The translations under genes and the position numbers were made by a program. This document shows, one piece after another, positions 1-64,000 of a DNA stretch of 64,000 bases. Below the pieces are notes generated by a model. The model was not told the origin of the DNA. It ran no database searches and was given only the letters and a program-made list of their open reading frames with translations. The stretch spans positions 2,951,838 to 3,015,837 of the forward strand of contig OZ253555.1 of NCBI GenBank assembly GCA_965262725.1. Reading direction: 5' to 3'. Positions within the stretch are counted from its first letter, which is position 1. Each line of letters starts with the position of its first letter. The stretch is from Dehalococcoidia bacterium (GTDB lineage Bacteria > Chloroflexota > Dehalococcoidia > UBA2979).

Positions 1-1108
1 GCGCGCCGAGCTTCCGCCAGGCGATCTCACCGGACACCTGAACGCGCCCCGCGAAGGTGCCGAGCCCGCAGTCGGTGCCGGCCAGCACGCGCTCGCGTCC
101 CACGACCTCTGCGAAGCGCAGGAGGCGATCGGCGACGACCCGCGGGTGCTCGATGATGTTGGTGGTGGTGTCGACGGCGCCGACGATCAGGAGCTTGTCC
201 CCGAGGTCGCGCCCGCGCCACGCGCGCCACTCGTGCTCGTGGCGCCCGTTGGACGCGGGGAAGGCGAGCGCCTGCGGGCGCGCGGCCAGCACGAGATCCG
301 CGATCTCCTCCATCGGCACGTCGCGGTGGTGGGGACCCTCGGTCGAGCCCCAGCATATGTGCATCCGCATCCGCTCCGGCGCGATGTTCCGCGTCGCCTC
401 GTTGAGCGCCTCCACGTGCTGGCGGGCGATGTCGCGGAAGTCGTCGAGCTCGCGCTCGGCGAACTGCTGGTGGCGCCCCAGCGCGAGATCGGGGCAGTCG
501 AGCTGCAGCAGGAAGCCGGCATCGACCACCGCCTCGTACTCGCGGCGCATCACGTCGGCGAGCGCGAAGACGTACTCCTCGTGGCTCGCGTAGTACTGGT
601 TCTCGAGGAAGCGGGCGATCTGCCCGGGCGAGGCCGCGGTGAGGAAGACCTCCTCCGCGCCCGCCGCCTCGGCCGGCTGCCGCAGCGTCGCCAGGTCGCG
701 CTCCACCGCGGCGAAGTCCCGCCACCCGACGGGGCCGGTGCAGGCCGGGCGGCGGCCGAAGGGCGAGCTCATCCGGCGCAGAACCTCCGCCCACTCCGGG
801 AACTCCTCGACGTCCGGGTTGCGCAGGACGCCGCTCCGCCCGCCGAAGCCCTCGAGGCGCTCGGCGACGTAGACCGTGTAGTCCACGCGCCCCATCTCCC
901 CGTCGTTGACCACGTCGATCCCGAGGTCGACCTGCCGCCTCACCGCGGCCGCGACGGCTGAGCGCACCGCCGCCTCGAAGGGCGCCCGGGCGGAGAGCTC
1001 GCCCCGCTCCTTCGCGACCATCAGGTCGAGCAGTGGCCCGGGCCTGGGCAGGCTCCCGGTGTGGGTGACCCGGATCCGATCCTCGCTCGAACGCACCTGA
1101 GCCCTCAC
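1..1108 (-). CDS. cobalamin-independent methionine synthase II-like protein (MetE C-terminal catalytic-domain family); 3' end runs off the window edge
   Basis: Manual reverse-strand translation from GTG at 1108 gives VRAQVRSSEDRIRVTHTGSLPRPGPLLDLMVAKERGEL...HICWGSTEGPHHRD...AFPASNGRHEHEW, which matches the MetE-like ~370 aa family. It is not in the ORF track because it leaves the window. The GTGA overlaps the upstream gene's stop. Confidence 0.7.
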   Translation of the reverse strand, partial: MRAQVRSSEDRIRVTHTGSLPRPGPLLDLMVAKERGELSARAPFEAAVRSAVAAAVRRQVDLGIDVVNDGEMGRVDYTVYVAERLEGFGGRSGVLRNPDVEEFPEWAEVLRRMSSPFGRRPACTGPVGWRDFAAVERDLATLRQPAEAAGAEEVFLTAASPGQIARFLENQYYASHEEYVFALADVMRREYEAVVDAGFLLQLDCPDLALGRHQQFAERELDDFRDIARQHVEALNEATRNIAPERMRMHICWGSTEGPHHRDVPMEEIADLVLAARPQALAFPASNGRHEHEWRAWRGRDLGDKLLIVGAVDTTTNIIEHPRVVADRLLRFAEVVGRERVLAGTDCGLGTFAGRVQVSGEIAWRKLGA

Positions 1109-2022
1109 TCCCCGGAGCGGGCGCCGCCCGCCGAATCGCTCCCGTAGCGCTCGTCGAGCGCGCGGTACTCGCCGAGACCCACGATCTCGTCTCGTTCGGC
1201 GAACGTCGCGAGGCGATGGTCGAGGGCGGCGGCGTTGCCGTCGCGACCGATCGCCTCGAGCGTCTCCTGCATCGCCCGGATCGCGGCGCGCTGCAGGTCG
1301 GAGGGGAGGATCGCGACGCGGTAGCCAAGCTCGGCCAGGCGCTCGCGGGGGAGGAGCGGCGTCTTTCCGCCGCGGAAGACGTTGATGAGCTTCGGCCCCG
1401 GCAGCCGCTCGGCGATGGCCTCGACCTGCGCCTCGCTCTCCGGCGCCTCCACGAAGAGAACGTCGGCGCCGGCCTCCCGGTAGGCCTCGGCGCGCGTGAG
1501 GGCGGCGTCCAGGCCCTCGACCGCGATGGCGTCGGTGCGGGCGATGATCACGAGGTCAGGGTCGCGCCTGGCCTCGAGCGCCGCGCGGAGCTTCCCCAGC
1601 ATCTCATCGGTCGGCACCAGCCTCTTCCCCTCGTAGTGCCCGCAGCGCTTCGGCGACTCCTGGTCCTCCAGGTGCAGCGCCGCCACGCCGAGCCGCTCGA
1701 AGGCGCGCACGGTGCGGCGGACGTTCAGCGCGTTCCCGTAGCCGGTGTCGGCGTCGGCGATGACGGGGATCCCGACCGCCTCGGTGATCTGGCCGAGCCT
1801 TCCGAGCACCTCGCCGACGCCCAGGAGCCCGAGATCCGGGTAGCCGGCCGACCGCGCGATCGCACCCCCGGAGGCGTAGACGGCCTCGGCGCCCGAGCGC
1901 TCGGCGAGGCGGGCCGAGAGCCCGTCGAAGACGCCCGGGGCCACCAGCAGCTGCTCGCGCGCAAGCAGGCGGCGGAGGTGCGCGGCCGGCGGGCGCGGGG
2001 CGGGAACGGCGGGCTCGCTCAT
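1105..2022 (-). CDS. isocitrate lyase/PEP mutase family protein (2-methylisocitrate lyase / carboxyvinyl-carboxyphosphonate phosphorylmutase-like)
   Basis: This is the internal ATG (MSEPAVPAPRPP...) of ORF 1105..2514. Motifs ADADTGYGN and EDQESPKRCGHYEGK are ICL/PEPM hallmarks. The N-terminal 164 aa of the track ORF are Arg/Gly-rich junk. Confidence 0.8.
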   Translation of the reverse strand: MSEPAVPAPRPPAAHLRRLLAREQLLVAPGVFDGLSARLAERSGAEAVYASGGAIARSAGYPDLGLLGVGEVLGRLGQITEAVGIPVIADADTGYGNALNVRRTVRAFERLGVAALHLEDQESPKRCGHYEGKRLVPTDEMLGKLRAALEARRDPDLVIIARTDAIAVEGLDAALTRAEAYREAGADVLFVEAPESEAQVEAIAERLPGPKLINVFRGGKTPLLPRERLAELGYRVAILPSDLQRAAIRAMQETLEAIGRDGNAAALDHRLATFAERDEIVGLGEYRALDERYGSDSAGGARSGE

Positions 2023-2069
2023 CGCCGCGATGCTAGCGGATCGCCCGCGGGGCGGGGCGCCACCACGCC

Positions 2070-2495
2070 TCACGTCACCGTGAGCGGAACGCCCGCCGAG
2101 CAGAGCCGGCAGGCGGCGGGATCGACACTCTCCATCTCCACCTCGGTCGCCGCGAAGAAGGGAAGGCCGAAGTCGAAGGCGCCGCCCGATCGGTCGACGA
2201 GCACCGCGACGCCCACGGGATCCCCCCCGGCCGCGCGCACCGCCTCGATGGTCTCGCGCACCGACCCGCCCGTGGTGAGCACGTCGTCGACCACCAGCGC
2301 GCGCTCGCCGGCCCGCAAGCGGAATCCACGCTGCAGCGCGCGCCCAGTCCCGTCGGGCCGGCGCTCCGCGATCACGCCGCGAAGCCCGAGCTGGCGCGCC
2401 ACCTCGTAGGAGAGGATCACGCCGCCGGTGGTCGGGCCAGCGACGAGCTCGGGGCGGGTGTGGCTGAGCGCTGCGGCCATCTTGCGGCAGACCAC
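2070..2495 (-). CDS. pyrE: orotate phosphoribosyltransferase; the annotated GTG start is too short, and the N-terminus continues in frame upstream to about 2640 with no canonical start
   Basis: VVDDVLTTGGS PRPP-binding motif. The in-frame upstream translation EIAVDREVVAALEQAGAFLRGHFQLASGRHSDRYLEKFNLL is a typical OPRTase N-terminus. Confidence 0.8.
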   Translation of the reverse strand: MVCRKMAAALSHTRPELVAGPTTGGVILSYEVARQLGLRGVIAERRPDGTGRALQRGFRLRAGERALVVDDVLTTGGSVRETIEAVRAAGGDPVGVAVLVDRSGGAFDFGLPFFAATEVEMESVDPAACRLCSAGVPLTVT

Positions 2496-2614
2496 CTGGG
2501 TCTGCGGCGGCCATTGCAGCAGGTTGAACTTCTCAAGGTAGCGGTCGGAGTGGCGGCCAGAGGCGAGCTGGAAGTGGCCCCGAAGGAAGGCCCCCGCCTG
2601 CTCGAGCGCGGCGA

Positions 2615-3517
2615 CTACCTCACGATCGACGGCGATCTCGACACCTCCGGCCCCACGGCGCGCGGCTGCCGCACGTGATCGACGCCGCCGACGGCGGAGG
2701 GCGGCCAGTAGCGAAACTCGGCACGCCCGATGATCCGGGACGCCTCGAGCATACCCCAGGAGTGGGAGTCGAAGGAGTTGTTGCGGTTGTCCCCGAGGAC
2801 GAAGACGGAGCCCTCCGGCACCAGCTGCGTCTCAAGCCCGTAGGTCGGCGGCTCGGAGACGTAGGGTTCTATGAGCCGGACGCCGTCGACGTAGACGGAG
2901 GAGTCCTCGACGCGGACCGTCTGCCCCTCCACGGCCACAACACGCTTGATGAAGTCGCGCTCCCGCTCGCCCGGGAAGCGGAAGACGATGATGTCGCCCA
3001 CGGCCGGCTCCCCGAAGGGGCGCCACTCGTCGCCCTCCACCCCGGGCAGCCACGCAAGATCGATCCCCGCGTAGGCGAGCTTGTTCACGATCAGGAGCTC
3101 GCCGTGGGCGAAGGTCGGCTCCATCGAGCGACCGTCGACGATGAAGTTCTGGGCCACGGCGCGAACGGCGAGGAACATCAGTAGCGCGAGCGCCACCACC
3201 TCGAGCGTCTCGGAGAGGCCGCGGAGGCCCCACGGCCAGAGCGCCGCGCCCGGGGCCGGCTCCCGCGGCGCCGCCCGCGGCCCGGGAGCCGGCGGCGGCG
3301 GCCACCATTCAGGGGGCGCGCCGGGGGCGTGCGGTCGCGCGCGAAGCCGCCTCTCGCCGGGGGCGCGGCTGACGCGGCGCGGCGGCGCGTTCGGCGCATG
3401 CGGCAACACGGCGGCGCCGCCTGGTGCGGGAAGGCGCGCGGACGTTGGTTCGGCGGGCGGCCGCGGAGCGCCGGGCAGATCCGGGTGCGCGGTCCCCGGG
3501 GCGAGGTTCGGCTCCAC
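2615..3517 (-). CDS. lepB: signal peptidase I with a Pro-rich N-terminal extension
   Basis: TM anchor LEVVALALLMFLAVRAVAQNF, catalytic Ser region GRSMEPTF, GDNRNNSFDSHSWG box. Confidence 0.8.
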   Translation of the reverse strand: MEPNLAPGTAHPDLPGAPRPPAEPTSARLPAPGGAAVLPHAPNAPPRRVSRAPGERRLRARPHAPGAPPEWWPPPPAPGPRAAPREPAPGAALWPWGLRGLSETLEVVALALLMFLAVRAVAQNFIVDGRSMEPTFAHGELLIVNKLAYAGIDLAWLPGVEGDEWRPFGEPAVGDIIVFRFPGERERDFIKRVVAVEGQTVRVEDSSVYVDGVRLIEPYVSEPPTYGLETQLVPEGSVFVLGDNRNNSFDSHSWGMLEASRIIGRAEFRYWPPSAVGGVDHVRQPRAVGPEVSRSPSIVR

Positions 3518-3551
3518 GACCCCAGTATACGCCGCACCGGCCCGCGACCCA

Positions 3552-4394
3552 CTAGCGGGCGGAGGCCGCGGCTCCCAGCCAGCCGATGCGCGCTCTGGCG
3601 ACGGCCGCGACCTCGGCCCGCGCGTCGTGAAGAGCCGGCCGCGGGTCGTCCCCGTGGTCCCGGAGGGAGCCGGCGAGCGCGCGCGCGACGGCCCGGTGGA
3701 TCTCGCGCGAGATATTGACCTTGCGCACGCCGGCCGACACTGCGGCGGCGAGAGCCGGCGGCGCCACGCCGGAGCCGCCGTGCAGCACGAGCGGCAGGCC
3801 CTCGGTCCGGCGGCGGATCTCGCGGACGAGCGGGATGCTCACCTCGCCCGCGCGCCCGTGCGCCGTCCCCACCGACACCGCGAGCGCGTCGACGCCCGTC
3901 TCGGCGACGAAGCGGGCCGCCTGGCGCGGATCGGTGAGATCCGTCTCGGAGGTCACCACCCCTGGCTCGCTTCCGCCGACGTGGCCGAGCTCCGCCTCGA
4001 GCGCGACGCCGGCCGCGGCCGCGATCGCCCGGGCCGCCCGCGTCTCGCGCACATTCTGCTCATAGGGAAGCGTGGAGCCGTCGAACATGACCGAGGTGCA
4101 TCCCGCGGCGACCGCGCGGCGGAGCGTCGAGGCGTCCGCGCCGTGGTCGAGGTGAAGGCCGACCGGCACGTTCGCGCCGCGCGCGAGAGCAAGCAGGTAC
4201 GCCGCCGCCGGTTCCAGCCCGCCCATCGCGTCGAAGTTCCCCGAGTTGAACTGGAGCAGCACCACGGCGTGGAGCGCCTCCGCCGCGTCGAGGACGCCGA
4301 GCGCCATGCCGGGCGTGGAGACGTTGAAGGCGGGGAGCGCGAAGCCTCCCCGCTCCGCCGCGGCGAGCAGATCGCGGGCCGCCGCGACCGGCAT
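3552..4394 (-). CDS. class II fructose/tagatose-bisphosphate aldolase family protein
   Basis: LHLDHG zinc-binding motif, GFALPAFNV N-terminus, length 280 aa. Confidence 0.8.
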   Translation of the reverse strand: MPVAAARDLLAAAERGGFALPAFNVSTPGMALGVLDAAEALHAVVLLQFNSGNFDAMGGLEPAAAYLLALARGANVPVGLHLDHGADASTLRRAVAAGCTSVMFDGSTLPYEQNVRETRAARAIAAAAGVALEAELGHVGGSEPGVVTSETDLTDPRQAARFVAETGVDALAVSVGTAHGRAGEVSIPLVREIRRRTEGLPLVLHGGSGVAPPALAAAVSAGVRKVNISREIHRAVARALAGSLRDHGDDPRPALHDARAEVAAVARARIGWLGAAASAR

Positions 4395-4492
4395 CGTGCC
4401 CTCCCCGCGCTTCGGTTCGCTCGTGCCGGGCCGATGCTACGCTCGCGGCCGGCGGCCGCGCGAGCGGCGGAGGCGGAGGGGATGGGCGGCGG

Positions 4493-5164
4493 ATGTCCCA
4501 TCGCGGCGGCGCAACCGGGCCCGCTGGCGGCGACGCGCCCGCGGCGGAGGCGGCCGCCGCGGAGGACGCGGAGCTGATTCGGCGCGCGCAGGGAGGAGAC
4601 CTCGCGGCCTTCAACAGCATCGTGCTCCGGCACCAGGACGCTGTCTACGGGCTCGCGTTCCGCTTCCTGAGCGAGCGCGGGGCGGCGGAGGACGCAGCCC
4701 AGGAGGCATTCCTGCGCGCCTACCGCTCCGCGGGGCGCTTCCGGGGCGGCTCGGTGCGCTCCTGGCTCCTCACGATCGTCGCGAACCTTGCGCGCGACGA
4801 GCTGCGCCGCCGCGGACGCCGCCGCGAGCGATCGCTTGAGGCCGACCGGGAGCGCCTCCCCGCCCGGCCCGAGCCCACCGACGGAGGACCCACGCCGGAG
4901 GAGCACGCCGTTGCGACCGGCCGGCGCGCGGAGCTCCGCGCCGAGCTCGAGGCGGCGCTCGCCACCCTCCCCGAGGAGTGGCGGATGACCGTCCTGCTCG
5001 CCGATGTCCACGGGCTGCGGCACGAGGAGGTGGCGAGGGCGACCGGCGTCGCCCCGGGCACGGTCAAGTCGAGGCTCTCCCGTGCGCGCGCCCGGTTGCG
5101 CGACATCCTGCTCTCACCCGGGGAACCCGGAGCGGCTCCGCGTCGTCTGGAGGAGTGGAGATGA
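4493..5164 (+). CDS. ECF (sigma-70 family) RNA polymerase sigma factor
   Basis: Region 2 (LIRRAQGGDLAAFNSIVLRHQDAVYGLAFRFL) and region 4 (MTVLLADVHGLRHEEVARATGVAPGTVKSRLSRAR). Confidence 0.85.
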   Translation: MSHRGGATGPAGGDAPAAEAAAAEDAELIRRAQGGDLAAFNSIVLRHQDAVYGLAFRFLSERGAAEDAAQEAFLRAYRSAGRFRGGSVRSWLLTIVANLARDELRRRGRRRERSLEADRERLPARPEPTDGGPTPEEHAVATGRRAELRAELEAALATLPEEWRMTVLLADVHGLRHEEVARATGVAPGTVKSRLSRARARLRDILLSPGEPGAAPRRLEEWR

Positions 5165-5943
5165 TGCGCGGGTGGTGGTGGCGGCGGCGAGGGATGCCGG
5201 CGCGGGGAGGGGATCTTCCCGCGGGGGCGACCGTCTCCGAGATCCGCGACGAGCGGCTCTCGCTCTACCTCGACGGCGACCTCCCGGAGGGGGAGCAGGA
5301 GGCTTACGAGCGCGAGCTCGCCTCAGACGCGGGGAGCCGCGCCGCCCTGGAGGGGATGAGGGAGGTGACGGAGGCGCTGCGCGCTCTCGGCGCCGGCGAG
5401 CTCGGGGAGCTCCGGGCGCCGCGCCCCTTCACCCTCGCCGCTCCGACCGCCCGCCGGGGCCTGATCCGCACGCCCGGGGTCCTCGGCGAGCCCTCCGCGC
5501 GCCTCGGAGCGCTCGCCGCCGCGCTCGCGGCCGTCGCGCTCGTCGCGGTGGTCGGCATCGGCGTGGGTCCCGGCTTTGACGGGCGCGAGGCGCAGGAGGA
5601 GGCGGCCGCGGTGGAAGTCGCCGCGAGCGCGCCCGGCACCGCGGAACGCGCCGACGCCGCGTCGGCCGGGGCCGAACCGCCGATCACCGCCGCCGACTCG
5701 TCGGCCGGGAGCGACCAGCGGGACGCGGGACGCGTGACGGGAGCGCGGGTCGATGCGGACGACGGCGCGCCGGGAGAGGGTGCGGCGGTGGACGGACGGC
5801 CCGAGCCGGAGCCGACGCGCAGAGGCGAGACGGCGCCTGATGGGCCCACCGCGCTGCTCGTGGTCGCGCTCACGGCGGGGGCGGGGGTGCTCGCCCTGGC
5901 GGCACTCGCCGCCTGGCGTTCGATCGGGCGCCGGCGAGTCTGA
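5161..5943 (+). CDS. putative membrane-anchored anti-sigma factor
   Basis: ATGA overlap with the sigma factor stop. N-terminal anti-sigma-like region SEIRDERLSLYLDGDLPEGEQEAYERELA, then two predicted TM helices. Confidence 0.6.
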   Translation: MMRGWWWRRRGMPARGGDLPAGATVSEIRDERLSLYLDGDLPEGEQEAYERELASDAGSRAALEGMREVTEALRALGAGELGELRAPRPFTLAAPTARRGLIRTPGVLGEPSARLGALAAALAAVALVAVVGIGVGPGFDGREAQEEAAAVEVAASAPGTAERADAASAGAEPPITAADSSAGSDQRDAGRVTGARVDADDGAPGEGAAVDGRPEPEPTRRGETAPDGPTALLVVALTAGAGVLALAALAAWRSIGRRRV

Positions 5944-5982
5944 CGGGAGGAGGGCCGCGAACCCCGCGAGCGGGTAACGGCG

Positions 5983-6747
5983 ATGGACGAGGGGAGTGAA
6001 GCGATGACAGCGACGATGGGATCCCGGGCGAGGCGGGCCGTCGGGCTGGTGGCGGCCGCCGGCCTGCTCGTGTTTGCGGCGGGGGGCTGCGTCGAGGCGA
6101 CCACCAGCAGCAACGACGCGGCGTCGAGCGGGATATCGGTGACCGGCACGGGGAGCGTTGCAGTCGTCCCCGACGTCGGCGTGCTGAGCATCGGCGTCGA
6201 GGTCACCGCCGAGACGGTGGGGGAGGCGCGCGCCGACGCCGCCCGCACGATGGAGGCGATCGGGGAGGCGCTGCGTGCCAGCGGCGTCGACGACGGCGAC
6301 GTCGCGACGCGCTCCTTCAACATCTACCCGCAGTACCAGTACGAGGAGGGGAAGGCGCCGACGATCACCGGCTTCACTGTCAACAACCAGGTCACGGTGA
6401 AGGTGCGTGATATCGACCGCCTCCCGTCGACGCTCGACGACGCGATCGCGGCCGGGGGCGACTTCGTCCGCGTCAACAACGTCTCCTTCGCCGTCGACGA
6501 GCCGGAGCGCTTCTTCGCGGAGGCGCGCGAGAAGGCGGTCGCCGACGCCGGCGAGCGAGCCGCCCAGCTCGCCGCGCTCGCCGGCGTGGAACTCGGGGAT
6601 CCCCTCGTCATCACCGAGTCGACCGGGGGCGCGCCCTCGCCCTTTCCCGCCGCCTTCGCGGACTCGGCGCGGGTGAGCGCCACGCCGCTGCAGCCGGGTG
6701 AGGAGGAGATCACTATCGCCGTCTCGGTGACCTACGCCATCCGGTAG
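5983..6747 (+). CDS. SIMPL-domain (DUF541) lipoprotein
   Basis: Lipobox LVFAAGGC. SIMPL-like core VTGTGSVAVVPDV...FNIYPQYQYEEGKAPTITGFTVNNQVTVKVRD. Confidence 0.75.
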   Translation: MDEGSEAMTATMGSRARRAVGLVAAAGLLVFAAGGCVEATTSSNDAASSGISVTGTGSVAVVPDVGVLSIGVEVTAETVGEARADAARTMEAIGEALRASGVDDGDVATRSFNIYPQYQYEEGKAPTITGFTVNNQVTVKVRDIDRLPSTLDDAIAAGGDFVRVNNVSFAVDEPERFFAEAREKAVADAGERAAQLAALAGVELGDPLVITESTGGAPSPFPAAFADSARVSATPLQPGEEEITIAVSVTYAIR

Positions 6748-6863
6748 CGACCGGGGCTAGGGTAGGATGGCGGCACCCGCTCCCGCTCAGGAGGCGAGCC
6801 CGTGGCTCTGAGCGACCGAACGATCACGGAAGCCCGGGCGACCGCCGGCCGGCGGCATACCGG

Positions 6864-8030
6864 GTGAGCGCGAGCACGCCGGGGAGCTCGGAACAGCCCT
6901 CCGCGCCGATGCGCGAGGCGCTCGCGGCCGCGGAGCGAGCCCGCGGCTGGAGTTCGCCGAACCCGCCGGTCGGCGCGGTTCTCGTCTCCGACGGCCGCAT
7001 CGTCGGCCGCGGCCACACGAAGCCGCCCGGGGGCGATCACGCGGAAATCGTCGCGCTCGCCGAGGCCGGCGGCCTCGCGCGCGGCGCCACCGCCTACGTC
7101 ACGCTCGAGCCCTGCGCGCACCACGGGCGCACGCCCCCCTGCGCGGAGGCGCTGATCGCCGGCGGGATCCGGCGCGTCGAGTACGCGCTCGCCGACCCCG
7201 ACCCGCGGGTCGACGGCCGCGGCGCCGAGAGACTCCGCTCGGGCGGCATCGAGGTCGGCTCCGGCGACGGGGCTGAGGCCGCCACGGAGCAGCTCGCCGC
7301 CTATCTCACCCACCGCCGGACGGGACGGCCGCGGGTGATCGCGAAGTTCGTCGCCTCCCTCGACGGGCGGATCGCCTCGGCCACGGGCGACTCGCGCTGG
7401 CTCTCGGGCCCGGAGACCCGCGAGTGGGCGCACCGCGAGCGACCGACTTTCGATGCGATCGTGGTCGGATCCGGGACCGTCGTCGTGGACGATCCCGAGC
7501 TGACGGCGCGGCCCGGCGGCAGCACCGCGGGGGCGCACCAGCCACTGCGCGTCGTCGTCGACACGCGCGGGCGCACGCCCGCTGCGGCACGCGTGATCGC
7601 CGGTCCCTCGCCGACGCTCGTCGCAACCTCCGAGCGCTCGGCCCGGGCGTGGCGGGAGGGAATGCAGGCGGCGGGCGCCGATGTGGTGCTCCTCCCGGAG
7701 GCCGGCGGCCACGTCGATCCGGCGGCGCTCCTCGACGAGCTCGGACGCCGCGGAGTGCTGGCGGCGATTGTGGAGGGGGGCGGGATCCTGCTCGGGACGC
7801 TCTTCGACCGGCGACTGGTCGACTACGTGCACGCCGTGCTCACGCCGCTCATCGTCGGCGCGGAGAAGGCGCCGGCGGCGGTGGCCGGCCGCGGAGCTCA
7901 GCGCCTCGCCCACGCTCCTCGCCTCTCCGCGGTGCAGGTGGAACAGCTCGGACCGGATGTCCGGATATCCGGCGTCCCGGTGTGGCCGGAGGCCGCCGGG
8001 ACGGCGGGACAGGGCGGGGAGGAGCGCTGA
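6864..8030 (+). CDS. ribD: bifunctional diaminohydroxyphosphoribosylaminopyrimidine deaminase / 5-amino-6-(5-phosphoribosylamino)uracil reductase; the true start is possibly the ATG at 6909
   Basis: CMP/dCMP deaminase zinc motif HAEIVAL...LEPCAHHGRTPPC. Reductase half follows. Confidence 0.9.
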   Translation: MSASTPGSSEQPSAPMREALAAAERARGWSSPNPPVGAVLVSDGRIVGRGHTKPPGGDHAEIVALAEAGGLARGATAYVTLEPCAHHGRTPPCAEALIAGGIRRVEYALADPDPRVDGRGAERLRSGGIEVGSGDGAEAATEQLAAYLTHRRTGRPRVIAKFVASLDGRIASATGDSRWLSGPETREWAHRERPTFDAIVVGSGTVVVDDPELTARPGGSTAGAHQPLRVVVDTRGRTPAAARVIAGPSPTLVATSERSARAWREGMQAAGADVVLLPEAGGHVDPAALLDELGRRGVLAAIVEGGGILLGTLFDRRLVDYVHAVLTPLIVGAEKAPAAVAGRGAQRLAHAPRLSAVQVEQLGPDVRISGVPVWPEAAGTAGQGGEER

Positions 8031-8629
8031 TGTTCACCGGTATCGTCGAGGAGGTCGGAGTCCTCCTGGGGCGGGAGGGCGGCGAGCTCGTGGTCGGCTG
8101 TGGGGTCGTGCGCGAGGGGACGCGCCTCGGGGACTCCATCGCCGTGAACGGCGTCGACCTGACGGTGCGGCGAATGGAGGAGGGCGCGCTCTTCTTCGAC
8201 GTGATGCCGGAGACCTTCCGGCGCTCGAACCTCGGAGAGCTTCCCCCGGGCTCGCCCCTCAACCTCGAGCGCTCGGTAAGGCCGAACGACCGGCTCTCGG
8301 GACACCTGGTGCGGGGGGTAGTGGAGACCATCGCCCGGCTCGAGAGCCTCACGCCGGAGGGGGAGGCGTTGATCGCGCGCTACCGGGTCCCCGAGCCCTA
8401 CATGCGCTACATCGTCGAGAAGGGTCCCGTCTGCGTGGACGGCGCATCGCTCACCGTGGTCGCCCGGGACGATACCGGATTCGCCGTCTCGCTGGTGCAG
8501 TACACGCAGCAGCACACAAACCTGACGCGCCGGAGCCCCGGTGATAGCATCAACCTCGAGACCGACATCATCGCCCGCTACGTCGAGCAACTCGCGCTGC
8601 CGCTGCTCGAGGAGCGGGAACGCGCGTGA
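8030..8629 (+). CDS. ribE: riboflavin synthase alpha subunit
   Basis: MFTGIVEEVG start and duplicated lumazine-binding halves. TGATG overlap with ribD, GTGA overlap with ribBA. Confidence 0.9.
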   Translation: MFTGIVEEVGVLLGREGGELVVGCGVVREGTRLGDSIAVNGVDLTVRRMEEGALFFDVMPETFRRSNLGELPPGSPLNLERSVRPNDRLSGHLVRGVVETIARLESLTPEGEALIARYRVPEPYMRYIVEKGPVCVDGASLTVVARDDTGFAVSLVQYTQQHTNLTRRSPGDSINLETDIIARYVEQLALPLLEERERA

Positions 8630-9921
8630 CGGTCGAGGGCAGAGGGGCGATCGTGGCGGAGCCTCGCACCAGCGGACGGACGGCGGCGACGCGGCGGCCG
8701 CTCCGCATCGGCGTCCCCGAGGCAATCGAGGAGTTCCGCGCCGGGCGGCCGATCATCATCGTCGACGACGAGGACCGCGAGAACGAGGGCGACATCGCCG
8801 TCCCCGCGCAGTTCTGCACGCCCGACATCGTCAACTTCATGGCGACGCACGCGCGCGGGCTGATCTGCGTGCCGCTCGCCGACGAGTCGGTGGACCGGCT
8901 GAGGCTCCCGATGATGACGCGCCGCAACACGAGCTCGCTCGGCACGGCCTTCACCATCAGCGTCGAGGCGGCGCGCGGGATCACCACCGGGATCTCCGCG
9001 CGCGACCGGGCTCGCACCATCGAGGTGCTCGCCGACCCCACGTCGCAGCCGGCCGACCTGGTGAGGCCGGGCCACATCTTCCCGCTGCGCGCCCGCACCG
9101 GCGGCGTTCTGGTCCGCGCCGGCCAGACCGAGGCCTCGGTCGACCTCTGCCGGCTCGCCGGCCTCGAGCCGGCCGCCGTGATCTGTGAAGTGATGCGAGC
9201 CGACGGCGAGATGGCACGCATGCCCGATCTCCAGCGCCTCGCGCGGCGCCACGACCTCAAGATCATCACCGTCGCCGACATCATCGCCTACCGGATGGAG
9301 AACGAGCGGCTCATCGAGCGGGTCGACGAGGCGGTGCTCCCGACGGCGTTCGGCGACTTCCGCGCGGTCGCCTTCCGCACGCTGATCGACCAGAAGGAGC
9401 ACATCGCCCTGGTCATGGGCGAGATCGCTGCCGACACGCCTCTCCTGGTGCGCGTCCACGACCAGTGCGTGACCGGCGACGCCTTCGGATCGCAGCGCTG
9501 CGACTGCGGCGAGCAGCTCGAGTTCGCGATGCGCACGATCGCGGAGGCGGGGCACGGCGTCTTCCTCTACATGGACCAGGAGGGGCGCGGTATCGGGCTG
9601 CACAACAAGATTCGCGCCTATCGCCTGCAGGACGAAGGCCTCGACACGGTGCAGGCGAACGAGGCGCTCGGCCTTCCCGTCGACCGCCGCGACTACGGCA
9701 TCGGTTGCCAGATCCTCGTCGATCTCGGAGTCCGGCGGATGCGGCTGATGACGAACAACCCGCAGAAGCGCGCAGGGCTCGAGGGATACGGACTCGTGGT
9801 CGAGCAGCGCGTGCCGATTGAGATCGAGCCCAACGCCCACAACCTCCACTACCTCAGGACGAAGCGCGACAAGATGGGCCACTTGCTCGCCGAGCGGCTC
9901 GGCAGCGACCGGCCCGGCTAA
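8626..9921 (+). CDS. ribBA: bifunctional 3,4-dihydroxy-2-butanone-4-phosphate synthase / GTP cyclohydrolase II
   Basis: DHBP synthase RAGRPIIIVDDEDRENEGD. GCHII zinc motif CDCGEQ plus NKIRAYRLQDEG. Confidence 0.9.
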   Translation: MTVEGRGAIVAEPRTSGRTAATRRPLRIGVPEAIEEFRAGRPIIIVDDEDRENEGDIAVPAQFCTPDIVNFMATHARGLICVPLADESVDRLRLPMMTRRNTSSLGTAFTISVEAARGITTGISARDRARTIEVLADPTSQPADLVRPGHIFPLRARTGGVLVRAGQTEASVDLCRLAGLEPAAVICEVMRADGEMARMPDLQRLARRHDLKIITVADIIAYRMENERLIERVDEAVLPTAFGDFRAVAFRTLIDQKEHIALVMGEIAADTPLLVRVHDQCVTGDAFGSQRCDCGEQLEFAMRTIAEAGHGVFLYMDQEGRGIGLHNKIRAYRLQDEGLDTVQANEALGLPVDRRDYGIGCQILVDLGVRRMRLMTNNPQKRAGLEGYGLVVEQRVPIEIEPNAHNLHYLRTKRDKMGHLLAERLGSDRPG

Positions 9922-9922
9922 C

Positions 9923-10447
9923 ATGCCCGCCCCCGGACAGGAGAACGCCGCGCTTCGCCTCGCCCTCGTCGTCTCGCGCTACCACGAGGCGGTGACGAGC
10001 GCGCTGCGCAGAGGCGCGGAGGCGGCGGCCCGGGAGCGCGGCGTCGCGCCCGAGGCGCTCTTCGTGGTGGAGGTGCCCGGCGCCTTCGAGCTCCCCGTCG
10101 CCGCGCGCCGACTCGCCTCCAGCCGCTGCTACGAGGCGATCGTCTGCGTCGGCGCCGTGGTGCGCGGCGGAACGCCTCACTTCGACTACGTCGCCGGCGA
10201 GGCGGCGCGCGGCATCGCGGAGGTGGCGCGCGACTTCACGCTCCCGGTAACGTTCGGGCTCATTACCGCCGACACGGCGCGGCAGGCACGCGAGCGTGCG
10301 CGCGGTGCCGGGAGCGGGTGGACGGGCAACAAGGGGCACGAGGCGATGGGCGCCGCCATCGAGATGGCGCTCTTCTTCCGGGAGATCGACGCAGCGGCCG
10401 GAAGACGAGCGCTGAGCGCTCCCGAGCCCGCCGGGGAGGACCGCTGA
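9923..10447 (+). CDS. ribH: 6,7-dimethyl-8-ribityllumazine synthase
   Basis: Internal ATG (MPAPGQENAALRLALVVSRYHE...) of ORF 9818..10447; lumazine synthase fold motifs. Confidence 0.9.
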   Translation: MPAPGQENAALRLALVVSRYHEAVTSALRRGAEAAARERGVAPEALFVVEVPGAFELPVAARRLASSRCYEAIVCVGAVVRGGTPHFDYVAGEAARGIAEVARDFTLPVTFGLITADTARQARERARGAGSGWTGNKGHEAMGAAIEMALFFREIDAAAGRRALSAPEPAGEDR

Positions 10448-10866
10448 TGAACTGGTGGTCGCGCAAGGACGCGAGCGGCGGCGAAAGCCTCGATCACACG
10501 GCGCACGACGCCGTGCGGCTCGCCCACCGCGCGCTGGAGCGTTTCCCCCTCGTCGTCGCCCGCCACCGTTACGTGGCCGGCGGTGCGGCCATCTCCTCCG
10601 CGCTCGTCGTGCTCGCCGGCGTCGCCATCGCGCGCCGCATGCGTGCCGGCCAGAGCGCCGACGAAGCGATCGCGACTCTGACCGAGGACGAGATCGAGGG
10701 CCGCACGCGCTACCGCCTCGAGGACGACGTCGCCGAGGCGCTCGAGCAGGCCGGCGCCGACGAGGCGCTGCCGGCCGACGGCGCGGAGGAAGCGTTGGCG
10801 AAGCCCCCCGGGACCGCGCTGGACGAGGCACCGAGCGCCGAGCCGGCCGCAGAAGCCCCTCGCTAG
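10447..10866 (+). CDS. conserved small membrane protein downstream of ribH (single TM, acidic C-terminus)
   Basis: TGATG coupling to ribH. TM AAISSALVVLAGVAIA. The ribH-membrane protein synteny is known from Mycobacterium (Rv1417-like). Confidence 0.5.
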   Translation: MNWWSRKDASGGESLDHTAHDAVRLAHRALERFPLVVARHRYVAGGAAISSALVVLAGVAIARRMRAGQSADEAIATLTEDEIEGRTRYRLEDDVAEALEQAGADEALPADGAEEALAKPPGTALDEAPSAEPAAEAPR

Positions 10867-10884
10867 AGACGCGGCATCCGGCCG

Positions 10885-12240
10885 TTGAGGGGCGCCGGCC
10901 GGACGCCCGAGGATCCCGCCATGCCGGAGCGAGGCGGAAGGCGGACCGGGGCCGCGAGCCCGGCCGCGCCGCGCCTTCCGCGCCGCGTCGCGCACGTCGA
11001 TCTCGACACGTTCTTTGTCTCGGTCGAGCGCGTGAGGGACCCCTCGCTCTCCGGCAAGCCGGTGCTCGTGGGCGGTGCGGGCGGGCGTGGCGTGGTCGCA
11101 AGCGCCTCCTACGAGTCGCGCCGCTACGGCTGCCGCTCGGCTCAGCCGATGGTGCAGGCGCTCCGCCTCTGTCCCGATGCGATCGTGGTGCCCCCCCACC
11201 CCGACCTCTACCGGGAGGCGTCCGAGGCCTTCCACGCCATCCTGCGCGACTGCTCTCCGCTCGTGGAGTCGGCGGGCCTCGACGAGGCCTACCTCGACCT
11301 CACGGGCATCGGCGGGCCGGGGACGGAGGTCACGGGCGAGCGCTTCGCGATCGCGGGTGCCTGCGCGCGTGTCCGCGGCGAGCTGCGGCTTCCGGTTTCC
11401 GCCTGCGTCGCCGGGAGCCGCACGGCGGCGAAGGTCGGCTCCGACCGCGCGAAGCCCGACGGCCTCGTCGTTGTGGAGCCGAACGGGGACGCCGCCTTCC
11501 TCGCCCCGGTTCCGGTGCGCGAACTGCCGATGGTGGGGCCGCGGATGGCTGAGGAGCTGGCAGCGAGCGGTGTGGTGACGATCGGCGAGCTCGCCGCCCT
11601 CGACAGGCGCTGGCTCCAGCTTCGCTTCGGTCGGGTCGGCGCGGCGGTGCACGACCGCGCGCGCGGCCTCGACCCCGCGCCGGTCCGCGGCGACCGCCGA
11701 CCGGCGCGCTCCATCTCCCGCGAGGTCACCTTCGGCACCGACGTCCTCGATCACGCCACGCTCCGCCGCACGATCGCACGGCACGCCGAGCGGGTGGGGC
11801 ACGACCTCCGCACCGGCGGCCGGCGCGCCCGCACCGTGACGCTGAAGCTCCGCTGGAGCGACTTCCACACGCTCACCCGCAGCCGCACGCTGGAACGACC
11901 CACACACGCGACGCGCGCGCTCGCTACGGCCGGCGAGGAGCTGCTGGACGGCATCCTGGCGCAGCAGGGGCGCCGGGGGGTGCGGCTCATCGGCCTCGCC
12001 GCGAGCAACCTCGTCGGCGAGGAGCTCCAGCTCGGATTCGACGACGTAGACGAGGCCGCCGCCGCACCGGGTGCGGCCTCCGCCCGCGAGGAGCAACTCG
12101 ACCGCGCGCTCGACGCCATTCGCGGCCGCCACGGCGACTCCGCCGTGACGCGCGGCCTACCCCCAGACGACGGCGCGGGCGAGCAGGGTCCCGGCGGCGC
12201 GCGGCCCGGGCACCCCGACGCGAGCGGCGCCCGCGGATGA
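10885..12240 (+). CDS. dinB: DNA polymerase IV (Y-family)
   Basis: VAHVDLDTFFVSVE and SLDEAYLDLT motifs; 451 aa. The start may be the ATG about 36 nt downstream. Confidence 0.85.
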   Translation: MRGAGRTPEDPAMPERGGRRTGAASPAAPRLPRRVAHVDLDTFFVSVERVRDPSLSGKPVLVGGAGGRGVVASASYESRRYGCRSAQPMVQALRLCPDAIVVPPHPDLYREASEAFHAILRDCSPLVESAGLDEAYLDLTGIGGPGTEVTGERFAIAGACARVRGELRLPVSACVAGSRTAAKVGSDRAKPDGLVVVEPNGDAAFLAPVPVRELPMVGPRMAEELAASGVVTIGELAALDRRWLQLRFGRVGAAVHDRARGLDPAPVRGDRRPARSISREVTFGTDVLDHATLRRTIARHAERVGHDLRTGGRRARTVTLKLRWSDFHTLTRSRTLERPTHATRALATAGEELLDGILAQQGRRGVRLIGLAASNLVGEELQLGFDDVDEAAAAPGAASAREEQLDRALDAIRGRHGDSAVTRGLPPDDGAGEQGPGGARPGHPDASGARG

Positions 12241-12351
12241 TCCGCGGGTGACCGGGGGCGCCGGTCCCGGCCCTCCGCCACCGCCGTTGTCGACGCCCGC
12301 GGCAGCGAAGTAAGGTGAATCTCTCACCCGCCCGGGAGATTTGAGAGTTTC

Positions 12352-13470
12352 ATGGTCGAGCGACGGCGCGGTCCCGGCTCGCAATCGACGGATCCTCCGG
12401 GGCCGGGCGCGGCGTCCGGCCAGGACGCGGGTCGCGACCGGGAGGAGCGCCTCCCCGCGACGCGCTGGGTGAACGTCGCGCGCGCCTGCGAGGTGCTCGG
12501 CGTCAACGAGTCGACGGTGCGCCGCTGGGCCGACGCCGGACAGATCCGCTGCTTCCGCACGCCGGGCGGCCACCGCCGCTTCTCGGAACGCGAGCTCCTC
12601 GACCTCGTGGAGGGAGGGAGCAGCGGCCGACGCCGCGATCTCAAGGAAGCCGCGGTCAGCCGTATCCGCCGCGAGCTCTCCTCCGGGCACCGCGACGCCG
12701 GCTGGTACGAGGAGATGGCGACGGACGAGCGCGAGACGCTCCGGCCGCTCGGCCGCCGGCTCGTCGAACTCGTCGACGACGACATCGCCCGCCGCGCCCC
12801 GCACGCGGAGATCGAGCGCGAGGTCGACGCCATCGGCGAGCGCTACGGCCAGGTGCTCTTCGAGCGCGGGATGCCGCTCTCGCAGGCGATCGAGGCCTTC
12901 ACCTTCTTCCGCCGCTCACTCGACGAAGCGGCGAAGCGACTCGCCGAGCGGCAGCGCATGGGCGCCTTCGAGGCCGCCCGCGCCCGCGAGCAGATCGCCC
13001 AGCTCGCCGACCGCGTGCTGCGCGGGGTCAGCGCCGCCTACGACGACGCAAGGGTCGCCCCCTCCCGTCGACCGCGGGGAGGCGCGGCGGATGAGCCCGC
13101 CGGCGCGGCGCGCGAGCCGGTCTCCTCCCACGCGATCTTCCTGGAGCTTCGCGGCCGGCGCGTGCTGCTCGTGGGAGGAGGCCGCGCCGCCGCCGAGCAC
13201 GTGGGGACGCTGTGGGACGCCGGCGCCGACGTGACCATCCTCGCGCCCGAGATCGATGAGACGCTGGGGAGCCACGTGCGGGAGGGGCGCGCCCGGTGGA
13301 CACCACGGGCGTTCGCGCCGGGCGACAGGGCGGGCTTCGACGTGGTGATGGTCGTCGACGACGGTGCGGTTGATGCAGGTGTGGCGGTCGAGGTGCGATC
13401 CCTCGGCATCTGGGTGAACGCGGGCGGCGTCGCAGCCGACGACCCGGCCGCCGTTCGGGAGGAACGCTGA
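12352..13470 (+). CDS. fusion protein: excisionase/MerR-type HTH + central domain + siroheme-synthase N-terminal (precorrin-2 dehydrogenase-like) Rossmann domain
   Basis: N-terminal WVNVARACEVLGVNESTVRRWADAGQIRCFRTPGGHRRFSERELLDL (HTH_17-like). C-terminal FLELRGRRVLLVGGGRAAAEHVGTLWDAGADVTILAPEI...FAPGDRAGFDVVMVVDD matches the CysG/Met8 N-domain. The stop is 2 nt before the hemC start. Confidence 0.7.
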   Translation: MVERRRGPGSQSTDPPGPGAASGQDAGRDREERLPATRWVNVARACEVLGVNESTVRRWADAGQIRCFRTPGGHRRFSERELLDLVEGGSSGRRRDLKEAAVSRIRRELSSGHRDAGWYEEMATDERETLRPLGRRLVELVDDDIARRAPHAEIEREVDAIGERYGQVLFERGMPLSQAIEAFTFFRRSLDEAAKRLAERQRMGAFEAARAREQIAQLADRVLRGVSAAYDDARVAPSRRPRGGAADEPAGAAREPVSSHAIFLELRGRRVLLVGGGRAAAEHVGTLWDAGADVTILAPEIDETLGSHVREGRARWTPRAFAPGDRAGFDVVMVVDDGAVDAGVAVEVRSLGIWVNAGGVAADDPAAVREER

Positions 13471-13472
13471 GC

Positions 13473-14447
13473 ATGGCCCGAAGGGCGTCGGCCGGGAGGC
13501 CCGCCCCGGCATTCCCCGGTCCGCCGGCGAGGCGCGAACCGCTGCGCATCGCCTCCCCCAGATCGCGCCTCGCCCGGGCGCGGGCAGAGGTCGGCGCCGC
13601 GGCGCTGGCCCGGGCGTCCGATCCGGTGTCCGCCACGATCGTCACCATCGAGACCGGGTGCAACCGCGACCGCACCGCGCCCCTCGCCGCGGACGGGGAC
13701 TGCGGCCTCCACGTGCAGGCGGTGCGGCAGGCCCTGCTCGACGGACGCGCCGACCTCGCCGTGCACTCGATTACAGAGGCCGCCGAACCCGCCGCCCCGA
13801 TCGCGCTCGGCGCCGTCCTGCCGCGCGGCGACCCCCGCGACGCGCTCGTCGCCTCCGGGGGCCGGCGCCTCGCCGAACTCCCGGCGGGCGCCCGCGTCGG
13901 GACCGGCTCGCGTCGAGGCGCCTCGCTGCTGCGGGCGCTCCGGCCCGACCTCGTGACCGTCGACGCGCCGGGCGATGTCGACACCAGGCTCCGCCTCGTC
14001 GCGGAGGGACGCTACGACGCGATGCTGCTCGCGCTCGCCGGGCTCGTGCTCGTCGGCCGGGCGGGGGAGGCGACGCAGATCTTCGACGCGAGCGAGTTCG
14101 TGCCGGCTCCGGGGCAGGGCGCGATCGCGATCGAGTGCCGCGCCGACGATCTGCGCGTGCTTGAGCTGCTCGCCCCCCTCGACCACCCGGCGACCAGGGC
14201 CGCCGTGGCGGCGGAGCAGGGCGTGGTGGAAGCGCTGGGGGGCGGCGGCGTCCTCCCTGTCGGCGCGCTCGCCACCGTGGAGGGCGAGCTCGTCTCGCTG
14301 CGGGCGATGCTCGCCGACACCGAGGGCGCACCTCCGCTCGTCGGCGACGCCGCCGGCCACGCGGCGGAGGCCGCTCAGATCGGGCGGGGCCTCGGCCGGC
14401 AACTGCGTGAGGCCGTCGACATGCGCGGCTCGGCGGCCAAGCGGTGA
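13473..14447 (+). CDS. hemC: hydroxymethylbilane synthase (porphobilinogen deaminase)
   Basis: LRIASPRSRLA, ADLAVHS, PAPGQGAIAIECRADD motifs. Confidence 0.85.
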   Translation: MARRASAGRPAPAFPGPPARREPLRIASPRSRLARARAEVGAAALARASDPVSATIVTIETGCNRDRTAPLAADGDCGLHVQAVRQALLDGRADLAVHSITEAAEPAAPIALGAVLPRGDPRDALVASGGRRLAELPAGARVGTGSRRGASLLRALRPDLVTVDAPGDVDTRLRLVAEGRYDAMLLALAGLVLVGRAGEATQIFDASEFVPAPGQGAIAIECRADDLRVLELLAPLDHPATRAAVAAEQGVVEALGGGGVLPVGALATVEGELVSLRAMLADTEGAPPLVGDAAGHAAEAAQIGRGLGRQLREAVDMRGSAAKR

Positions 14448-14642
14448 ACGGCGAGGGAGAGGCTACCGCGGCCTCCGCCAACTGCGGGCGCATCTCTCCG
14501 GTCCGAGCGGAGTCCGCGGCAGCCCCGGATCCTCGAGATGGGGGGACCTCCGAACGGACCGGGGCGGGGCTGGTCGCCGCGCTCGGGTCCTCCCTACACT
14601 CTGCGGGGCCGTGATCAGCGGCCGCGCGAAGGAGGCAAGACG

Positions 14643-15434
14643 GTGGCCGCGCAGGCGGTGAGCGAGCTCACCCCCCTCGGCGACGGCGCACCGATCCGCG
14701 CCGTCGTCTTCGACGCCTACGGCACGATCTTCCGCTTCTCGGACACGGAGCACCGCCTGCTGGTCGCCTCGCTCCTGGCGGAGCAGGGCCTGGAAGCGGA
14801 TCTCGACGCCTTCGTCGAGAGCCTGACGAAGTCCTTCCACCGCGTCGGCCCCTGGGCGGAGCACACGCGCAAGGACGGCTCGGCCGACCGCGACCAGATG
14901 GTTGCGGGCCCCCTCCCCCCGTGGATCTCAACGTGGGAGATCTGGCGGCGCCAGTACGAGCACGCATTCCGGGAGCACGGCCTCGCAGGGAACGCCGCGG
15001 CCGCCGCCGATCGGCAGCGCCTCCTCCTCACCGAGGCCGACCCGTACGCGGACGCGCACGCCGCAATCGAGGACCTCGCGGCGCGGGGGCTGCTGGTGGG
15101 TCTTCTCTCCAACGCGGACGATGACTTCCTGCAGAGCGCGATCACGCGCGCGAGGCTCCGGTTCTCGGTGATCGCGTCGTCCGAGTCGCTCGGCGCCTAC
15201 AAACCCCACCGGGCGGTCTTCGACGCGCTCTGCGAGCGCCTCCGCTGCGCCCCCGCCGAGGTGCTCTACGTCGGCGACTCGCCGCATGCCGACGTCCACG
15301 GCGCGAAGCATGCAGGGCTTCGCGCGGCGTGGGTGCGGCGCGCCACGGTTTCCGAGTACCCGGAGGGCATCCCGCGGGCCGACGTCGAGCTCGGCTCGCT
15401 GCGCGAACTGTCGGACCTTGGGGGCCTCGCGTAG
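14643..15434 (+). CDS. HAD-family hydrolase
   Basis: GTG start preceded by GAAGGAGG. Motifs VVFDAYGTIF (motif I), LLSNADDDF, YKP, YVGDSPHADVHGAKHAGL. Confidence 0.75.
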   Translation: MAAQAVSELTPLGDGAPIRAVVFDAYGTIFRFSDTEHRLLVASLLAEQGLEADLDAFVESLTKSFHRVGPWAEHTRKDGSADRDQMVAGPLPPWISTWEIWRRQYEHAFREHGLAGNAAAAADRQRLLLTEADPYADAHAAIEDLAARGLLVGLLSNADDDFLQSAITRARLRFSVIASSESLGAYKPHRAVFDALCERLRCAPAEVLYVGDSPHADVHGAKHAGLRAAWVRRATVSEYPEGIPRADVELGSLRELSDLGGLA

Positions 15435-15502
15435 GCACGCGGCGGCGCGGCCAGACACGCTGCCGGGGCGATTCGGGGAGGCGAGGCGAGGCGTGCGTGT
15501 CG

Positions 15503-15532
15503 TTGCGACGCACTTGTGCCTGCCCCTATACT
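15503..15532 (+). promoter_or_regulatory. sigma-70-like promoter candidate TTGCGA-N18-TATACT upstream of dnaN
   Basis: Read directly from the sequence; it is followed by a perfect 10-bp palindrome GCGCATGCGC at about 15552..15561. Confidence 0.4.
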
Positions 15533-15586
15533 CAGGGATGCTCGCGAAAGCGCGCATGCGCATGAGCGAATAGACCGAGGCGCACG

Positions 15587-16723
15587 ATGCGACTCAGTTG
15601 CCAGCAGGAAGATCTCAACCGGGGGCTCTCTGCGGTCTCCCGAGCGATTCCGGCGCGCACGACACTGCCCATCACGAATCACATCCTGCTCGAGGCGAAG
15701 GACGACTCGATCACGCTCAGCGCGACCGACGCCGAGACGATCGCGATCACGTACACGATCCGCGGGGAGGTCCTCTCGCCGGGATCGCTGACCCTCCCCT
15801 CACGGCTGCTCTCGGAGTTTGTCGGTTCACTCCCTGCGTCGCGGATCGACATGACACTCGCCGAGCGCTCGCGGCAGGTGCACCTCTCGTGCTCGAGGAA
15901 CGAGGCGTCTATCGGCGGCATGGACCCCGAGGAGTTCCCTCCGATCCCGCCGGTCTCCGACCTGCCGGCACTTCGCATCCCGGCGGCAGGGCTGCGGCGC
16001 GCCCTTAGCCAGGTGGTCTTCGCTGCCGCCACCGACGACGCGCGTCCCGTGTTGACGGGCGTCCAGCTCGCCATCAGCGGCAAGAAGATCTTGCTCGCTG
16101 CGGCCGACGGCTTCCGGCTCTCCGTCCATACCCTCGATCTTCCCGAGGAGACCGAGGAGCGCACGGCGATCGTGCCAGCCAGAGCCCTCGGCGAGTTGCT
16201 GAGGTTGCTGCCGGAGGCCGGCGACGAGACGGTGGCCGTGACCTTCAACACGTCTGGCCGTCAGGCGCAGTTCGATCTCGGTCATGCCACCCTCGTCGCG
16301 CAGCTCATCGAGGGCACGTTCCCGAACTACGAGCAGCTGATCCCGCCGAACCACAACACGCGCACCGAGGTGCTGCTGGACGAGTTCATGCGTGAGGCGC
16401 GCATCGCCTCCATCTTCGCGCGAGACGGCTCGGGCATCGTGCGGCTGGTCGCCAGCGAGGGGGAGCACGGGCAACCGGGGCGCCTCCTGATCAGCGCCCG
16501 CGCCGAGGAGATCGGCACGAATGAGGGCGAGATCGATGGAATAGTCGAGGGCGACGAGGCGAAGATCGCCTTCAACGGCCGCTACCTCACTGACATTCTG
16601 CAGGTGGTCGGCACGGAGCGGGTCGCGCTCGAGACCTCATCCCCATCCAGCCCCGGCGTGTTCCGCCCGGTCGGCGACGACTCCTTCGTCCACGTCGTCA
16701 TGCCTATGTTCGTGCAATGGTGA
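15587..16723 (+). CDS. dnaN: DNA polymerase III beta subunit (sliding clamp), not in an oriC (dnaA-recF-gyrB) context
   Basis: Three-domain beta-clamp, 378 aa (MRLSCQQEDLNRGLSAVSRAIPARTTLPITNHILLEAKDDSITL...). The gene is visibly lower in GC than its flanks. Confidence 0.9.
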   Translation: MRLSCQQEDLNRGLSAVSRAIPARTTLPITNHILLEAKDDSITLSATDAETIAITYTIRGEVLSPGSLTLPSRLLSEFVGSLPASRIDMTLAERSRQVHLSCSRNEASIGGMDPEEFPPIPPVSDLPALRIPAAGLRRALSQVVFAAATDDARPVLTGVQLAISGKKILLAAADGFRLSVHTLDLPEETEERTAIVPARALGELLRLLPEAGDETVAVTFNTSGRQAQFDLGHATLVAQLIEGTFPNYEQLIPPNHNTRTEVLLDEFMREARIASIFARDGSGIVRLVASEGEHGQPGRLLISARAEEIGTNEGEIDGIVEGDEAKIAFNGRYLTDILQVVGTERVALETSSPSSPGVFRPVGDDSFVHVVMPMFVQW

Positions 16724-17178
16724 TTATGTCTAGTAGACTGGCTTGCCCCCCACTGCCCGACGACTCACGAACCGCCCCCCCCCGCCCTGGGTATGACCGC
16801 GCCGACGACCCGAGCGCCCGCGATGTGCGGGGCGCTGGCCGCGTACGCCTGGGCAATGAGGTTCGCGCAGAGACAGACAGCGCCAGCACCGCTTTCGAAT
16901 GGTCGGATCGGGGTGGAGGCCCGCCCCGGAAGGACGCAGAGCAGCGTCCACCAGCATGCTGTAGAGGCGGAAGCCCCAAGCCCGCGACAGATATCCGGCG
17001 ACAGCTTCTTCTGACAGCGGACCAGTACGCCCAATCGGCGTCCCAACCGAGGTCGTAGAGCAGGGCCTAGCCGTGCAAGTCGGCCGGGTCTCGGGGCTGG
17101 CCGAGCGCCTTGAGGAGGGCCGGGTCCTGCGAGACTCTCTTCGTGCTCCCAGCCGCTGGATTGATGTAGACTTACATC

Positions 17179-17430
17179 ATGAGTCATCGCACGCAGATCA
17201 CGCTGACCGATGAGCAATATGCGCGGCTACGCGAGGAGTCCCGGCGCTCCGGCCTCGGCCTCGCGGAACTCGTTCGGCGGGCGCTTGAGCGCAACTACGG
17301 GACGTCTTCCAGTGCGGAGGTGCTGAGCGCCCTCGACGCGAGCTTCGACTCCTGGGCGGACCGCGACTTTGACGGCGCGAGCTACGTCGAGGGGCTTCGT
17401 CGCGGCATGTCTCGCCGACGGGCGGGCTGA
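17179..17430 (+). CDS. vapB: ribbon-helix-helix (CopG/VapB-like) antitoxin
   Basis: 83 aa, RHH N-terminus ITLTDEQYARLREESRRSGLGLAELVRRAL. ATGA overlap with the downstream PIN gene. Confidence 0.8.
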   Translation: MSHRTQITLTDEQYARLREESRRSGLGLAELVRRALERNYGTSSSAEVLSALDASFDSWADRDFDGASYVEGLRRGMSRRRAG

Positions 17431-17810
17431 TGGCGATCATCGTCGACACGTCGGTGCTGATCGACCACCTGCGAGGTGAGGAAGCGGCTCGCGCAGCGCT
17501 TCGCGGCGCCACGGCCGCCGGCGAACGGCTCGCGGCTTCCGTACTCACCAAAGTCGAGGTGCTGGCCGGGATGCGAGTCCCGGAGGAGCGCGCCACGCGT
17601 CGCCTGTTGGACAGCCTCGACTGGATCGAAGTCGATGACGAGCTCGCCGAACGCGCCGGCGTGCTGGCCAACCGGTTTCTGCCGTCGCACCCCGGGGTCG
17701 ATCCGGTCGACTACGTGATTGCCGCGACCGCCGAACTCCTCGACGCCCGGCTCTGGACCCGCAACGTCCGCCACTTCCCGATGTTCCCGCAGCTCGAATC
17801 TCCGTACTGA
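17430..17810 (+). CDS. vapC: PIN-domain toxin
   Basis: MAIIVDTSVLIDHL start and conserved acidic residues; 126 aa. Confidence 0.85.
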   Translation: MAIIVDTSVLIDHLRGEEAARAALRGATAAGERLAASVLTKVEVLAGMRVPEERATRRLLDSLDWIEVDDELAERAGVLANRFLPSHPGVDPVDYVIAATAELLDARLWTRNVRHFPMFPQLESPY

Positions 17811-17872
17811 GACGTTGTTCGGCGATCCCCCGAGTCTGCCCGTTGAGGCGTGCTCGTGTGGACCGAGGAGGT

Positions 17873-18398
17873 TCAAGAGGCGCAGATCTTCGAAACGGGG
17901 GAAGAAGCACAGCTCACCTCCGATCCCGCGTGCTCCGGGCGCTTCTCCGCTCCCTGGTAGCCGGCATCGCCCCACACCTCCGTCTCGCCGCCGTGTAACA
18001 GGCGATGCGCCTCGGTCACGTCGGAGACGTTCGCCGCCGTCGTGCTCACGCTGTGGACCAGCCCCGTCCGCGCATCCGTGCCGGTGTGCAGCTTCATCCC
18101 GAAGGACCACTGCCGGCCCTTCCTGGTCTGATGCATCTCGGGCTCGCGCTCATGCTCCTGATTCTTCGTCGATGACGGCGCGCTGATGGTCATGGAGTCC
18201 ACGATCGTCCCCTCGCGCACCAGCAGACCGCGCGCTGCGAGGTGCGTGTTGATCGTGGCAAACAGCGCCGTTCCCAACTGGTGACGCTCCACCGCGGACG
18301 GAATAATGGCACCGCCCAGGGTGCCAGTTCTCCCCGCGAGGTCCGGCGGCTCTACTGAAGTAATGAGGGCGAGTTCCTCCTCAGCCCGTCTGCGGCAC
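17873..18398 (-). pseudogene. IS5-family (DDE) transposase internal fragment, truncated at both ends with no start codon
   Basis: LVREGTIVDSMTISAPSSTKNQ...EPEMHQTRKGRQWSFGMKLHTGTDARTGLVHSVSTTAANVSDV...GDAGYQG aligns to the middle of IS5 InsH. The open frame begins right after the ATPase gene's TAG stop and contains no ATG/GTG/TTG. Confidence 0.75.
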
Positions 18399-18400
18399 GC

Positions 18401-19579
18401 CTACGAGCGGCTGCTCTCCGATCGCTCCAGCACCCCGGCCAGTCCCGAGAGCGACACGACCTCGCAGTCGCTGCGGAGCTGACTCTCGGCGCCGCCGTAC
18501 ACCACGGTCTTGCCGGACACGCCCGGAAGCAGGTCGCCAACGCGGTTGATCGAGGTGAAGTAGTCGGAAGCCACCGTGGCACCGGACCTAATCTCGATCG
18601 CGCTGACGCCGCTCCCGGTCTCGTAGAGGAGGTCGCACTCCAGTCCCCTCGAGTCGCGGAAGAAGGAGAGGTTGGGCTGGAGCCCCTGATTGAAGCGATG
18701 CTTCAACGCTTCCGCCACGACCACGTTTTCGAAGAGCGCTCCGCGCAGCGGATGCGTCGCCACCTGCTGCGGGCTCTCGATGCCGAGCAGATAGCTGGCC
18801 AGCCCCACGTCATAGAAGTAGAGCTTCGGCGACTTGACCAGGCGCTTGCGGATGTTGGCGTGGAACGGCGGCAGCTGGAAGACGACATAGCTCGTCTCGA
18901 GGACTGTGACCCACTCACGCGCGGTGGTGTGGGATACGCCCGCGTCGGACCCGACCGCGCTCAGGTTGAGTAGTTGGCCGACGCGTCCCGCGCAGAGACG
19001 CACGAAGAGCCTGAACGCCGAGAGGTTGCGGATCCCACCCAGCCGGCGCACGTCGCGCTCGACGTAGGTCTCGAAGTAGTCGCCGAGCGCCTGCCGCGGC
19101 TCCAGCCCCTGGTCGTGAATCCGGGGGTAGAACCCCGAGTAGATGATGTCGTCTATCGCCTCGCTCGCACCCGTGCGGCGTCGCTCCGCGAGAGAGAACG
19201 GCAGCAGGCGGAGCAGCGCGGTGCGCCCGGCCAGCGACTGGCTGATGGCGTCGGAGAGCCGGAACTGCTCGCTGCCGATGAGCACGAACAGGCTATTCCG
19301 TCCGCGTTCGTCGGCGAGGACCTGGAGGTACGACAGGAGCTGGGGAACATGCTGGACCTCATCGATGATCGCGCCCTCGCCCAGTTGCGCGAGGAAGCCG
19401 CGGGGGTCCGACTCGGCGAAGTCGCGCTGGTCGGGCGCCTCTAGATTGGCGTACTGCAGGTCGGGGAAGGCCGCACGGCAGAGGGTCGTCTTGCCGGACT
19501 GGCGCGGACCGGTCACGGTCACGAAGGGGTATTGTCCGAACAGCGCGGTCAGCCGGTCCGTGATGTCACGCTCGATCAT
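18401..19579 (-). CDS. AAA+ ATPase (AAA_14 + DUF4143 family)
   Basis: Walker A GPRQSGKTT. DUF4143-like C-terminal half. Likely start MIERDITDRLT; the track ORF begins at a TTG inside the upstream palindrome. Confidence 0.8.
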   Translation of the reverse strand: MIERDITDRLTALFGQYPFVTVTGPRQSGKTTLCRAAFPDLQYANLEAPDQRDFAESDPRGFLAQLGEGAIIDEVQHVPQLLSYLQVLADERGRNSLFVLIGSEQFRLSDAISQSLAGRTALLRLLPFSLAERRRTGASEAIDDIIYSGFYPRIHDQGLEPRQALGDYFETYVERDVRRLGGIRNLSAFRLFVRLCAGRVGQLLNLSAVGSDAGVSHTTAREWVTVLETSYVVFQLPPFHANIRKRLVKSPKLYFYDVGLASYLLGIESPQQVATHPLRGALFENVVVAEALKHRFNQGLQPNLSFFRDSRGLECDLLYETGSGVSAIEIRSGATVASDYFTSINRVGDLLPGVSGKTVVYGGAESQLRSDCEVVSLSGLAGVLERSESSRS

Positions 19580-19604
19580 AGCGTCACAGTATGGGCGATG
19601 CCGT

Positions 19605-19633
19605 ACAAACTGCAAGTACTACTTGCAGTTTGT
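19605..19633. promoter_or_regulatory. perfect 29-bp palindrome ACAAACTGCAAGTA-C-TACTTGCAGTTTGT, about 25 nt upstream of the ATPase start; candidate operator
   Basis: Perfect 14-bp arms, and AT-rich in a 72% GC background. Confidence 0.6.
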
Positions 19634-19668
19634 CCCACCGGTGAGTGTCGCAGCCCGAGGGCGCGCGC

Positions 19669-19800
19669 ATGCTCTACGACAACCTCTCCGTCGCGGCGCC
19701 TCGCTGCGCGAGCTGGTCGAACAACCCGCAGGAGCGCCTGAACAAGGAGATCCGCCGGCGCACCACAGAGATCGCCTCATCGTGAGTCTTCCGGAGCCAG
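19669..19800 (+). pseudogene. IS256-family transposase C-terminal remnant, frameshifted
   Basis: MLYDNLSVAAPRCASWSNNPQERLNKEIRRRT matches the IS256 C-terminal signature (TNPIERLNKEIKRRT...VVGIFPN). The expected continuation appears in another frame (IVSLPEPGLLRGAAG). Confidence 0.45.
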
Positions 19801-19803
19801 GGC

Positions 19804-20072
19804 TACTGAGGGGCGCTGCGGGCAACCGCTTCGCGCGGAAGCGCGGCCTCCCAGAGCTCGATGTAGGGCACCAGTGGCGGCGACCGCTCCGCGAGCCACG
19901 CGTGCGGCGCAAGCTCGGACTCGGAGGAGAAGTTGGCGGTGATTTCAGTCCAGCGGCCGTCGATGCGCTCCCACTGTGCGTAGGTGTACGAGATGGCGCC
20001 GCTGGGCTGGAACGCGGCGGGTGGCGTGCCGTAAACGAGCTCGCCGGTCTCGATCTTGTGAATCGCCAGGAT
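19804..20072 (-). pseudogene. 5'-truncated gene fragment of unknown family, interrupted by the IS21 left end
   Basis: About 90 codons of open frame with strong GC3 bias (ILAIHKIETGELVYGTPPAAFQPSGAISYTYAQWERIDGRWTEITANF...) but no start codon; it abuts the IS21 terminus. Confidence 0.35.
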
Positions 20073-20114
20073 CTATAGACCAGCAAACGGCGAGATCGCC
20101 AGGGTCTATGTGCC
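20062..20114 (+). repeat. two imperfect 20-bp direct repeats (ATCGCCAGGRTCTATRKRCC) at the IS21 left terminus
   Basis: 20062..20081 and 20095..20114 are 16/20 identical. Multiple terminal sub-repeats are typical of IS21-family ends. Confidence 0.5.
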
Positions 20115-20213
20115 ACTTCGCCAAGGTCATTGAGCCACCCCTCCGGGGGGTCTGACCACTCGGGCCGCCGGTACGGCCACCATCGCCTGCATCCCCAGCG
20201 GAGGGGAGCAGCG

Positions 20214-21794
20214 ATGGCCTACCGGGAGGTACACGGGGTGGAGATCCAGGAGATCATTCGTCGCTGGCAGGCGGGGCTCAGCCAGCGCCGCATCGCCAGC
20301 GGGATGGGGTTGTCGCGTCAGACGGTCCGCCGCTACATCGACGCGGCCGAAGCGGCCGGCCTCACACCTGACGGTCCCGAGCCGAGTGAGGAGCAGCTCG
20401 CCGCGCTGGCGACGCTGAGCCTCTCCGGCCCGCGGCAGGTCGAGGCGCCGAGCGAGGAGCTGCTCTCGCCCTGGGCGGAGCAGATCGAGCGCTGGCTTGA
20501 GACCGACCGCCTGCAACTGACGCGCATCCAGGAGCTCCTCGCCGGACGAGGCTGCGAGGTCTCCTACACCACGCTGCGGCGTTTCATCCGGCGCCGCGGC
20601 TGGCGCCACCGGCTGCCGTCGACCGTGCGCATGGACGACGGGCCGCCGGGCGAGGTGGCGGAGATGGACTTCGGCCGCCTCGGCTTCATCCGGGACCCCG
20701 AGAGCGGCCGCCGGCGCGCGGTGTGGGCGCTGGTCGTCGTCTGGCGCTACTCACGCCACTGCTTTGTGTGGCCCACCACCAGCCAGAAGCTGGACGCTGT
20801 GATCGAGGGCCTGGAGGAGGCCTGGGCCTTCTTCGGGGGAGTGCCCCGCTACCTCGTCATCGATAACTTCCCGGCCGCCGTCGCCGGGGCCGACGCGCTG
20901 CACCCGCGCTTCACGCGGGGCTTCCTCGAGTACGCCCGCCACCGCGGCTTCATCACCGACCCCGCGCGCGTGCGTCATCCCCGCGACAAGCCGCGCGTCG
21001 AGCGCAGCATCCCCTACGTGCGCGAGCGCCTCTTCAAGGGCGGCGACTTCCGGGACGTCGTCGACCTGCGCTCCGCCGCCCGCAGCTGGTGCCTGGAGGT
21101 GGCGGGACAGCGCATCCACGGCACGACACGCCGGCGCCCGCTCGAGGTCTTCCGGGAGGAGGAGCTCCCTCTCCTCGCTCCCTGGGACGGCGAGCCCTAC
21201 GAGGTCCCCGACTGGCGGACCGCCACGGTCCATCCCGACCACCACATCGCCTGCCAGTACGCGCTGTACTCGGTGCCGTCCACGGCCTGCCCGCCCCGCC
21301 AGAAGGTCGAGGTGCAGCTCGGCTCGAAGCTGGTGCGCATCTACCACCGCGGTCAGCTCATCAAGGTCCACCCGCGCCAGCGCCGGGGCGGCCGGGCCAC
21401 CGACCCGAACGACTACCCGGCCGAGCTCACCCCCTACACCAGGCGGGCGCCCGACTGGATACAGCGCCGCGCCGCCGAGCTGGGGGAGGCCGTGGGCGCC
21501 TACGCCGAGCGTCTCTTCGAGGGCTCCCTGCCCTGGGCGAAGCTGCGGCAGGGCCACAAGCTGCTGCGCCTCGCCGAGCGCTACTCCCCGGACCGCCTCG
21601 ACGCCGCCTGCCGCCGCGCGCTCGAGGTCGACCTCATCGACGTGCGCCGCCTCGAGCGCATCCTCGTCGAGGCCCTCGACCAGGAGAGCACCCCAGACCA
21701 GCCCGAGCTGCCGCCGCCTCCGGGGCGCTTCGCCCACTCGGGCTCCGTCTTCGCACAGTCCCGCACGCAGACCCCGACAGGAGCACCACGATGA
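20214..21794 (+). CDS. istA: IS21-family transposase
   Basis: Internal ATG of ORF 20130..21794 (MAYREVHGVEIQEIIRRWQAGLSQRRIA...). N-terminal HTH and DDE integrase core. Confidence 0.9.
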   Translation: MAYREVHGVEIQEIIRRWQAGLSQRRIASGMGLSRQTVRRYIDAAEAAGLTPDGPEPSEEQLAALATLSLSGPRQVEAPSEELLSPWAEQIERWLETDRLQLTRIQELLAGRGCEVSYTTLRRFIRRRGWRHRLPSTVRMDDGPPGEVAEMDFGRLGFIRDPESGRRRAVWALVVVWRYSRHCFVWPTTSQKLDAVIEGLEEAWAFFGGVPRYLVIDNFPAAVAGADALHPRFTRGFLEYARHRGFITDPARVRHPRDKPRVERSIPYVRERLFKGGDFRDVVDLRSAARSWCLEVAGQRIHGTTRRRPLEVFREEELPLLAPWDGEPYEVPDWRTATVHPDHHIACQYALYSVPSTACPPRQKVEVQLGSKLVRIYHRGQLIKVHPRQRRGGRATDPNDYPAELTPYTRRAPDWIQRRAAELGEAVGAYAERLFEGSLPWAKLRQGHKLLRLAERYSPDRLDAACRRALEVDLIDVRRLERILVEALDQESTPDQPELPPPPGRFAHSGSVFAQSRTQTPTGAPR

Positions 21795-22564
21795 CCGCCA
21801 CCACCTCAGACCTCCGTCCGCTGCTCAAGCGCCTCAAGCTCGGCCGTATGCTCGACACCCTGCCCGAGCGCATCGCCCTCGCGCGGCGCGACCACCTCGA
21901 CTACGCGGACTTCCTGCAGATCCTGCTCGTCGACGAGGTGAGCCGCCGCGACCACGGGCGGTTGGAGCTGCGCCTGCGCCAGGCCGGCTTCGAGCAGCTC
22001 TGCCGCCTCGAGGACTTCGACTGGGCGGCCGCCATCCGGCTCGACCGCCGCCTGCTCGACGCCGCCTTCTCGCTGCACTTCCTCGATCGCCGCGAGCACG
22101 TCCTGCTCGTCGGCCCCGTCGGCGTCGGCAAGAGCTTCTTAGCCCAGGCGCTCGGCTACTCAGCCGTCCGCTCCGGACGCAGCGTCCGCTTCGCCCCGGC
22201 CGACCACTACTTCCGCGAGATGGCGCAGGCCCGCGTCGACCACTCGGCCGAGAAGGTCTTTCGAAGCTTCCTCGCGCCCGACCTGCTCATCCTCGACGAC
22301 CTCGGGCTCCATCGCCTCAGCGCGCAGCAGTCCATCGACCTCTACGAGCTGGTCATCGGGCGCCACCGCAGCTCCAGCTTCGTCATCACCTCGAACCGCG
22401 CCGTAGAGGAATGGCTGGGTCTCTTCGACGACCCGATCCTCGGCAACAGCGCCCTCGACCGCCTCGCCAACGCCAGCTACCAGATCGTGATCGAGGGCGA
22501 TAGCTACCGCCAGCGGCTCTCGCCGCACCGCGCCCTGCTCGAGGCGCAGACGGGAGGTGATTGA
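21791..22564 (+). CDS. istB: IS21-family helper ATPase
   Basis: Walker A GPVGVGKSF and Walker B LLILDDLG; 257 aa. Confidence 0.9.
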   Translation: MTATTSDLRPLLKRLKLGRMLDTLPERIALARRDHLDYADFLQILLVDEVSRRDHGRLELRLRQAGFEQLCRLEDFDWAAAIRLDRRLLDAAFSLHFLDRREHVLLVGPVGVGKSFLAQALGYSAVRSGRSVRFAPADHYFREMAQARVDHSAEKVFRSFLAPDLLILDDLGLHRLSAQQSIDLYELVIGRHRSSSFVITSNRAVEEWLGLFDDPILGNSALDRLANASYQIVIEGDSYRQRLSPHRALLEAQTGGD

Positions 22565-22653
22565 CGCGCTAGTGTCCTGATTCGTAATAGCGACAGATAA
22601 CGGGTATGGTGGCACAGCGGGGTTTTGCCCCATGGGGCAGACTCTGGAGTGTC

Positions 22654-23706
22654 ATGAGCACCCGAATCGGACGGCCGACGGTCGCGATCGTCCTGAGCGA
22701 CGAGGAGCGTGAGACGCTGGAGCGGTGGGCGCGCCGGCCGACATCGGCCCAGGCGCTGGCGCTGCGCTGTCGCATCGTCCTGGCAGCGGCCGAGGGGACA
22801 TCGAATAAAGCGATCGCCGCGGCGCTCGATTGCCATCCGGTCACCGTCGGCAAGTGGCGCCGGCGCTTTGCGCAGGGGCGGCTCGATGGGCTACAGGATG
22901 AGCCGCGCCCCGGGGCGCCGCGCACGATCGCCGATGCACAGGTGGAAGCGGTGATCGTCACGACGCTGGAGGAGCAGCCTCCCAACGCGACGCACTGGTC
23001 GACCCGATCGATGGCAGCCGCGGTCGGGATGTCGCAGTCGGCGATCTTCAGGATCTGGCGCGCCTTCGGCCTGAAGCCGCACCTCGTGGAGAGCTTCAAG
23101 CTGTCGCCCGACCCGCAGTTCATCGACAAGGTGCGCGACGTGGCCGGGCTCTATCTCAACCCGCCCGACGCGGCGGTTGTGCTGTGCGTGGACGAGAAGA
23201 CCCAGATCCAGGCACTCGACCGCACCGCGCCGACGGTGCCGATGATGCCCGGCGTCCCCGCCCGCCAGACGCACGACTACATCCGTCACGGCACGACGAA
23301 CCTCTACGCGGCGCTCGATGTCGCCTCGGGATGCGTGATCACGGAGATGACCCCCCGGCACCGGGCTCGGGAGTTCCAGCAGTTCCTCGCCCTCATCGAC
23401 CAAAGCGTTCCCCGTGAGCTGGCGGTGCATGTCGTGCTCGACAACGTCTCCACGCACCGCACGCCCGCCATCCAGCGCTGGCTCCAGCGCCATCCCCGCT
23501 TCACCTTCCATTTCACGCCGACCTACAGCTCCTGGATGAACCTCGTGGAGCGCTGGTTTGCAGAGCTCACCAGCAAGTGGCTCCGGCGCGGCACGCACCA
23601 TAGCGTCCCTGATCTGATCCGCTCAGTGGAGATGTGGGTCGCCAGCTGGAACGAGAATCCGAGGCCCTTCATCTGGCACAAGTCCGCGGACCAGATCCTT
23701 GAGTAG
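22654..23706 (+). CDS. IS630-family (Tc1/mariner-like) transposase; the last ~16 native codons are displaced by the intron, and the current TAG stop lies inside the intron 3' end
   Basis: N-terminal HTH and DDE region (VLCVDEKTQIQAL...VVLDNVSTH). Removing 23703..26638 in silico restores ...ADQILDNLTGYLNRISNSGH* ending in the right IR. Confidence 0.85.
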   Translation: MSTRIGRPTVAIVLSDEERETLERWARRPTSAQALALRCRIVLAAAEGTSNKAIAAALDCHPVTVGKWRRRFAQGRLDGLQDEPRPGAPRTIADAQVEAVIVTTLEEQPPNATHWSTRSMAAAVGMSQSAIFRIWRAFGLKPHLVESFKLSPDPQFIDKVRDVAGLYLNPPDAAVVLCVDEKTQIQALDRTAPTVPMMPGVPARQTHDYIRHGTTNLYAALDVASGCVITEMTPRHRAREFQQFLALIDQSVPRELAVHVVLDNVSTHRTPAIQRWLQRHPRFTFHFTPTYSSWMNLVERWFAELTSKWLRRGTHHSVPDLIRSVEMWVASWNENPRPFIWHKSADQILE

Positions 23707-23866
23707 GGTCAGGGGCTGGCGCGGTGCGAGCCGTAGGCGGTGGCGCATATTGCCAGGCCGGTTTCCCGGTGGCGCCCATCTCCACAGCCGTAGCATCGTC
23801 CGTCTCCAGCCCCTGCCGCCTCGAACCGGACGTGAGGTTTTCCCTCATCCGGCTCACCGATGCCCT

Positions 23867-24660
23867 TCACCGGGCGGCATGCGGGGTGCCCCGCCACGGT
23901 CGATATGGCCGTGGTGCCACGACGCGCTGTCCAGCTAGCGAGATGAGCCCCAGACGGTCGGCGACGGGAAACGGGTGCCCGCGATGGCGTCGCCGCCAAC
24001 GCAACCGCTTCCCCAGCCAGAGTTTGAGTCTCCACATGGCAAACCAGTGCAGGACGTCGAACGCCCTCGCCGAGTTGCCGTAGCGGAAGTAGCTCATCCA
24101 GCCGCGGAGGTAGCGATTGACTTCCTCCACGACCTGCCGGGGACTCAGCAGCAGACGCAACCGCGCCGTGATTTCACGGATGCGGTCCCGCGCCCGCTGC
24201 ATCGCTCGCCGTGAGGGCCAGCGTGCGAGGAACTGGATATTCTTGTTGCGCTTCGCACGTACCCAGCGATGCTCGAAGCCGAGGAACTCCAGCCCCTCGC
24301 CTCCCTCCCGCAGGTGCACGATGCGCGTCTTCTCCGCCTTGAGCTCCAGTCCGAGCTCACCCAGCAGGTCACGCAGCAGGGCCAACGCCCGCTCCGCTTC
24401 CTCCCGGCTCCGGCAGAGCACCACGAGGTCATCCGCATAGCGCACCAGCACGCCATCACCCTTCGCCTCCCAGTCCCGGTCCAACCGGTGCAGGTAGACA
24501 TTGGCCAGCAGCGGGGACATCACCCCGCCCTGCGGCGTACCCGTCGCGCTGTGCTGCACGACCCCCGACTCCATCACACCGGCACGCAGCATCGCCCGTA
24601 CCAGCTTCAGGAGATTGCGGTCGCATATCCGTTCCTCGACGGCCGTCATCAGACGGTCGT
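23867..24660 (-). CDS. group II intron-encoded reverse transcriptase/maturase, 3' segment (RT domains 3-7 + X domain)
   Basis: HDRLMTAVEERICDRNLLKLV, SPLLANVYLHRLD, VRYADDLVVLC (YADD), X domain RYLRGWMSYFRYGNS. The N-terminal 70 aa of track ORF 23867..24853 are translated intron RNA. Confidence 0.85.
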
Positions 24661-25522
24661 GTAGGGTCAGGGGCTGGCGCGGTGCGAGCCGTAGGCGGTG
24701 GCGCATCAGTTCCAAGCCGGTTTCCCGGTGGTGCCCAACTCCACGGCCATAGCAGCGTCCGTCTCCAGCCCCTGCCACATCGAACCGGACGTGAGGTTCT
24801 CCCTCATCCGGCTCACCGATGCCCTTCACCAGATGGCATGCAGCGCTCCCCACAACGTGGGTCGTGCCTTGGCCAGCCGGTACAGCATGTGCGGAGAGCC
24901 TCGAACCCTACCAAGTGGTTGCTAGCCCCGAGGGGCACTCACCAGTCCACACCCCCAGCAACATGCACGGACAAAGTAGGGGTCCTTCCCATCACCGGCG
25001 GTTATGTTGTCCGTCCGGCTCCAGCGGTACTACGACCCCCTCCGCCACCCTTCCGGCTGGCTGTCCACTTCCCGGCTCTGACCGGTTATAGGACGCCTCG
25101 CTCCGACGCCCTCTCACAGGGTGCCGGGCCGGGGAGGGCTTCTCCGGTTCCCGTCGCTACCTTCCGTACGTTCCACGTCCCATACGCCGGGAGGTTTCTT
25201 GAGGCTGCATTCCAGGATCTTCACCTCGTCCATGGCCTTCGCCCTGACCACCCGGGCTCGGCTCCTCCTTGGTCCTGTCAATAGACAGGCGAGTCTCACG
25301 GCGCGGCAGACTTCGCGTCATGCTGCGGACCGCACGTTTGCTCCCCCTCATAGGGCTCTTGACGTCGGGCTTCGACGCAGACCGTTTCCCGTCCACGCCG
25401 CCGACCTGCTAACGGGCCTCCTGACAGTTACCCGTGCCGGACTCTCACCGGCTGGCAGCAACGAGCATGTCTCCGGACCGGTCACGTCATCACGTCACCA
25501 CCCCTTCGACTTCCGGACGCAC
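24661..25522 (-). mobile_element. nested ORF-less group II intron (about 862 bp; 5' GTGCG ... 3' CCCTAC) inside the RT gene of the outer intron
   Basis: About 90% identical to the outer intron's domains I-III and V-VI. Removing it in silico rejoins ...FESIP|HDRLMTAVEE..., the canonical RT domain-3 sequence. Confidence 0.75.
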
Positions 25523-26087
25523 GCGGTATCGACTCGAAACACGAGGCGATGTCCGTCTCCACTACCCACCGCCTGCCCCGCCACGCCTCGTCAATGAGGA
25601 CCTGCAGGGCGTCATGGGCCGAACGCTTCGGGCGGAAGCCGAAGCTGCATGGCAGGAAGTCGGCCTCGAAGACCGGCTCCGTCACGAGCTTCAGCGACGC
25701 CTGCACGATGCGGTCGCGGACCGAAGGAATCGAGAGCGGGCGCTCTTCCGACCGACCGGGCTTGGGTATCCAGACCCGGCGGCTCGGCTGCACCCGGTAT
25801 CTTCCCTCCTTCAGTTCCGTGGCCAGTTCATCCAGCAGGCGCTCCACGCCGTAGCGCTCGACCTCGGCGAGCGTGACGCCGTCGATACCGGCTGCGCCGC
25901 GATTGCGACGCACCTGCTCCCACGCGCGCTCCAGAATGTCTCTGCGATAAACCTTGTCGTAGAGCGCATGAAAGCGTCTATTGGGGTCGGCCTTGGCCGC
26001 CCGGTAAAGCGTGCGTTGTAGTGTTCGGACCTTGTCTTGGATGGAGTTAGCCGCTTGGGCACTCACCGATTCATCCCTACTCCCCAC
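25523..26087 (-). CDS. group II intron-encoded reverse transcriptase/maturase, 5' segment (RT domains 0-3), interrupted after FESIP by the nested intron
   Basis: KVRTLQRTLYRAAKADPNRRFHALYDKVYRRDILERAWEQVRRNRGAAGIDGVT...RRVWIPKPGRSEERPLSIPSVRDRIVQ...FRPKRSAHDAL. Confidence 0.85.
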
Positions 26088-26830
26088 GCGTGAGCAAAGC
26101 AGGGGTCCTTCCCATCACCGGCGGTTGTGTTGTCCGTCCGGCTCAAGCGGTACTACGACCCCCTCCGTCACCCTTCCGGCTAGCTGCCCACTTCCCGGCT
26201 TTGACCGGTTATAGGGCACCTCGCTCCGACACCATCTCGCAGGGTGCCGGGCCGGGGAGGGCTTCTCCCGTTCCCGTCGCTACCTTCCAAACGTTCCACG
26301 CCCCTTACGCCGGGAGGTTCCTTGAGGCTGCAGCGCAACGCGCATTCAGGATCTTCACCTCGTCCATGGCCTTCGCCCTGAATTGCCGGGCTCGGCTCCT
26401 CCACTATCCGTTAACGACGCGGCAGGCTTCGCTTGATGCTGCGGACCGCCTGGTTGCTCCCCCTGATAGGGCTCTTGACGTCGGGCTTCGACGTGGACCG
26501 TTTCCCGTCCGCGCCGCCGACCTGCTAACGGGCCTCCTGACAGTTACCCGTGCCGGACTCGCACCGGCTGGCAACGACGAGCATGTCTCCAGACCGGTTA
26601 CGTCATCACGTCACCCGCCCTTCGACTTCGGGACACACCAACCTCACCGGATATCTCAATCGCATTTCCAATTCAGGACACTAGCAGGGTGCTGAAGAAG
26701 CTCCTTCCGGGGGCCTCGGAGCGGTGCCGGGCGGCTTGAGAGGCCACGTCCGGCTTCGTGATCGCCGTCTCCTGACCTGCCCCCGGCGGCCTCGGAGGGC
26801 TCCTGGACCGGCCGTAGGGCGCAGTGCGCC

Positions 26831-27538
26831 CTACGCCGTGGCAGCCTCGAGCCTGGCCATGCGCACCAGGTTGTAGGCGGCGGCGGTGAGCTCCAGCCAG
26901 CAGCGGTTGCGCTCGCGGCCCACGAAGCGCAGCTTGCGCCCGCCGCCCACGGTCTTCATCCAGCCGAAGACCTGCTCCACGATCGTGCGTCGCTTCTGAC
27001 TCTGCCTGTAGCCGCGATGCCGCGTGGTGCGCCCGTCCACGGCGCTGCGGCGGCGGCGATCGTGCTGCGCCACGCCGCGCCCGCGCAGTTCCGCCACGAA
27101 GTCGCGCGTGTCGTAGCCGCGGTCGGCGCCCAGCGTCCCGCAGCCGCTCACGCTGCGCTCCAGCATCGTGACCGCCGCCTCGCGCTCGGCGTACCCGTTC
27201 GCCTCGGTCAGCTCCAGGTCCAGCACCAGACCATGACGGTTCTCGGTGAGCAGGTGGCCCATGTAGCTCAGTCTCGCCGTCTGCCCCGACCCTTTCGTGT
27301 ACAGCCGCGCCTGCGGGTCCGTGCCGGAACTATGCGTATCGCGGCGGCGGCGCCGCCCCCGGAAGTCGACCTCCGGGTTGCGCCCGCCCGGGGGTGTCCT
27401 GCTCGTCGCGCGGGCGGTAGCTCTTGAGCGAGGCCCAGGCCTCCAGCAGCGTCCCGTCCACGGTGAAGTGGTCGGCGGAGAGCAGCCGACGCCGCCTGGC
27501 CTCGGCCACCACCTCGGCGAAGAAGGCGCGCGCGACAT
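26831..27538 (-). CDS. IS5/IS1182-family transposase, C-terminal DDE ORF in a different frame (frameshifted or programmed)
   Basis: DPQARLYTKGSGQTARLSYMGHLLTENRHGLVLD...GADRGYD...RTIVEQVFGWMKTVGGGRKLRF. Confidence 0.75.
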   Translation of the reverse strand: MSRAPSSPRWWPRPGGVGCSPPTTSPWTGRCWRPGPRSRATARATSRTPPGGRNPEVDFRGRRRRRDTHSSGTDPQARLYTKGSGQTARLSYMGHLLTENRHGLVLDLELTEANGYAEREAAVTMLERSVSGCGTLGADRGYDTRDFVAELRGRGVAQHDRRRRSAVDGRTTRHRGYRQSQKRRTIVEQVFGWMKTVGGGRKLRFVGRERNRCWLELTAAAYNLVRMARLEAATA

Positions 27539-27893
27539 CGGCAGCGAGCAGGCGCTCGCGATTCTTCGAGAAGCTGGAGGCGTCGAACGGCTCGTCTGAG
27601 ATGTTGAGGTCGAGGAACCACTTGAACAGCAGGTCGTAGCGCAGCCGCTCGCAGAACTGGCGCTCGCTGCGGATCGAGTAGAGCGCGATCAGCAGGCTCG
27701 CCTTGAGCAGGTGCTCGGGCGGGATCGAGGGCCGGCCGCTCTTGCTGTACATCGTGCCGAACAGCGGTGAGAGCCGCTGCAGCGCGGAATCGACGATCGG
27801 TTTGATGCGGCGGATCGGGTGGTCGTCCGGGATGAAGGCGTCCGGCGTCACCGCCAGCAACATGTTGGTCTGACGCTCAGCGTCGCCTCGCAT
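27330..27893 (-). CDS. IS5/IS1182-family transposase, N-terminal ORF (DUF772-like); the frame breaks near a C/G homopolymer
   Basis: FIPDDHPIRRIKPIVDSALQRLSPLFGTMYSKSGRPSIPPEHLLKASLL...KSYRPRDEQD. Confidence 0.75.
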   Translation of the reverse strand: MRGDAERQTNMLLAVTPDAFIPDDHPIRRIKPIVDSALQRLSPLFGTMYSKSGRPSIPPEHLLKASLLIALYSIRSERQFCERLRYDLLFKWFLDLNISDEPFDASSFSKNRERLLAADVARAFFAEVVAEARRRRLLSADHFTVDGTLLEAWASLKSYRPRDEQDTPGRAQPGGRLPGAAPPPRYA

Positions 27894-27965
27894 GGGGCGC
27901 CTCCAGGCTACGCCCCCGCCGCCTTCGCTATCCTGCCAGACGGCTGACCCTTTTTCAGCACCCTG

Positions 27966-28814
27966 CTAGCGGTCGACCGCGGCGGCAATCGCGCGGTTGG
28001 TGAAGACCCGCGTCATCGACCGCCGGTACGCCTCCGAGCCAGCCAGATCCGCATTGATGTCCCCCAGAGCGTCGGCCGCCTCGGAGGCGGCCGCTATCGT
28101 GTCGGCGTCTAGCACCGAGCCGGCCAGCGCCTGCTCGACCGCCCCGAGCCGCTGCGCGTGCGTCGAGGCGCCCGTCACCGCTACGCGGGCACGTGTGCAG
28201 ACGCCGTTCTCGACGGTCAGCGAGGCAGCCACTCCGACGATCGCGAAGTGTGAGGCGGGGTGGCGGAGCTTCGCATACGCCGCCTGCGTCGGGGCGTCGA
28301 AGCTCACCGACGTGATCAGTTCGTCCTCCCCGAGATCGACTTCGAAGAGCCCGCTGAAGAAGTCCCCGGCGCCGACCGCGCGCTCGCCGGCAGCACCGAC
28401 GATGTGGATCGTCGCGCCAAGCGCGACGGCGATGGCCGGCAGATCGGCCGCCGGGTCGGCGTGCGCCAGGCTGCCGCCGATCGTGCCGCGGTTGCGCACC
28501 TGCTGGTCTCCGATCTCGCTTGCCGCCTCGGCGACGACGGGAGCGGACGCAAGGAGCACCGGGTCGGACTCCAACTCGGCATGCGTGGTGAGGGCGCCGA
28601 TCGAGATGCGCCCTCCGTCCTCGCTGACCCCGGAGAGCCCGGGGATTCGACTGATGTCGATCAGTGAAGTCGGCTCGGCGAGGCGCAGCTTCATCAGCGG
28701 GATCAGGCTGTGCCCCCCCGTGATGAAGCGAGCGTCGCCCCGGGCCTGCTGCTTGAGTGCGATCGCCTCCTCGACGGAGCCGGCGCGGTGGTACTCGAAC
28801 GCTGAGGGGATCAT
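27966..28814 (-). CDS. coxM: molybdenum-hydroxylase (CO dehydrogenase-like) medium FAD-binding subunit
   Basis: Internal ATG MIPSAFEYHRAGSVEEAIALKQQARGDARFITGGHSLIP. The stop codon TAG is formed by the CTAG bordering the IS1182-like element. Confidence 0.85.
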   Translation of the reverse strand: MIPSAFEYHRAGSVEEAIALKQQARGDARFITGGHSLIPLMKLRLAEPTSLIDISRIPGLSGVSEDGGRISIGALTTHAELESDPVLLASAPVVAEAASEIGDQQVRNRGTIGGSLAHADPAADLPAIAVALGATIHIVGAAGERAVGAGDFFSGLFEVDLGEDELITSVSFDAPTQAAYAKLRHPASHFAIVGVAASLTVENGVCTRARVAVTGASTHAQRLGAVEQALAGSVLDADTIAAASEAADALGDINADLAGSEAYRRSMTRVFTNRAIAAAVDR

Positions 28815-31180
28815 GCGGCGCCTCCATGAATCAGGCGCCAGAGCTTCTCCGGGCGCAGCATCATGTCGATGTGTTCCACGCCGAGCCCACTGAGGGCGTC
28901 GACGGCGGCGTTGACGATGCTGGGTGTGGACCCGATCGTGCCGGCCTCGCCGATACCCTTTACCCCCAGCGGGTTGAGTGGAGAGGGCGTAACGGTGTGG
29001 TCCAGCTCGAAGCGCGGCAGATCGCGCGCCCGCGGGATCGCGTAGTCCATGAACGAGGCCGTCAGGAGCTGGCCGCTCTCCTCGTCGTACACCGCCTCCT
29101 CGATCATCGCCTGGCCGACGCCCTGCGCGATTCCGCCGTGGATCTGGCCGGCGACGATCAGCGGGTTCACGACGTTGCCACAATCGTCCACGCCGACGAA
29201 GCGCTGAAGTTCGAGCTCCCCGGTGTCGCGGTCGATCTCCACCTGAGAGATGTAGCAGCCGAAGGGCCACGTGAAGCCCTCGGGCTCCCAGAACGCCTCC
29301 TCGCTCAGGCCCGGCTCGGTGTCCGGCGGCAGCGGGATCGGGACGTAGGCGAACGCTGCCACGTCCGCGAAGGCGACGCCGGTTTCCTCCCGCCCGGTGG
29401 GGCCGATCATCCCGTCCTTGAAGGAGAGATCGGAGGGCTGCAGCTCCAGCATCGGAGCGGCGAAGCGGCGCATCTTCTCCTGCACCTTCGACGCTGCGAG
29501 GAGTAGGGCCGTGCCGCCCACGACCTGAGAGCGGCTTCCGAAGGTGCCCGTGCCGCCGCGTACCTGCCCCGTGTCGCCGTGGACAATGACGATGTCGTCC
29601 ATCGGGATGCTGAACTCATCGGCGACCATCTGCGCGAACGTCGTCTCGTGGCCCTGGCCGTGCGAGGAGACGCCGGTCGTCGCCCGCACCTTGCCGTCGC
29701 GCTCCACGCTCACGCTCGCGTGCTCCCAGAGCCCCACCGTCGGCATTGCCGCCGAGGGACCGAAGCCGCAGATCTCGGTGTAGAAGGAGAGCCCGAGGCC
29801 GACCAGGCGCCCTTCCGCACGGGCCGCGTCGCGGTCCGCCTTCATCTGCTCCCAGTCGGCGTTCGCGAGCGCCATGTCAAGCGCGCGCTCGTACTCGCCG
29901 GAGTCGTAGACCATCCCGCCCGCGGTTGTGTACGGGAACTGGTCCGGCTGGATGAAGTTGCGCCGGCGGACCTCCGCCGGGTCCATCCCCAGCTTGGCCG
30001 CGAGCATGTCGATCCCGCGCTCGAGGAAGTAGATGCCCTCCGGACGTCCGGCTCCGCGGTAGGCGTCGGTCGGCATCTTGTTCGTGAAGACCTCGGTCAG
30101 GTCGCAGCGCACGACGCCGATGTCGTAGACACCGCTGATCATGAACGCGACCAGCGTGGGGATGGCGGCGGTGAGCACCATCTCGTAGGCGCCGATGTCG
30201 GCCACGAGCCGCATCTTCACGCCCAGGACCTTGCCCTCGGCGGTCGCCGCCAGATCGAGGTAGCAGATCACGTCGCGGCCATGGATCGTTGTCATGAACG
30301 CCTCGGAGCGATCCTCGATCCACTTGACCGGCAGGCCGAGCCGGCGCGAGATCGCCGCCGCGACAAAATCCTCCCCGTAGACGTTGATCTTGCTGCCGAA
30401 GCCTCCGCCCACGTCGGGTGCGATCACGCGCACCTGGTGCTGGCCCATCCCGAGGATCGCCGCGAGCAGCGTGCGTGCGATGTGCGGATTCTGGGTCGTC
30501 GACCAGACTGTCAGCTCGTCGTTGCCCGGCTCGAAGCGCGCGATCACGCCGCGCGGCTCCATCGCGTTGGGGACCAGACGCTGGCTGACCATGCGCTGCG
30601 AGACGACCACGTCCGCCTGCTCGAACGCGTCGTTGAGCGCCGACTCGTCCTCGATCTCGAGCGTCACCGGGTTGACGCCGGTTCCGGCCGGGGCCAGCGG
30701 CACGGCGAGATTGTTCTCGAACGCCTCGTGGATGACGGCCGGCTCGCCGTTCATCGCCCTCTCGGGGTTGACCACGGCGGGCAGTTCCTCGATCTCGACG
30801 ACGATCGCGTCGGCGGCGTCGGTCGCGGCGTAGCGGTCACTCGCCACCACGACGGCAACCGGCTCCCCTACATAGCGGACGCGGTCCGGCGTGACGGAGT
30901 GGTGGTCCGGCGCCGGGAACGGCGTGGCGACGGGCATCGGCGGGATCATCTCGGCGAGCTGAGCGCCGGTGAGGACCAGCTCGACGCCGGGCATCGCCTC
31001 GGCCGCGCTCGTGTCGATGGAGCGGATGATCCCGTGTGCCACGTCGCTGCGCTTGAAAGCGAGGTGCAGCATGCCCGGCAGCTTCATGTCGTCGACGTAG
31101 TTTCCCCGGCCCTTCACCAGGCGTGGGTCCTCGCGACGGCGAACGCGCTGCCCGACGAGCTTGCCGGGGGTCGCCTGCAT
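28811..31180 (-). CDS. coxL: molybdenum-hydroxylase large subunit, form II CoxL-like (AYRGAGR active-site loop)
   Basis: Internal ATG MQATPGKLVGQRVRRREDPRLVKGRGNYVDD; PTDAYRGAGRPEG motif; 789 aa. Confidence 0.85.
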   Translation of the reverse strand: MQATPGKLVGQRVRRREDPRLVKGRGNYVDDMKLPGMLHLAFKRSDVAHGIIRSIDTSAAEAMPGVELVLTGAQLAEMIPPMPVATPFPAPDHHSVTPDRVRYVGEPVAVVVASDRYAATDAADAIVVEIEELPAVVNPERAMNGEPAVIHEAFENNLAVPLAPAGTGVNPVTLEIEDESALNDAFEQADVVVSQRMVSQRLVPNAMEPRGVIARFEPGNDELTVWSTTQNPHIARTLLAAILGMGQHQVRVIAPDVGGGFGSKINVYGEDFVAAAISRRLGLPVKWIEDRSEAFMTTIHGRDVICYLDLAATAEGKVLGVKMRLVADIGAYEMVLTAAIPTLVAFMISGVYDIGVVRCDLTEVFTNKMPTDAYRGAGRPEGIYFLERGIDMLAAKLGMDPAEVRRRNFIQPDQFPYTTAGGMVYDSGEYERALDMALANADWEQMKADRDAARAEGRLVGLGLSFYTEICGFGPSAAMPTVGLWEHASVSVERDGKVRATTGVSSHGQGHETTFAQMVADEFSIPMDDIVIVHGDTGQVRGGTGTFGSRSQVVGGTALLLAASKVQEKMRRFAAPMLELQPSDLSFKDGMIGPTGREETGVAFADVAAFAYVPIPLPPDTEPGLSEEAFWEPEGFTWPFGCYISQVEIDRDTGELELQRFVGVDDCGNVVNPLIVAGQIHGGIAQGVGQAMIEEAVYDEESGQLLTASFMDYAIPRARDLPRFELDHTVTPSPLNPLGVKGIGEAGTIGSTPSIVNAAVDALSGLGVEHIDMMLRPEKLWRLIHGGAA

Positions 31181-31182
31181 GG

Positions 31183-31650
31183 TCACCTGGCACCTCCTGC
31201 CGCGCTTCGGACGGCGTTGATGATGTGCTCGTAACCGGTGCAGCGGCAGAAGTTGCCGTCCAGACCCCGGCGTATCTCGTCCTCCGAGGGGTTCGGGTGG
31301 CGCTCGAGCAGGTCGGCGCCCGACATGATCATGCCCGGCGTGCAGTACCCGCACTGGAGCCCGTGCTCGTCCCAGAACGCCTGCTGCAGCGGGTGCATCT
31401 CACCTTCCGCCGCGAGTCCCTCGATGGTGGTGATCGCGACGCCGTCGGCCTGCACCGCGAAGACGGTGCAGGCCTTGGCGGACGCGCCATCCACCAGCAC
31501 GGTGCACGCGCCGCACTGGCTGGTGTCGCAGCCCACATGCGTGCCGGTCAGGTTCAACTCCTCCCGCAGGAGATGGACCAACAGCATGCGGGGCTCGACC
31601 TCCAGTTCGTGAAGCCGTCCGTTCACGGTCACCGCAATCGGTACGGTCAT
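31183..31650 (-). CDS. coxS: molybdenum-hydroxylase small (2Fe-2S)2 subunit
   Basis: [11 protein letters not shown] and CGYCTPG cysteine motifs. Confidence 0.9.
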
Positions 31651-32159
31651 CTCGCCACGCCCCCTCCTGCGGCCGCCATCGCCGCTCGTTCGATCGCATC
31701 AAAGAACTGCCGCGCCATGGTGCGGGCCGACGCGGTCAGCAGTCGGCCGCCGACGCGCGCCACGGGCCCTCGAACGGTGACGTCGGCCTCGTAGCGGAGA
31801 TGGGTCCCGGCGCCGTCATCCGTGAGTTCGATCGCGGCCTCGCCCGACCCGGCCCCCGGGCGGCCCTGGCCCGAGGCGACCAGCGTGTAGCGAGTCTCCG
31901 GCTCCCGGTCGCGGAGCTCCACTCGACCCCGGAAGGTCCCGCGCACGGGACCTACGCCCAGCTCGGCGATGAGCTCCCACGCGTTGGGAGCGACCTCGTC
32001 GAACGCCGTGAGGCCCGGGATCGCCTGCTGCAGCGAGGTGGGGTTCTGCAGGTGCTCCCACACCACGGACCGGCGGAGCTCGAAGCGATGTTCGCCGTCG
32101 ATACGCACAGCCCACCCCTCACAAGCCGGGCGGATGATAGCACCGATGATCCGGGCCAT
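31647..32159 (-). CDS. coxG: CoxG-like SRPBCC-family protein
   Basis: 170 aa; resembles CO dehydrogenase subunit G and sits in the cox operon position. Confidence 0.6.
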
Positions 32160-32440
32160 GGCGACCCCGCGCGAGTGACGGCTCAGGCTTGCGGCGCCGC
32201 CCGACGTGGCGAGGCCCCGGCCCGGTCCCGGGTCCGGCGACCGCGCCCCCCGTGCGCGAGTTGCGACAGAGCCTGATCGGGCGGTGGATCAGGCCTCTCG
32301 GTCGCCCGCCGCGTCGGTCGGGCCCACGGCGCGTGCGCGCCCGGTGTTGGCGACTCCCCGCCAGCCAGGCACACCCGGATGCTAGGGTGCGACCGTCCGG
32401 GCAGGTGGCCCGCGGGCCCCAGCGACCGAGAGGTCCGCGC

Positions 32441-34138
32441 ATGCAGCTCCGCTCCATCGGTGAGCTCTCCCCGGAGCAGCGGAGGCGGATCCGAGCCTGG
32501 TGCATGTACGACTGGGCCAACTCGGCGTACGCAACCACCGTCGCCGCCATCGCGCCCGTCTACTTCGTCTTCCTCTTCAAGGAATCCGTCGGCGAGAACG
32601 GGACGGTTCTCGGCATCTTCACGGGCAGCTCGATGTGGGGCCTTGGCGTTGCTCTCTCGACCGCCGTGGTCGCCTTCTCGAGCCCCGTGCTGGGCGTTCT
32701 CTCGGATCGCATCCCGATCCGCCGGGCACTGCTGGCGGCGTACACCGTGCTCGGGTCGCTCTTCGCGGCGCTGGCGTTCTTCGCACCCTGGGCGCCCATG
32801 CCGTGGCTGTGGATCTTCGCGACCTACTCGCTCGCGAACGTCGGCTTCGCCGGCGGTCTCATCGTCTACAACTCGTTCCTGCCACACCTCGGGCCGAGAC
32901 ACCTCCTGGACAAGATCAGCAGCCGCGGCTTCGCCTACGGCTACCTGGGCGGCGGTCTCCTGCTTATGGTGCACCTCTCGCTCGTGCTCGCCACGCGGGA
33001 CAGCGACGCCGCCGACCTCGCCACCCGCCTCGCCCTCGCCTCCGTGGGGGTGTGGTGGCTGGGGTGGGCGACCTGGACCTTGCGCGTCGTGCCCGAGCCG
33101 CCCGTGGTGCGCTCCAGTCAGCGCATGACGGCGACCTCCGCCGCCGCGATCGGCATCCGCGAGCTTGGCCAGACCCTCCGCGAGCTGACGCGGTTCCGGG
33201 TGGTACTCGTCTTCCTGGCGGCCTACGTGCTCTTCAACGACGGCGTGCAGACGGTGCTGGCGATAGCCGGCGCCTACGCTGCCGACACGCTCGGCATCCC
33301 GCTCGCCTTCAACATGGGCACGATCGCGACCATCCAATTCGTCGCGGTGCCCGGGTCGCTCGCCTTCGGTTGGCTCGCGGACCGCATCTCGACGAAGCGC
33401 GCGCTCACCGTCTCGCTCGCCGCCTGGGCGGGGATCGTCCTGCTCGGTGTCTCGCTGGCGCCGCTGCCGCCGAGCGCCCACGGCGACTTCGACATCAGGC
33501 TCGCCTACCAGGAGGGATCCGACGACTACCTGGTCGAGTCGGCACCGGACCTCGACGATCCCCTTGAGCTCAGCCGGGGTGGCTCCACCTGGCGCATCGA
33601 GGAGGGACACACCTTCCGGCCGTCGGCGGCCTCGGACCTCGCCGACGCGGTACGGGAGGGGCACGAGGTCGAGTACTCGCTCTCGCTCCGGGGCGGCCCA
33701 CTCGACGGCGCGTCCGCCGTGGGCTCGGCCCACCCGTCGGTACTGGGCGAGGGTCCTCTCGACTGGTGGCCCTCGCTGGTGAGGGAGCGGGTGTGGCAGC
33801 CGCTCGGACTCGGCGTGGGGCCGCAGTGGCTCCTCCTCGGGATGATGGTGGGGTGGGTGATCGGGGGGAGCCAGGCCCTCGCCCGCAGCCTTTTCGCGCA
33901 GATCACGCCCCACAGCCGCAGCGGCGAGTTCTTCTCCTTCTTCGGTTTCATCGGCCGGGCGTCGTCGATCTTCGGCCCGATGGTCTACATCGCGGCGACC
34001 GCGCTCTTCGACACGCGCGTCGCCGTCACGTCCATCCTCGTCATCATTCTCGCCGGCACCGTCGTGCTGAGGTGGGTCGACGTCGCCGAGGGTGCCCGCG
34101 TCGCGGCCGCCGAGGACGCGCGCACCGGCGTGTCCTGA
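32441..34138 (+). CDS. MFS transporter (UMF1/Atg22-like) with a ~110 aa hydrophilic loop insertion
   Basis: Internal ATG MQLRSIGELSPEQRRRIRAWCMYDWANSAYATT...; 12 TM pattern. Confidence 0.7.
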   Translation: MQLRSIGELSPEQRRRIRAWCMYDWANSAYATTVAAIAPVYFVFLFKESVGENGTVLGIFTGSSMWGLGVALSTAVVAFSSPVLGVLSDRIPIRRALLAAYTVLGSLFAALAFFAPWAPMPWLWIFATYSLANVGFAGGLIVYNSFLPHLGPRHLLDKISSRGFAYGYLGGGLLLMVHLSLVLATRDSDAADLATRLALASVGVWWLGWATWTLRVVPEPPVVRSSQRMTATSAAAIGIRELGQTLRELTRFRVVLVFLAAYVLFNDGVQTVLAIAGAYAADTLGIPLAFNMGTIATIQFVAVPGSLAFGWLADRISTKRALTVSLAAWAGIVLLGVSLAPLPPSAHGDFDIRLAYQEGSDDYLVESAPDLDDPLELSRGGSTWRIEEGHTFRPSAASDLADAVREGHEVEYSLSLRGGPLDGASAVGSAHPSVLGEGPLDWWPSLVRERVWQPLGLGVGPQWLLLGMMVGWVIGGSQALARSLFAQITPHSRSGEFFSFFGFIGRASSIFGPMVYIAATALFDTRVAVTSILVIILAGTVVLRWVDVAEGARVAAAEDARTGVS

Positions 34139-34206
34139 CGGCGCCAGGAGTCGGGGAAGCGGCGGGCGAGGCCTCCGAGCGCCGCCGCCCGTGATGGCGG
34201 CATCCG

Positions 34207-34752
34207 TTGGAGGGGGACGTCACCGTCGACGCCGCGCTGATCGCCCTCGTTGTTGCCCTCAAGTACCTGCTGCCGCTCCTGCTGATCCCCTTCCCCTTCC
34301 TCGCGGGCTGGGGGAACTTCGTCCTCGACAGCGTGGACGGCGACATCCTGATCCCGCTCGGCCTGGCCGAGGGGATCTACCAGGACGTCGACAAGTCGGC
34401 CGACTACGTCACCTACATCTGCATGGTGATCGCCGCGTGGCGCTGGCCGCTGCGGCGCGTGGTCATCGCCCTCTTCGCGCTCCGCACCGTCGGACAGGCG
34501 CTCTTCTTCATCACCGACGATGAGATCGTCTTCTTCCTCTTCCCGAACTTCCTCGAACCGCTCTTCCTCGCGTACGCGAGCATCGCGTTCGTGAAGCGGT
34601 CGGAGGCACCGGCGTTCTTCGCCCGGCACGCGATCGTGATCTGGCTCGTCGTCGTCGTCTACAAGCTGCAGGACGAGTACGTCACCCATGTCGGGAACAT
34701 CGATCGGACGGATCTGGTCGGGGAGCTCGTCGGTCGCCTCCTGGGCGGCTGA
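34207..34752 (+). CDS. hypothetical polytopic membrane protein
   Basis: About 5 hydrophobic helices; no recognisable family. Confidence 0.5.
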   Translation: MEGDVTVDAALIALVVALKYLLPLLLIPFPFLAGWGNFVLDSVDGDILIPLGLAEGIYQDVDKSADYVTYICMVIAAWRWPLRRVVIALFALRTVGQALFFITDDEIVFFLFPNFLEPLFLAYASIAFVKRSEAPAFFARHAIVIWLVVVVYKLQDEYVTHVGNIDRTDLVGELVGRLLGG

Positions 34753-34922
34753 GCGCCGCGACCCGCGCGGAGATCGCCGACGGCGGCGACGTGAGGCGAG
34801 ATGTGTCGTCTCGCACGTAACGCATATGCACTCGATCATATGATGATGGCGCAGCAGGCCCCGAGGACTATGCCTCTCGATGCAACGCGGCCGATCCGGG
34901 GCGCGGGAACGGCGCGGCCGGC

Positions 34923-36428
34923 GTGATGCGGTGGCTGCTGCTCCCCGCGCTGCTGGTCGCGGCGATCGCCAGTGCGATCGCCGCCCCGCCGCTACCGGCG
35001 GATGCGTCGGATCCGCTCGAGGCCGGGCAACAGGCCGTCGTGAGCGCCGACGGCGACCCCCTGAACCTGCGCACGGCGCCGACCCTGCGCGCCGACGTCA
35101 TCAGGCGCCTCCCCGACGGGTCCACCGTCACGGCCGTGGGCGAGCAGCGGCAGGCCGACGGCTACGCATGGGAGCAGGTCGACGCCGACGGCGACCGCGG
35201 TTGGGTGGCAGCCCTCTACCTGGAGGCCGTGGACGCGGCGAACGACGGCGGTGACCCTCCGACGTCGACGGAGGCGTCAGACTCCCTCCAGGCCGGAGAG
35301 CAGGCCGTCGTCAGGGCCGACGGCGACTGCCTCGCGATGCGCACGGAGCCGGCCCTGAGCGCCGCCAGTGTCAGCTGCCTCGCCGAGGGGACGACCGTCA
35401 CGGCCCTCGGCGAGCAGCGGCAGGCGGACGAGCTCACCTGGGAGCGGGTCGCAGGCGACGGGCGTCAGGGCTGGGTGGCCGCCCTCTACCTGAAGGCGGT
35501 GGACGGGGAGGACAACGGAGACACGACGGCTCCCACAACCGGAGCCCGACTCCTGCCGGTTCCACCCCGCGGAGGGCTGACCCTCGGCATCGCCGACACG
35601 TCCGATGTGGAGGCCCTGATCGCCGCGCAGACCTTCAGGGTCTCAAGCGTCTGGCTCTACCGCATTGCGACGCAGGACTACCTGCGGTACATCCCCAACG
35701 CTCCCGCGATGGTGAACACGCTCGATTCCTCTTCGCTCACGCCGGAGAGCATCGTCATGCTGAGGCGGAGCGGCGAGCGGGCCGACCAGAGCGTCGAGCG
35801 TCCTGCGGCGCCCGACGAGGCGGTCCGCGGCACGCCAAATGTGCTGCCCTCGCCACCGTCCGAGGGACTGACGGTGGGCATCTCCGGCACGAACGACCCG
35901 GTCGCCCTCGCCGACGCGCAGCCCTTCGAGGTGCGCATGGTCGCGTTCCTGCACGTGCCCACCCAGCTGCAGCTCGTGTACATCCCCGGCGCACCGGCCT
36001 TCGTGCAGTCGCTCGCGCGCGGCGTGCTCGAGCCCGACTCGGTGGTCTGGATGCGAGCGGGAAGCGTCCCGCCGGCCCCCGGGTCAACGCCGCCGACGAG
36101 CGGAACGGTCGTCGACGCCACGTTCAGCTACTTCTACTGCAACCAGGGGACGATCGAGGCCGGCATCGGCGACGGCGGCGGCTGGTGCGGCGCTATGGCG
36201 AACGGCCAGATCGTCTACGCGGGAGCCGCAGCCTGCGCGCGGGAAAACCTCGGGCAGCGCTTCCGCATCCTCGGCGACCCGCTGGATCGGACCTACACCT
36301 GCGCCGACACCGGCAGCGCCGTACACGGCAACCACCGCGACATCTGGTTCGACAACAGCGACGACGGGCTCAACTGGGTCCGGCAGGTGGGCGAGAGCGG
36401 CCGCATCGAGATCCTCCCCGAGGAGTAG
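34923..36428 (+). CDS. secreted protein: signal peptide + 2x bacterial SH3 (SH3b) + 2x unknown repeat + C-terminal 3D (MltA-like) domain
   Basis: Signal MMRWLLLPALLVAAIASAIA. Repeated SH3b-like units ...VTAVGEQRQADGYAWEQV... and ...VTALGEQRQADELTWERV.... C-terminal CADTGSAVHGNHRDIWFDNSD. Confidence 0.55.
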   Translation: MMRWLLLPALLVAAIASAIAAPPLPADASDPLEAGQQAVVSADGDPLNLRTAPTLRADVIRRLPDGSTVTAVGEQRQADGYAWEQVDADGDRGWVAALYLEAVDAANDGGDPPTSTEASDSLQAGEQAVVRADGDCLAMRTEPALSAASVSCLAEGTTVTALGEQRQADELTWERVAGDGRQGWVAALYLKAVDGEDNGDTTAPTTGARLLPVPPRGGLTLGIADTSDVEALIAAQTFRVSSVWLYRIATQDYLRYIPNAPAMVNTLDSSSLTPESIVMLRRSGERADQSVERPAAPDEAVRGTPNVLPSPPSEGLTVGISGTNDPVALADAQPFEVRMVAFLHVPTQLQLVYIPGAPAFVQSLARGVLEPDSVVWMRAGSVPPAPGSTPPTSGTVVDATFSYFYCNQGTIEAGIGDGGGWCGAMANGQIVYAGAAACARENLGQRFRILGDPLDRTYTCADTGSAVHGNHRDIWFDNSDDGLNWVRQVGESGRIEILPEE

Positions 36429-36751
36429 CGGCCGAGGAGCAGCGCGGCCCCGGGCCCGCCCGGCCGCCGGCTACTCGAGGACTCGGAGCGTCCCCGGGAT
36501 GTCCATCCTCCGCAGCCTGCGCACGGTGAGGGGTGGGGGCGAGGCTCACCACGGCGCTACCGCCGCCAGCAGCGCGGCCATCGGCGGCGCGTCGATGGAG
36601 AGGATGACACCCATGTCGGGGTAATTCTCCGAATCGCTCCGGCCGATGACGGCTCGCCGCGACATCGGCCGACGCCCCGCCCGCGGGTGCAGCGCACGCG
36701 CGGCGGGGGAGAGGCGGAATCACGAGCGCGCCGGAGGGGAAGTCCGCGCGG

Positions 36752-37216
36752 TCAGAGCCGGGGCGGGTTGCGCGAGTAGGTGATCTCCATCGGGCTCTGC
36801 GTCAGCGTCCGCCGCCGTCCGTCGTCGAAGTCATCGATCTCCACGCGCAGCCAGTGCACGCCCTCGAGCTCGATGCGTATGCGGGCCCGGAGCACGATGC
36901 GCTGGCCCCTGTGCGGGGCCTCCCACGTGACGTCGTACTTCCCCAGCTCCTGGACATCCCCGCTCGGCTTCTCCAGCGAGAGGTGCACGGTCGAGCGGCC
37001 CAGCGCGTCGCCGGCCACCATCCCGACGACGATGCCGAACTCGTGGTCGAACGGCTCGAGCGCCCCCGGCGCGTCCGGCCGCACGACGTGGTGGGCGACC
37101 CGGTCGACGGCCCGGACGTAGGTGAAGACGCCGTCCTTCCCCTCGATGGCGGCGTCGCAGAAGAACGCCTCGCGCACCCACGGTCCGCCGCGTCGTGATC
37201 CTCCCGAGGTCACCAC
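36752..37216 (-). CDS. hypothetical protein (about 154 aa) hidden in the 3' end of a long artefactual track ORF
   Basis: GGAGGAGG followed by GTG. Protein-like sequence VREAFFCDAAIEGKDGVFTYVRAVD...IRIELEGVHWLRVEIDDFDDG. Confidence 0.45.
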   Translation of the reverse strand: MVTSGGSRRGGPWVREAFFCDAAIEGKDGVFTYVRAVDRVAHHVVRPDAPGALEPFDHEFGIVVGMVAGDALGRSTVHLSLEKPSGDVQELGKYDVTWEAPHRGQRIVLRARIRIELEGVHWLRVEIDDFDDGRRRTLTQSPMEITYSRNPPRL

Positions 37217-37293
37217 CCGCCTCCTCCGCCCGGCCGCGATGCTACACCGGCGCCGCGGTGCGGGGGCGGCGCGACGGAACCAGGCGCGGGCGA

Positions 37294-38601
37294 TCAGCCG
37301 ATGCGGACGGCGGCCTCCGGGTAGCGCAGGAGGTTCTCCGAGCGGTCCGGCACCGAGAGCGCGACCAGGAGCGACCCGAGCCGCCCGAGGAACATCAGCG
37401 CCACCACCACGAGAGCGCCCCCCTCGGAGAGCCCGGCCGTGACGCCCTGCGACCAGCCGACGTTCGCGAGCGCGGACATCGCCTCGAAGAGCAGCCTCAG
37501 GAACGCGACGTCGTTCTCGGTCAGCGCCAGGAGCCACGTCCCGGCGGCGTGCGTCGCGAAGGCGATCATCGTGATGGCGATGGCCCGTGAGACGATCGCG
37601 GGCGGGATCTCGCGGCCGAAGGCCCGCGGCCGATCGTGGCCGCGCACCGTCGAGAGGACGACGACCACGCTCACCATGAACGAACCGACCTTGATGCCGC
37701 CGGCAGCCGATGTCGACGCGCCGCCGATGAACATCAGCACCAGGAGCGCCGCCGTTGTCGAGTCCTGCAGCGCCGACATGTCGACGGTGGCCATCCCGGT
37801 CGTGCGGTTCACCGAGAGGAAGAAGGCGTTGGCGAGCGCCGACACCACGCCCTGACCCTCCAGCACGCGGCCCGGGGCGAGCTCGCCTGCGAGCAGGACA
37901 ACCATCCCCACGAGCAAGAGCCCGCCCATCCCGTAGGCGACCAGCCTGGTGTCGAGCGACCAGCGGCCGGGGGCGCGCCTCAGGTTGAGGACGGTGATGA
38001 AGGAGAGGCTCCCGACGAACGCCGAGATGCCCATCACGACGAGCAGGTAGCCGCTTTCGGCGTGCGCCGCCATGCTCCGCCCGCCGCCCATCAGGTCGAA
38101 CCCCGCGTTGTTGAAGGCCGAGATCGCGTGGAAGGCCGCCCGCCAGACGCCCTCCCGCAGGCCGTCCTCGGCGAGAAACCACGGGAGCAGCAGGAGGAAC
38201 GTCGCCCCCTCGACGACGATCACGAAGCGCATCACGCGGCGCAGGAGCACGCGGACATCGTGCACGGCGACATCCTCGAGCTCGATGCCGAAGAACTGCC
38301 GCTCGCTCAGCCCGAAGCGGCGGCCGAGCACGAGCAGGAGCGCGCCAGCGTACATCGTGACACCGAGCCCGCCCGCCTGGATCAGGAGCGCGATGACCAC
38401 CTCGCCGAAGGCGCTCCAGTGGTCGGCCGTGTCGACGCGCACGAGGCCGGTCACGCAGATCGCGGAGGCGGAGGTGAAGAGCGCGACGGAGCCCCTCGTC
38501 CACTCGCCCGACTCGGTCGCGAACGGGAGCGAGAGGAGCCCGGCACCTAGCAGGATCGCCGCCGCGAACGCCGCCGGCACCATCCACAGCCGCAGACGCA
38601 T
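37294..38601 (-). CDS. trkH: TrkH/KtrB-family potassium transporter membrane subunit
   Basis: Internal start MRLRLWMVPAAF. Motifs SAICVTGL, NAGF, GGASTSAAGGIKV. Confidence 0.8.
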   Translation of the reverse strand: MRLRLWMVPAAFAAAILLGAGLLSLPFATESGEWTRGSVALFTSASAICVTGLVRVDTADHWSAFGEVVIALLIQAGGLGVTMYAGALLLVLGRRFGLSERQFFGIELEDVAVHDVRVLLRRVMRFVIVVEGATFLLLLPWFLAEDGLREGVWRAAFHAISAFNNAGFDLMGGGRSMAAHAESGYLLVVMGISAFVGSLSFITVLNLRRAPGRWSLDTRLVAYGMGGLLLVGMVVLLAGELAPGRVLEGQGVVSALANAFFLSVNRTTGMATVDMSALQDSTTAALLVLMFIGGASTSAAGGIKVGSFMVSVVVVLSTVRGHDRPRAFGREIPPAIVSRAIAITMIAFATHAAGTWLLALTENDVAFLRLLFEAMSALANVGWSQGVTAGLSEGGALVVVALMFLGRLGSLLVALSVPDRSENLLRYPEAAVRIG

Positions 38602-38787
38602 CGGCCGCCGTCTGCGCACGACGACGTCGATGATCGCCGTGCGGCGCCGCCCGCGGCGCACGCGGACATCGCCGGGACGCTGGCCGACCCTCCGCACCGC
38701 GCCTCCCCTCGGCACCGCCTCCGCCACTCTACCGTCGCCAATCCCCGGGGACGACGCGGAGGCTCACGCTCGCCGCCGGGGCCGACC

Positions 38788-39624
38788 TCAGGCCCGGGTC
38801 CCACCCTCCCCCTCCGGGCCGCGACCCCGCGTGCGCCCGGCGCGGATCGAGCGCGAGTCCTGCGGCATCGCCAGGGAGACGACCGAGGAGCGGCCGACCT
38901 GGCCGCGCCGGTCGAAGAGCGCGCACTCGGCCGTCGCGATCCCCTCGGCGCTGCCGCGGGCCGCGACCTGCATGCAGAGCCACTCGCCCTCGGGCGGGCG
39001 GTGCAGGTAGAGCGTGACGTCGCCGTTGATGAAGAAGAGCCCGCGGTCGCTGCGGTTGGCGCTGGGGTTGGTCATGTCGGCGGCGGCCGCGGTGCGCTCG
39101 AGCGGCGAGACGGCCTCCCCGGAGAGAAGCGGCAGCAGCATCCGCACCCAGCGCGTCGCCGGCTCGCCGGGGGAGGGAGCGGGAAGCGAGCGCCGCTCCC
39201 ACGAGCCCTCGAGCAACGGAAAGGTCTCCGGGTCGAGCGGAACGATCTCGGGCGGCGGGGGAGGCGGGGCCGGTACCTCGGCGATGCGGCCCGGGGGCTC
39301 TTCGCTCGGGCGCAGCAGGAGGGCCGAGGCGCGGCTGACGACTCGCCCCTCGTGCTCGAGCCAGGCGTCGAGCGCGTGGAGCCGCCTGCCGGCGCGGACG
39401 ACCTTCGTGCGCACCGAGAGCGGCGCCCACGGCACGGCCCGGAAGAGGTCGACGGTGAGCCGCGCGACGTGGAAGTCCGGGGGTCGCTCCCGCTCCACGC
39501 CGTGCGCGAGGAGCGCCGCGATCATCGATCCGGAGAGCTGCCCCTCGTCCCACGGGCCGTGCGAGCGATCCGTGGGACGGTAGCGATCACCCTCCCTGAC
39601 GAAGAACGACGCGGCGCCGTCCAT
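38788..39624 (-). CDS. thioesterase-like (double hot-dog, TesB-like) protein
   Basis: Two hot-dog-like halves; 278 aa. Confidence 0.5.
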   Translation of the reverse strand: MDGAASFFVREGDRYRPTDRSHGPWDEGQLSGSMIAALLAHGVERERPPDFHVARLTVDLFRAVPWAPLSVRTKVVRAGRRLHALDAWLEHEGRVVSRASALLLRPSEEPPGRIAEVPAPPPPPPEIVPLDPETFPLLEGSWERRSLPAPSPGEPATRWVRMLLPLLSGEAVSPLERTAAAADMTNPSANRSDRGLFFINGDVTLYLHRPPEGEWLCMQVAARGSAEGIATAECALFDRRGQVGRSSVVSLAMPQDSRSIRAGRTRGRGPEGEGGTRA

Positions 39625-39791
39625 GGACCCCCGGATCCCGCGGGCGGCCGCGCTGAGGTCCGCCCGGGAGAACCGTCGCAGAGCACGTCCGTGGGGGCAA
39701 CGGCTGAGACCGCGCCCCGCAGGAGACTCGTGTAGAGTCGGCCCGCCGGAGGCGGCCGGCTGGCGGCGCCCGCCGGGACAGGGAGGCGGGC

Positions 39792-40697
39792 GTGCGGGTC
39801 GCGCTCTTCGGGCAGGCGGCGTTCGGGCGCGACGTGCTCGGCGCGCTGCGCGAGGCGGGGGAGCGGGTGGTCGGCGTCTCGGCGCCGGTAGCCGTAGGCG
39901 GCGCCTCCGATCCGCTCGGCGAGGCCGCCTCCGAGGCCGGCATCCCCGTCCTCGACACGCGCTCCCTGCGCCATCCGGAGCCGCTTGCGGCGCTCCGCGC
40001 CTGGGAACCGGATCTGCTGGTCTTCGCCTTCGTCACGGAGATTGTGCGGCCCGACGTGCTCGCCGTCCCGCGCCGCGGGACGATCCAGTACCACCCCTCG
40101 CTGCTCCCGCGTCACCGCGGGCGCTCGGCGATGAACTGGGCGATCGCCGCGGGCGAGACGGTCACCGGGCTCACCATCTTCTGGGTGGACGAGGGCGTGG
40201 ACACCGGGCCGATCCTGCTTGCGCGGGAGGTCCCCATCGGCCGCGACGACACCGTCGGATCCCTCTACTTCGAGCGCCTCTACCCGATGGGGGTCGAGGC
40301 GCTGGTGGAGGCGGGGGCGGCGCCCCGCACCCCGCAGGAGGAGGTGCTTGCGACCTACGAGCCGGCGATGGGGCCCCGGCACGCCGCCGTCGACTGGTCA
40401 AGGGCCGCGCGTCCCCTCTACGACCACATTCGCGGCTGCGACCCGCAGCCGGGTGCGAGCGCCCTGCTCGGCGAGAGCGAGATCCGCCTCTTCGACGCGG
40501 CGCTGCGCCCTGCCTCAGACCGCACCCCGCCCGGCACGGTGCTCGCGCACACGGATGCGGGCGCGGTCGAGGTGGCCGTGATCGGAGGCGTGCTCACGGT
40601 CGAGCGCGTGCAGCGCGCCGGCGAGCGCAAGCGCCCCGCCGCGGAGCTGCTCGCACCCGGCGATCGCCTCGCCCGGGCGGAGACGCCCAGGTCGTAG
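39792..40697 (+). CDS. formyltransferase-family protein (Fmt-like), standalone
   Basis: HPSLLPRHRGRSAMNWAI formyltransferase motif; C-terminal Fmt-like domain; 301 aa. Confidence 0.75.
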   Translation: MRVALFGQAAFGRDVLGALREAGERVVGVSAPVAVGGASDPLGEAASEAGIPVLDTRSLRHPEPLAALRAWEPDLLVFAFVTEIVRPDVLAVPRRGTIQYHPSLLPRHRGRSAMNWAIAAGETVTGLTIFWVDEGVDTGPILLAREVPIGRDDTVGSLYFERLYPMGVEALVEAGAAPRTPQEEVLATYEPAMGPRHAAVDWSRAARPLYDHIRGCDPQPGASALLGESEIRLFDAALRPASDRTPPGTVLAHTDAGAVEVAVIGGVLTVERVQRAGERKRPAAELLAPGDRLARAETPRS

Positions 40698-40730
40698 CTC
40701 CCGACCCGGAGCGGTGAGAGCGCGCGCGGC

Positions 40731-41591
40731 CTAGAGCGGCGCGCCCTGGATGTTCGGCCCGCCGATCTCCATGAAGACGCCGTGCGTGGAGAGCGGGTGC
40801 ACGAAGAAGCGCCCGCCCGGATCGCCCGTCGGGATGATGCGGCCGCCCTCCGCCTGCACGCGCTCGGCGAGCGCGTGCGGATCGCTCGCCCCCCAGATCG
40901 ACATGAAGACGCCCTCGCCGTGGGGGTTCTGCTCGTCGCGGTTGCGCGCCATGTGGCGCTCGACGGTGCCCGGCCCGGGCTTCGGCTGGATGATAGTCAG
41001 CCACTGCCGCCCGTCTATGCCCCAGGGCGAGGCGATGAAGTTGCCGTCCTCGCTCTCCCAGCGCGGCGACGTCGAGCCCATCCCGAAGAGGCGAGCGTAG
41101 GTCGCCTCAGCCGCGTCGACATCGTGCACCGCGATCCCCATGTGCGAGAGGCGCAGCGGGCGCTCGCCCTCCGCAGCGGGGCGGGAGGGCTGCACCTCCC
41201 ACAGCACGCAGTGCGTGGAGAGCGGGTGCACCAGGAACATGCCGCCGGGCTCATTGGAGGGGACGGTGCGCCCACCTGCCCCCTCGATCCCCTTCGCCAC
41301 GGCCGGCGGGTCGTCCGCCTGGCAGACGACGAGCTGCACGCCCTCCCCGTGCGGATTCCGCTCGTTCGCGCGGAGCTTCATCATCCGCATGAGGTTGGTG
41401 TCGTCTCGCGTCGGCGCCATCAGGAGCAGGGTCCGCTCGCCCGCATAGCCGAGCTCCGCCGAGGCGAAGCCGCCCCACTCCTGCTCGCCACGACCCTGAT
41501 CCTGTAGCCCGAAGAGCCGCCCGTAGGTCTCGACGGCCTCATCGAGGTCGTGAACCGCGACCGCGTAGTGGGAAAGCATGAAGCGCGGCAC
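40731..41591 (-). CDS. tandem VOC (glyoxalase/bleomycin-resistance/dioxygenase) domain protein
   Basis: Two VOC modules with H/E metal ligands; 286 aa. Confidence 0.7.
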   Translation of the reverse strand: MPRFMLSHYAVAVHDLDEAVETYGRLFGLQDQGRGEQEWGGFASAELGYAGERTLLLMAPTRDDTNLMRMMKLRANERNPHGEGVQLVVCQADDPPAVAKGIEGAGGRTVPSNEPGGMFLVHPLSTHCVLWEVQPSRPAAEGERPLRLSHMGIAVHDVDAAEATYARLFGMGSTSPRWESEDGNFIASPWGIDGRQWLTIIQPKPGPGTVERHMARNRDEQNPHGEGVFMSIWGASDPHALAERVQAEGGRIIPTGDPGGRFFVHPLSTHGVFMEIGGPNIQGAPL

Positions 41592-41781
41592 GCTGGACCC
41601 CTCTCGCGGCGGACGCCCACCGGCGCCCCCGCCCCCGCCCCCGCCGCCACATCCTGAGGCGGCCGACTGCCCTTATAGCAAAGTGGCGTGGCTTCCGTCG
41701 CGCGCCGGAGCGCCCTCCCGGATGAGGCCCCGACTCGCCCCGCTGGTCCGGCGCCGCCTGCGGCCGAGTATCCCGGGAGGC

Positions 41782-43065
41782 TCAGTGCTTCCCGGGGACG
41801 CCGGGGATCCCGGACGGTGGCCGCGAGGGATGGGCGGAGCCCTCGGTCACGTGCGGACGGGCGGCCTCCGCGCGAAACGCGCCCGGCCACACGTAGGCCA
41901 GGGCGAGCCCGGCGAGGGTGACCAGAGCCGAGAGGTAGAAGACGGCTCCGATGCCCCACCACTCGGCGACGGCACCGGAGAGGGCCGGCCCCGCGAACAT
42001 GCCGACCGAGTAGGTCGCCTGGTAGACCCCCATCGCCGTCGCCATCTCGGTCCGCGGCGCGGCGCGCAGGGCGAGGCTCATGAGCAGGGTTGTCAGGATC
42101 CCACGCCCGACTCCGGCGGGGATCTGGAGCACCGCGATGAGCTCCCAGGAGGCGGTCGCCGGCAGCGCCGCGAGCGCGGCCGCGCTCGCGACCGACGCCG
42201 CGAGCAGGGTGCCGCGCACGCCGATGCGATCAACGAGGACGGGCGTGAGTAGCACGCCGGGGAGGGCCGCACCCACCGCCGCCGTCGCCACCCAGCCGAC
42301 CTCGACCGTCCTCGCGCCGCGCTCCTCGGCCAGCAGCGGAAGGAAGCCGAAGGTCGTGGCGAACGTGACGAAGATGAGCGAGATGGCGGCGAGCGAGACG
42401 ACCCAGAGATCCGTTCGCCTGACCACGCGCGCAAAGGTCGCCGCCGAGTAGCGCGCGCGGGCGACAGGCGGTTCGGGCGCGGCCGCCAGCAGCGCCATGC
42501 CGACGGCCGCCACGCAGGCCGCCGTCAGGAAGCTCGTGCGCACGTCCCAGAGATCGGCGATCGTCGCGCCGATCGGGGTCGCAATCAGGATGCCGACCGT
42601 GTTCGCCCCCATCATCGCCGAGGTGGCGCGCGTCGCGCGCTCCGGCGGGTAGTAGGCCGCGTAGAGCACGCTGATCACCACCCAGCCGGCTGCCGCGAGC
42701 CCCGTCAACGAGCGCGCCCAGAAGAGAGCCCACGGGTCGGACGCGACCGCGAGCCAGAGCGCCGCCACGCCCGAGAGCGCGAGGCTCGCCAGCGCGAGCG
42801 GCCGCCGGCGTCCGATCAGGTCCGCGGAGACGCCGATCGGGATGCGGAGCAGAAGCTGCGCGATGGCGTAGGAGGCGACGATCGCGCCGACCATCGAGAG
42901 TGAGGCCCCGAGATCCGCAGCGTGCAGCGGGAGCACCGGCACGTAGAGGTAGAGGGATATCCAGAAGCAGGCGATCGCCGCCGTCGCGAGCGGCAGCGCC
43001 CGCGCCGGCGGCGCGGCGGGCGCAGAGGGATCGAGGGCGGAGGAGGGGCCGGCCGCGGCGCTCAT
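41782..43065 (-). CDS. MFS transporter
   Basis: 12-TM pattern; 427 aa. Confidence 0.8.
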   Translation of the reverse strand: MSAAAGPSSALDPSAPAAPPARALPLATAAIACFWISLYLYVPVLPLHAADLGASLSMVGAIVASYAIAQLLLRIPIGVSADLIGRRRPLALASLALSGVAALWLAVASDPWALFWARSLTGLAAAGWVVISVLYAAYYPPERATRATSAMMGANTVGILIATPIGATIADLWDVRTSFLTAACVAAVGMALLAAAPEPPVARARYSAATFARVVRRTDLWVVSLAAISLIFVTFATTFGFLPLLAEERGARTVEVGWVATAAVGAALPGVLLTPVLVDRIGVRGTLLAASVASAAALAALPATASWELIAVLQIPAGVGRGILTTLLMSLALRAAPRTEMATAMGVYQATYSVGMFAGPALSGAVAEWWGIGAVFYLSALVTLAGLALAYVWPGAFRAEAARPHVTEGSAHPSRPPSGIPGVPGKH

Positions 43066-43185
43066 GCGGAAAGCCTACGCGACGCGCCCGTCTCGGACGC
43101 TCGCGGATCCGTATGATCGCGCCATGCTGGCCCTCCACACCCGATACCCCGCCCCGCGCCGCGCCGGCGCGGGGCGGCCACAGCG

Positions 43186-43932
43186 ATGAGCGCACAGCCC
43201 CGGGCGAGAGCCACCCCCTCGCTCGCGGACTTCGACGCGACCGCCGCGCTCGACGCGCGCGCCTACCGCCGGCGCCTCCGCACCGCGCGGCTCGAGCTGC
43301 TCGAGCTGCAGAACCGCATGCGAGACGAGCCGTCCTGCGCCCTGGTCGTGGTCTTCGAGGGGATCGACGCCGCGGGGAAGGGCGGGGCGATCCGCCGGCT
43401 CACCGGCCGCCTCGACCCCCGCGGGCTGCGCGTCTACCCGGTAGGCGCGCCGGGCGGCGAGGAGGCCCGGCGGCACTACCTCTGGCGCTTCCACGTCCGG
43501 ATGCCGCCGCCCGGTCGCATCACCATCTTCGACCGCTCCTGGTACGGGCGCGTGCTCGTGGAGCGGGTGGAGGGGTTCGCCACGCGCGCGGAGTGGGAGC
43601 GCGCCTACGACGAGATCTTCGCCTTCGAGCACTCGCACGCGGCTGCCGGCATCGCGATCATCAAGTTCTGGCTGCAGGTCACGCCGGAGGAGCAGCTGCG
43701 CCGCTTCGAGCAGCGAGCCGCCGACCCCTTCAAGAGCTACAAGCTCACCGAGGAGGACTGGCGCAACCGCGCGCGCTGGGACGACTACCAGGCGGCCGCC
43801 GAGGAGATGCTGCGTCGCACGCACTCCGAAGAGGCGCCGTGGCTGCTCGTCTCGGCCAACGACAAGTACCACGCCCGCGTGCAGGTGGCGGAGGCCGCCG
43901 CCGCCAGGCTGCGCCGACAGCTCGACGGCTAG
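43186..43932 (+). CDS. ppk2: polyphosphate kinase 2 family protein
   Basis: Walker A VFEGIDAAGKGG, DRSWY lid motif; 248 aa. Confidence 0.85.
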   Translation: MSAQPRARATPSLADFDATAALDARAYRRRLRTARLELLELQNRMRDEPSCALVVVFEGIDAAGKGGAIRRLTGRLDPRGLRVYPVGAPGGEEARRHYLWRFHVRMPPPGRITIFDRSWYGRVLVERVEGFATRAEWERAYDEIFAFEHSHAAAGIAIIKFWLQVTPEEQLRRFEQRAADPFKSYKLTEEDWRNRARWDDYQAAAEEMLRRTHSEEAPWLLVSANDKYHARVQVAEAAAARLRRQLDG

Positions 43933-44264
43933 GGACGACGGAAGCCGAGCGCCCTCTCCAGGTTGGTGAGGTAGTCGGAGAATGCGCGGCGCCCGGCCTC
44001 GGTCGCTTCAACCCACGTGCGCGGCCTCCGGTCTCGGAACTCCTTGGTGATGACGAGAAAGCCCGCATCCTCGAGCCGGCGCAGGTGGGTGGTCAGGTTC
44101 CCGCCGGTGAGATCGAGCGCGTCCTGGATGAAGCCGTAGGCGAGCCGGTCGCCCTCGGTCTGCGAGACCAGGAGGGTCATGATCCGGAGCCGGGTCGACT
44201 GGTGGATGGTCTCGTCGAGGACGATGGCCCGGTCGATTACACAGATCCCCTCGAGTGAATCCAC
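43929..44264 (-). CDS. ArsR-like winged-helix transcriptional regulator
   Basis: GTG start. Core HQSTRLRIMTLLV...LAYGFIQDALDLTGGNLTTHLRRLEDAGFLV. Confidence 0.6.
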   Translation of the reverse strand: MDSLEGICVIDRAIVLDETIHQSTRLRIMTLLVSQTEGDRLAYGFIQDALDLTGGNLTTHLRRLEDAGFLVITKEFRDRRPRTWVEATEAGRRAFSDYLTNLERALGFRRP

Positions 44265-44869
44265 GCGGCGCCGAGCGCGGCGACGGCGAGCGTCGCCAGG
44301 GACGAGACCGCGAGCGCGAGGTCGCCCGCGAGGTAGCTCGGGAGGTAGAACGCCGCGGCGATGCCCGCGCCCACCACCGCAATCACCGGCCGTGTGACGA
44401 TGCCGAAGAGAACGTACCCGAGCGCCACGATGCCGATCGAGACGCGGGGGATCGCGGCGGCTTCGTCGGCCGCCCCCAACCCCCCCGCCGCCGGGATGAG
44501 AAAGGCCGCCAAGACGACCGCGAGCCAGAAGAAGAAGACGCGGATGCCGGCCGCGCGGGCGGCGACGCCCTCCGCTTTCTCGCGGCCCGCGCGATGCCCG
44601 ACGAACGCGCTGCCCGCCATGCCGGCCGCGACAAGGAGGCCCCACAGCGGCGCGTGGATCCACGGGTGTGCGGCCTCGAGATCTTCCGCCAGAGTCGCGA
44701 GGGCGTACTCAGCGAGGTACCCCAGCGAGGCGATCACCCCCCAGAGCAACAGGATCGGCGTGGTCCCGGCGACGTAGAGGGAGCTCCGGGCCCTCTCCAT
44801 GGTCGCGTGGATGGCGCGCCGGCTCTGCTCGGGCGTGAGCGCTCCCGCGTCGTGGTCGGACTGGTGCAT
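44237..44869 (-). CDS. hypothetical membrane protein, overlapping the ArsR-like gene by 28 nt
   Basis: About 6 TM helices; 210 aa. Confidence 0.6.
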   Translation of the reverse strand: MHQSDHDAGALTPEQSRRAIHATMERARSSLYVAGTTPILLLWGVIASLGYLAEYALATLAEDLEAAHPWIHAPLWGLLVAAGMAGSAFVGHRAGREKAEGVAARAAGIRVFFFWLAVVLAAFLIPAAGGLGAADEAAAIPRVSIGIVALGYVLFGIVTRPVIAVVGAGIAAAFYLPSYLAGDLALAVSSLATLAVAALGAAWIHSRGSV

Positions 44870-44964
44870 GACGGCGCTCCTCGCGAGGTATACTTTGTCT
44901 TACAAACATATTTGCAGTCCTGAAGAGCGCTGTCAAGCCCGGGAGCGCGGGGAGCCGGCGCCGG

Positions 44965-47430
44965 CTAGCTCGGGGCGGTCGGGCCCGAGAGCGAGGGGAT
45001 GAAGAGCGCGAGGTCGGCGGGCCTGTCCTTGACGACGCCCCGCTCGCGGAGCGAGACGATCTCCTCTTCGGTGAGGCCGTTCTCTGCGAACACCTCGTCG
45101 GAGTGCTGACCCAGGAGCGGGGCGGGGCCGTGCTCCCGGTCGGGAAGCCGCGAGAGCCGCCACGGAAGCCCCTCCCAGCGCTCGACCCCCGTCTCCGGGT
45201 GGACGAGCTCCACCCAGTAGCCCCGCTCGTAGAGGTGCGGGTCGGAGACGATCTCCCAGTTCGCGAGCACGGGCGCCGCGGGGACGCCCGCCTCCTGCAG
45301 GAGCTCCGCGGCGCGCACGTGGTCGACGTGCTCGCTCCACTCCGTGATCGCCCGGTCGATCGCGTCGTGCGCGTCCCGGCGTGCGGCGAGATCGGGGCAG
45401 CGCGCGGCGAGCTCCGGGCGCCCGATCACCCGGGCGAGCGCGATCCACTGCTCGTCCTCCTCCACCCCGATCGCGACCCAGCAGTCGTCGCCCGCCGTGC
45501 GGTAAGCACCCTGCGGCGCGATGCGCGGGGAGCGGTTGCCGCGAGGCTCGGCGACGCGCCCGGAGAGCCGGTAGTCCAGCAGCGACTCGACGAGGAAGGA
45601 GGCGCCGCACTCGAGCAGCGAGACGTCGACGTGCTGGCCGCGGCCGCTCCGCTCGCGCTGGGAGAGCGCCGCGAGTGTGGCGAGGGCGCCGAGCGTCCCG
45701 CCGATGGGGTCGGCGTGAAAGGACCCCGTCGCGTAGCGCTCGCCCGGGCCGTACCCGGTCTGGGCGACCAGCCCGCACGATCCCTCGATGTTGGAGCCGA
45801 GCGCCGTGTAGTTCGCCTCGGGGCCGCTCGCCCCGAAGGCTGAGATCGAGCAGAGCACGATGCGCGGGTTGCGCTCGGCGAGCTGCTCGTAGCCGATCCC
45901 GAGCGAGGACATGACGCGCGGGCTGTTGTTCTCGAGCACGACGTCGGCCCTCTCGGCGAGGCGCAGGAAGGCACCCCGCCCCTCCGGAGCCTTGAGGTCG
46001 AGCACGATCGCGCGCTTGTTGCGGTTGAGCATGTTGTAGGAGGAGCCCCGGTTGTAGAAGCCCGGCCACATCTGGTCGCCGCCCGGGAAATGCTGCGAGC
46101 GCGTCGACTGCACGATCGCGCGCTCGATGACCACGACGTCGGCGCCGAGGTCGGCGAGGTGGCGGCCGGCGAGCGGCCCGGCCCAGGCGTTGGTCACCTC
46201 GATCACGCGGAGACCCCTGAGGGGGAGGGCCGGCTCATCCGCCGCCGGCCCGGTCTCGACCGGGCGGCGCTCGGGCAACGCCAGCTGCGCGTGCTCGCCG
46301 AGGAGCGGCGCCGGCCGACTCGGACCGGAGGGGGCACCCGAGAGGCGCCACGGCGGGCCCGGCACCTCGACCGCGCCGGCTCGCGGGTGGTCGAGGGAGC
46401 GCCACCAGCCGCGCGCGCGGAGCTGCGGGGACTCGTCGAGATCGGAGACGGTGTTGACCGGCGTCATCTTCAGGCCGAGGGCCTGCCCGACGTGGTAGAG
46501 CTCCTGCATCGGGTGGTCGGCCGCCCACTCGATGAGCATGCCGCGAACCTCGGGGAGCCACGCCAGCCATCCCTCCTGACTCTGGGCCCGCGGATCCTCC
46601 ATCAGTTCGGGCCGGCCGATCATCAGGAAGACCTCGGGACCGGCGCGCCCCCAGATCACGGCGCCGTCCTGGCAGGGGATGAGGCCTGTGCCGCGGCGGC
46701 GCCACACCGCTCCCCCCCACTGCCAGGAGGAGCCGAGCCAGACCTGGTCGGAGATCATCGCCTCCTGCGCGGAAACCTCGACGCGCTGGCCGCGGCCGCT
46801 CGACTGAGCCTCGCGGAGCGCGGCGAGCGCGCCCAGGGCGAGGTGCATCCCGGCGTGCAGGTCCGCCTGGTAGCTGTGCACCATCAACGGCGCCCGCTCC
46901 GGATCGCCGCAGAAGTACATCGAGCCGCCCAGCGCGTAGTCGGCGATCTCGGAGGAGCGCCGCACGGCGTGCGGGCCCTCCCACCCGTACGCGGTCGCCG
47001 CGGCGTAGACGAGCGCGGGGTGCCGCGCCTCGAGCGCCTCGAGATCGACGCCACGCCGCGCGAGGTCGCCGGGAGAGTGCGGACCGATCAGGAGGTCGGC
47101 GCCGCGCGTCAGGGCGGCGAGCCGCTCGCGGCCCGGCTCGGAGTCGAGGTCGAGCGCGACGCTCTCCTTGCCGGCGTTGAGCGCGAGATGTAGACCTCCC
47201 TGCTCGAGGAGCTCCGCGCCGAGGGAGGAGGGGTCGGGGTACGGATCTTCGCCGGCGAAGGGGCCTAGCTGGCGGATTCGGCTCCCCGACGGCGGTTCGG
47301 CGAGGACGACGCGCGCGCCGAGATCGGAGAGCAGCCGGCCGGCGTAGGCGCCGGCCACGCCGCCCGCGAGTTCGATCACGACGACGCCCTGAAGAGCACC
47401 CGCCGCGTGCTGCTCCGGCGCCTGCGCCAT
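44965..47430 (-). CDS. tandem fusion of two CoA-transferase family III (CaiB/BaiF) modules
   Basis: Duplicated pattern GVVVIELAGGVAGAYAGRLLSDLGARVV... and GLRVIEVTNAWAGPLAGRHLADLGADVVV...; 822 aa. Confidence 0.8.
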   Translation of the reverse strand: MAQAPEQHAAGALQGVVVIELAGGVAGAYAGRLLSDLGARVVLAEPPSGSRIRQLGPFAGEDPYPDPSSLGAELLEQGGLHLALNAGKESVALDLDSEPGRERLAALTRGADLLIGPHSPGDLARRGVDLEALEARHPALVYAAATAYGWEGPHAVRRSSEIADYALGGSMYFCGDPERAPLMVHSYQADLHAGMHLALGALAALREAQSSGRGQRVEVSAQEAMISDQVWLGSSWQWGGAVWRRRGTGLIPCQDGAVIWGRAGPEVFLMIGRPELMEDPRAQSQEGWLAWLPEVRGMLIEWAADHPMQELYHVGQALGLKMTPVNTVSDLDESPQLRARGWWRSLDHPRAGAVEVPGPPWRLSGAPSGPSRPAPLLGEHAQLALPERRPVETGPAADEPALPLRGLRVIEVTNAWAGPLAGRHLADLGADVVVIERAIVQSTRSQHFPGGDQMWPGFYNRGSSYNMLNRNKRAIVLDLKAPEGRGAFLRLAERADVVLENNSPRVMSSLGIGYEQLAERNPRIVLCSISAFGASGPEANYTALGSNIEGSCGLVAQTGYGPGERYATGSFHADPIGGTLGALATLAALSQRERSGRGQHVDVSLLECGASFLVESLLDYRLSGRVAEPRGNRSPRIAPQGAYRTAGDDCWVAIGVEEDEQWIALARVIGRPELAARCPDLAARRDAHDAIDRAITEWSEHVDHVRAAELLQEAGVPAAPVLANWEIVSDPHLYERGYWVELVHPETGVERWEGLPWRLSRLPDREHGPAPLLGQHSDEVFAENGLTEEEIVSLRERGVVKDRPADLALFIPSLSGPTAPS

Positions 47431-47519
47431 GCGCACCCCCGTCAACCCGCTCCCCGCCCCGCGCGGCGCGGGCCGGGGCCGATTCTACCGACCATCGTCC
47501 AGCGCCGGACGACCCGCCC

Positions 47520-48330
47520 CTACCGGAAGCCCTCGGCCGCCTTGGCGGCTGGCTCGTGTGCGGCGCGCCGGCCGGCCTCGGGGTTGTGCGAGGGCTCGAG
47601 CGCGCGGGCGCGCGCGAGTGCGGACTCGGACGGCGAGCCGGGGACGATCTCGTAGCACTCGCCGACGGCGCGGAGCAGGGCATCGGCGACCGCCTCGACG
47701 CCGGTCCCGGGGCACTCCTCCGCAACCGCGCCCGTCGCTTCGGGGCTCCACGGCACGCCCAGCGCCTCGTAGACGGGGGCGAGCGCCTCGCGCACGCGCC
47801 GGGCGTCCTGGACGACGATCACCCCGCCCACGTGCGCGGCGTGGGCGAGTAGCCGCTGCCCGACCCCCATCAGCTTCCGTTCCCCGCGGGCGCTCACCGA
47901 ATAGGGGCCCGGGCAATACTCGCCGGGTACCTCGCCGACACGGGCGTCGACGCCGAGCGAGCGGAGCGCGGTCTCCACGAACGAGGAGAGCTCCTCGAAG
48001 CGGGCGCGGATGCCGAGCCGCGGCGTCCGCTCCGGCACGGCCCAGGCGAAGGCGAGCGTCCCCTCGTGGAAGACGGCGGCGCGTCCGCCGGCGAGCCGCT
48101 CGACCGCCGCGAAGCCGAGCCGGCGCGCTGCGCGCACGGCCTCGGGGTAGCCGCTCGCGGCGGTGTCGGCGGGGCCGAAGGCGACCTCGGGACGCGCACG
48201 GTAGAGGCGGAGCGTCTCCGGCTCCTCGCCCGCCGAGGCACGCTCCAGGAGAGCGCGGGAGAGCGCCGTGTCGAGGGCCGGCGCCGCCGTGCTCGCGTAG
48301 CTCCGCCTCAGCACGCGGATCGTCCGCAGC
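47520..48330 (-). CDS. lipoate-protein ligase / octanoyltransferase (BPL_LplA_LipB) family protein; start unresolved (TTG/CTG candidates)
   Basis: LRTIRVLRRSYASTAAPALDTALSRALLE...GEYCPGPYSVSARGERKLMGVGQRLL; the catalytic Lys region is conserved. Confidence 0.65.
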
Positions 48331-48429
48331 GCGCTCCCCCTGCCCGGCTTACCGTCGCGCGACGGTCCCAACCAGCGTAGCGTACGCGCTCGCCGGCCAC
48401 TCGTCGGGGGCGGCGGGCGGGGAGGGCTG

Positions 48430-49497
48430 GTGGCGCTGACGCTGGGCGTGGTGGACCAGTCGCCGATACGCCAGGGCGGCACGGCGCGCGAGGCGCTCGA
48501 CGAGACCATCGAGCTCGCCCGCGCCTGCGATCGCCTCGGCTACCGCCGCTACTGGCTCGCCGAGCACCACGGCGCCGGCGGGCTCGCCAGCGCGAGCCCC
48601 GAGGTTCTGATCCCGCTCGTCGCGCGAGAAACGCGGCGGATGCGAGTGGGCTCGGGCGGCGTGATGCTGACACACTACTCGGCGCTCAAGGTCGCCGAGC
48701 AGTTCCGGCTGCTGACCGAGCTCTTCCCCGCACGCATCGATCTCGGCGTGGGACGGGCGCCGGGGAGCGACCTGCGCACGGCGCACGCGCTCTCGCCGCT
48801 CGGCCGCCACGCCTCGGTCGATCGCTACCCGGAGCAGGTCGCGGAGCTCGTCTCGCTGCTCGGGGGGGACTATCCGCCGGGCCACCCGCTCCGGGGCGTT
48901 GGCGTCACGCCTCAGCCGGCGCGCGACGCGGACGGCACGCTCGCACCCGACGCGATGCCGGAGGTCTGGCTCCTCGGCTCCTCGACCGACAGCGCCGCCA
49001 TCGCCGCCGAGCAGGGGCTCGCCTTCTCCTACGCCCAGTTCATCAACCCGGTCGCCGAGCTCGGTGAGCGCGCGGCGCGCCTCTACCGCGAGCGCTTCCG
49101 CCCCTCGCTGCTGCTCGACGAGCCCCGGCTCTCGGTCGCGGTCACGGCGCTCTGCGCCGAGAGCGAGGAGCGCGCGCAGCTCCTCTCCTGGAGCCGCTTC
49201 TGCTGGCGCTTCCGCCGCTCGCGGGGCGCGGGACGCGGGGGCGTCCCCCCGGTCGAGGAGGCGCTCGCCTTCGGCTACACCCCTGCCGAGCTCGAGTACA
49301 TCGAGTACGCGCGCTCGCGATCGGCCGTCGGCGATCCCGATCAGGTGCGCGAGCAGCTCGAGGCCTTCTCGCGCGAGTACGGCACCGACGAGATGCTCCT
49401 GGTCACCATCACGCACGACTTCTCCGATCGCGTCCGCTCCTACGAGCTGGTGGCGGAGGCCTGCGGCCTCGCGCCCGCATCCACGGAGCGCGGGTAG
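48430..49497 (+). CDS. LLM-class (luciferase-like) flavin-dependent oxidoreductase
   Basis: TIM-barrel LLM motifs; 355 aa. Confidence 0.8.
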   Translation: MALTLGVVDQSPIRQGGTAREALDETIELARACDRLGYRRYWLAEHHGAGGLASASPEVLIPLVARETRRMRVGSGGVMLTHYSALKVAEQFRLLTELFPARIDLGVGRAPGSDLRTAHALSPLGRHASVDRYPEQVAELVSLLGGDYPPGHPLRGVGVTPQPARDADGTLAPDAMPEVWLLGSSTDSAAIAAEQGLAFSYAQFINPVAELGERAARLYRERFRPSLLLDEPRLSVAVTALCAESEERAQLLSWSRFCWRFRRSRGAGRGGVPPVEEALAFGYTPAELEYIEYARSRSAVGDPDQVREQLEAFSREYGTDEMLLVTITHDFSDRVRSYELVAEACGLAPASTERG

Positions 49498-49561
49498 CGC
49501 CCGACCCTTGCGGCGGGGCGGGCGGTGAGCAATCCTCCCGGGGCGCCGCGAGGGGGCCACG

Positions 49562-50797
49562 ATGGATTTCGCCGACACGCCGGAGCAGTCCGCGTTCCGC
49601 GCCGAGGTGCGCGCGCTCATCGAGCGCAAGCTACCTCCCCGCTACCGCGAGCTCGCGGAGAACGGGCGGCCCGAGACGGCCTTTCTCTGGGAGGAGGACC
49701 GCGCGTCGAGCGATCAGGCGAAGCGCGAGGCGTCGGCGAGCTGGGCGGAGTCGGTGCGCTCGCGGGGTTGGTTCGCGCCCGCGTGGCCGGCCGAGTACGG
49801 CGGCGGCGGCCTCGGCATGATCGAGCAGTTCATCCTGAAGCAGGAGATGGCGGTGGCCGACGCGCCCGCCCCGGGCTCGAACGTCGGCATCGACATGCTG
49901 GGGCCCGTGTTGATCATTCACGGCACCGAGGAGCTCCGGCGCACCCACCTCCCGCGCATCCTCGACGCCTCCGTCGTCTGGGCTCAGGGCTACTCGGAGC
50001 CGGGCGCCGGCTCCGACCTCGCCTCCCTGCGCACGCGCGCCGTGCGCGACGGCGACGACTACGTCATCAACGGGCAGAAGATCTGGACCACCCACGCCCA
50101 TCAGGCGGACTGGATCTTCGTGCTCACCCGCACCGATCCCGACCAGCCGAAGCACCGGGGCATCTCCTTCCTCTTGATGGACATCCGGACGGCCGGCATC
50201 ACGGTGCGCCCACTCGTCAACATGGGCTGGCAGCACGAGTTCAACGAGACTTTCTTCGAGGACGTGCGCGTGCCGGCCGAGCAGCGAGTGGGCGAGGAGC
50301 ACCGCGGCTGGTACGTGGCGATGACGCTCCTCGACCACGAGCGCTCCAACGTGACGGGCGCGGTGGCAGCTCAGCGGCAGATCGGCCGCCTCGTCGAGTT
50401 CACAACCGGCGCCGGCCAGGAGTGTTCGCGCCTCGGCCGCGGCGGCGAGGGCAGGGCGCTACGCCAGCAGCTCGCGCAGCTCACGATCGAGTCGGAGGTG
50501 CTCCTCACCTTCTCGCTGCGCATCATCTCGATGCAGGCACGCGGCCAGGTGCCGAACTATGAGGCCTCGGTCTCGAAGATCTTCGCGGAGGCGCTGGACA
50601 AGGCCGTCGCGCGCACCGGGACGAAGCTCTTCGGGCTCTACGCCCATCTCTGGGACCCGGACGAGCCCCGCACGCCGATGATGGCGCGCCACACGCAGAA
50701 CTACTGCTTCACGGTCGCGCGCTCCATCGGCGGCGGGACCTCGGAGATCCAGCGCAACGTGATCGCGACGCGCGGCCTCGGCCTCCCCCGCGGGTAG
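49562..50797 (+). CDS. acyl-CoA dehydrogenase family protein
   Basis: ACAD N/M/C domains: WAQGYSEPGAGSD, QKIWTT; 411 aa. Confidence 0.85.
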   Translation: MDFADTPEQSAFRAEVRALIERKLPPRYRELAENGRPETAFLWEEDRASSDQAKREASASWAESVRSRGWFAPAWPAEYGGGGLGMIEQFILKQEMAVADAPAPGSNVGIDMLGPVLIIHGTEELRRTHLPRILDASVVWAQGYSEPGAGSDLASLRTRAVRDGDDYVINGQKIWTTHAHQADWIFVLTRTDPDQPKHRGISFLLMDIRTAGITVRPLVNMGWQHEFNETFFEDVRVPAEQRVGEEHRGWYVAMTLLDHERSNVTGAVAAQRQIGRLVEFTTGAGQECSRLGRGGEGRALRQQLAQLTIESEVLLTFSLRIISMQARGQVPNYEASVSKIFAEALDKAVARTGTKLFGLYAHLWDPDEPRTPMMARHTQNYCFTVARSIGGGTSEIQRNVIATRGLGLPRG

Positions 50798-50820
50798 CCG
50801 CCGCGCCCGCCGGAGCCGGT

Positions 50821-50910
50821 GTGACGGGAGCAGGCAGGGTGACGGGAGCAGGCAGGGTGGCGGGAGCAGGCAGGGTGGCGGGAGCAGGCAGGGTGGCGGG
50901 AGCAGGCAGG
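50821..50910 (+). repeat. 18-bp tandem repeat x5 (GTGRCGGGAGCAGGCAGG) at the annotated 5' end of the phosphatase gene
   Basis: Read directly: two GTGACG units then three GTGGCG units. In frame it encodes (TGAGRV)x5. Confidence 0.9.
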
Positions 50911-51579
50911 GTGGCGAGGCGGATCTACCTGGTTCGCCACGGGGCGACGGAGTGGACGGCCGCGGGGCGTTTGCAGGGCCAGACCGACGTGCCGCTCTCC
51001 GAGGAGGGCCGCCGCCAGGCCCGGGAGGCCGCGCGGCACCTCTCGAGCATCGCATTCGACGCCGCCTACACCAGCGATCTTTCGCGCGCGCTCACGACGG
51101 CCGAGACGATTCTCCGGGCGCAGCCCGGGGCCGCCCCGCTCACCACCCTCGAGGGCCTGCGCGAGATCTCGGACGGGATCTACGAGGGGTGGTCGGCCCA
51201 GGCCGCGGCGGAGGCGGAGCCGCGCATGACGCCAACGCCCGACGGATCGGCGTCGGCGCTCGACTTCGCGGCGCCCGGAGGGGAGAGCATCCGAGATGTC
51301 TTCGTGCGCCAGCAGCAGGTGGCAGCGCAGCTGATCGCCGAGGACACCGGGCTCCGCATTCTCGTCGTCGCCCACAACTGGGCGCTCAGGCTGCTGGCGG
51401 CGGCCCTCACGGGTCGGGGTCCCGAGTGGTTCGGAGAGCTCGAATCACTCCGTCCGGCGAGCGTCTCGATCGTGGAGATCCGCGGCGGGGCGGGCTCGAT
51501 CACGCTCTGGAACGAGACGGGGCCGCTCCCACCTGCGCACGTCCACGGCAGTGGCGCTTCTGCCGGCACCGAGGTTTGA
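50821..51579 (+). CDS. histidine phosphatase (phosphoglycerate mutase-like) family protein; start either 50821 (includes repeat) or the GTG at 50911
   Basis: RHG motif (RIYLVRHGATEW) and catalytic His region. Confidence 0.8.
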   Translation: MTGAGRVTGAGRVAGAGRVAGAGRVAGAGRVARRIYLVRHGATEWTAAGRLQGQTDVPLSEEGRRQAREAARHLSSIAFDAAYTSDLSRALTTAETILRAQPGAAPLTTLEGLREISDGIYEGWSAQAAAEAEPRMTPTPDGSASALDFAAPGGESIRDVFVRQQQVAAQLIAEDTGLRILVVAHNWALRLLAAALTGRGPEWFGELESLRPASVSIVEIRGGAGSITLWNETGPLPPAHVHGSGASAGTEV

Positions 51580-51581
51580 TT

Positions 51582-52478
51582 ATGCCACGCACCCGGGGGG
51601 GGTCCGATCCTGTGAGGCTCCTGCGCGTACCGGCCGTGCTCCTCGGGCCGCCGGCCATCGTGGTTGGGGTCGCGGTCGCATTCCACCCGGATGTCCTAGG
51701 CACGGCCACCGCCGCGCCGGCCTACGTCGTGTTTCTCTACTGGATCTTCATCGTGTCGTGGACCGTGATGGCCGCGCGGAGGTCCTCGCGTGGCCCGCTG
51801 CGGCTGCGCACCAGGCTCATGCTGGGGACCGCGGGCCTCGCGGCGATGTACATCCTTTTCGGGTTCGGCGGTCTCGGACTCGGCTCCGGTCTGCTGGTCG
51901 TGGCCGCCCTGCCGCGCGCGGACTGGATAGCGCCGCGTTGCCGCGTCGCGTCCGCGGCGGCGTGGATGGCCCTCGCGATGGCCTGCTGCGTCGGGCTCTG
52001 GCTGGGACTCGGCCCCGCCTACCACAGCGTGTCGGCGACGGCCTCGGTGTCGCCCGCGGGCGGCGTGCCCGTCGCGCCCGTCGCGCCCGCCGTGTCGGAC
52101 TCCGGGGGCGACCCGGCCACCTCCACTCTCACTCTCGTCGACGTGAACGGCCTGGGGGTTATCTGGCTACTGGTCGTGCCCGTCCTGCTCGCGGTTCTGG
52201 CCGTTCTGACCGTTCACGCGACCACGCCCGGTGGATTGCTGCGCACGATGCTCCTGTGGGTGTTCGCCGTCTCGCTTTCGGTCTTGTCTCTCCTGACGAG
52301 CCTGTCGATCGGCATGCTCTACCTGCCCGCGTCGCTCGCGCTGCTGGGTGCCGCCGCCAACGCTTCCGCGGGGCGCCGCCCCGTCCGCGCCACCGCCGAC
52401 GGCGTACCGCCCTCCGGTCGACGCGGAAAAGCCTCACGCGCCGGGGGCGTGACGTCCCGCGGCAGGACGCGGAGCTAG
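51582..52478 (+). CDS. hypothetical polytopic membrane protein
   Basis: Internal ATG of ORF 50952..52478; 7-8 hydrophobic helices. Confidence 0.55.
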   Translation: MPRTRGGSDPVRLLRVPAVLLGPPAIVVGVAVAFHPDVLGTATAAPAYVVFLYWIFIVSWTVMAARRSSRGPLRLRTRLMLGTAGLAAMYILFGFGGLGLGSGLLVVAALPRADWIAPRCRVASAAAWMALAMACCVGLWLGLGPAYHSVSATASVSPAGGVPVAPVAPAVSDSGGDPATSTLTLVDVNGLGVIWLLVVPVLLAVLAVLTVHATTPGGLLRTMLLWVFAVSLSVLSLLTSLSIGMLYLPASLALLGAAANASAGRRPVRATADGVPPSGRRGKASRAGGVTSRGRTRS

Positions 52479-52666
52479 GCCCGCGCGGAACCCTCACCCG
52501 GGCGCGCGCGGCGCGACTTCGATGCGCGGAGCGTCGGACGCGCCTCCGGCGCGAAGTGGCGGCTCGCGCCGCAGTTCGTGCAGGTGGCGGCCGTGCCGTC
52601 CGGTCCCGGCGCGGCGAGCATCCAGTGGTGGACGCAGTCGCCCCCATCCGCGGTCGATGGCGACAT
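52475..52666 (-). CDS. small Cys/His-rich (zinc-ribbon-like) protein, 63 aa
   Basis: MSPSTADGGDCVHHWMLAAPGPDGTAATCTNCGASRHF; strong GC3 bias. Confidence 0.4.
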   Translation of the reverse strand: MSPSTADGGDCVHHWMLAAPGPDGTAATCTNCGASRHFAPEARPTLRASKSRRARPGEGSARA

Positions 52667-52731
52667 TCGGCACTCCCCCCGCCCAACGTGCGCATGACAG
52701 GATACCCCGACGGCCCGCGCCCCGCTCGCGA

Positions 52732-53034
52732 TCACCCTGCTCCGCGCGCCTCCTCGCCCGGCGGAGCGGCGTCCGGGGCGAACGGAATCTTCTGGAGGAT
52801 CACCTGCCGGTCCTGCACGCGCAGCAACCGATCGCCGGCGACGTCGTCCACGACCCGGACCAGGTCGTCCGCCTCGCGGATCGCGACATCGAGCGTGCGC
52901 AGCCGCCGGGGGGAGTGCTCGGGCCGCGCGCGCTCCTCCTCGCGCAGCTGCTCGAGCCGGGCGCGGTAGCCCTCCGCCAGCAGGAGCAGACGGTCCCACG
53001 CCGCGCGGATCTCGGCGACCTCGTCAAAGAGCAG
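52732..53034 (-). CDS. coding-like ORF with no ATG/GTG/TTG start (candidate CTG start 6 nt after AGGAGG), directly after the GrdB-like stop
   Basis: LLFDEVAEIRAAWDRLLLLAEGYRARLEQLREEERARPEH... with strong GC3 bias. The frame is open from 53109 but has no canonical start before codon 57. Confidence 0.3.
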   Translation of the reverse strand: MLFDEVAEIRAAWDRLLLLAEGYRARLEQLREEERARPEHSPRRLRTLDVAIREADDLVRVVDDVAGDRLLRVQDRQVILQKIPFAPDAAPPGEEARGAG

Positions 53035-53998
53035 CGGGCGCCTCCTTGCTCCCGTCGCCCGGCAGGCGGACGGAGGGCCGGGCCTCCCTGCGCCAGCGGT
53101 GCGGCAGCGTCACGATGCTCTCGGGCTCCGCGATCACCCAGGGCAGCCTTAGCAGGTCGCCGAGGATGACCCGCTGCTGTTCGGCCCGCCCCGCCTCGCC
53201 GAGCGGGTTCCCCTGCGGGAGACGCATCCGGGCCGCCCTCGGCGCGCGGATGTAGTGGGTGATCTCGGGCTTCATCGTTGCCGAGATGGTCGTGATCCCC
53301 GCTTCCTCGATGACGTTTTGGATCAGTCCTACGGACCGATGGCAGAGCCATCACCCCGGGGTGAGCAGCACGAGGTCGACCTCGTCGGCGGCGAGCATCG
53401 CGGCGACCCGGGGCGCCGTTTCCGCAAGGAGATCCCCGGGGTCGGAGATGCAGCCCATCAACCCGACGTGGCGGGGCGCCACCTCGCCGACCTCGCCCGA
53501 GACGGCGAGATCATGCAGCCGGTCCAGCGGGAGCATGCAGTTCACGTCCCGGTCGGCGTCGGCGTGGTTGTAGTGGTCGTGGTCGATCGCGAAGTCACCG
53601 GCGCTCGCCGCCGCCGGAATCTCGTTCCACGCGGCGTCGGCGCGCTCGCAGTCAACCTCGTAGGTGGGCTGCGAGCGTAGCCGGATGCCGCCGGTCGAGA
53701 GGAGCGCCACCCGCGAGGCGGCGAGCGGATTCCGGGGCGGTGACCAGTGCACCGTCTCGTTGCGGACGAAGCGGAAGCGGGGATGGACGGAGGCCGCCAT
53801 CACGACCCAGCGCGCGAACTTCTCCTCCCGATCGTCGGCGAACTCCTCGGGCGGGAGCCCGAAGGCCTCCTCCGAAGCGGCCTCGAGAGCGATCCAGCGC
53901 GCGATCTTCTCCTGAAGCTGGGCCCACGGAAGGGGCGGCTGGTCGGACACGGGCAACCTCCCCGGCGACTCTACCCCAGCGTCCTGCACGCCGCTCAC
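53024..53998 (-). CDS. GrdB-family (glycine/sarcosine/betaine reductase selenoprotein B-like) candidate selenoprotein with in-frame UGA at 53353..53351
   Basis: Track ORFs 53351..53998 and 53024..53275 share one frame and are separated only by TGA. The junction ...ADEVDLVLLTPG-U-WLCHRSVGLIQNVIEEAGITTISATM resembles the GrdB Sec region (…VILTSTUGTCTRCG…IERAG…). Upstream IDHDHYNHADADRDVNCMLPLDRL matches GrdB HGGYDPVYANEDADRVLPVDVL. A U-x-x-C motif is present. Confidence 0.7.
53322..53340 (-). ncRNA. SECIS-like hairpin AUCGGUCC-GUA-GGACUGAU, starting 11 nt 3' of the UGA
   Basis: 8-bp stem with one G-U pair and a G/U-containing apical loop. Spacing fits the bacterial SECIS model. A second perfect hairpin GAUGGC-UCU-GCCAUC overlaps the UGA. 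Confidence 0.5.
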
Positions 53999-54063
53999 CG
54001 GCCCGGGCGGCCGGCCTCGCGCGGGGGGTTGAGGCGTGGCAGACTCGCGCGGGGTCGAAGGGA

Positions 54064-55335
54064 GTGCCCGTGCCGCGTACCACCATCAGCTCGCCGCTCG
54101 TCTTCAGCACGCCGTGGCCGTTCTGCGCCGCGGTCCGAGCCGGCAATCTCACCTTTCTCTCGGGCTCGGTCGGAGCGGATCCGGCGACCGGAGCGCTCGC
54201 CGGCGGGCGTGCGGGCCACCCGGACGCCGCCGCGCAGACGAGGGCGACCGCCAAGATGCTCGACGACGCGCTCACGGCGCTCGGCTCGCGTCCGGACGAG
54301 CTTGCAAGGCTCCTCACCTACCACGCGACGTGGTCGGGCTACGACCGCGTCGACGGCGTGCTCGGGGAGCACTACGGCGCCGGGCAGCCGGCGCGCTCGA
54401 CGGTCGGCCACGGCCTCGTCTCGCCCGGCTACCTCGTCGAACTGGAGGGGATCGCGGTCTCCGGCTGCGAGCTCGAGCCGATCATCGTCCCCGGGGCGGG
54501 GGCTCCCGATGGGGTGCCGGCGGCGGTGCGCGCGGGGAACCTCCTCTTTCTCTCCGGCATGGCGGGCGTCGGCCCGGACGGCCGCGTGGTGGCGACGGGC
54601 GACATCCGGGCGCAGACCCGGCAGGCGCTCGAGAACACGCGCGCCGTGCTGGCTGCGGCCGGAGCAACGCCCCGCGACGTCATCAAGAACCACACCACGA
54701 TCGTCGACTGGCGCGACTTCGACGCCTACAACGAGATCTACGCGGAGTTCTTCGGCCAGCCCTACCCCGCGCGCGCCTCGATCCAGGGCACGCTCGCCGA
54801 TCCCGATCGCCTGATCGAGTTCGAGATGACGGCCGTGCTCGACGGGGGCGATCGCACCTACGTCGACACGGGGAAGCTCGGCGCGTACCAGGACCGCGAT
54901 CACTACGTCGTGCCCAGCGACCGCATCATCCTCGACGACCGCATGACGCCGGGCGTGGCGCCGCACTGCGCGGGCATCCGCTCGGGCGACCTCATCGCCG
55001 TCTCCGGGGTGGTCGCGACCGATTTCGAGGGGAAGCTCATCGGCCCCGGCGACGTCCGGGCGCAGACGCACGCCGTGCTCGACGGCATCGGCTACGCGCT
55101 GGAGAAGCTCGGCTCCGAGTTCGACGACGTCGTGAAGACGCAGGTCTCGCTCGTCGACTGGCGGCACTACGCCGCCTACAACGAGGTCTACGCCGAGTAC
55201 TTCAGCCCGCCCTACCCGGCACGCGCCACCGTGCAGGGCGGGCTCGCGCAGTACGGGCTCCTTGTCGAGATCGAGGCGTACGCCGTCGTCGGCGCCGCCT
55301 CCTCCGCGACCGTGCTCGTCGGCGAGACCGGCTAG
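54064..55335 (+). CDS. triple tandem RidA/YjgF/TdcF (endoribonuclease L-PSP) domain fusion protein
   Basis: Three ~140 aa repeats, each with RidA signatures (…AAVRAGNLLFLSG…PARAS/TVQG…IEIEAYAV). GTG start at 54064. Confidence 0.8.
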   Translation: MPVPRTTISSPLVFSTPWPFCAAVRAGNLTFLSGSVGADPATGALAGGRAGHPDAAAQTRATAKMLDDALTALGSRPDELARLLTYHATWSGYDRVDGVLGEHYGAGQPARSTVGHGLVSPGYLVELEGIAVSGCELEPIIVPGAGAPDGVPAAVRAGNLLFLSGMAGVGPDGRVVATGDIRAQTRQALENTRAVLAAAGATPRDVIKNHTTIVDWRDFDAYNEIYAEFFGQPYPARASIQGTLADPDRLIEFEMTAVLDGGDRTYVDTGKLGAYQDRDHYVVPSDRIILDDRMTPGVAPHCAGIRSGDLIAVSGVVATDFEGKLIGPGDVRAQTHAVLDGIGYALEKLGSEFDDVVKTQVSLVDWRHYAAYNEVYAEYFSPPYPARATVQGGLAQYGLLVEIEAYAVVGAASSATVLVGETG

Positions 55336-55351
55336 GACCGGGGCCGGCGCC

Positions 55352-56131
55352 GTGGAGCGCCGCCTCGAGGGCCGGGCCGGCGTCGTGACGGGGGCGGCCT
55401 CCGGCATCGGGCGCGCGACGGCGGCGCGGCTCGTCGCCGAGGGGGCGCGCGTGCTCCTGCTCGACCTCCCGGGCACCGATCTCGAGGGCGCGCGCGCCGA
55501 GGCCGAGAGCGCGGCCCCGGGGGGATCGCCCGCGCCGCGCGCCCTTCAGCAGGCCGCCGACGTCTCCGTCGCGACCGAGGTCGAGGAGGCCTGCGCCCTC
55601 GCCACCCGCCGCTTCGGCGGCGTCGACCTCCTCGTCAACAACGCGGCGACGCTCGGCTTCGTGGGGCCGCCTCTCGACTACCCGGAGGAGCTCTTCGACC
55701 GTGTGCTCGCCGTGAACGTGAAGGGTCCGTGGCTGTGCCTGCGCGCCTGCGTCCCTTCGATGCGGGCACGGGGCGGCGGCGCCGTGGTGAACATCTCCTC
55801 CACGTCGGGGCTGGGGGGCGCGCCCTGGCACATCGCCTACGGCGCCAGCAAGCACGCCGTGCTCGGCCTTACGCGCTCGGCGGCGCTCGCGCTCGCACCC
55901 GACGGGATCCGCGTCAACGCCGTCGCCCCGGGCGCCGTCGAGACGCCGATCCTCGAGGAGCTCGAGCGCGGACTCGGCCGCTCTCGCACCGAGCGCGTGG
56001 AGCAGATCCCTCTCGGGCGCGCCGCCACGCCCGCCGAGGTCGCGGCGCTCGTCGCCTTCCTGCTCTCCGACGAAGCCGCCTTTATTACGGGGAGCGTGCA
56101 CTCGATCGACGGCGGGACGCGCGCCCGGTAG
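55352..56131 (+). CDS. SDR-family oxidoreductase
   Basis: TGAASGIG cofactor motif, NNAA, YGASK catalytic motif. Confidence 0.85.
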   Translation: MERRLEGRAGVVTGAASGIGRATAARLVAEGARVLLLDLPGTDLEGARAEAESAAPGGSPAPRALQQAADVSVATEVEEACALATRRFGGVDLLVNNAATLGFVGPPLDYPEELFDRVLAVNVKGPWLCLRACVPSMRARGGGAVVNISSTSGLGGAPWHIAYGASKHAVLGLTRSAALALAPDGIRVNAVAPGAVETPILEELERGLGRSRTERVEQIPLGRAATPAEVAALVAFLLSDEAAFITGSVHSIDGGTRAR

Positions 56132-56158
56132 CCTCGGCCCCGGGAAGCGGGAGGCGCC

Positions 56159-57124
56159 ATGCACGCAGCCGTCGTCCACGAGCCGGGGCCGCCCGAGGTC
56201 CTCCGCTACGAGGAGGTCGAGAACCCCTCCTGCCACCCGCGCGGCGTCGTGATCGAGGTCGAGGCGGCGAGTATCGAGGGCGGGGATCTGCGGGCCCGCG
56301 CGCAGGGCCCGCTCCCACACACGCCCCACGTGGTGGGGTACCAGTGCGCCGGCGTCATCCGCGAGGTCGGGGGGGCCGTCACCGAGCGCTCGGTCGGCCA
56401 GCGCGTGGTCGCCGTTTCGGGCGCAGGATCGCACGCCGAGCTTCGCTCGGTGCCTGCGCGCGCGACCTGGGTGCTCCCGGACGGCCTGGGCACCGAGGAG
56501 GCGGCGTGCGTCCCCGTCCCCTTCGCCACGGCGCACGACTGCCTGCACGAGTTCGGACGCGTCGTCTCCGGCGAGACGATCCTGATCCAGGGAGCGACCG
56601 GGGGCCTCGGCATCGCCGCCATCCAGATCGCGAAGGCGGCCGGCGCGACGGTGATCGGCACCTCATCGAGCGAAGAGAAGCTCGAGCAGCTCGCCGAGTA
56701 CGGCCTCGACCACGGGATCCCGACCACAGGCGACACCGTGGCCGCGGTTCGGGAGCTGACCGCGGGGCGGGGCGTGGACCTTGTCATCGACCCGGTGGGC
56801 GGCGAGACGCTCCAGCGGAGCCTCGCCATGCTCGCCTACCGCGGGCGCGCCCTCACCGTCGGGAACGCGAGCCGCGGGGAGAGCACGGTCGACGTCTCTC
56901 CCCTGATGAACGGCAACCGCACGCTCCAGGGCGTCTACCTCGCCGCGGAGCAGGGGGCGAACTTCGCCCGCGTCGAGGCGCTCATCTCGGGGCTCCTTGC
57001 GCAGGTCGCGGCCGGGGAGCTCCGCGTCCTCATCGACCGCCGCTTCCCGCTCTCCGAGGCCGCCCGCGCGCACGCCTACGCCGAGAGCCGCCGCGCCCTC
57101 GGGCGCGTGCTGCTGATCCCCTAG
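56159..57124 (+). CDS. zinc-independent MDR-family quinone oxidoreductase / NADPH:quinone reductase-like
   Basis: GATGGLG nucleotide-binding motif; 321 aa. Confidence 0.8.
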   Translation: MHAAVVHEPGPPEVLRYEEVENPSCHPRGVVIEVEAASIEGGDLRARAQGPLPHTPHVVGYQCAGVIREVGGAVTERSVGQRVVAVSGAGSHAELRSVPARATWVLPDGLGTEEAACVPVPFATAHDCLHEFGRVVSGETILIQGATGGLGIAAIQIAKAAGATVIGTSSSEEKLEQLAEYGLDHGIPTTGDTVAAVRELTAGRGVDLVIDPVGGETLQRSLAMLAYRGRALTVGNASRGESTVDVSPLMNGNRTLQGVYLAAEQGANFARVEALISGLLAQVAAGELRVLIDRRFPLSEAARAHAYAESRRALGRVLLIP

Positions 57125-57132
57125 CCGACCCC

Positions 57133-57957
57133 GTGAACCCGCCCGTGCCCCGCCGCGGCTACGCGCCGACGTCGCTCGGCCAGATCCACTATCAGGAGGT
57201 GCCGGGCCCCGCCGTGGCCCTGCCCGGGGCGGGCGACGCGCTCGTGCTCCTCCACCAGACGGCCGACTCCTCGGCCCAGTTCCAGGAGCTGCTCGGGGAG
57301 CTCTCGGGCCGCGTGCGCGCCCTGGCCCTGGACACGCCGGGCTACGGGCACTCCGACCCCATCCCCCCGGAGCTCGCGCCGCCCTCCATCCCGGACTACG
57401 CGCGCGCGGTGGCGGAGCTCCTCAAGGCACTCGCGGTGGGGAGAGCGGCCCTGGTCGGCACGCATACCGGCGCCGCGATCGCACTCGAGCTCGCCGCCTC
57501 GCGGCCTCGGTTCGTCACGCGCCTCGTGCTCTCCGGGCTCCCCGACTACGAGCCCGACGAGAGGGAGGGGAAGATCGCAGGAGCCCACCCCGCGAGCCCG
57601 ATGCCGGACGGTGCCCACCTGCTCCAGGCCTGGGAGCGCGCCGCCGATCCGATGTGGGGGCGCACCTCGCTCGCTCAGGTCGCGCGCTCCGCCGTCGACT
57701 CCGTGCGCGCACTCCCCGACCGCCACCACGGCCCGCTCGCCGTCTTCCGCTACCACGCGCGGGAGCGCATCCCGCTCGTCCGGGCCCGGGCGCTCCTGCT
57801 CTACGGCGGGCACGACCCCTTCGCCGCCATCCAGCCCCGGCTTGCAGGGCTCTTCGCCGACGGCCGCTCAGAGCACATCGAGGGCGGTGGAGCCTCGCCG
57901 ATGCAGCAGCGCCCGGCCGACTACGCAGGGCGGCTCCTCGCCTTCCTCACGGAGTAG
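57133..57957 (+). CDS. alpha/beta-hydrolase fold protein
   Basis: GTG start. Nucleophile elbow GTHTG inside the tail of artefactual long ORF 55729..57957. Confidence 0.7.
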   Translation: MNPPVPRRGYAPTSLGQIHYQEVPGPAVALPGAGDALVLLHQTADSSAQFQELLGELSGRVRALALDTPGYGHSDPIPPELAPPSIPDYARAVAELLKALAVGRAALVGTHTGAAIALELAASRPRFVTRLVLSGLPDYEPDEREGKIAGAHPASPMPDGAHLLQAWERAADPMWGRTSLAQVARSAVDSVRALPDRHHGPLAVFRYHARERIPLVRARALLLYGGHDPFAAIQPRLAGLFADGRSEHIEGGGASPMQQRPADYAGRLLAFLTE

Positions 57958-57967
57958 GCCGTCGGGC

Positions 57968-59563
57968 TTACGCGCGCCCCTCCGGAGGGAAGGCCGGATC
58001 GCCGGTGAAGCCCTCGAGCGAGAGCTCGCGCAGCCTGAGGACGGCCTCACGCAGTGGCTTCAGGGACGGCGAGCCCTGGCCGCCCTGCTCCTCCATCCCC
58101 GGCGGGTATGGGGGCGCAGGCGACGCCGGGTCGAGCGGCGGCGCCTCCCACGGCGGGGCGAGCGCCTCCGCGCCGGCGGCGGCCCGCAGGAGCGTCGCCT
58201 CCTCGTGGCGGCGCCCCACCAGCTGCAGGCCGACCGGCAGCCCGGAGGGAGCGCCCGGGGCGGGGATGCGCCCCCAGGGGAGCGTCACCGCCGGCAGCCC
58301 CAGGAGGGAGGAGACGCGGTGCAGGTTGTGCCACTGCGGCCCGACCTCAAGCGGGCGGTCGCGCATCGCGCCGAAGCCGCCGTCGAGCCGGGTCGCCGCT
58401 GTCGCGGTCGAGGGCGAGGCGATGACGTCGACCTCGGAGAACGCCTCGTCGATTTCCTCTCCGATGGCGCGGCGGGCGCGGAGGGCGAGCAGGTAGTCCT
58501 CGGCGGGGATCGCGCGATCGGCGGCGAGACGGGCTGCGAGTTGCCGCGAGTAGGGGGCGCCGCGGTCGAGGGTCGCGGCGTGGGCGGAGGCGACCTCGGA
58601 ACGCATTATCGCGGTCGAGCAGGCCGCGGCGTACTCGGTGCGCGCGAGCGTGAGCTCGACGACGGTGGCGCCGGCGTCCTCCATCGCCGAGACGGCCGAG
58701 CGCACGCGCGCGAGCACCGAGTCGTCGACCGTCCCCTCGGCATGGCGCCACGAGACGCCGACGCGAAGGCCACGGAGCCCCTCCGCGCCGCGGCCGCAGG
58801 CCGCGCCCATGCCGCGGAGCGGCTCGCCCGATGAGAAGGGGTCGCCCGGGTCGGCGCCGGAGATCGCCTCGAGCACGAGCGCGGCGTCCTCGACGGAGCG
58901 GGCGAGGGGACCGACGTGGTCGAGCGACCACGAGTTCACGATCACACCGCGGCGGCTCACGCGGCCGAAGCTCCCGAGCAGGCCGACCAGGCCGCAGAAG
59001 GCCGCCGGGCGCCTCACCGAGGCGCCGGTCTCCGTGCCAAGCGCGGCGAAGGCGAGCCCCGCGGAGACGGCGGCCGCGGAGCCGCTGGAGGAGCCGTTGG
59101 TGGAGCGCATCAGATCCCAGGGGTTGCGCGCCGCGCCGAAGCCCGCCGACCAGAGCGAGCCGGCGATCGCGAACTCGTGGAGCAGGGTCTTCCCCACGAG
59201 CACCGCGCCCGCCTCGCGCTGGCGCGCCCAGCAGGTCGCGTCCTCCTCGGGCACCCAGCCGCGCAGCACCTCGGAGGCGGCGGTGGTCTCGACGCCCGCG
59301 GTCGCGATATTGTCCTTGAGCGCGACGGGTATCCCGTGGAGCGGCGATCGCGGGCCCGAGCGCGCGATCTCGCTCTCGGCGTCCGCCGCCTGCTTGAGAG
59401 CGAGCTCGGCCGGGACGGTAATGTAGGCGGCTAGGTGTCCGTTCAGCGCCTCGATGCGTTCGAGCGTCTGGCGGGTGAGTTCGACGGGGGAGATTTCGCG
59501 GGCGGCGATCTGCCGCGCGGCTTCGACCAACGTCAGGGTCGCGAGCTCCGGGTGGGCGTCCAT
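57968..59563 (-). CDS. amidase-signature family amidase
   Basis: Internal ATG MDAHPELATL. Motifs GGSSSGSAAAV and KDNIATAGVETTAAS; 531 aa. Confidence 0.85.
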   Translation of the reverse strand: MDAHPELATLTLVEAARQIAAREISPVELTRQTLERIEALNGHLAAYITVPAELALKQAADAESEIARSGPRSPLHGIPVALKDNIATAGVETTAASEVLRGWVPEEDATCWARQREAGAVLVGKTLLHEFAIAGSLWSAGFGAARNPWDLMRSTNGSSSGSAAAVSAGLAFAALGTETGASVRRPAAFCGLVGLLGSFGRVSRRGVIVNSWSLDHVGPLARSVEDAALVLEAISGADPGDPFSSGEPLRGMGAACGRGAEGLRGLRVGVSWRHAEGTVDDSVLARVRSAVSAMEDAGATVVELTLARTEYAAACSTAIMRSEVASAHAATLDRGAPYSRQLAARLAADRAIPAEDYLLALRARRAIGEEIDEAFSEVDVIASPSTATAATRLDGGFGAMRDRPLEVGPQWHNLHRVSSLLGLPAVTLPWGRIPAPGAPSGLPVGLQLVGRRHEEATLLRAAAGAEALAPPWEAPPLDPASPAPPYPPGMEEQGGQGSPSLKPLREAVLRLRELSLEGFTGDPAFPPEGRA

Positions 59564-59645
59564 CGCCGGCGACGATAGCAGTTCGGCGCCCGAGGCGCCC
59601 CGCGCCCGGGGCGTCCTGAGGCGTATGCGGAGGGGGGCGGGGCCG

Positions 59646-60401
59646 ATGGCGGGGAGGCTCGAGGGTCGGGTCGCGATCGTGACCGGCTCGGCGGCGGGGA
59701 TCGGGCTTGAGACCGCGCGGCTCTTCGCGCGCGAGGGGGCTCGGCTCGTGCTCGCCGACCGCAACCGCGCAGGCGGGGAGCAGCAGGCGGCGGAGCTCTC
59801 CGCGGGCGGATCCGACGCCCTCTTCGTCGCGACCGACATCTCGCGAGCCTCCGACGTGGAGGCCCTGGTCCTAGCCTGCATGGAGCGGCACGGCCGGCTC
59901 GACGTGCTCGTCAACAACGCCGGCATCTACCCCCGCACCGGCCGCCTGCACGAGGTGTCGGACCTGGAGTGGGACCTCACCGTCGGCACCAACCTGCGCG
60001 GCACCTTCCTCTGCTGCCGCGCCGCCATTCCGCACATGCTCGGCAGGGGCGGCGCGATCGTGAACCTCTCCTCCGGCTCGGGCGTGCGTGGCTCTCCGCA
60101 CGGCGCGGCCTATGGCGCGACCAAGGCAGGGATCCTCCACCTGACGCGCACGGCCGCGCTGGAGTACGCCGCGGACGGAATCCGCGTCAACGCGGTCGTA
60201 CCGGGACTGACCGACACGGCGCAGGCGCGCGGATCGACGGGGAGCCGGGAGGCGTACGAGGCGTGGGAGCAGCGGCTGCCGCTCGGTCGCGCGGCCCGGC
60301 CCGAGGAGGTGGCGGCCGTGATCCTCTTCCTCGCCTCCGACGAAGCTTCCTACGTGACCGGCGCCGAGTACGTGGTCGACGGGGGCCGGACGGCCGGCTA
60401 G
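59646..60401 (+). CDS. SDR-family oxidoreductase
   Basis: Internal ATG MAGRLEGRVAIVTGSAAGIG. YGATK catalytic motif. Confidence 0.85.
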   Translation: MAGRLEGRVAIVTGSAAGIGLETARLFAREGARLVLADRNRAGGEQQAAELSAGGSDALFVATDISRASDVEALVLACMERHGRLDVLVNNAGIYPRTGRLHEVSDLEWDLTVGTNLRGTFLCCRAAIPHMLGRGGAIVNLSSGSGVRGSPHGAAYGATKAGILHLTRTAALEYAADGIRVNAVVPGLTDTAQARGSTGSREAYEAWEQRLPLGRAARPEEVAAVILFLASDEASYVTGAEYVVDGGRTAG

Positions 60402-60422
60402 GGGCGACGGGGGAGGGGCGCG

Positions 60423-60665
60423 ATGGCGAGCGAATCGGCGCGGGCACTCGCGGAGAAGGCGATCGCCGACTACGGCTTCCGCCAGGCGCTGCTGTGGGGC
60501 ACCGACGAGGTGCTCGCCGCCTGGGCGCTCGAGCCGTCCGAATCCGAGGCGGTGCGCGAGCGGATGCTGGCGGAGGTCGAGGAGCTGCCGGTCCCGGTCG
60601 AGCCCGCGGAGCGACCAGCGGTCCTCACCCGCCTGCTTCAGGCGATCGACGCGGCGGCGCCCTGA
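60423..60665 (+). CDS. small NHLP-like (nitrile-hydratase-leader-peptide-like) domain protein, 80 aa, without an obvious core peptide
   Basis: AEKAIADYGFRQALLWGTDEVLAAWALEPSESEAVRERMLAEVEELPVPVEP follows the NHLP/Nif11-like leader pattern. No Cys-rich core and no GG motif. Confidence 0.4.
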   Translation: MASESARALAEKAIADYGFRQALLWGTDEVLAAWALEPSESEAVRERMLAEVEELPVPVEPAERPAVLTRLLQAIDAAAP

Positions 60666-60687
60666 CCGCACGGCTCGCGGCGCATGC

Positions 60688-61557
60688 TCAGGGCGGCGGC
60701 TCGAGGTCGTCGAGCCCGAAGGGAGCTGCGGCTCGCGCCGCGTTCGCGACGCGGATCGCGCGCGACACCTCCGTCACGTCGTGCACGCGCACGACGTGCG
60801 CTCCAGCCACCGCGGCGAGCACGTTGAAGGCGATCGTGGCGGCGAGGAGCGCGGGCGCGCGCTGCGTGTAGCCGACGCCGACGAGCTCGCCGAGGAACCC
60901 CTTGCGCGAGGCCGAGATCACGACCGGCCGCCCCGTCGCGCGGAGCGCCCGGACGGCGGCGAGGAGCCGCACGTTGTCTGCGGCCGAGCGGCCGAAGCCG
61001 AAACCGGGATCGAGCCACACGGCGGGGACGCCGGCCGCCTCCAGCTCGCGGGCGCGCCGCTCGAGGTCGGCGGTCACCTCGGAGGCGACGTCGTCGTAGT
61101 GCTGGTCGGCCTCGCCGTGACGCGTCGGCTCTCCCCGCATGTGCATCGCCAGGACCGGGAGCCGGTGCTCAACGGCGACCGAGGCCATCTCCGGGTCGCG
61201 GAGCCCGGTCACGTCGTTGAGCAGGTGGACCCCCGCCCCGGCGGCGGCGCGAGCCACCTCCGGCTTCCAGCTGTCGAGCGAGACCGCCACGCCCTCCCGC
61301 GCGAGCGCGTCGATCACCGGGCAGACCCGACCGATCTCCTCATCGAGTGGCGGCGCCTGACCGCCCGTGCGCGTCGAGTGCGCGCCGACATCGACGATCT
61401 CCGCACCCTCGGCGACCAGCCCGAGCGCGCGCTCAACGGCGCCACCGGGTTCGACGACGGAGCGCGCGACCGGCGAGTCAGGCGAGACGTTGACGATCCC
61501 CATCACCACCGTCCGCCCGGTCGCGTCGATCACATGCTCGCCCAGCGCAAGCCGCAT
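60688..61557 (-). CDS. folP: dihydropteroate synthase
   Basis: Internal ATG MRLALGEHVIDATGRTVVMGIVNVSPDS. Pterin-binding barrel motifs; 289 aa. Confidence 0.85.
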   Translation of the reverse strand: MRLALGEHVIDATGRTVVMGIVNVSPDSPVARSVVEPGGAVERALGLVAEGAEIVDVGAHSTRTGGQAPPLDEEIGRVCPVIDALAREGVAVSLDSWKPEVARAAAGAGVHLLNDVTGLRDPEMASVAVEHRLPVLAMHMRGEPTRHGEADQHYDDVASEVTADLERRARELEAAGVPAVWLDPGFGFGRSAADNVRLLAAVRALRATGRPVVISASRKGFLGELVGVGYTQRAPALLAATIAFNVLAAVAGAHVVRVHDVTEVSRAIRVANAARAAAPFGLDDLEPPP

Positions 61558-61565
61558 GACGGCGC

Positions 61566-62528
61566 CTACCCGTGCCCGGCGGGGGCACCGGCGCCGGCCT
61601 GCGGGGTCTCCCCGACCTCCGGCGGGGCGAGGAGGGTCGCGAGCGCGGCGGCGGTGTGGGGCGGATGCGCGAGGTCGAGCGCGAGCAGTTCGCGCCCAAG
61701 CGCGGCGTAGAGCGCCCGAAGCGACGGCTCCCGGGCGAGGGCCTCGAGGTGGCCGGCAACGGTCGGGATGTCGCCGCGCGCGAGGGGCCCCGTCAGGGCG
61801 GCCTCGAGCCCGACCGCGGGCGGGAGCTCCGCTACCGCGGAGGCGGCACCCGCGAGGAGCGGGCCGAGCGCCCGGGGAGCCTCCTGGACCGGGAGCCCGG
61901 CGAGCGCCCACGCGCGCGCGGCGGCAGCGGCGAGCGCCACCACGTCGTTCGACGCGAGCACGGCCGCCGCGTGATAGCAGGCGCGATCGATACCCTCCAG
62001 GCGGAGCGTGCGCTCCGCGCCGAGGTCTGCCGCCAGCGCCTCGAGCAGCGCGCCGAGATCGGATCCATCCTCCTCGGCCGCCTCAACGCCGACGGCGATC
62101 CCCCTCAACCGCTCCGGGGAGCCCGCGGGATCGGGGAAGGCCTGCAGCGGGTGCAGACAGCCGAGCGCGACCCCCGAGGCGGCGAGCGGGGCGAGCGGGG
62201 CGAGGTCGAGCGCGCCGGCGCAGTGGACCGCCGCCTGTCCCCGCCTCCACGGGAGCGTGGCGGCAAGCGCGGCGACGGTGGCGTCGGGGACGGCGAGCAG
62301 CACGAGGTCGCTCTCCCGGACCACGTCCTCGGCCGACAGGGCGCTGGCGCCCGGGATCGCCCGCGCGAGCGCCTCGGCGCGCCCGGAGCCCCGGCCCGCG
62401 AGGGCCGTGACGCGGTAGCCGGCCGAGGTCATCCCGCGCGCGAGCGAGGCACCGAGGCGCCCGCAGCCGATGACGCCGACGGCGAGCTCTCGCCGCGCCG
62501 TGAAGCCGATCCGAGCGCTCTTCGCCAC
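61566..62528 (-). CDS. Rossmann-like NAD(P)-binding + DUF2520 domain protein
   Basis: GVIGCGRLG dinucleotide motif. In mycobacteria the DUF2520 gene sits near folP (Rv3603c-like context). Confidence 0.6.
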   Translation of the reverse strand: MAKSARIGFTARRELAVGVIGCGRLGASLARGMTSAGYRVTALAGRGSGRAEALARAIPGASALSAEDVVRESDLVLLAVPDATVAALAATLPWRRGQAAVHCAGALDLAPLAPLAASGVALGCLHPLQAFPDPAGSPERLRGIAVGVEAAEEDGSDLGALLEALAADLGAERTLRLEGIDRACYHAAAVLASNDVVALAAAAARAWALAGLPVQEAPRALGPLLAGAASAVAELPPAVGLEAALTGPLARGDIPTVAGHLEALAREPSLRALYAALGRELLALDLAHPPHTAAALATLLAPPEVGETPQAGAGAPAGHG

Positions 62529-62683
62529 GCGCCTTCCCTCCGCCGGCCGGCCGCGCCCTCGATTCTAGCGGCGCGGGAGGGCGGCGCCCGCGCCGCCGCG
62601 GCCACACGCCCGGGTGGCGCGCACCCGCGGCCCTCCGTAGAGTCGGCGCGCGCCCGTGCGGCGCGCACGGCGGCGGGAGAGCG

Positions 62684-63460
62684 ATGTCCGAGGGGCTCCT
62701 GATCGGGATCGAGTTCACCGCGGACGAGCTGCGGCTCGCGCTCGCCGAGCCCGGCGGCGCCCCGCTCGGGGAGCCCCGCCGCTGGGCGCTCCCCGAGCTC
62801 CCGGACGAGGAGTCGTGGGCATGGGAGGTCGGCGGCCATATCGCCACCGCCTTCGCCGAGGAGGGGAGCGGGCGCTCGGCGCTCGCGATCGCGATGGCGG
62901 CGCCCGGAGCCGTCGACCCCGTCGCCGGGCAGCTGCTCGAGGGCGGCCAGAGCGGATGGGAGGGACTCTCCGTCGTCGAGGCGCTGCGTCGCCACATCGA
63001 CGCCCCGGCCGCGGTCGAGAGCCGCGCGCACGCCGGCCTGCTCGGAGAGCGCGCGGAAGGCGCCGCCCGGGGCGCCGACAACGTGCTCTACCTGCTGCTG
63101 CGCGGCGAGCCCGCGGCGGCTGTGCTCACCGGAGGCCGCGCGCTGCGCGGCGCCCACGGACGGGCGGGGGCGATCCCCGCCGTCGCCGATCTCGACCCGG
63201 AGGAGCGCCTCGGCGGCGAGGCGCTGGAGGAGCTGGCGGTGCCGCTCGCCGACGCCGCCGCCCTGCTCGACCCGGAGCTCGTGGTCGTCGACGCGCCGAC
63301 GCGACTGCGTGATCTGCTCATCCCGGTGCTCAAGCGGCTCACCGCCGACGTGGCGCCCGGCGCACGCGTCGTGCCGGCGCTGCTCGGCGCCGACGCGCCG
63401 CTCACGGGGGCGCTCACCATGGCCGCGACGCTCGCCTACGAGTCGGGGCGCGAGGCGTGA
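62684..63460 (+). CDS. divergent ASKHA-fold (ROK / type III pantothenate kinase-like) protein
   Basis: N-terminal LLIGIEFTADELRLALAE resembles ROK/CoaX phosphate-1. Weak overall; the family is unresolved. Confidence 0.35.
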   Translation: MSEGLLIGIEFTADELRLALAEPGGAPLGEPRRWALPELPDEESWAWEVGGHIATAFAEEGSGRSALAIAMAAPGAVDPVAGQLLEGGQSGWEGLSVVEALRRHIDAPAAVESRAHAGLLGERAEGAARGADNVLYLLLRGEPAAAVLTGGRALRGAHGRAGAIPAVADLDPEERLGGEALEELAVPLADAAALLDPELVVVDAPTRLRDLLIPVLKRLTADVAPGARVVPALLGADAPLTGALTMAATLAYESGREA

Positions 63461-63888
63461 GCCAGGCGGCGGGCGGCGGCGGGCGGGTGAACCGCATCCG
63501 GCTCTCGCTCGCGCCGGAGGAGACCGGGACGCTCCTCGGCGCCTGCGCCTGGGTGCTCGGCGCGCTCGAGATCCTGAAGGACCGCGGCCACGCCGCCGAA
63601 CAGGAGGACCTCCACGAGCTCCACGACGGTCTGGCGCCGGCTGTGAACCGGCTCGCCGCCCTCGTCGGCGGGGCGCGCGGCGCGCTGGGAGCCGACCAGG
63701 AGACGCAGGAGGCGATCGAAGAGGCGTTCGGGCGCGTGCGCTCGGCCTTCGAGCGCTGGATCGAGGTGACGGCCGCCGACACGATGGCCGCCGCCCTGGA
63801 GCAGCGCCTCGAGGAGATCGACGGACAGGGGGGCGAGGTGCCCCGGGACGGAGACGCCGCGACCGTGCCGGGAGGCGACGGGAGCTAG
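63457..63888 (+). CDS. hypothetical protein
   Basis: 143 aa ORF with a 4-nt overlap with the upstream gene; no recognisable family. Confidence 0.4.
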   Translation: MSQAAGGGGRVNRIRLSLAPEETGTLLGACAWVLGALEILKDRGHAAEQEDLHELHDGLAPAVNRLAALVGGARGALGADQETQEAIEEAFGRVRSAFERWIEVTAADTMAAALEQRLEEIDGQGGEVPRDGDAATVPGGDGS

Positions 63889-64000
63889 GCCGACCCCGGC
63901 GCGCGGTGCTCCGCCGACACACGAGAAGCGCCGGGCGGCGCGCCCGGCGTCAGGGCGAAACGTAGCGCGACGCCAGGGGGAACCGCCGGTCGCGGCCGAA

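What the first reader, a model, noticed from the sequence alone, without database searches (positions are those of the whole stretch)
15435..27965. About 12.5 kb lower-GC accessory island packed with nested mobile elements between a HAD hydrolase gene and the cox operon
From dnaN to the IS1182-like element the GC content visibly drops and gene content switches to mobile and defence-type functions. These are an extra dnaN, vapBC, an IS5 fragment, a DUF4143 AAA ATPase, an IS256 fragment, a truncated gene fragment, IS21, IS630 with the group II twintron, and the IS1182-like element.

Several insertions are hierarchical. IS630 lies 4 nt after the istB stop and so removes the IS21 right end. The intron lies inside IS630, and a second intron lies inside the first. 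The IS1182-like element abuts IS630 at a CTAG.

This is an insertion hotspot or IS graveyard and a likely site of ongoing genome plasticity.
Basis: seen in the sequence. Interest (0 to 1): 0.5.

Follow-up and report, generated by a model that had tools for sequence, protein, structure and literature searches.

The report
Strain-variable transposon pile-up beside dnaN
The space between the DNA-clamp gene dnaN and a carbon-monoxide-dehydrogenase operon in a soil Dehalococcoidia bacterium is a real, still-changing dumping ground for transposons that insert at the rare sequence CTAG, but every part is of a known kind and dnaN itself is an ordinary core gene, not cargo.

Summary
These are vapBC, an IS5 fragment, a DUF4143 ATPase, an IS256 remnant, a 5'-cut small ORF, IS21 lacking its last 88 nt, and IS630 carrying an intron-in-intron. 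A 1281-bp IS sits on the coxM stop codon.

Three points need correcting.
- dnaN is not island cargo. It is the syntenic, most conserved gene of a block shared with 14 related MAG loci, and its low GC comes from codon positions 1 and 2.
- The "IS1182-like" element fits the IS5 family better.
- Low GC does not mark the right border.

Against about 12 assemblies that are 98-99.9% identical, the locus shows at least 8 architectures. The 6.6 kb of IS21 plus IS630/introns is unique to this window. A sister lineage supplies the empty site: a single CTAG that is the coxM stop.

All 19 distinct IS630/MITE ends examined lie at C-TA-G, and CTAG is 3-5 times under-represented. Stacking is therefore best explained by CTAG-targeting elements that regenerate their own target, in a harmless gap between convergent genes.

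This is an ordinary kind of feature, well documented here.

The parts
14538..15434 (+). HAD-family hydrolase; core flanking gene
   Evidence: Pfam Hydrolase/HAD_2. Syntenic in 15 related loci.
15587..16723 (+). dnaN (DNA polymerase III beta clamp); core gene and left anchor, not island cargo
   Evidence: Three beta-clamp Pfam domains. TIGR00663 scores 270 bits against a cutoff of 138. It is 68-93% aa identical and syntenic in 14 other loci, more conserved than its neighbours. Homology stops at its stop codon. GC1/2/3 is 0.66/0.48/0.87.
16724..17178 (.). 455-nt spacer of unknown content. The lineage-specific sequence begins here. It holds CTAGs at 16730 and 17067.
   Evidence: No Pfam or PADLOC hit for its ORF. 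Absent downstream of dnaN in other species. Present in all 98-99.9% relatives.
17179..17810 (+). vapB (RHH, 17179-17430) and vapC (PIN, 17430-17810) toxin-antitoxin pair
   Evidence: Pfam RHH_1 and PIN. VapC is 100% conserved in conspecific assemblies.
17873..18400 (-). IS5-family transposase fragment (homology about 17915-18292), cut at both ends. Its inner break at 18291/18292 is where the sister lineage's cargo diverges.
   Evidence: Pfam DDE_Tnp_1 positions 4-101 of 200. NCBIfam IS5_4 positions 90-215 of 285. L106-L108 are collinear up to 18291 only.
18401..19615 (-). AAA_14 + DUF4143 ATPase; matches the untested defence candidate PDC-S01
   Evidence: Pfam. PADLOC PDC-S01, E = 5e-90. Replaced by other cargo in L106-L108.
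19669..19785 (+). 38-codon remnant of an IS256-family transposase C-terminus
   Evidence: Translation ...SNNPQERLNKEIRRRT.... NCBIfam IS256, E = 0.0027, model positions 297-317. Weak support.
19803..20056 (-). Small ORF of unknown function (90 aa in sister strains), with its first ~7 codons cut off by IS21
   Evidence: Translations of the window and L089. No Pfam, PADLOC or plasmid match.
20057..22571 (+). IS21-family element: left end TGTGAATCG..., istA (ORF 20130-21794), istB (21791-22564). It lacks its last 88 nt.
   Evidence: Pfam and NCBIfam. Left terminal repeats. Six intact copies continue 88 nt past the CTAG to ...CTGGCGATCGACA. Those 88 nt are absent from the window. The identical IstB is found in 88 index blocks of the collection.
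22572..26681 (+). IS630-family element, 1174 bp without the introns. TA duplications lie at 22570-22571 and 26682-26683. The transposase ORF 22606-23706 has lost its last 16 codons to the intron.
   Evidence: Inverted repeats. Pfam DDE_3. NCBIfam IS630 scores 271 bits on the reconstructed ORF. Intron-less copies 96-97% identical occur in L081, L091 and L099.
23703..26638 (-). Outer group II intron (2074 nt without the inner one), antisense to the IS630 transposase; 5' GUGUG, 3' ...CCCUAC
   Evidence: Rfam D1-D4 and D5 hits. The RT is split as 26087-25482 and 24853-23867. Removing the inner intron in silico restores a 461-codon open reading frame, and the 446-aa query from it scores 408 bits on TIGR04416. 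The same intron, uninterrupted, lies at the same IS630 site in L096.
24661..25522 (-). Inner ORF-less group II intron (862 nt), inserted in the RT gene of the outer intron
   Evidence: 86-91% identical to the outer intron's 5' and 3' parts. Rfam D1-D4 scores 102.8 bits; D5 scores 37.5 bits. The empty site in L096 is exactly at 25523|24660. The EBS2-like loop differs from the outer intron and matches its own 5' exon.
26685..27965 (-). It has 16-nt inverted repeats and its transposase is split into two frames (27965-27330 and 27538-26831). It is flanked by a CTAG duplication.
   Evidence: Inverted repeats. Pfam DUF772 and DDE_Tnp_1. NCBIfam IS5_4 gives 115+125 bits against IS1182 128+89 bits with a cutoff of 270. 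The empty site with a single CTAG is in L106. It is found only at this locus.
27966..28811 (-). coxM (FAD subunit), the right anchor. Its stop codon is the TAG of CTAG 27966-27969.
   Evidence: Pfam FAD_binding_5 and CO_deh_flav_C. Sequence. L106 junction.

Best explanation
**What it is.** The stretch between the convergent 3' ends of dnaN (+) and the coxG-S-L-M operon (-) is a tolerated insertion zone. Mobile DNA accumulates and decays there. It was not acquired as one island.

**Ancestral state (shown by a sister lineage).**
- The order was dnaN - spacer - vapBC - old IS5 remnant - variable cargo - ~135 nt - one CTAG.
- That CTAG holds the coxM stop codon.

**Order of events in the window's lineage.**
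1. A 1281-bp IS5-family element inserted into that CTAG and duplicated it. This is shown.
2. IS630-family elements and their ~181-bp MITE derivatives insert at the TA of CTAG. They start with G and end with C, so they recreate CTAG on both sides. They then repeatedly hit the CTAGs at the ends of the IS5 element. This is shown by 19 of 19 ends and by several states at the same TA.
3. In this strain, IS21 landed in a small ORF.
4. An IS630 landed in the CTAG that lies 4-5 nt after the istB stop.
5. A group II intron retrohomed, antisense, into the conserved 3' end of the IS630 transposase gene.
6. A related ORF-less intron retrohomed into that intron's RT gene.

**Inferred steps.**
- A ~420-nt deletion removed the IS21 right end, 148 nt of flank and a resident MITE. 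The likely route is recombination between the identical ~40-nt right ends of the IS630 and the MITE.
- CTAG is scarce in this 74% GC genome, so CTAG-dependent elements are funnelled into each other. That produces the stack.
For: **Empty sites and strain variation**
- L001/L089 lack window 20060-26638. They carry 148 nt plus a 182-bp MITE instead.
- The conspecific assemblies (L088/L093/L094, L089, L090, L091, L099/L104) and the sister lineage L106-L108 all differ here.
- L106 shows ...CGCTCGG CTAG CGGTCGACC. This is a single CTAG at the coxM stop with no IS.

**CTAG targeting**
- All 19 distinct IS630/MITE ends are preceded by CTA.
- Junction sequences were read directly.
- CTAG occurs 29 times in 64 kb, against 80 (Markov) to 158 (mononucleotide) expected.
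- IS630 is known to prefer the TA in CTAG and to duplicate TA (PMC2170065, citing Tenzen & Ohtsubo 1991).

**IS21**
- IS630 sits in the same IS21 CTAG, in the other orientation, in L081.
- IS21 is active. The identical IstB occurs in 88 index blocks of the collection, there are multiple copies per contig, and an independent insertion with a 7-bp duplication is seen in L091.

**Introns**
- The uninterrupted outer intron is in L096, at the same IS630 site.
- The reading frame is restored in silico.
- The EBS2-like loops co-vary with their targets.

**Deletion**
- The 88 nt and the 148 nt are both absent from the window.
- The L090 MITE has the same right-end variant as the window's IS630.

**dnaN is core**
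-.
Against: - The window's own arrangement (IS21 minus 88 nt joined to IS630 with the twintron) was not found in any other assembly. Its junctions lie in repeats of 2.5-4 kb, so an assembly short-cut cannot be excluded.
- The deletion route is inferred, not observed.
- L081 also lacks the IS21 right end beyond its IS630. This hints at a recurrent process I have not pinned down.
- CTAG scarcity as the cause of stacking is a correlation. IS21, the introns and the alternative cargo of the sister lineage do not depend on CTAG.
- The split IS5 transposase could be a shared long-read homopolymer error.
- All comparison genomes are MAGs.
Confidence: 0.8

Rival explanations
1. A single horizontally acquired 12.5-kb low-GC genomic island, including an extra dnaN, inserted between HAD and the cox operon.
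For: - Mean GC is 0.679 against 0.737 outside, with strong tetranucleotide deviation.
- The content is mobile and TA-type genes.
Against: - dnaN is syntenic and 68-93% identical in 14 other loci, and homology ends at its stop. Its GC3 is normal.
- The pieces have different histories.
  - 16724-18291 is shared with the 98% lineage.
  - 18292-20056 is shared only with 99.6-99.9% strains.
  - 20057-26684 is unique to the window.
  - The IS5 element is absent in L106-L108.
- No integrase, no tRNA and no flanking direct repeats were seen.
- Low GC continues through cox to about 38 kb.
Confidence: 0.04
2. The window-specific part is an assembly artefact. IS21 (complete), the 148-nt flank and a MITE or IS630 really lie here. 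The assembler short-cut through an IS21::IS630 copy from elsewhere, which created the apparent loss of the IS21 right end.
For: - IS21 and IS630 are multi-copy in these populations.
- The arrangement is unique to the window.
- The source is probably a metagenome assembly like its relatives.
Against: - Both outer flanks are collinear with sister strains, so two switches inside repeats would be needed.
- An independent contig (L081) shows the same IS21-CTAG-IS630 junction, also without the 88 nt.
- The twintron parts are each corroborated by independent contigs.
Confidence: 0.12
3. The locus is chiefly a selected defence/addiction-module hotspot. Cargo such as vapBC, the PDC-S01-like ATPase and the second PIN/MazE pair of the sister lineage is exchanged by recombination, and the IS elements are passengers or vehicles.
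For: - vapBC is present.
- The ATPase matches PDC-S01 at E = 5e-90.
- L106-L108 carry a different cassette, with a PIN+MazE/PrlF pair, between the same flanks.
- Other species have serine-recombinase elements at the dnaN 3' end.
Against: - PDC-S01 is only a candidate, and no other defence match was found.
- Most variation among the closest strains is IS/MITE movement, not cargo exchange.
- The cassette exchange is seen only once, between lineages.
- This reading is compatible with the main explanation rather than exclusive of it.
Confidence: 0.2

Closest known systems
IS630 of Shigella sonnei / the IS630-Tc1-mariner family (insertion at the TA of 5'-CTAG-3', with TA duplication)
   Same: - DDE_3 transposase with N-terminal HTH domains.
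- Short terminal inverted repeats and a length of ~1.17 kb.
- TA duplication.
- Every end examined lies in C-TA-G (literature).
   Different: - The transposase ORF runs to the very end of the element and stops in the terminal CACTAG.
- The element has ~181-bp MITE derivatives in two orientations at one site.
- It carries a group II intron.
- Transposition was not assayed.
RmInt1 group II intron in ISRm2011-2 (IS630-Tc1 family) of Sinorhizobium meliloti
   Same: - An En-less RT/maturase intron.
- Its natural homing site lies inside an IS630-family element, giving it many targets per genome (PMC4615759).
- The same site is occupied here in two independent IS630 copies, the window and L096.
   Different: - Relatedness of this intron to RmInt1 was not tested.
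- The intron here lies antisense to the transposase gene, so it cannot be spliced from that mRNA.
- It truncates the transposase by 16 codons.
Bacterial and archaeal group II twintrons (Methanosarcina acetivorans, Thermosynechococcus, Trichodesmium), in which ORF-less introns home into related introns
   Same: - An ORF-less derivative, ~86-91% identical, is inserted in the RT gene of a related intron.
- It sits in non-essential DNA.
- A related IEP is available in trans (review PMC4424553).
   Different: - Only two levels of nesting.
- The host is a Dehalococcoidia MAG.
- Splicing order and activity are untested.
IS5-family elements (NCBIfam transpos_IS5_4) with a 4-bp target duplication
   Same: - DUF772 + DDE_Tnp_1 transposase.
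- 1.28 kb long with 16-nt inverted repeats.
- The 4-bp CTAG duplication is proven by an empty site.
   Different: - The transposase is split into two frames in all assemblies.
- It is single-copy.
- Its N-terminal part scores slightly higher on the IS1182 model.
Nested IS clusters and flexible genomic islands in convergent intergenic regions
   Same: - IS-in-IS nesting and decayed fragments.
- Alternative cargo between conserved flanks.
- Strain-level polymorphism.
   Different: None in kind. The notable detail is that a single target word, CTAG, links the layers.

Membership tests
IS630 family | DDE_3-type transposase with HTH domains that passes the family model | tested here: met
   NCBIfam NF033545 scores 270.8 bits against a cutoff of 100 on the intron-free reconstruction. 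Pfam DDE_3 and HTH_32/29/23.
IS630 family | Terminal inverted repeats and TA target duplication, preferentially in CTAG | tested here: met
   Inverted repeats at 22568-22593 and 26660-26685. TA lies on both sides. 19 of 19 distinct ends follow CTA. An unoccupied CTAG is seen in intact IS21 copies.
IS21 family | istA (rve-type transposase) followed by istB (AAA+ helper) | tested here: met
   NF033546 scores 217 bits and NF038214 scores 212 bits, both above cutoff.
IS21 family | Both terminal inverted repeats (TGT...ACA) with a target duplication | tested here: not met
   The left end is present. The last 88 nt, including the right repeat, are absent. The copy is therefore defective. Intact relatives have both ends, and L091 shows a 7-bp duplication.
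   NF033551 gives 127.7 + 88.7 bits on the two pieces, against a cutoff of 270. The piece covering the C-terminal part of the transposase scores higher on IS5_4.
IS5 family | DUF772/DDE_Tnp_1 transposase that passes an IS5 model; short inverted repeats; small target duplication | tested here: met
   NF033581 gives 115.4 + 125.1 bits and covers model positions 3-285, against a cutoff of 140. 16-nt inverted repeats. The CTAG duplication is shown against a single CTAG in L106. Caveat: the score is a sum over two frames.
Mobile group II intron | RT/maturase IEP, domain V, GUGYG 5' end, and precise presence/absence at a target | tested here: met
   TIGR04416 scores 408 bits. Rfam D5 scores 41.5 bits and D1-D4 93.7 bits. 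Boundaries. Intron-less IS630 copies exist.
Twintron | One intron wholly inside another, with an uninterrupted version of the outer intron known | tested here: met
   L096 carries the outer intron contiguous across 25523|24660. The reading frame is restored on removal.
Twintron | Sequential splicing of the inner intron and then the outer | not testable with these tools
   Needs RNA data.
VapBC type II toxin-antitoxin | Small RHH/AbrB-type antitoxin gene directly upstream of, and overlapping, a PIN toxin gene | tested here: met
   RHH_1 at 17179-17430 and PIN at 17430-17810. Activity was not tested.
Classical integrase-borne genomic island | Integrase/recombinase, attachment repeats, often a tRNA target | tested here: not met
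   No integrase domain is present in 15435-27965. The only tRNA is at 4137. No flanking direct repeats were found.
Accessory (second) dnaN | A further dnaN elsewhere in the same genome, and patchy distribution of this copy | tested here: inconclusive
   Patchy distribution is not met, because the gene is syntenic in all 15 related loci. Whether another dnaN exists elsewhere in the genome cannot be checked, because whole genomes are not readable here.
PDC-S01 defence candidate | Match to the PADLOC model; demonstrated anti-phage activity | tested here: inconclusive
   The sequence match is E = 5e-90. Activity was not tested here.

The most novel reading that the evidence does not exclude
**Self-seeding insertion trap**
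- The dnaN 3' flank may act as a lineage-wide landing zone in these Dehalococcoidia.
- In a genome where CTAG is strongly depleted, an IS5-type element duplicates CTAG.
- IS630-type elements and MITEs regenerate CTAG at both ends.
- Together these would make one stop-codon CTAG grow into a multi-element stack, and would generate at least 8 architectures within one ~98% ANI group.

**Two side possibilities not excluded**
- MITE|IS5#2|IS630 may move as a composite unit.
- Large serine recombinases may use the dnaN 3' end as an attachment site in other species.
Probability: 0.5. Interest if true: 0.4.

Novelty: new member of a known kind. Interest (0 to 1): 0.3.

Why it matters
**For annotation**
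- It corrects a likely mis-call. dnaN here is the core clamp gene, not cargo.
- The locus is not a single acquired island.

**For mobile-DNA biology**
- It is a compact natural example of target-word-driven nesting. The chain runs CTAG -> IS5 duplication -> IS630/MITE -> group II intron -> ORF-less intron.
- Empty sites for most layers (IS5#1, IS630 in the IS21 CTAG, both introns) come from uncultured soil Dehalococcoidia.
- It could serve as a strain marker.
- It could be used to measure IS and intron activity in long-read metagenomes.

It does not reveal a new kind of element or mechanism.

Tried and rejected
**Look-ups that found nothing**
- Exact-protein look-ups of the window's HAD and of the truncated IS630 transposase found nothing. 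The window's own contig could not be located, so its arrangement could not be confirmed independently.
- The 90-aa ORF has no Pfam, PADLOC or plasmid tblastn match. It remains unidentified.
- No second copy of any island element exists elsewhere in the 64-kb window, apart from the two introns.
- The IS21 right end was searched for in the window and is absent.

**Analyses that did not settle**
- IS5#2 of L091 is only 28% identical to the window's IS5 element, so it could not be used to place the frameshift.
- EBS1 could not be assigned with confidence. The AACCUC candidate fits only the outer intron, and a CAACC/GCGGU loop candidate fits both exons at -5..-1. Only the EBS2-like covariation is reported.

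**Ideas rejected or left untested**
- Rejected: that IS21 simply ends 8 nt after istB. This was suggested by blastn ending at 22572. The intact copies share a further 88 nt.

Full report
**1. Observation**

The window is about 74% GC. In 15435-27965 the GC is 0.679, against 0.737 +/- 0.026 for 1-kb windows elsewhere. Tetranucleotide distance from the bulk reaches z = 5-15 and is highest over the introns.

The drop is real but does not delimit one block.
- IS21 is 0.714.
- The cox operon just outside the stated end is 0.697.
- Deviation (z>2) persists to about 38 kb.
- dnaN is 0.670, but only because of codon positions 1 and 2 (0.66/0.48). Its GC3 of 0.87 is normal, and its orthologues in other species show the same pattern.

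**2. Anatomy**

Domain and family scans, Rfam, repeats and direct reading give the following order.

| Coordinates | Strand | Feature |
|---|---|---|
| 14538-15434 | + | HAD hydrolase |
| 15587-16723 | + | dnaN |
| 16724-17178 | . | 455-nt spacer |
| 17179-17810 | + | vapBC |
| within 17873-18400 | - | IS5-family fragment, model positions 90-215 of 285 |
| 18401-19615 | - | AAA_14/DUF4143 ATPase (PADLOC PDC-S01, E = 5e-90) |
| 19669-19785 | + | 38-codon IS256 remnant (weak) |
| 19803-20056 | - | small ORF, 5' end cut |
| 20057-22571 | + | IS21 (istA, istB) |
| 22569-22572 | . | CTAG |
| 22572-26681 | + | IS630 |
| 26681-26684 | . | CTAG |
| 26685-27965 | - | 1281-bp IS with 16-nt inverted repeats and a split DUF772/DDE_Tnp_1 transposase |
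| 27966-27969 | . | CTAG, whose TAG is the coxM stop |
| 27966-32288 | - | coxM-L-S-G |

Inside IS630 lies a group II intron at 23703-26638(-).
- Its 5' end is GUGUG and its 3' end is CCCUAC.
- It is antisense to the transposase and removes the transposase's last 16 codons.
- The intact transposase ORF would stop in the terminal CACTAG.

Inside that intron's RT gene lies an 862-nt ORF-less relative at 24661-25522(-).
- Deleting it in silico restores a 461-codon RT/maturase open reading frame.
- A 446-aa query taken from that frame scores 408 bits on TIGR04416.

**3. dnaN is not cargo**

A scan of one genome per species with the HAD protein returned 15 Dehalococcoidia/Chloroflexota loci.
- In all of them dnaN follows HAD, within a conserved ribD-ribBA-ribH-dinB-MerR-like-hemC-HAD-dnaN block.
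- DnaN is 68-93% identical and is the best conserved gene of the block.
- Nucleotide and protein homology stop exactly at the dnaN stop codon.
- The gene passes TIGR00663 with 270 bits against a cutoff of 138.

Nothing supports 'extra'. Whether another copy exists elsewhere in the genome cannot be tested here.

**4. Close relatives show at least 8 architectures**

Exact-protein look-ups and blastn give the following.

*L001/L089 (OZ245405.1) and L090, 99.6-99.7% identical*
- They lack window 20060-26638.
- They carry instead the rest of the small ORF, 148 nt, and a ~181-bp IS630-derived MITE in the + orientation.
- The MITEs in L089 and L090 are of two different types.

*L088, L093 and L094*
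- The L090-type MITE is present in the opposite orientation at the same TA.

*L091*
- A complete IS21 in the opposite orientation sits at window position 19834, with a 7-bp duplication.
- It is followed by MITE | a second, intact IS5-family element | an intron-less IS630(-) | the resident IS5 element.

*L099/L104*
- MITE | IS5#2 | IS630 are stacked on the other CTAG, between the resident IS5 element and coxM.

*L106, L107 and L108, a ~98% sister lineage*
- They are collinear with window 5547-18291.
- They then carry 3.7-5.3 kb of different cargo: a PIN+MazE/PrlF pair, small ORFs, ERG4 fragments and an extra IS in L108. The three differ among themselves.
- They then share ~135 nt of the '148-nt' segment, followed by a single CTAG that is the coxM stop.

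The junction in L106 reads ...CGCTCGG CTAG CGGTCGACC. It is the empty site for the resident IS5 element, proving a 4-bp CTAG duplication. It is also the empty site for everything stacked on that element.

The window's own arrangement was found in no other assembly. In window coordinates, the segment that varies within the 98% group is 18292-27965.

**5. Activity of the elements**

*IS21*
- The identical IstB is on record in 88 index blocks of the collection.
- These include several copies per contig and a plasmid/ICE-like contig.
- Six intact copies define the full element. It runs 88 nt past the CTAG to ...CTGGCGATCGACA.
- Those 88 nt are absent from the window, so the window's copy is defective.

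*IS630*
- Intron-less copies 96-97% identical occur in L081, L091 and L099.
- In L081 one sits in the same IS21 CTAG in the other orientation.

*Resident IS5 element*
- It is single-copy, and its transposase is split in all assemblies.
- It is a true 'graveyard' member.

*Outer intron*
- An uninterrupted copy with a 100% identical IEP lies at the same site of another, internally deleted IS630 in L096.
- This gives the exact empty site for the inner intron at 25523|24660.
- The one D1 loop where the two introns differ is complementary to each intron's own 5' exon. For the outer intron, CGGAUA pairs with UAUCCG. For the inner intron, GACUCG pairs with CGAGUC.

**6. Mechanism**

*Shown*
- All 19 distinct IS630/MITE ends in the fetched loci are preceded by CTA, so each insertion is at C-TA-G.
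- The element starts with G and ends with C, so each insertion recreates CTAG on both sides.
- The IS5 element duplicates CTAG.
- CTAG occurs 29 times in 64 kb, against 80-158 expected.
- The interval lies between convergent 3' ends, dnaN on the + strand and cox on the - strand, so insertions break no promoter or gene.

*Inferred*
- The scarcity of CTAG funnels CTAG-dependent elements into each other's ends, and this builds the stack.
- The loss of the IS21 right end, the 148 nt and the MITE followed IS630 insertion into the IS21 CTAG.
- The likely route is recombination between the IS630 right end and the identical ~40-nt right end of a resident L090-type MITE.

*Alternatives*
- Recombination between two full IS630 copies.
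- An assembly short-cut.

**7. Other species**

Directly downstream of dnaN, several other species carry mobile or mobile-like genes.
- L012 and L015 have a large serine recombinase gene overlapping the dnaN 3' end.
- L003 has an IS3.
- L008 has an IS256-family fragment.
- L010 has an HTH protein.
- L002 has a DUF2442 protein.
- L013 has an IS5-like element, and L004, L010 and L012 have extra DNA, between HAD and dnaN.

Five other loci have ordinary genes there. The dnaN flank is therefore recurrently, but not universally, invaded.

**8. Comparison with what is known**

Each layer has precedent.
- IS630 prefers the TA in CTAG (PMC2170065, citing Tenzen & Ohtsubo 1991).
- RmInt1 uses an IS630-family element as its natural homing site (PMC4615759).
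- Bacterial and archaeal twintrons exist, and ORF-less introns depend on related IEPs (PMC4424553, PMC4649490, PMC2882425).
- The 'IS1182-like' label fails the IS1182 model. The element fits IS5_4 over the whole model length.

**9. Verdict**

The interpretation as an active insertion hotspot is right. The borders, the status of dnaN, one IS label and the 'single low-GC island' framing are wrong.

This is a well-resolved but ordinary IS and retroelement nest. Novelty: a new member of a known kind. Interest is about 0.3.

Noticed in passing
L015:2433-4058(-) and L012:16596-18173(-): In two other species a large serine recombinase gene (Resolvase + Recombinase + Zn_ribbon_recom) overlaps the 3' end of dnaN on the opposite strand. 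This suggests integrative elements that use the dnaN 3' end as an attachment site.
   Followed up: partly
L091:15390-18085; L099:235-2925; L081:4782-7472: The trio MITE | intact IS5-family element (IS5#2, 354 aa) | IS630 recurs in three places, in different orientations and with different flanks. IS630-type inverted repeats sit at both outer ends, so it may move as a composite transposon.
   Followed up: partly
window 32222-32387 (CTAG at 32382); L089:18665-19136: The sister genome OZ245405.1 has an extra ~470-nt DUF772-containing insertion between coxG and the ATG22-like MFS gene. It is next to one of the window's rare CTAGs, making a second polymorphic site.
   Followed up: no
window 1-64000: CTAG is strongly depleted, at 29 occurrences against 80 (Markov) to 158 (mononucleotide) expected. 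Nine of the 29 lie in 15435-27969.
   Followed up: yes
window 27966-38000: The cox operon, an ATG22-like MFS gene, an SH3_3/3D-domain protein and a TrkH gene also have lowish GC (0.70-0.71) and deviant tetranucleotides (z = 2-6). None of them is found near dnaN in other species. The wider region may be a lineage-specific rearrangement or an older acquisition.
   Followed up: partly
L082-L084 (ERZ28763718 ctg32063, 118 kb): Three copies of the same IS21 sit on one 118-kb contig. The contig also carries ArdC, Rad52, primase, relaxase-like and tyrosine-integrase genes, so it is a likely plasmid or ICE that could shuttle the IS between hosts.
   Followed up: no
window 4137-4232: ARAGORN calls a tRNA-Ala(CGC) that is 96 nt long. 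This is unusually long for a bacterial tRNA-Ala and may mean an insertion, an intron or an over-call.
   Followed up: no
L088/L103 (ERZ25071132 ctg820293, 6.98 Mb): One conspecific contig is 6.98 Mb, whereas the other chromosome-scale contigs of the species are 2.6-3.7 Mb. It may be a concatenated or chimeric assembly.
   Followed up: no
L096:1604-3238 and 6179-9338: The uninterrupted copy of the intron lies between a SIR2_2 gene and a Type ISP restriction-modification-like helicase gene, next to another IS21. This is another mobile/defence neighbourhood.
   Followed up: no

Follow-up and report, generated by a model that had tools for sequence, protein, structure and literature searches.

A conserved palindrome over the promoter of a COG1373 (PDC-S01) ATPase gene as the putative operator of a mobile one-gene cassette

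In the window, i.e., the whole 64-kb stretch of DNA analyzed here, a perfect palindrome precedes a gene for a predicted ATPase-nuclease. We propose, with a probability of roughly 60%, that this palindrome is the operator of a self-contained, mobile one-gene cassette whose product represses its own synthesis. Most likely the ATPase is the regulator, acting through a winged helix that is modelled inside its DUF4143 region. Binding by the ATPase, repression as the sign of regulation, the position of the transcription start and an anti-phage role are what we infer from sequence. The initial annotation had already read the palindrome as an operator and not a terminator; this reading is strongly supported by the fixed position of the site, its conservation, its overlap with a promoter, the covarying symmetry of its arms and the absence of terminator features.

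The palindrome (19605..19633, no strand assigned) reads ACAAACTGCAAGTA-C-TACTTGCAGTTTGT and consists of two perfect 14-nt arms around a 1-nt centre, 29 bp in all, as first described. The gap to the ATG (19577-19579) is exactly the 25 nt given initially (19580-19604). The GC content had been put at about 35% and was measured at 38% (11/29), but the contrast between an AT-rich site and GC-rich surroundings holds (72.6% GC for the window, against a stated 72%). All other perfect palindromes in the window are shorter, and none of them is AT-rich; those with arms of at least 10 nt are 71-100% GC. In 30 mononucleotide shuffles of the window the longest arm was 9-13 nt, compared with 14 nt in the real sequence. 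Elsewhere in the window we found no further half-site (up to three mismatches allowed), no match to the degenerate core outside 19605-19633 and no second copy of the ATPase gene. The suspicion that the palindrome might be a repetitive element was not borne out, as it is single copy in the window and the additional copies at other loci adjoin the same gene only. REP, attC and IS inverted repeats were rejected as candidates, given that copies are not dispersed, that extra ones occur in a minority of 80 loci and that no 3' end is conserved. An intrinsic terminator was rejected on its stem, which at 38% GC is not G+C-rich, and on the lack of a T-run or U-tract; no terminator-like site was called within 18300-19800. 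A known RNA element was likewise discarded, with no Rfam match at E <= 1 within 18000-20500 and no G-U bias across the 80 loci.

The gene (18401..19579, minus strand) encodes 392 amino acids plus stop, arranged as an AAA+ ATPase, a winged helix and a PD-(D/E)XK nuclease-like domain and matching AAA_14 and DUF4143. Pfam AAA_14 (PF13173) covers residues 18-132 (E 5e-24), DUF4143 (PF13635) covers residues 174-332 (E 9e-49; 165.7 bits against a cutoff of 28.1), and PDLC04790, the PADLOC model for the candidate system PDC-S01, matches residues 1-366 (E 1.8e-89). The PADLOC family PDC-S01 corresponds to the COG1373 of our title. A start other than the proposed ATG had been named as grounds for doubt; homologs share the MIER... 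start and similarity is lost upstream of it, and the alternative start, a TTG at 19615, falls within the palindrome. No exact match to the protein was found in public assemblies.

The AAA_14 P-loop domain (19184..19528, minus strand; residues 18-132) has a conserved Walker A motif, GPRQSGKT, and a conserved Walker B motif, IIDE, and none of 73 relatives deviates at K30, D73 or E74. In the structure model a winged helix-turn-helix is predicted at residues 186-255 (18815..19024, minus strand), inside DUF4143, with helices at 186-197, 206-213 and 217-229 and wing strands at 233-236 and 252-255; its predicted recognition helix begins G-V-S-H-T-T-A-R-E-W. An initial model, based on close homologs alone, was of low quality (pLDDT 58.7) and was superseded after a clade of 31-34% identity was added. 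Sequence searches returned no credible solved structural homolog (the single-sequence search was empty and the profile search gave three weak, unrelated matches, best E 0.024). The PD-(D/E)XK nuclease-like domain (18452..18745, minus strand; residues 279-376) is marked in the family by E284, D309, E314, D316 and E329-x-K331, and DUF4143 has been placed in the PD-(D/E)XK superfamily (PMC3424549). The window protein keeps E284, D309, E314, D316 and E329, but its E...D...E-x-K constellation is not intact: residue 331, the catalytic-Lys position of the (D/E)xK motif, is Arg (codon AGG, 18587..18589, minus strand). By comparison with 73 relatives this substitution is unique to the window copy (Lys in 72 of 73), and AGG is a single transition from AAG. 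The window copy may thus be catalytically impaired by Arg331, which leaves the sequence-based family assignment unaffected.

PDC-S01 has been described with an ATPase plus PD-(D/E)XK architecture and, at tens of thousands of copies, is reported to rank fourth in frequency among prokaryotic defence candidates (PMC12988326). A representative was tried in E. coli B against phages T4, T5 and T7 and was absent from the four candidates reported to protect (PMC12881386). In the literature searched, no operator, promoter or autoregulation is described for this family.

The genomic setting of the window copy is as initially annotated, with the IS5 fragment, IS256 and IS21 elements and adjoining vapBC all found around the gene. 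An RHH antitoxin (17179-17430) and a PIN toxin (17430-17810) of the vapBC type are followed by a fragment of an IS5-type DDE_Tnp_1 transposase (17873..18400, minus strand), which directly adjoins the ATPase gene at its 3' end and belongs to the context, not the module. On the other side, about 27 nt past the distal palindrome edge, the C-terminal remnant of an IS256-type Transposase_mut (about 19660..19785, plus strand), again context, marks the end of the conserved module. An IS21-type istA (20130-21794) lies beyond, and an IS630 element and a group II intron fragment are also among the neighbors. The accompanying remark on defence islands stands in part: the family is the defence candidate PDC-S01, but the gene sits in an IS-rich patch by vapBC and not among known defence systems, none of which was identified next to it.

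The evidence for an operator comes mainly from other genomes. Of 81 homologous loci (protein identity 73-96%), about 75 have the palindrome in front of the gene, and in these 75 the centre of the core TTGMAAGTA-N-TACTTKCAA lies 37-43 nt upstream of the ATG. The loci span at least eight phyla (Chloroflexota, Actinomycetota, Acidobacteriota, Nitrospirota, Verrucomicrobiota, Latescibacterota, Pseudomonadota, Binatia), and many bear sponge-symbiont names. Core positions carry 1.2-2.0 bits in hosts of 49% to 72% GC. The family consensus is TGCACAAATTGAAAGTA-N-TACTTGCAATTTGTGCA, with arms symmetric to ±17; symmetry reaches ±17-19 in the family and ±23 in one locus (L134). This two-fold symmetry is covarying, i.e., 79.4% of cells are paired, compared with 67.3% in shuffles (0 of 500 reached the observed value) and only 31-50% in partner-slid controls, and double-change cells number 207, where 90 would be expected. 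Mismatches between the arms have no wobble or strand bias (61 G-T, 57 A-C), which points to a constraint on duplex DNA and not on RNA.

Across hosts the palindrome and the gene are co-inherited, and no further gene is conserved with them. No neighboring gene is common to the 80 loci, and all-against-all clustering of flanking ORFs gave lineage-specific synteny only. Pairwise DNA similarity stops at -50 to -60, which is the distal palindrome edge. This leaves only the gene product and RNA polymerase as trans factors that could be conserved across the phyla. The site is present once at most loci, and no conserved 3' partner site was found; several loci carry auxiliary sites 53 or 106 bp upstream of the main one, near whole helical turns, and in three (L028, L071, L076) copies flank the gene on both sides.

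The palindrome also overlaps a putative promoter. The gene-proximal arm contains a -35-like hexamer, which in the 75 loci is TTGCAA (37), TTTCAA (15) or TTGCAG (6), and a TAnnnT hexamer follows 16-18 nt after it in 67 of the 75. In 60 of those 67 loci TAnnnT ends 5-8 nt before the ATG, and apart from its T, A and T no position between palindrome and ATG is conserved. A TAnnnT ending so close to the start codon suggests a leaderless or near-leaderless transcript, and judged from sequence the mRNA is probably leaderless; at the family level the spacing, the -10 near the start and the lack of a Shine-Dalgarno sequence agree with a sigma-70 leaderless promoter in 67 of 75 loci. The arms break symmetry systematically at one place only, where G is retained in the proximal arm (A..G in 39 loci, C..T in 3), as expected if RNA polymerase reads this arm as -35. 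In the window the elements are TTGCAG (19610..19615, minus strand; family consensus TTGCAA) and, 18 nt later and 6 nt before the ATG, TACTGT (19586..19591, minus strand). These are weak hexamers, with 7 of 12 matches by manual count, and TTGCAG-18-TACTGT-6-ATG was missed by a strict consensus scan.

Distant homologs tie the site to the recognition helix. Screening metagenomes with the 23-nt core yielded 28 matches, 16 of which adjoin family members of only 26-73% identity; homologs of 26-60% identity in unrelated metagenomes are among them, and the core also occurs in hosts of 27-36% GC. An [ST]-H-T-T recognition helix is present in 13 of 13 readable cases with the core operator, and among plasmid homologs without the [ST]HTT motif the core operator occurs in 0 of 11, several of which have different long palindromes over their own promoters. 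Proteins with H217R (L004, L015, L136, L137) have T:A changed to C:G at ±8 in both arms in four of four cases, a change absent from all H217 proteins, and a clade with a THPT helix (L037, L038, L078) has the altered operator centre AAAGCGTCACTTT. Since each of these co-variations occurs within a single clade only, they represent about two evolutionary events, with phylogeny as a confounder. Mutual information between operator positions ±10-17 and protein columns was uninformative, returning only the most variable C-terminal columns. There are also exceptions: the second gene of L124, a tandem paralog, has the core operator upstream without an SHTT helix, and L121 is an orphan operator with no adjoining ATPase gene. 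In a subgroup of 60% identity the operator centre lies at about -67, and the geometry is thus not universal. Viral contigs gave 14 core matches, none of which adjoins an ATPase gene or has an arm extension. Phage-borne decoys were considered for these and rejected, the bare matches being judged chance in AT-rich DNA.

Together these observations suggest the following model. The cassette would comprise operator, promoter and coding sequence and would move horizontally as such. A sigma-70-type promoter would drive a leaderless or near-leaderless mRNA for the protein with its ATPase, winged helix and PD-(D/E)XK parts. As a two-fold symmetric oligomer, this protein would bind the palindrome through the winged helix, the S-H-T-T... 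recognition helix reading the TTGMAAGTA core. Binding would occlude the -35 region and result in negative autoregulation, which would keep a potentially harmful nuclease low independently of the host; such control would in turn allow the cassette to function after transfer into unrelated bacteria.

Another reading, which we consider unlikely, is that the palindrome acts as a DNA structure (a cruciform or hairpin) instead of, or besides, being a sequence-specific operator. It might then act as a promoter switch that responds to supercoiling, provide the PD-(D/E)XK domain with a substrate or an anchor, or serve cassette movement as a recombination or boundary site. Arm symmetry to ±17-23 is in line with this, as are the stable single-strand DNA fold of the palindrome (-15 kcal/mol, z = -5.1), its position as the exact 5' boundary of the transferred unit and the three loci with copies on both sides of the gene. 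In addition, positions ±14 and ±15 covary freely and no column of the near-invariant winged helix varies with them, a pattern that base-pairing or template-switch homogenisation fits better than simple base readout. However, the core is near-invariant in hosts of 27-72% GC and proteins of 26-96% identity, and pure structure needs no fixed sequence. The systematic A..G break weakens a hairpin yet improves the -35, the 1-nt centre disfavors extrusion, the site is mostly single copy without a conserved 3' partner, and the module has no recombinase.

It is also conceivable, if quite improbable, that the ATPase binds the site but activates. About -40 is the classical position of class II activators. 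The palindrome centre, at -40 ± 3 from the likely start, resembles a class II-type site near -40/-41, like the activating C-box of restriction-modification controllers, and this leaves the sign of regulation uncertain. The imperfect -35-like hexamers (TTGCAA, TTTCAA) and the auxiliary upstream sites at some loci would suit an activator as well. Against this, the directional selection of G in the proximal arm implies direct reading of the -35 by sigma, which protein covering -57 to -23 would block, and other subfamilies have repressor geometries: the palindrome covers the -10 in Moraxella (L082) and lies between a consensus TTGACA and TATAAT in L133.

Silencers of AT-rich foreign DNA are well known, and a palindrome of 38% GC within a window of 72.6% GC invites the idea that it is a target of nucleoid or xenogeneic-silencing proteins, or the operator of an unlinked host regulator. 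We regard this as very unlikely, as the same core occurs in at least eight phyla and also in hosts whose own GC content is 27-36% and in which an AT-rich site would not stand out, no neighboring regulator is conserved, the site is absent elsewhere in the window, and helix and operator co-vary. The stable hairpin and its place between mobile-element remnants might suggest a chance palindrome, an IS terminal repeat, or an intrinsic terminator or insulator hairpin that acts on upstream transcription. Such readings are hardly credible for an AT-rich stem with no U-tract, no called terminator and no Rfam match; the site is conserved in 75 loci where these IS elements are missing, its arms are longer than in any shuffle, and the bare core matches on viral contigs are consistent with chance in AT-rich DNA.

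A more far-reaching and doubtful proposal is that the cassette is a complete, host-independent one-gene immune or addiction module, whose operator serves as a 'self' anchor from which infection releases the ATPase-nuclease. The 35-bp, cruciform-capable palindrome would then be more than a brake. Invading DNA, a change in supercoiling or oligomerisation during infection might titrate the protein off its operator, and sensing, derepression and nuclease activation would be coupled in one protein-DNA pair. Operator-helix pairs would diversify to orthogonal specificities, for which the different palindromes on tandem paralogs may be a hint, and a selfish autonomous unit bounded by the palindrome would spread between phyla within sponge microbiomes.

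Autorepression through an operator nevertheless remains our preferred interpretation, and it bears on a common defence candidate that is without known mechanism, target or regulation. The conserved operator-promoter and the matching helix would provide the first concrete candidate DNA ligand for PDC-S01 proteins, as well as a simple regulatory model open to experiment. The operator also gives a reason why heterologous assays that omit the native control region, or that overexpress the protein, may mislead. Proteins with H217R and their ±8 operator pairs offer a natural specificity-swap system. More generally, this is a clean case of a one-gene cassette that has passed between co-resident symbionts of at least eight phyla and has kept its own host-independent control.

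The closest parallel may be the C proteins of restriction-modification systems (C.PvuII, C.AhdI), in which a mobile nuclease module brings along a palindromic operator that lies over the regulator gene's promoter, and the transcript is leaderless. By analogy, the cassette would be a nuclease module with its own operator over its own promoter and a putative leaderless mRNA, its host-independent regulation would suit horizontal transfer, and two operator copies are present at some loci. As with C-boxes, a conserved two-fold site overlaps the core promoter of the putative regulator's own gene, and the recognition helix of a predicted DNA-binding domain co-varies with the site, if in few independent events. 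Unlike C-box systems, there is no separate small HTH regulator, the predicted DNA-binding domain being located within the ATPase-nuclease, and the palindrome, at 35 bp with a 1-nt centre, is longer and of unrelated sequence. The switch from activation to repression is a feature of C proteins that we do not claim for the cassette. Identity to Orc1/Cdc6 initiators and to archaeal Walker-type ATPases that have a winged helix at the C terminus (PDB 2qby, 2qen, 2fna) is only 13-19%; none of these proteins has a nuclease domain, and the site described here is on the gene's own promoter, not a replication origin. BrxR/CapW-type regulators are dedicated repressors of defence islands. RptR, another defence-island repressor, is also a dedicated, separate regulator (PMC12255303). 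The cassette shares with these and with type II toxin-antitoxin systems a palindromic operator overlapping the promoter of a mobile module that is potentially toxic, and a negative-feedback logic. There the binder is an antitoxin or a separate regulator, whereas in the cassette it is likely to be the effector candidate, and conservation of the operator core spans far greater protein divergence (to 26% identity) than in toxin-antitoxin or defence-repressor systems.

The ATPase-nuclease gene of the window (18401-19579, minus strand) encodes a protein of 392 amino acids with Pfam domains AAA_14 (residues 18-132) and DUF4143 (residues 174-332), and the protein matches the PADLOC defence candidate PDC-S01 with an E value of 1.8e-89. 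All homologs start at the same ATG (MIER...) and similarity disappears upstream of it, in agreement with the start chosen in the initial annotation. Exactly 25 nt before this codon lies the palindrome reported there, ACAAACTGCAAGTA-C-TACTTGCAGTTTGT (19605-19633), with perfect 14-nt arms and a 1-nt centre. No other perfect palindrome in the window is as long, and none of the others is AT-rich: this one is 38% GC, versus 72.6% for the window and 71-100% for the others. The maximum arms in shuffled windows were 9-13 nt. The second-longest, at 43149-43177 (CCGCCCCGCGCCG-CGC-CGGCGCGGGGCGG), has 13-nt arms and is 100% GC. Within the 64-kb window, the half-site was not found elsewhere with up to three mismatches allowed, and the degenerate family core had no match other than 19605-19633.

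A protein search yielded at least 8000 relatives of the window protein, the best 120 of which are all at least 80% identical to it, and contigs from one genome per species contained more than 548 stretches encoding relatives. The best 80 of these stretches (73-93% identity) come from Dehalococcoidia, other Chloroflexota, Acidimicrobiia, Acidobacteriota, Nitrospirales, Opitutales, Latescibacterota, Binatia, and Alpha- and Gammaproteobacteria; many of the hosts are MAGs with sponge-associated names, e.g., Poriferisocius and Spongiisociaceae. Such identity across phyla indicates that the gene is horizontally exchanged among them. Flanking genes were common only to loci from small sets of related genomes. 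Since pairwise DNA similarity between loci stops at one end at the distal edge of the palindrome (-50 to -60 from the ATG) and at the other inside the variable C-terminus, the transferred unit, as judged from these alignments, is the palindrome together with the promoter and coding sequence. About one-third of close relatives have ~575 rather than ~390 amino acids (loci L005, L018, L019, L024, L026, L029, L033, L034, L037 and others; proteins P0008 and P0018), and their ~180-residue C-terminal extension had no Pfam match. The closest relative, P0001 (96% identical), is encoded on an ENA contig (L093) adjoining IS21 (istA/istB) and a PIN gene; compared with the window, these neighbors are differently arranged, the operator is less perfect and the start codon is GTG.

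In 75 of 81 loci, the centre of the best palindrome precedes the ATG by 37-43 nt, and the remaining loci mostly have a degenerate palindrome or a mis-set start. The centre-anchored consensus is TGCACAAATTGAAAGTA-N-TACTTGCAATTTGTGCA, with 1.2-2.0 bits of information at core positions ±2 to ±8 from the centre. With two-fold pairing taken to ±19, the complementary share of cells is 79.4%; column shuffles gave 67.3%, the observed value being reached in 0 of 500, and slid partners gave 31-50%. Double-change cells numbered 207 versus 90 expected, and all four Watson-Crick pair types occur at ±14 and ±15. Because mismatches show no wobble bias (61 G-T, 57 A-C), no Rfam family matched the palindrome region and no terminator was called there, the constraint read from these comparisons is on symmetric duplex DNA, not on an RNA hairpin. 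These comparisons support the earlier proposal of an operator instead of a terminator.

In the interval from the palindrome to the ATG, conservation is confined to the three specified bases of a TAnnnT hexamer. This hexamer lies 16-18 nt past the TTGCAA of the proximal arm (the arm nearer to the ATG) in 67 of 75 loci, with a distance of 17 nt in 48 of these, and ends 5-8 nt before the ATG in 60 loci. As this gap has no room for a Shine-Dalgarno sequence, transcription from the putative start would probably yield a leaderless mRNA. The only systematic break of symmetry occurs at arm position 6, with A in the distal and G in the proximal arm in 39 loci and the reverse in 3, such that TTGCAA stands in the proximal arm and TTTCAA in the mirror hexamer. 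Selection for a -35 element directed toward the gene would result in such an asymmetry, which implies that RNA polymerase would read a stretch also covered by any bound protein. In the window, a -35-like TTGCAG (19610-19615) is followed by an 18-nt spacer, a -10-like TACTGT (19586-19591), 6 nt and the ATG; these hexamers fall below a strict consensus scan, yet are in register with the family.

The site is accompanied by no other gene across hosts from many phyla, so its binder is expected to be either the product of this gene or some universal factor. In an AlphaFold2 model (pLDDT 81.7 once a 31-34% identical clade was added), the protein consists of an AAA+ domain, a winged helix formed by helices 186-197, 206-213 and 217-229 with wing strands 233-236 and 252-255, and a PD-(D/E)XK-like domain of alpha-beta-beta-beta-alpha-beta topology. 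When metagenomes were scanned with the 23-nt core AWTTGMAAGTRNTACTTKCAAWT, 16 of 28 matches adjoined a family member 26-73% identical to the window protein, on contigs of 30-67% GC. The recognition helix begins with G-[VIL]-[ST]-H-T-T in 13 of 13 readable cases beside the core, and the core was absent in 11 of 11 plasmid-borne homologs without the [ST]HTT motif (27-36% identity). Several of the latter have different long palindromes over their own promoters (Moraxella, Sphingobium, Granulicella and Asticcacaulis); that of Moraxella bovis (34% identical; locus L082, 1440-1495) is perfect over 45 bp, has TATAAT at its centre and directly precedes the start codon, and this culturable host of a plasmid-borne copy could serve experiments. 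The one plasmid homolog with SHTT, from Allochromatium (53% identity), carries a closely related site. All four H217R proteins have C:G in place of T:A at ±8 in both arms, a change seen in no H217 protein among close relatives, and the operator centre of the THPT clade is AAAGCGTCACTTT. That these helix variants track symmetric operator changes is suggestive, not conclusive, because only about two evolutionary events are involved.

We infer that the cassette is a single gene, with a leaderless mRNA, that is autorepressed by its own product. The protein would bind the operator as a symmetric oligomer via its winged helix and, as in Orc1/Cdc6, other domains (ATPase or nuclease) may assist; occupancy would block the -35 element. 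In any host, such autorepression would keep a potentially harmful ATPase-nuclease at a fixed level, and entry into a naive cell would bring a burst of expression. A cruciform or hairpin formed by the palindrome is possible as an added layer, as the symmetry is longer than a typical footprint and the covariation at ±14/±15 has no counterpart in winged-helix residues, but DNA structure alone fits neither the invariant core nor the asymmetry favouring the -35 element. Class II-type activation would suit a centre near -40, but not the other geometries in the family. Binding by a host regulator or silencer is hard to reconcile with the wide phyletic spread and with retention of the site in AT-rich hosts too. 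A terminator, an IS end or a chance palindrome is contradicted by the data.

Some loci have auxiliary operators at -93 (53 bp upstream of the main one), at -145 and -159 (105 and 119 bp upstream of it), or ~30 nt past the stop codon. Extra copies are present in L076 (2893-2925 and 4217-4252) and in loci L071, L028, L035, L031, L047, L056 and L120, and in a few Dehalococcoidia loci palindromes flank the gene on both sides. These copies could support cooperative binding or looping, or be a boundary or remnant. Tandem paralog clusters were observed in L113 (three genes), L118 and L124 (two each); one L113 paralog has its own, different palindrome with 20-nt arms, and the second L124 paralog lacks the SHTT helix, yet has a core operator upstream. 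An orphan extended operator, TTGCAATTTGCAAGTACCACTTGCAAATTGCAA, occurs in L121 (~735-770, intergenic), with a histidine-kinase-like ORF downstream and no ATPase homolog nearby.

The window gene lies in a lower-GC patch (15450-26700; 61-70% GC versus ~73-79% outside) that looks like an acquired island. The patch is crowded with IS5, IS256, IS21 and IS630 elements, and also contains a group II intron RT fragment (23867-24853), a second dnaN-like beta-clamp gene (15587-16723) and the vapBC pair. The neighbors named in the initial annotation, i.e., an RHH/PIN (vapBC-type) pair, an IS5-type fragment, an IS256-type remnant and IS21 istA, were all recovered. Residue 331 is a catalytic Lys, part of the E-x-K motif of the nuclease, in 72 of 73 close relatives; only the window copy has Arg here (codon AGG, 18587-18589, minus strand). 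Because of Arg331 and its IS-rich, lower-GC location, this copy may be decaying or nuclease-impaired, although its operator is the most perfectly symmetric of those seen.

The PDC-S01/COG1373/DUF4143 family is known only as an abundant but unvalidated candidate for defence that has a PD-(D/E)XK domain (PMC3424549; PMC12988326), and one PDC-S01 representative assayed in E. coli B is absent from the candidates reported as protective (PMC12881386). The searchable literature contained no description of an operator or regulation of this family, for which defence is a putative function. The proposed logic is similar to that of controller-protein/C-box circuits of restriction-modification systems and of toxin-antitoxin autoregulation. 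Unlike in these circuits, the modelled DNA-binding domain of the cassette is part of the ATPase-nuclease itself.

Follow-up and report, generated by a model that had tools for sequence, protein, structure and literature searches.

In Thermosynechococcus elongatus, ORF-less group II introns (TeI3, F3) lie within the open reading frame for the intron-encoded protein (IEP) of TeI4 (F1) introns, with identical inner introns in diverged outer ones, and the ORF-less intron is mobilised by the IEP of a sibling (Mohr, Ghanem and Lambowitz 2010, PMC2882425). Nested group II introns are also known from Methanosarcina acetivorans (Dai and Zimmerly 2003, as summarised in PMC4424553), and the Tery_4732 twintron of Trichodesmium erythraeum was found by RT-PCR to splice sequentially, inner intron first (Pfreundt and Hess 2015, PMC4649490). 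RmInt1 of Sinorhizobium meliloti, an endonuclease-less class D intron in ISRm2011-2, is the model intron for retrohoming that is coupled to the replication fork and involves no second-strand cleavage (PMC4238363, PMC8914252). Given the T. elongatus and M. acetivorans precedents, an ORF-less intron in the IEP gene of a related intron is an arrangement already known, also in bacteria, and is not new. Here we describe such a structure in a 64-kb window (that is, the whole stretch of DNA analysed), in which an inner intron lies in the RT/maturase gene of an outer group II intron that itself lies in an IS630 element. The structure is real and, from comparison with related loci, looks recently mobile; we propose, with a probability of roughly 0.85, that it is a group II twintron that arose by two successive RNA-guided insertions. 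The features on which this proposal draws are the following.

20130..22564, plus strand: adjoining IS21-type istA/istB genes, given as context (Pfam rve, Mu-transpos_C_2 and IstB_IS21)
22570..26683, plus strand: IS630-family element including the flanking TA pair (inverted repeat I1 and NF033545)
around 22570-22593 and 26660-26683: IS630 inverted repeats (26-nt repeat)
22654-23702 and 26639-26684, plus strand: transposase coding sequence in two parts, with the antisense twintron between them (joined by deleting the outer intron in silico)
26684..27966, minus strand: adjoining IS5-like element, with DUF772 and DDE_Tnp_1 in two frames (inverted repeat I3, Pfam)
23703..26638, minus strand: whole twintron, 2,936 nt in total, comprising the outer group II intron (own length 2,074 nt) and the nested inner intron
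26095..26638, minus strand: outer ribozyme domains I-III (RF02003 match and alignment to the inner copy)
26405..26410, minus strand: outer EBS2 CGGAUA, pairing with IBS2 UAUCCG at 26648-26653 (-15..-10)
26381..26385, minus strand: outer EBS1 CAAUU, pairing with IBS1 GGUUG at 26639-26643
25523..26066, minus strand: first part of the IEP coding sequence, beginning with GTG at 26066 and covering RT motifs 0-3 (reading frame)
23867..24660, minus strand: second part of the IEP coding sequence, covering RT motifs 4-7 (YADD), the maturase/X domain and the stop codon (profile matches)
23823..23855, minus strand: outer domain V (Rfam, exact occurrence and fold)
23703..23822, minus strand: outer domain VI, bulged A at 23709 (fold and sequence)
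24661..25522, minus strand: inner ORF-less group II intron, 862 nt (RF02003 and domain V/VI matches)
25290..25295, minus strand: candidate inner EBS2 GACUCG, pairing with CGAGUC at 25531-25536 (-14..-9)
25247..25251, minus strand: inner EBS1 GUGGU, pairing with IBS1 ACCGC at 25523-25527, within the IEP gene
24842..24971, minus strand: inner domain IV relic (pairwise alignment and frame trace)
24782..24814, minus strand: inner domain V with AGC triad, 2-nt bulge and GAGAA loop (Rfam, occurrence and fold)
24661..24781, minus strand: inner domain VI, long, bulged A at 24667 (fold and sequence)

A sequence-only reading of this DNA had placed the outer intron at 26638..23703 and the inner one at 25522..24661, with ends GTGTG...CCCTAC and GTGCG...CCCTAC, respectively, and had described two copies of the ribozyme scaffold as ~90% identical. 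The sequence bears out these boundaries and ends, and pairwise alignment agrees with the identity and the domain coordinates: inner 1-551 is 87% identical to outer 1-544, and inner 682-862 is 92% identical to outer 1895-2074 (numbered with the inner intron removed). As RNA, the ends (GUGUG in the outer copy, GUGCG in the inner, both ...CCCUAC) fit the GUGYG/AY rule. The Rfam model group-II-D1D4-4 (RF02003, gathering score 49), a scan for which had been suggested as a check, matches both copies on the minus strand above its gathering score, at 25454..25318 in the inner copy (102.8 bits) and at 26570..26434 in the outer (93.7 bits). The corresponding check with the domain V/VI model (RF00029, threshold 40) held for the outer copy (41.5 bits) and fell slightly short for the inner (37.5 bits; E 4.8e-5 in a local scan). 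In both copies domain V, GAGCCGGAUGAGG-GA(A/G)AA-CCUCACGUCCGGUUC, has an AGC triad and a 2-nt bulge and folds as expected, and it occurs exactly twice in the window versus zero times in shuffles. It measures 33 nt with a 5-nt loop in each; the usual group II domain V has 34 nt and a GNRA tetraloop. The fold places the bulged A of domain VI at -7 from the 3' end of both introns, in line with the 7-8 nt expected of a group II branch point. No intact copy of the intron was found within the 64-kb window.

Excision is exact at both levels of nesting. As the sequence-only reading had found by hand, removing the inner intron in silico restores the IEP frame ...DIASCFESIP/HDRLMTAVEERICD... (the slash marks the junction, here within the coding DNA for RT motif 3) and gives a 445-aa product, with a predicted spliced junction ...GATACCGC/ACGACCG. 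This restored IEP scores 408 bits against TIGR04416 (cut-off 300), contains RVT_1 and GIIM, and is 100% identical to a protein (P0123) whose gene is uninterrupted on six other contigs; its profile matches include no endonuclease domain. The closest cultured relatives are Streptomyces and Rhodococcus plasmid introns (64-67%). Without splicing, the frame of IEP part 1 enters the inner intron and ends after 13 added residues, and the truncated 194-aa product is recorded on three other contigs; as the inner intron splits RT motif 3, the protein of this copy is off unless the inner intron is spliced. Exact excision also yields the outer intron sequence of the uninterrupted copies (L001 and L034-L039), which are 99.3-99.95% identical to the window outer intron without the inner one (1-15 differences over 2,074 nt) and whose alignment is interrupted exactly at the inner intron ends (25523/24660).

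Removal of the outer intron likewise restores a 364-aa IS630 transposase; its C-terminus reads ...ADQILDNLTGYLNRISNSGH, and the TAG stop (26682-26684) falls within the right inverted repeat, as had been claimed. Natural full-length 364-aa homologues are 96% identical. Five empty IS630 sites on other contigs (L040-L044) read GATATCCGGCGAGGTTG/TCAAGGATCTGG without interruption, which is the exact outer junction, 46 nt inside the right end of the element. Membership of the IS630 family is indicated by NF033545 (270.8 bits) and DDE_3, and the flanks C-TA...TA-G correspond to a TA duplication at CTAG; similarity to other loci ends at 22569 and 26684. The IS5-like neighbour, inserted at the same TA as the IS630 end, is context outside the twintron. 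The intron strand is opposite to the transposase gene, a point absent from the earlier reading, and the intron therefore cannot be spliced out of the transposase mRNA.

The window and most comparison contigs are apparently metagenome assemblies, in which repeats are prone to misassembly, so that the structure might be an artefact of assembly, or one intron duplicated in tandem. We consider this extremely improbable, given that the same junctions recur in contigs of five other assemblies (ERZ25067170, ERZ25071132, ERZ23495189, ERZ25068833 and ERZ25067264) and that removal is nucleotide-exact at both levels. Mere tandem duplication, which the sequence-only reading had named as the case that would speak against it, is rejected: the copies are ~10% different, their exon-binding sequences are distinct with specific changes, each set fits its own flank, and taking out the inner copy repairs the RT frame.

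The inner intron is, by what remains of its domain IV, a deletion derivative of an ORF-containing family member: the old start region GTG AGT GCC is retained together with a decayed trace of LYRAAKADP, and ~1.2 kb of ORF has been lost by internal deletion. It cannot encode a protein. Targeting is, on the covariation of loop and flank, RNA-guided through EBS/IBS pairing. One aligned domain I loop (EBS1) pairs over 4-5 nt with the end of its own upstream flank in 7/7 lineages, and mismatched combinations of loop and flank reach 4 pairs in only 2/42 cases; this seven-lineage table provides a usable targeting rule for the intron subgroup. EBS2 pairing was seen for four of the seven lineages and was not assignable in the other three, and EBS3 was not found. 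Both window copies have 6-bp EBS2 helices, that of the outer intron being the best 6-bp helix in a complementarity search, and the outer EBS1 and EBS2 loops are the two variable hot spots of the alignment (A1). The inner EBS2 candidate is followed by an inner-specific hairpin (CCUGUC-UAUU-GACAGG), and a 7-bp pairing (UAUUGAC/GUCGAUA) would be an admissible alternative for it.

Comparison with other loci points to recent activity of the inner intron. The RT motif 3 site is uninterrupted in eight related loci and occupied at the same nucleotide in four in one comparison, and altogether six other twintrons (L031, L032, L033, L046, L047 and L048) carry at this site an inner intron that is 99.9-100% identical to that of the window (862/862 in L031, L033, L047 and L048; 861/862 in L032; 721/722 in L046), which makes seven near-identical copies including the window. 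The outer introns at these six loci are only 82-99.9% identical to the window outer intron. Such a contrast between identical inner introns and diverged outer ones suggests that one conserved coding site has been a homing target recently and repeatedly. At least four distinct N-terminal types of IEP run into the readthrough tail RASGSRRGGDVMT, and two twintrons lie on a single 1.5-Mb contig.

Alternatively, the inner intron may have inserted once and then spread among outer introns by homologous recombination or gene conversion between their highly similar IEP genes, with no repeated retrohoming. Mosaicism is evident among the IEPs of this family (P0127, P0128 and P0134 are examples); L033 is a chimera in which a window-type 5' half and the inner intron are joined to a P0022-type 3' half, with the switch point no more than 8 nt from the 3' junction of the inner intron; and two otherwise diverged lineages share a near-identical block of ~590 nt upstream of the site (positions 560-1152). 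However, both flanks of L046, L047 and L048 differ from the window by 10-18% up to the insertion site around an identical inner intron, so that the exchanged tracts must have ended exactly at both intron ends each time; L047 even differs synonymously at positions -2 and +2 relative to the site; and the inner EBS1 and EBS2 fit the site, as reverse splicing predicts. We therefore regard a single insertion as improbable; as the outer introns are mosaic, part of the spread may be due to homologous recombination rather than homing. The L033 join and the shared block might also hint at a one-sided exchange during some insertions, in which donor sequence takes the place of the upstream part of the recipient outer intron (that is, 5'-exon co-conversion), which to our knowledge is known for the yeast mitochondrial introns aI1/aI2 and not for bacterial introns. 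If true, IEP genes of different lineages would be made alike in their 5' halves by the nested intron, but we judge this very improbable: a crossover within the identical inner intron would account for L033 more simply, and co-conversion is not obligatory because L046-L048 retain their own 5' halves.

Two further scenarios concern the window twintron itself. An existing twintron may have moved as a unit, either by retrohoming of an unspliced composite RNA into IS630 or by transposition of IS630 with the twintron inside. L032, a 99.9% identical twintron at the same IS630 site in a different genomic context, is consistent with this, and composite mobility is among the possible routes in PMC2882425; against it, most IS630-borne outer copies (L001, L034-L036, L038 and L039) are uninterrupted; the sequence data are compatible with more than one order of events. 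We hold movement as a unit to be possible but tentative. More doubtful is a dead end, in which the inner intron stays in place in vivo, the outer IEP is inactivated and both introns are decaying fossils. The twintron lies antisense in a broken insertion sequence amid a pile-up of such elements, and therefore under no selection for splicing; poor splicing is common in bacterial group II introns (RmInt1 yields <1% ligated exons; PMC4238363); and the L032 and L046 twintrons have been struck again by further insertions. Yet the window outer intron is nearly identical to the intact copies, copies elsewhere match the inner intron exactly and all catalytic landmarks are intact, and a very recent event appears to fit better than decay, which implies nothing further about activity at the locus.

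For the two successive insertions that we favour, the steps can be envisioned as follows. An endonuclease-less RT/maturase group II intron would first have entered its usual homing site in IS630, antisense to the transposase, with recognition through EBS1 CAAUU and GGUUG and through EBS2 CGGAUA and UAUCCG. An 862-nt derivative of a ~10% diverged sibling intron would then have entered the RT motif 3 DNA (...FESIP/HDRL...), its exon-binding sequences having changed to GUGGU and GACUCG, which fit the outer IEP coding sequence. Because the IEP has no endonuclease domain, insertion presumably proceeded as has been described for endonuclease-less introns, by reverse splicing into DNA exposed at the replication fork, with nascent strands as primers. 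Splicing and mobility of the inner intron most likely relied on IEP supplied in trans by uninterrupted family members, and the twintron would make its own IEP only once the inner intron is spliced from the outer intron RNA. The structure given by the sequence-only reading thus stands, whereas IEP from this twintron itself would not be required: intact genes for the identical protein co-occur with twintrons at the level of metagenome samples (ERZ25071132, for example, contains L032 and intact copies encoding an IEP identical to P0123), and trans supply would therefore be the simpler route. The inner intron appears to parasitise the intron family to which it belongs, and it probably depends on protein from intact copies.

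The locus leaves the current understanding of group II introns unchanged and provides a natural, well-documented example of parasitism within an intron family, in which one 862-nt ORF-less element appears to have reached a single conserved coding site recently, in five or more IEP N-terminal types and at least six outer variants overall. Splicing and mobilisation of an ORF-less intron in trans could be studied in this simple system, as could the question of whether ORF-less elements hold down the copy number of related introns.

Among known systems, RmInt1 is similar in being an endonuclease-less RT/maturase intron with a natural homing site in an IS630-family transposase region; the traits common to class D (RmInt1-like) introns are limited to these two, that is, no endonuclease domain and an IS630 target, and we assign no class. 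RmInt1 forms no twintron and lies in the sense orientation, so that its splicing controls transposase expression, whereas the window intron is antisense. Tery_4732 is, like the window structure, a bacterial group II twintron, but it resides in a conserved host protein-coding gene in which selection favours splicing, whereas the window twintron is antisense in a mobile element. In M. acetivorans, as here, ORF-less and ORF-containing introns home site-specifically into related group II introns, and the intron family supplies its own perpetual homing sites; the archaeal arrays are up to five deep and without coding flanking exons, whereas the window has one level of nesting, in an IS630 transposase gene. 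The T. elongatus introns share with the window family an ORF-less deletion derivative in the IEP gene of a full-length relative of the same family, identical inner copies in diverged outer introns, and some members that target an insertion sequence. Their host is a thermophilic cyanobacterium, whereas the window family belongs to uncultured high-GC bacteria from metagenomes, and supply of the IEP in trans by intact members was established there by experiment, whereas we infer it here. TeI3 sits between the first two ATG codons, so that translation from the second ATG can still yield the outer IEP with no need for splicing; in the window family, by contrast, each insertion splits RT motif 3 and disables the protein of that copy unless the inner intron is spliced.

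Two group II introns are nested on the minus strand of the window, and the arrangement recurs at six loci on other contigs (L031, L032, L033, L046, L047 and L048).

26638-23703, minus strand: outer group II intron including the inner one, 2,936 nt, starting GTGTG and ending CCCTAC
25522-24661, minus strand: inner group II intron, 862 nt, starting GTGCG and ending CCCTAC

Both scaffold copies, described as about 90% identical in the sequence-only reading, are matched by the Rfam domain I-IV model RF02003 (inner 102.8 bits, outer 93.7 bits; gathering score 49) and align pairwise in two blocks (inner 1-551 with outer 1-544 at 87%; inner 682-862 with the outer 3' end at 92%). The assignment of domains V and VI holds for the outer intron with RF00029 (41.5 bits; gathering score 40), and the inner intron scores slightly below this threshold (37.5 bits; E 4.8e-5 in a local scan). 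The 64-kb window contains the 33-nt domain V sequence exactly two times and shuffled sequences contain none; in both copies its fold shows the AGC triad and a bulge of 2 nt. Domain VI is long in both, and its bulged A (23709 in the outer and 24667 in the inner intron) lies 7 nt from the 3' end. The usual domain V has 34 nt with a GNRA tetraloop; those at 23823-23855 and 24782-24814 have 33 nt and a 5-nt loop (GAAAA or GAGAA). Among GTDB representative genomes, the exact domain V sequence is found at 28 loci, all in distant relatives (Acidimicrobiia, Chloroflexia and archaeal MAGs; compare loci L008, L009, L010 and L028), the archaeal introns with this 33-mer belonging to Halobacteria, ANME-1 and Methanotrichaceae. 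As previously claimed, the inner intron has no ORF: the 130 nt between its aligned blocks are a domain IV relic that retains the former start region (GTG AGT GCC) and, in frame, a decayed trace of the N-terminus (LYRLAKARP vs LYRAAKADP). Together with the block identities, this relic shows that the inner intron arose by ORF deletion from a sibling intron diverged by approximately 10%, rather than by duplication of the outer intron.

The nesting is exact at both levels. In silico deletion of the inner intron joins ...DIASCFESIP to HDRLMTAV... across the predicted junction GTCGATACCGC|ACGACCGTCTG, and yields a 445-aa RT/maturase (IEP) from the GTG at 26066 (TIGR04416 at 408 bits; RVT_1, GIIM and YADD) in which no endonuclease domain was found. 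The claimed restoration of this reading frame is borne out by a natural protein, P0123, which is 100% identical to the restored IEP and encoded uninterrupted on six other contigs; the outer introns at L034-L039 and L001 differ from that of the window at 1-15 of 2,074 positions, and their alignments break precisely at both ends of the inner intron. Likewise, deletion of the outer intron restores a plus-strand IS630-family transposase (NF033545 at 270.8 bits) that stops, as anticipated, at a TAG (26682-26684) within the right inverted repeat. Five empty IS630 copies (L040-L044) carry GATATCCGGCGAGGTTG|TCAAGGATCTGG uninterrupted, and natural 364-aa transposases are 96% identical to the restored one with the same C-terminal ending, in place of whose last 15 residues the insertion leaves a single Glu. 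The outer intron is antisense to the transposase gene and therefore not removable from its mRNA. The interpretation as an intron within an intron within an insertion sequence thus stands, amended by this orientation (which the sequence-only reading had not stated), by supply of the IEP in trans and by a known precedent. Given its recurrence in five other assemblies, we regard an assembly artefact as extremely improbable.

The region 22569-27969 holds two insertion sequences on one CTAG target.

22562-22564: IS21 istB stop codon, one border of the pile-up of insertion sequences
C-TA (22570-71), IS630 (22572-26681), TA (26682-83), IS5-like (26684-27966), TA (27967-68)-G: layout on the target
27966-29270, minus strand: CO-dehydrogenase/xanthine-dehydrogenase FAD subunit gene, whose stop codon is the other border

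This layout fits one of the two elements having inserted into the TA that the other had duplicated. The IS5-like transposase (26831-27893) lies in two overlapping frames (DUF772, 27330-27893; DDE_Tnp_1, 26831-27538), which may represent either a frameshifted pseudogene or programmed frameshifting. Elsewhere, a third layer of nesting is seen in the L032 twintron (L032:11560-12640), where sequence of lower GC content breaks in 154 nt downstream of the inner intron and resembles the region of L002 with the IS110-type element. In L034, L035 and L038, an intact outer intron is flanked by only 46 nt and 89 nt of IS630, with a common break at window-equivalent position 23614, which suggests that a truncated IS630-plus-intron unit was copied to several places. 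At L039:1-1428, IS630 copies stand head to tail, the left end of one adjoining the right end of the intron-bearing next copy.

Eight related introns have an empty target of the inner intron in RT motif 3 (RT3 site; ...TTCGAGTCGATACCGC|ACGACC...); among the loci examined first, four have it occupied.

Table. Other twintrons compared with the window (locus; inner intron; outer intron)
L032; 861/862; 99.9% over 2,132 nt aligned
L031; 862/862; 96%
L033; 862/862; 91%
L048; 862/862; 88-90%
L047; 862/862; 85-87%
L046; 721/722 up to a further insertion that cuts it; 82%

The 13-residue readthrough tail RASGSRRGGDVMT, a mark of the inner insertion, is also found behind at least four further types of IEP N-terminus. 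L031 and L047 lie approximately 90 kb apart on the same 1.5-Mb contig, and the RT3 site differs at -2 and +2 in L047 (...ACCCC|AT...) and at +2 in L048. Contigs bearing these elements include ones of 6.98, 3.67 and 1.5 Mb in the ENA assemblies ERZ25071132 and ERZ25067170. Identical inner introns in diverged outer introns, with flanks diverged up to the junctions, are the product that recent independent insertions would be expected to leave, an argument already made for Thermosynechococcus (PMC2882425). The diverged flanks in L046-L048 make it unlikely that gene conversion alone accounts for the spread, although recombination does act on this intron family, as the IEPs are mosaics and L033 is a chimera in which a window-type 5' half and the inner intron are joined to a 3' half of the type of P0022, an IEP encoded elsewhere. 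Upstream of the inner intron, L033:1-2636 (compare window 23703-26335) is 99.8% window-type; downstream, it diverges by approximately 25% at the DNA level and encodes a C-terminal half 100% identical to P0022/P0023, the switch falling within 8 nt of the inner 3' junction. One-sided co-conversion during homing was offered for this chimera; however, a third protein search showed that P0022-type and other twintrons keep their own 5' halves, and obligatory 5' co-conversion was rejected. It is therefore simpler to suppose that two twintrons crossed over inside their identical 862-nt inner introns, and this is most likely what produced L033. The near-identical L032 copy may be explained by a twintron that moved whole, or by an IS630 that moved with the twintron in it. 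Separately, a 590-nt block (outer 560-1152; window about 26079-25523 and 24660-24625), comprising the 5' half of the IEP gene, shows two differences from the L031/L002 lineage, and the lineages sharing it differ by approximately 5% in domains I-III and 5-10% downstream; it ends 37 nt beyond the insertion site, even in the uninterrupted L002, and suggests past recombination. Searches of JGI metagenomes for the ORF-less architecture (domain III end, then 148-178 nt, then domain V) and for an inner-specific hairpin gave no match, and exact look-up of a 45-aa ORF called within the inner intron, as a sign of solo copies, gave no record. The truncated transposase of the window likewise had no exact match, and look-up of protein P0130 yielded no locus.

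Target choice can be followed through base pairing. Across three lineages, domain I differences cluster in two short hot spots, the first being a hairpin loop whose initial 4-5 nt form base pairs with the final 4-5 nt of the intron's own upstream flank; this loop behaves as exon-binding sequence 1 (EBS1).

Table. Pairing of domain I with the upstream flank (intron; EBS1 loop / flank end; EBS2 / intron-binding sequence 2, IBS2)
Window outer; CAAUU / GGUUG; CGGAUA / UAUCCG (flank -15..-10)
Window inner; GUGGU / ACCGC; GACUCG / CGAGUC (flank -14..-9)
L031; GCGA / UCGC
L046; ACCC / GGGU; GAGUC / GACUC
L047; GGAAU / GUUCC; GAGAA / UUCUC
L048; GGGAU / AUCCC
L018; UCCC / GGGA

Matched combinations give 4-5 contiguous pairs from position -1 in all seven lineages, and mismatched combinations reach 4 pairs in only 2 of 42. 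The second hot spot forms EBS2/IBS2 helices of 5-6 bp in four lineages; EBS2 was sought in all seven and not assigned in three (L031/L002, L048 and L018). Thermodynamic folding of domain I placed neither EBS1 nor EBS2 in loops; for so large a ribozyme this was considered uninformative, and the assignments rest on comparison between lineages instead. EBS3 was looked for in these introns and not found. An 11-nt loop (outer positions 184-195, window about 26444-26455; inner 25328-25339; CCAG in the outer, ACGU in the inner) was rejected as EBS3 (or delta) as a general rule, the window outer intron and L047 being misfits. For the inner intron, 8 nt of the ligated exons, across the junction ACCGC|ACG, are complementary to this loop, and L031 has a 6-nt match in the same register, which may be fortuitous or an additional contact specific to the lineage. 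At eight loci the window-type outer intron sits in the same IS630 position, and at L037 in an ectopic site with the core pairing in common.

Most likely, the outer intron is an endonuclease-less mobile intron that homes into IS630, and the inner intron is a non-autonomous derivative whose new target is a conserved coding motif in the IEP gene of its own family. Splicing of the inner intron and its reverse splicing into DNA most likely rely on IEP from intact copies, and such copies, with an identical IEP, are present in the sample holding the L032 twintron. Replication forks would supply the primers for synthesis of the complementary strand, a route described for introns that lack an endonuclease (PMC4424553, PMC8914252). 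The window copy would yield IEP only once the inner intron has been spliced from the outer-intron RNA; we consider it rather unlikely that this particular copy is a dead fossil.

The closest precedent is Thermosynechococcus elongatus, in which ORF-less TeI3 introns lie within the TeI4 IEP ORF, identical inner introns sit in diverged outer ones and trans-mobilization has been demonstrated experimentally (PMC2882425); TeI3, however, is placed between two start codons, where the ORF stays usable, and the insertion in the window splits RT motif 3. Introns of Methanosarcina acetivorans also home repeatedly into related introns (PMC4424553), and RmInt1 shares with the window outer intron an endonuclease-less IEP and an IS630-family target, although in the sense rather than the antisense orientation (PMC4238363). 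The Trichodesmium twintron provides an experimental template for sequential splicing (PMC4649490). Among cultured organisms, the closest relatives are plasmid introns of Streptomyces and Rhodococcus (64-67% protein identity), and the mobile-element relatives point weakly toward Actinomycetota; a split match in Streptomyces chartreusis (H7) was rejected as a cultured twintron, being two adjacent RT genes. The window twintron is an unusually well replicated example of a kind of arrangement that is already known.
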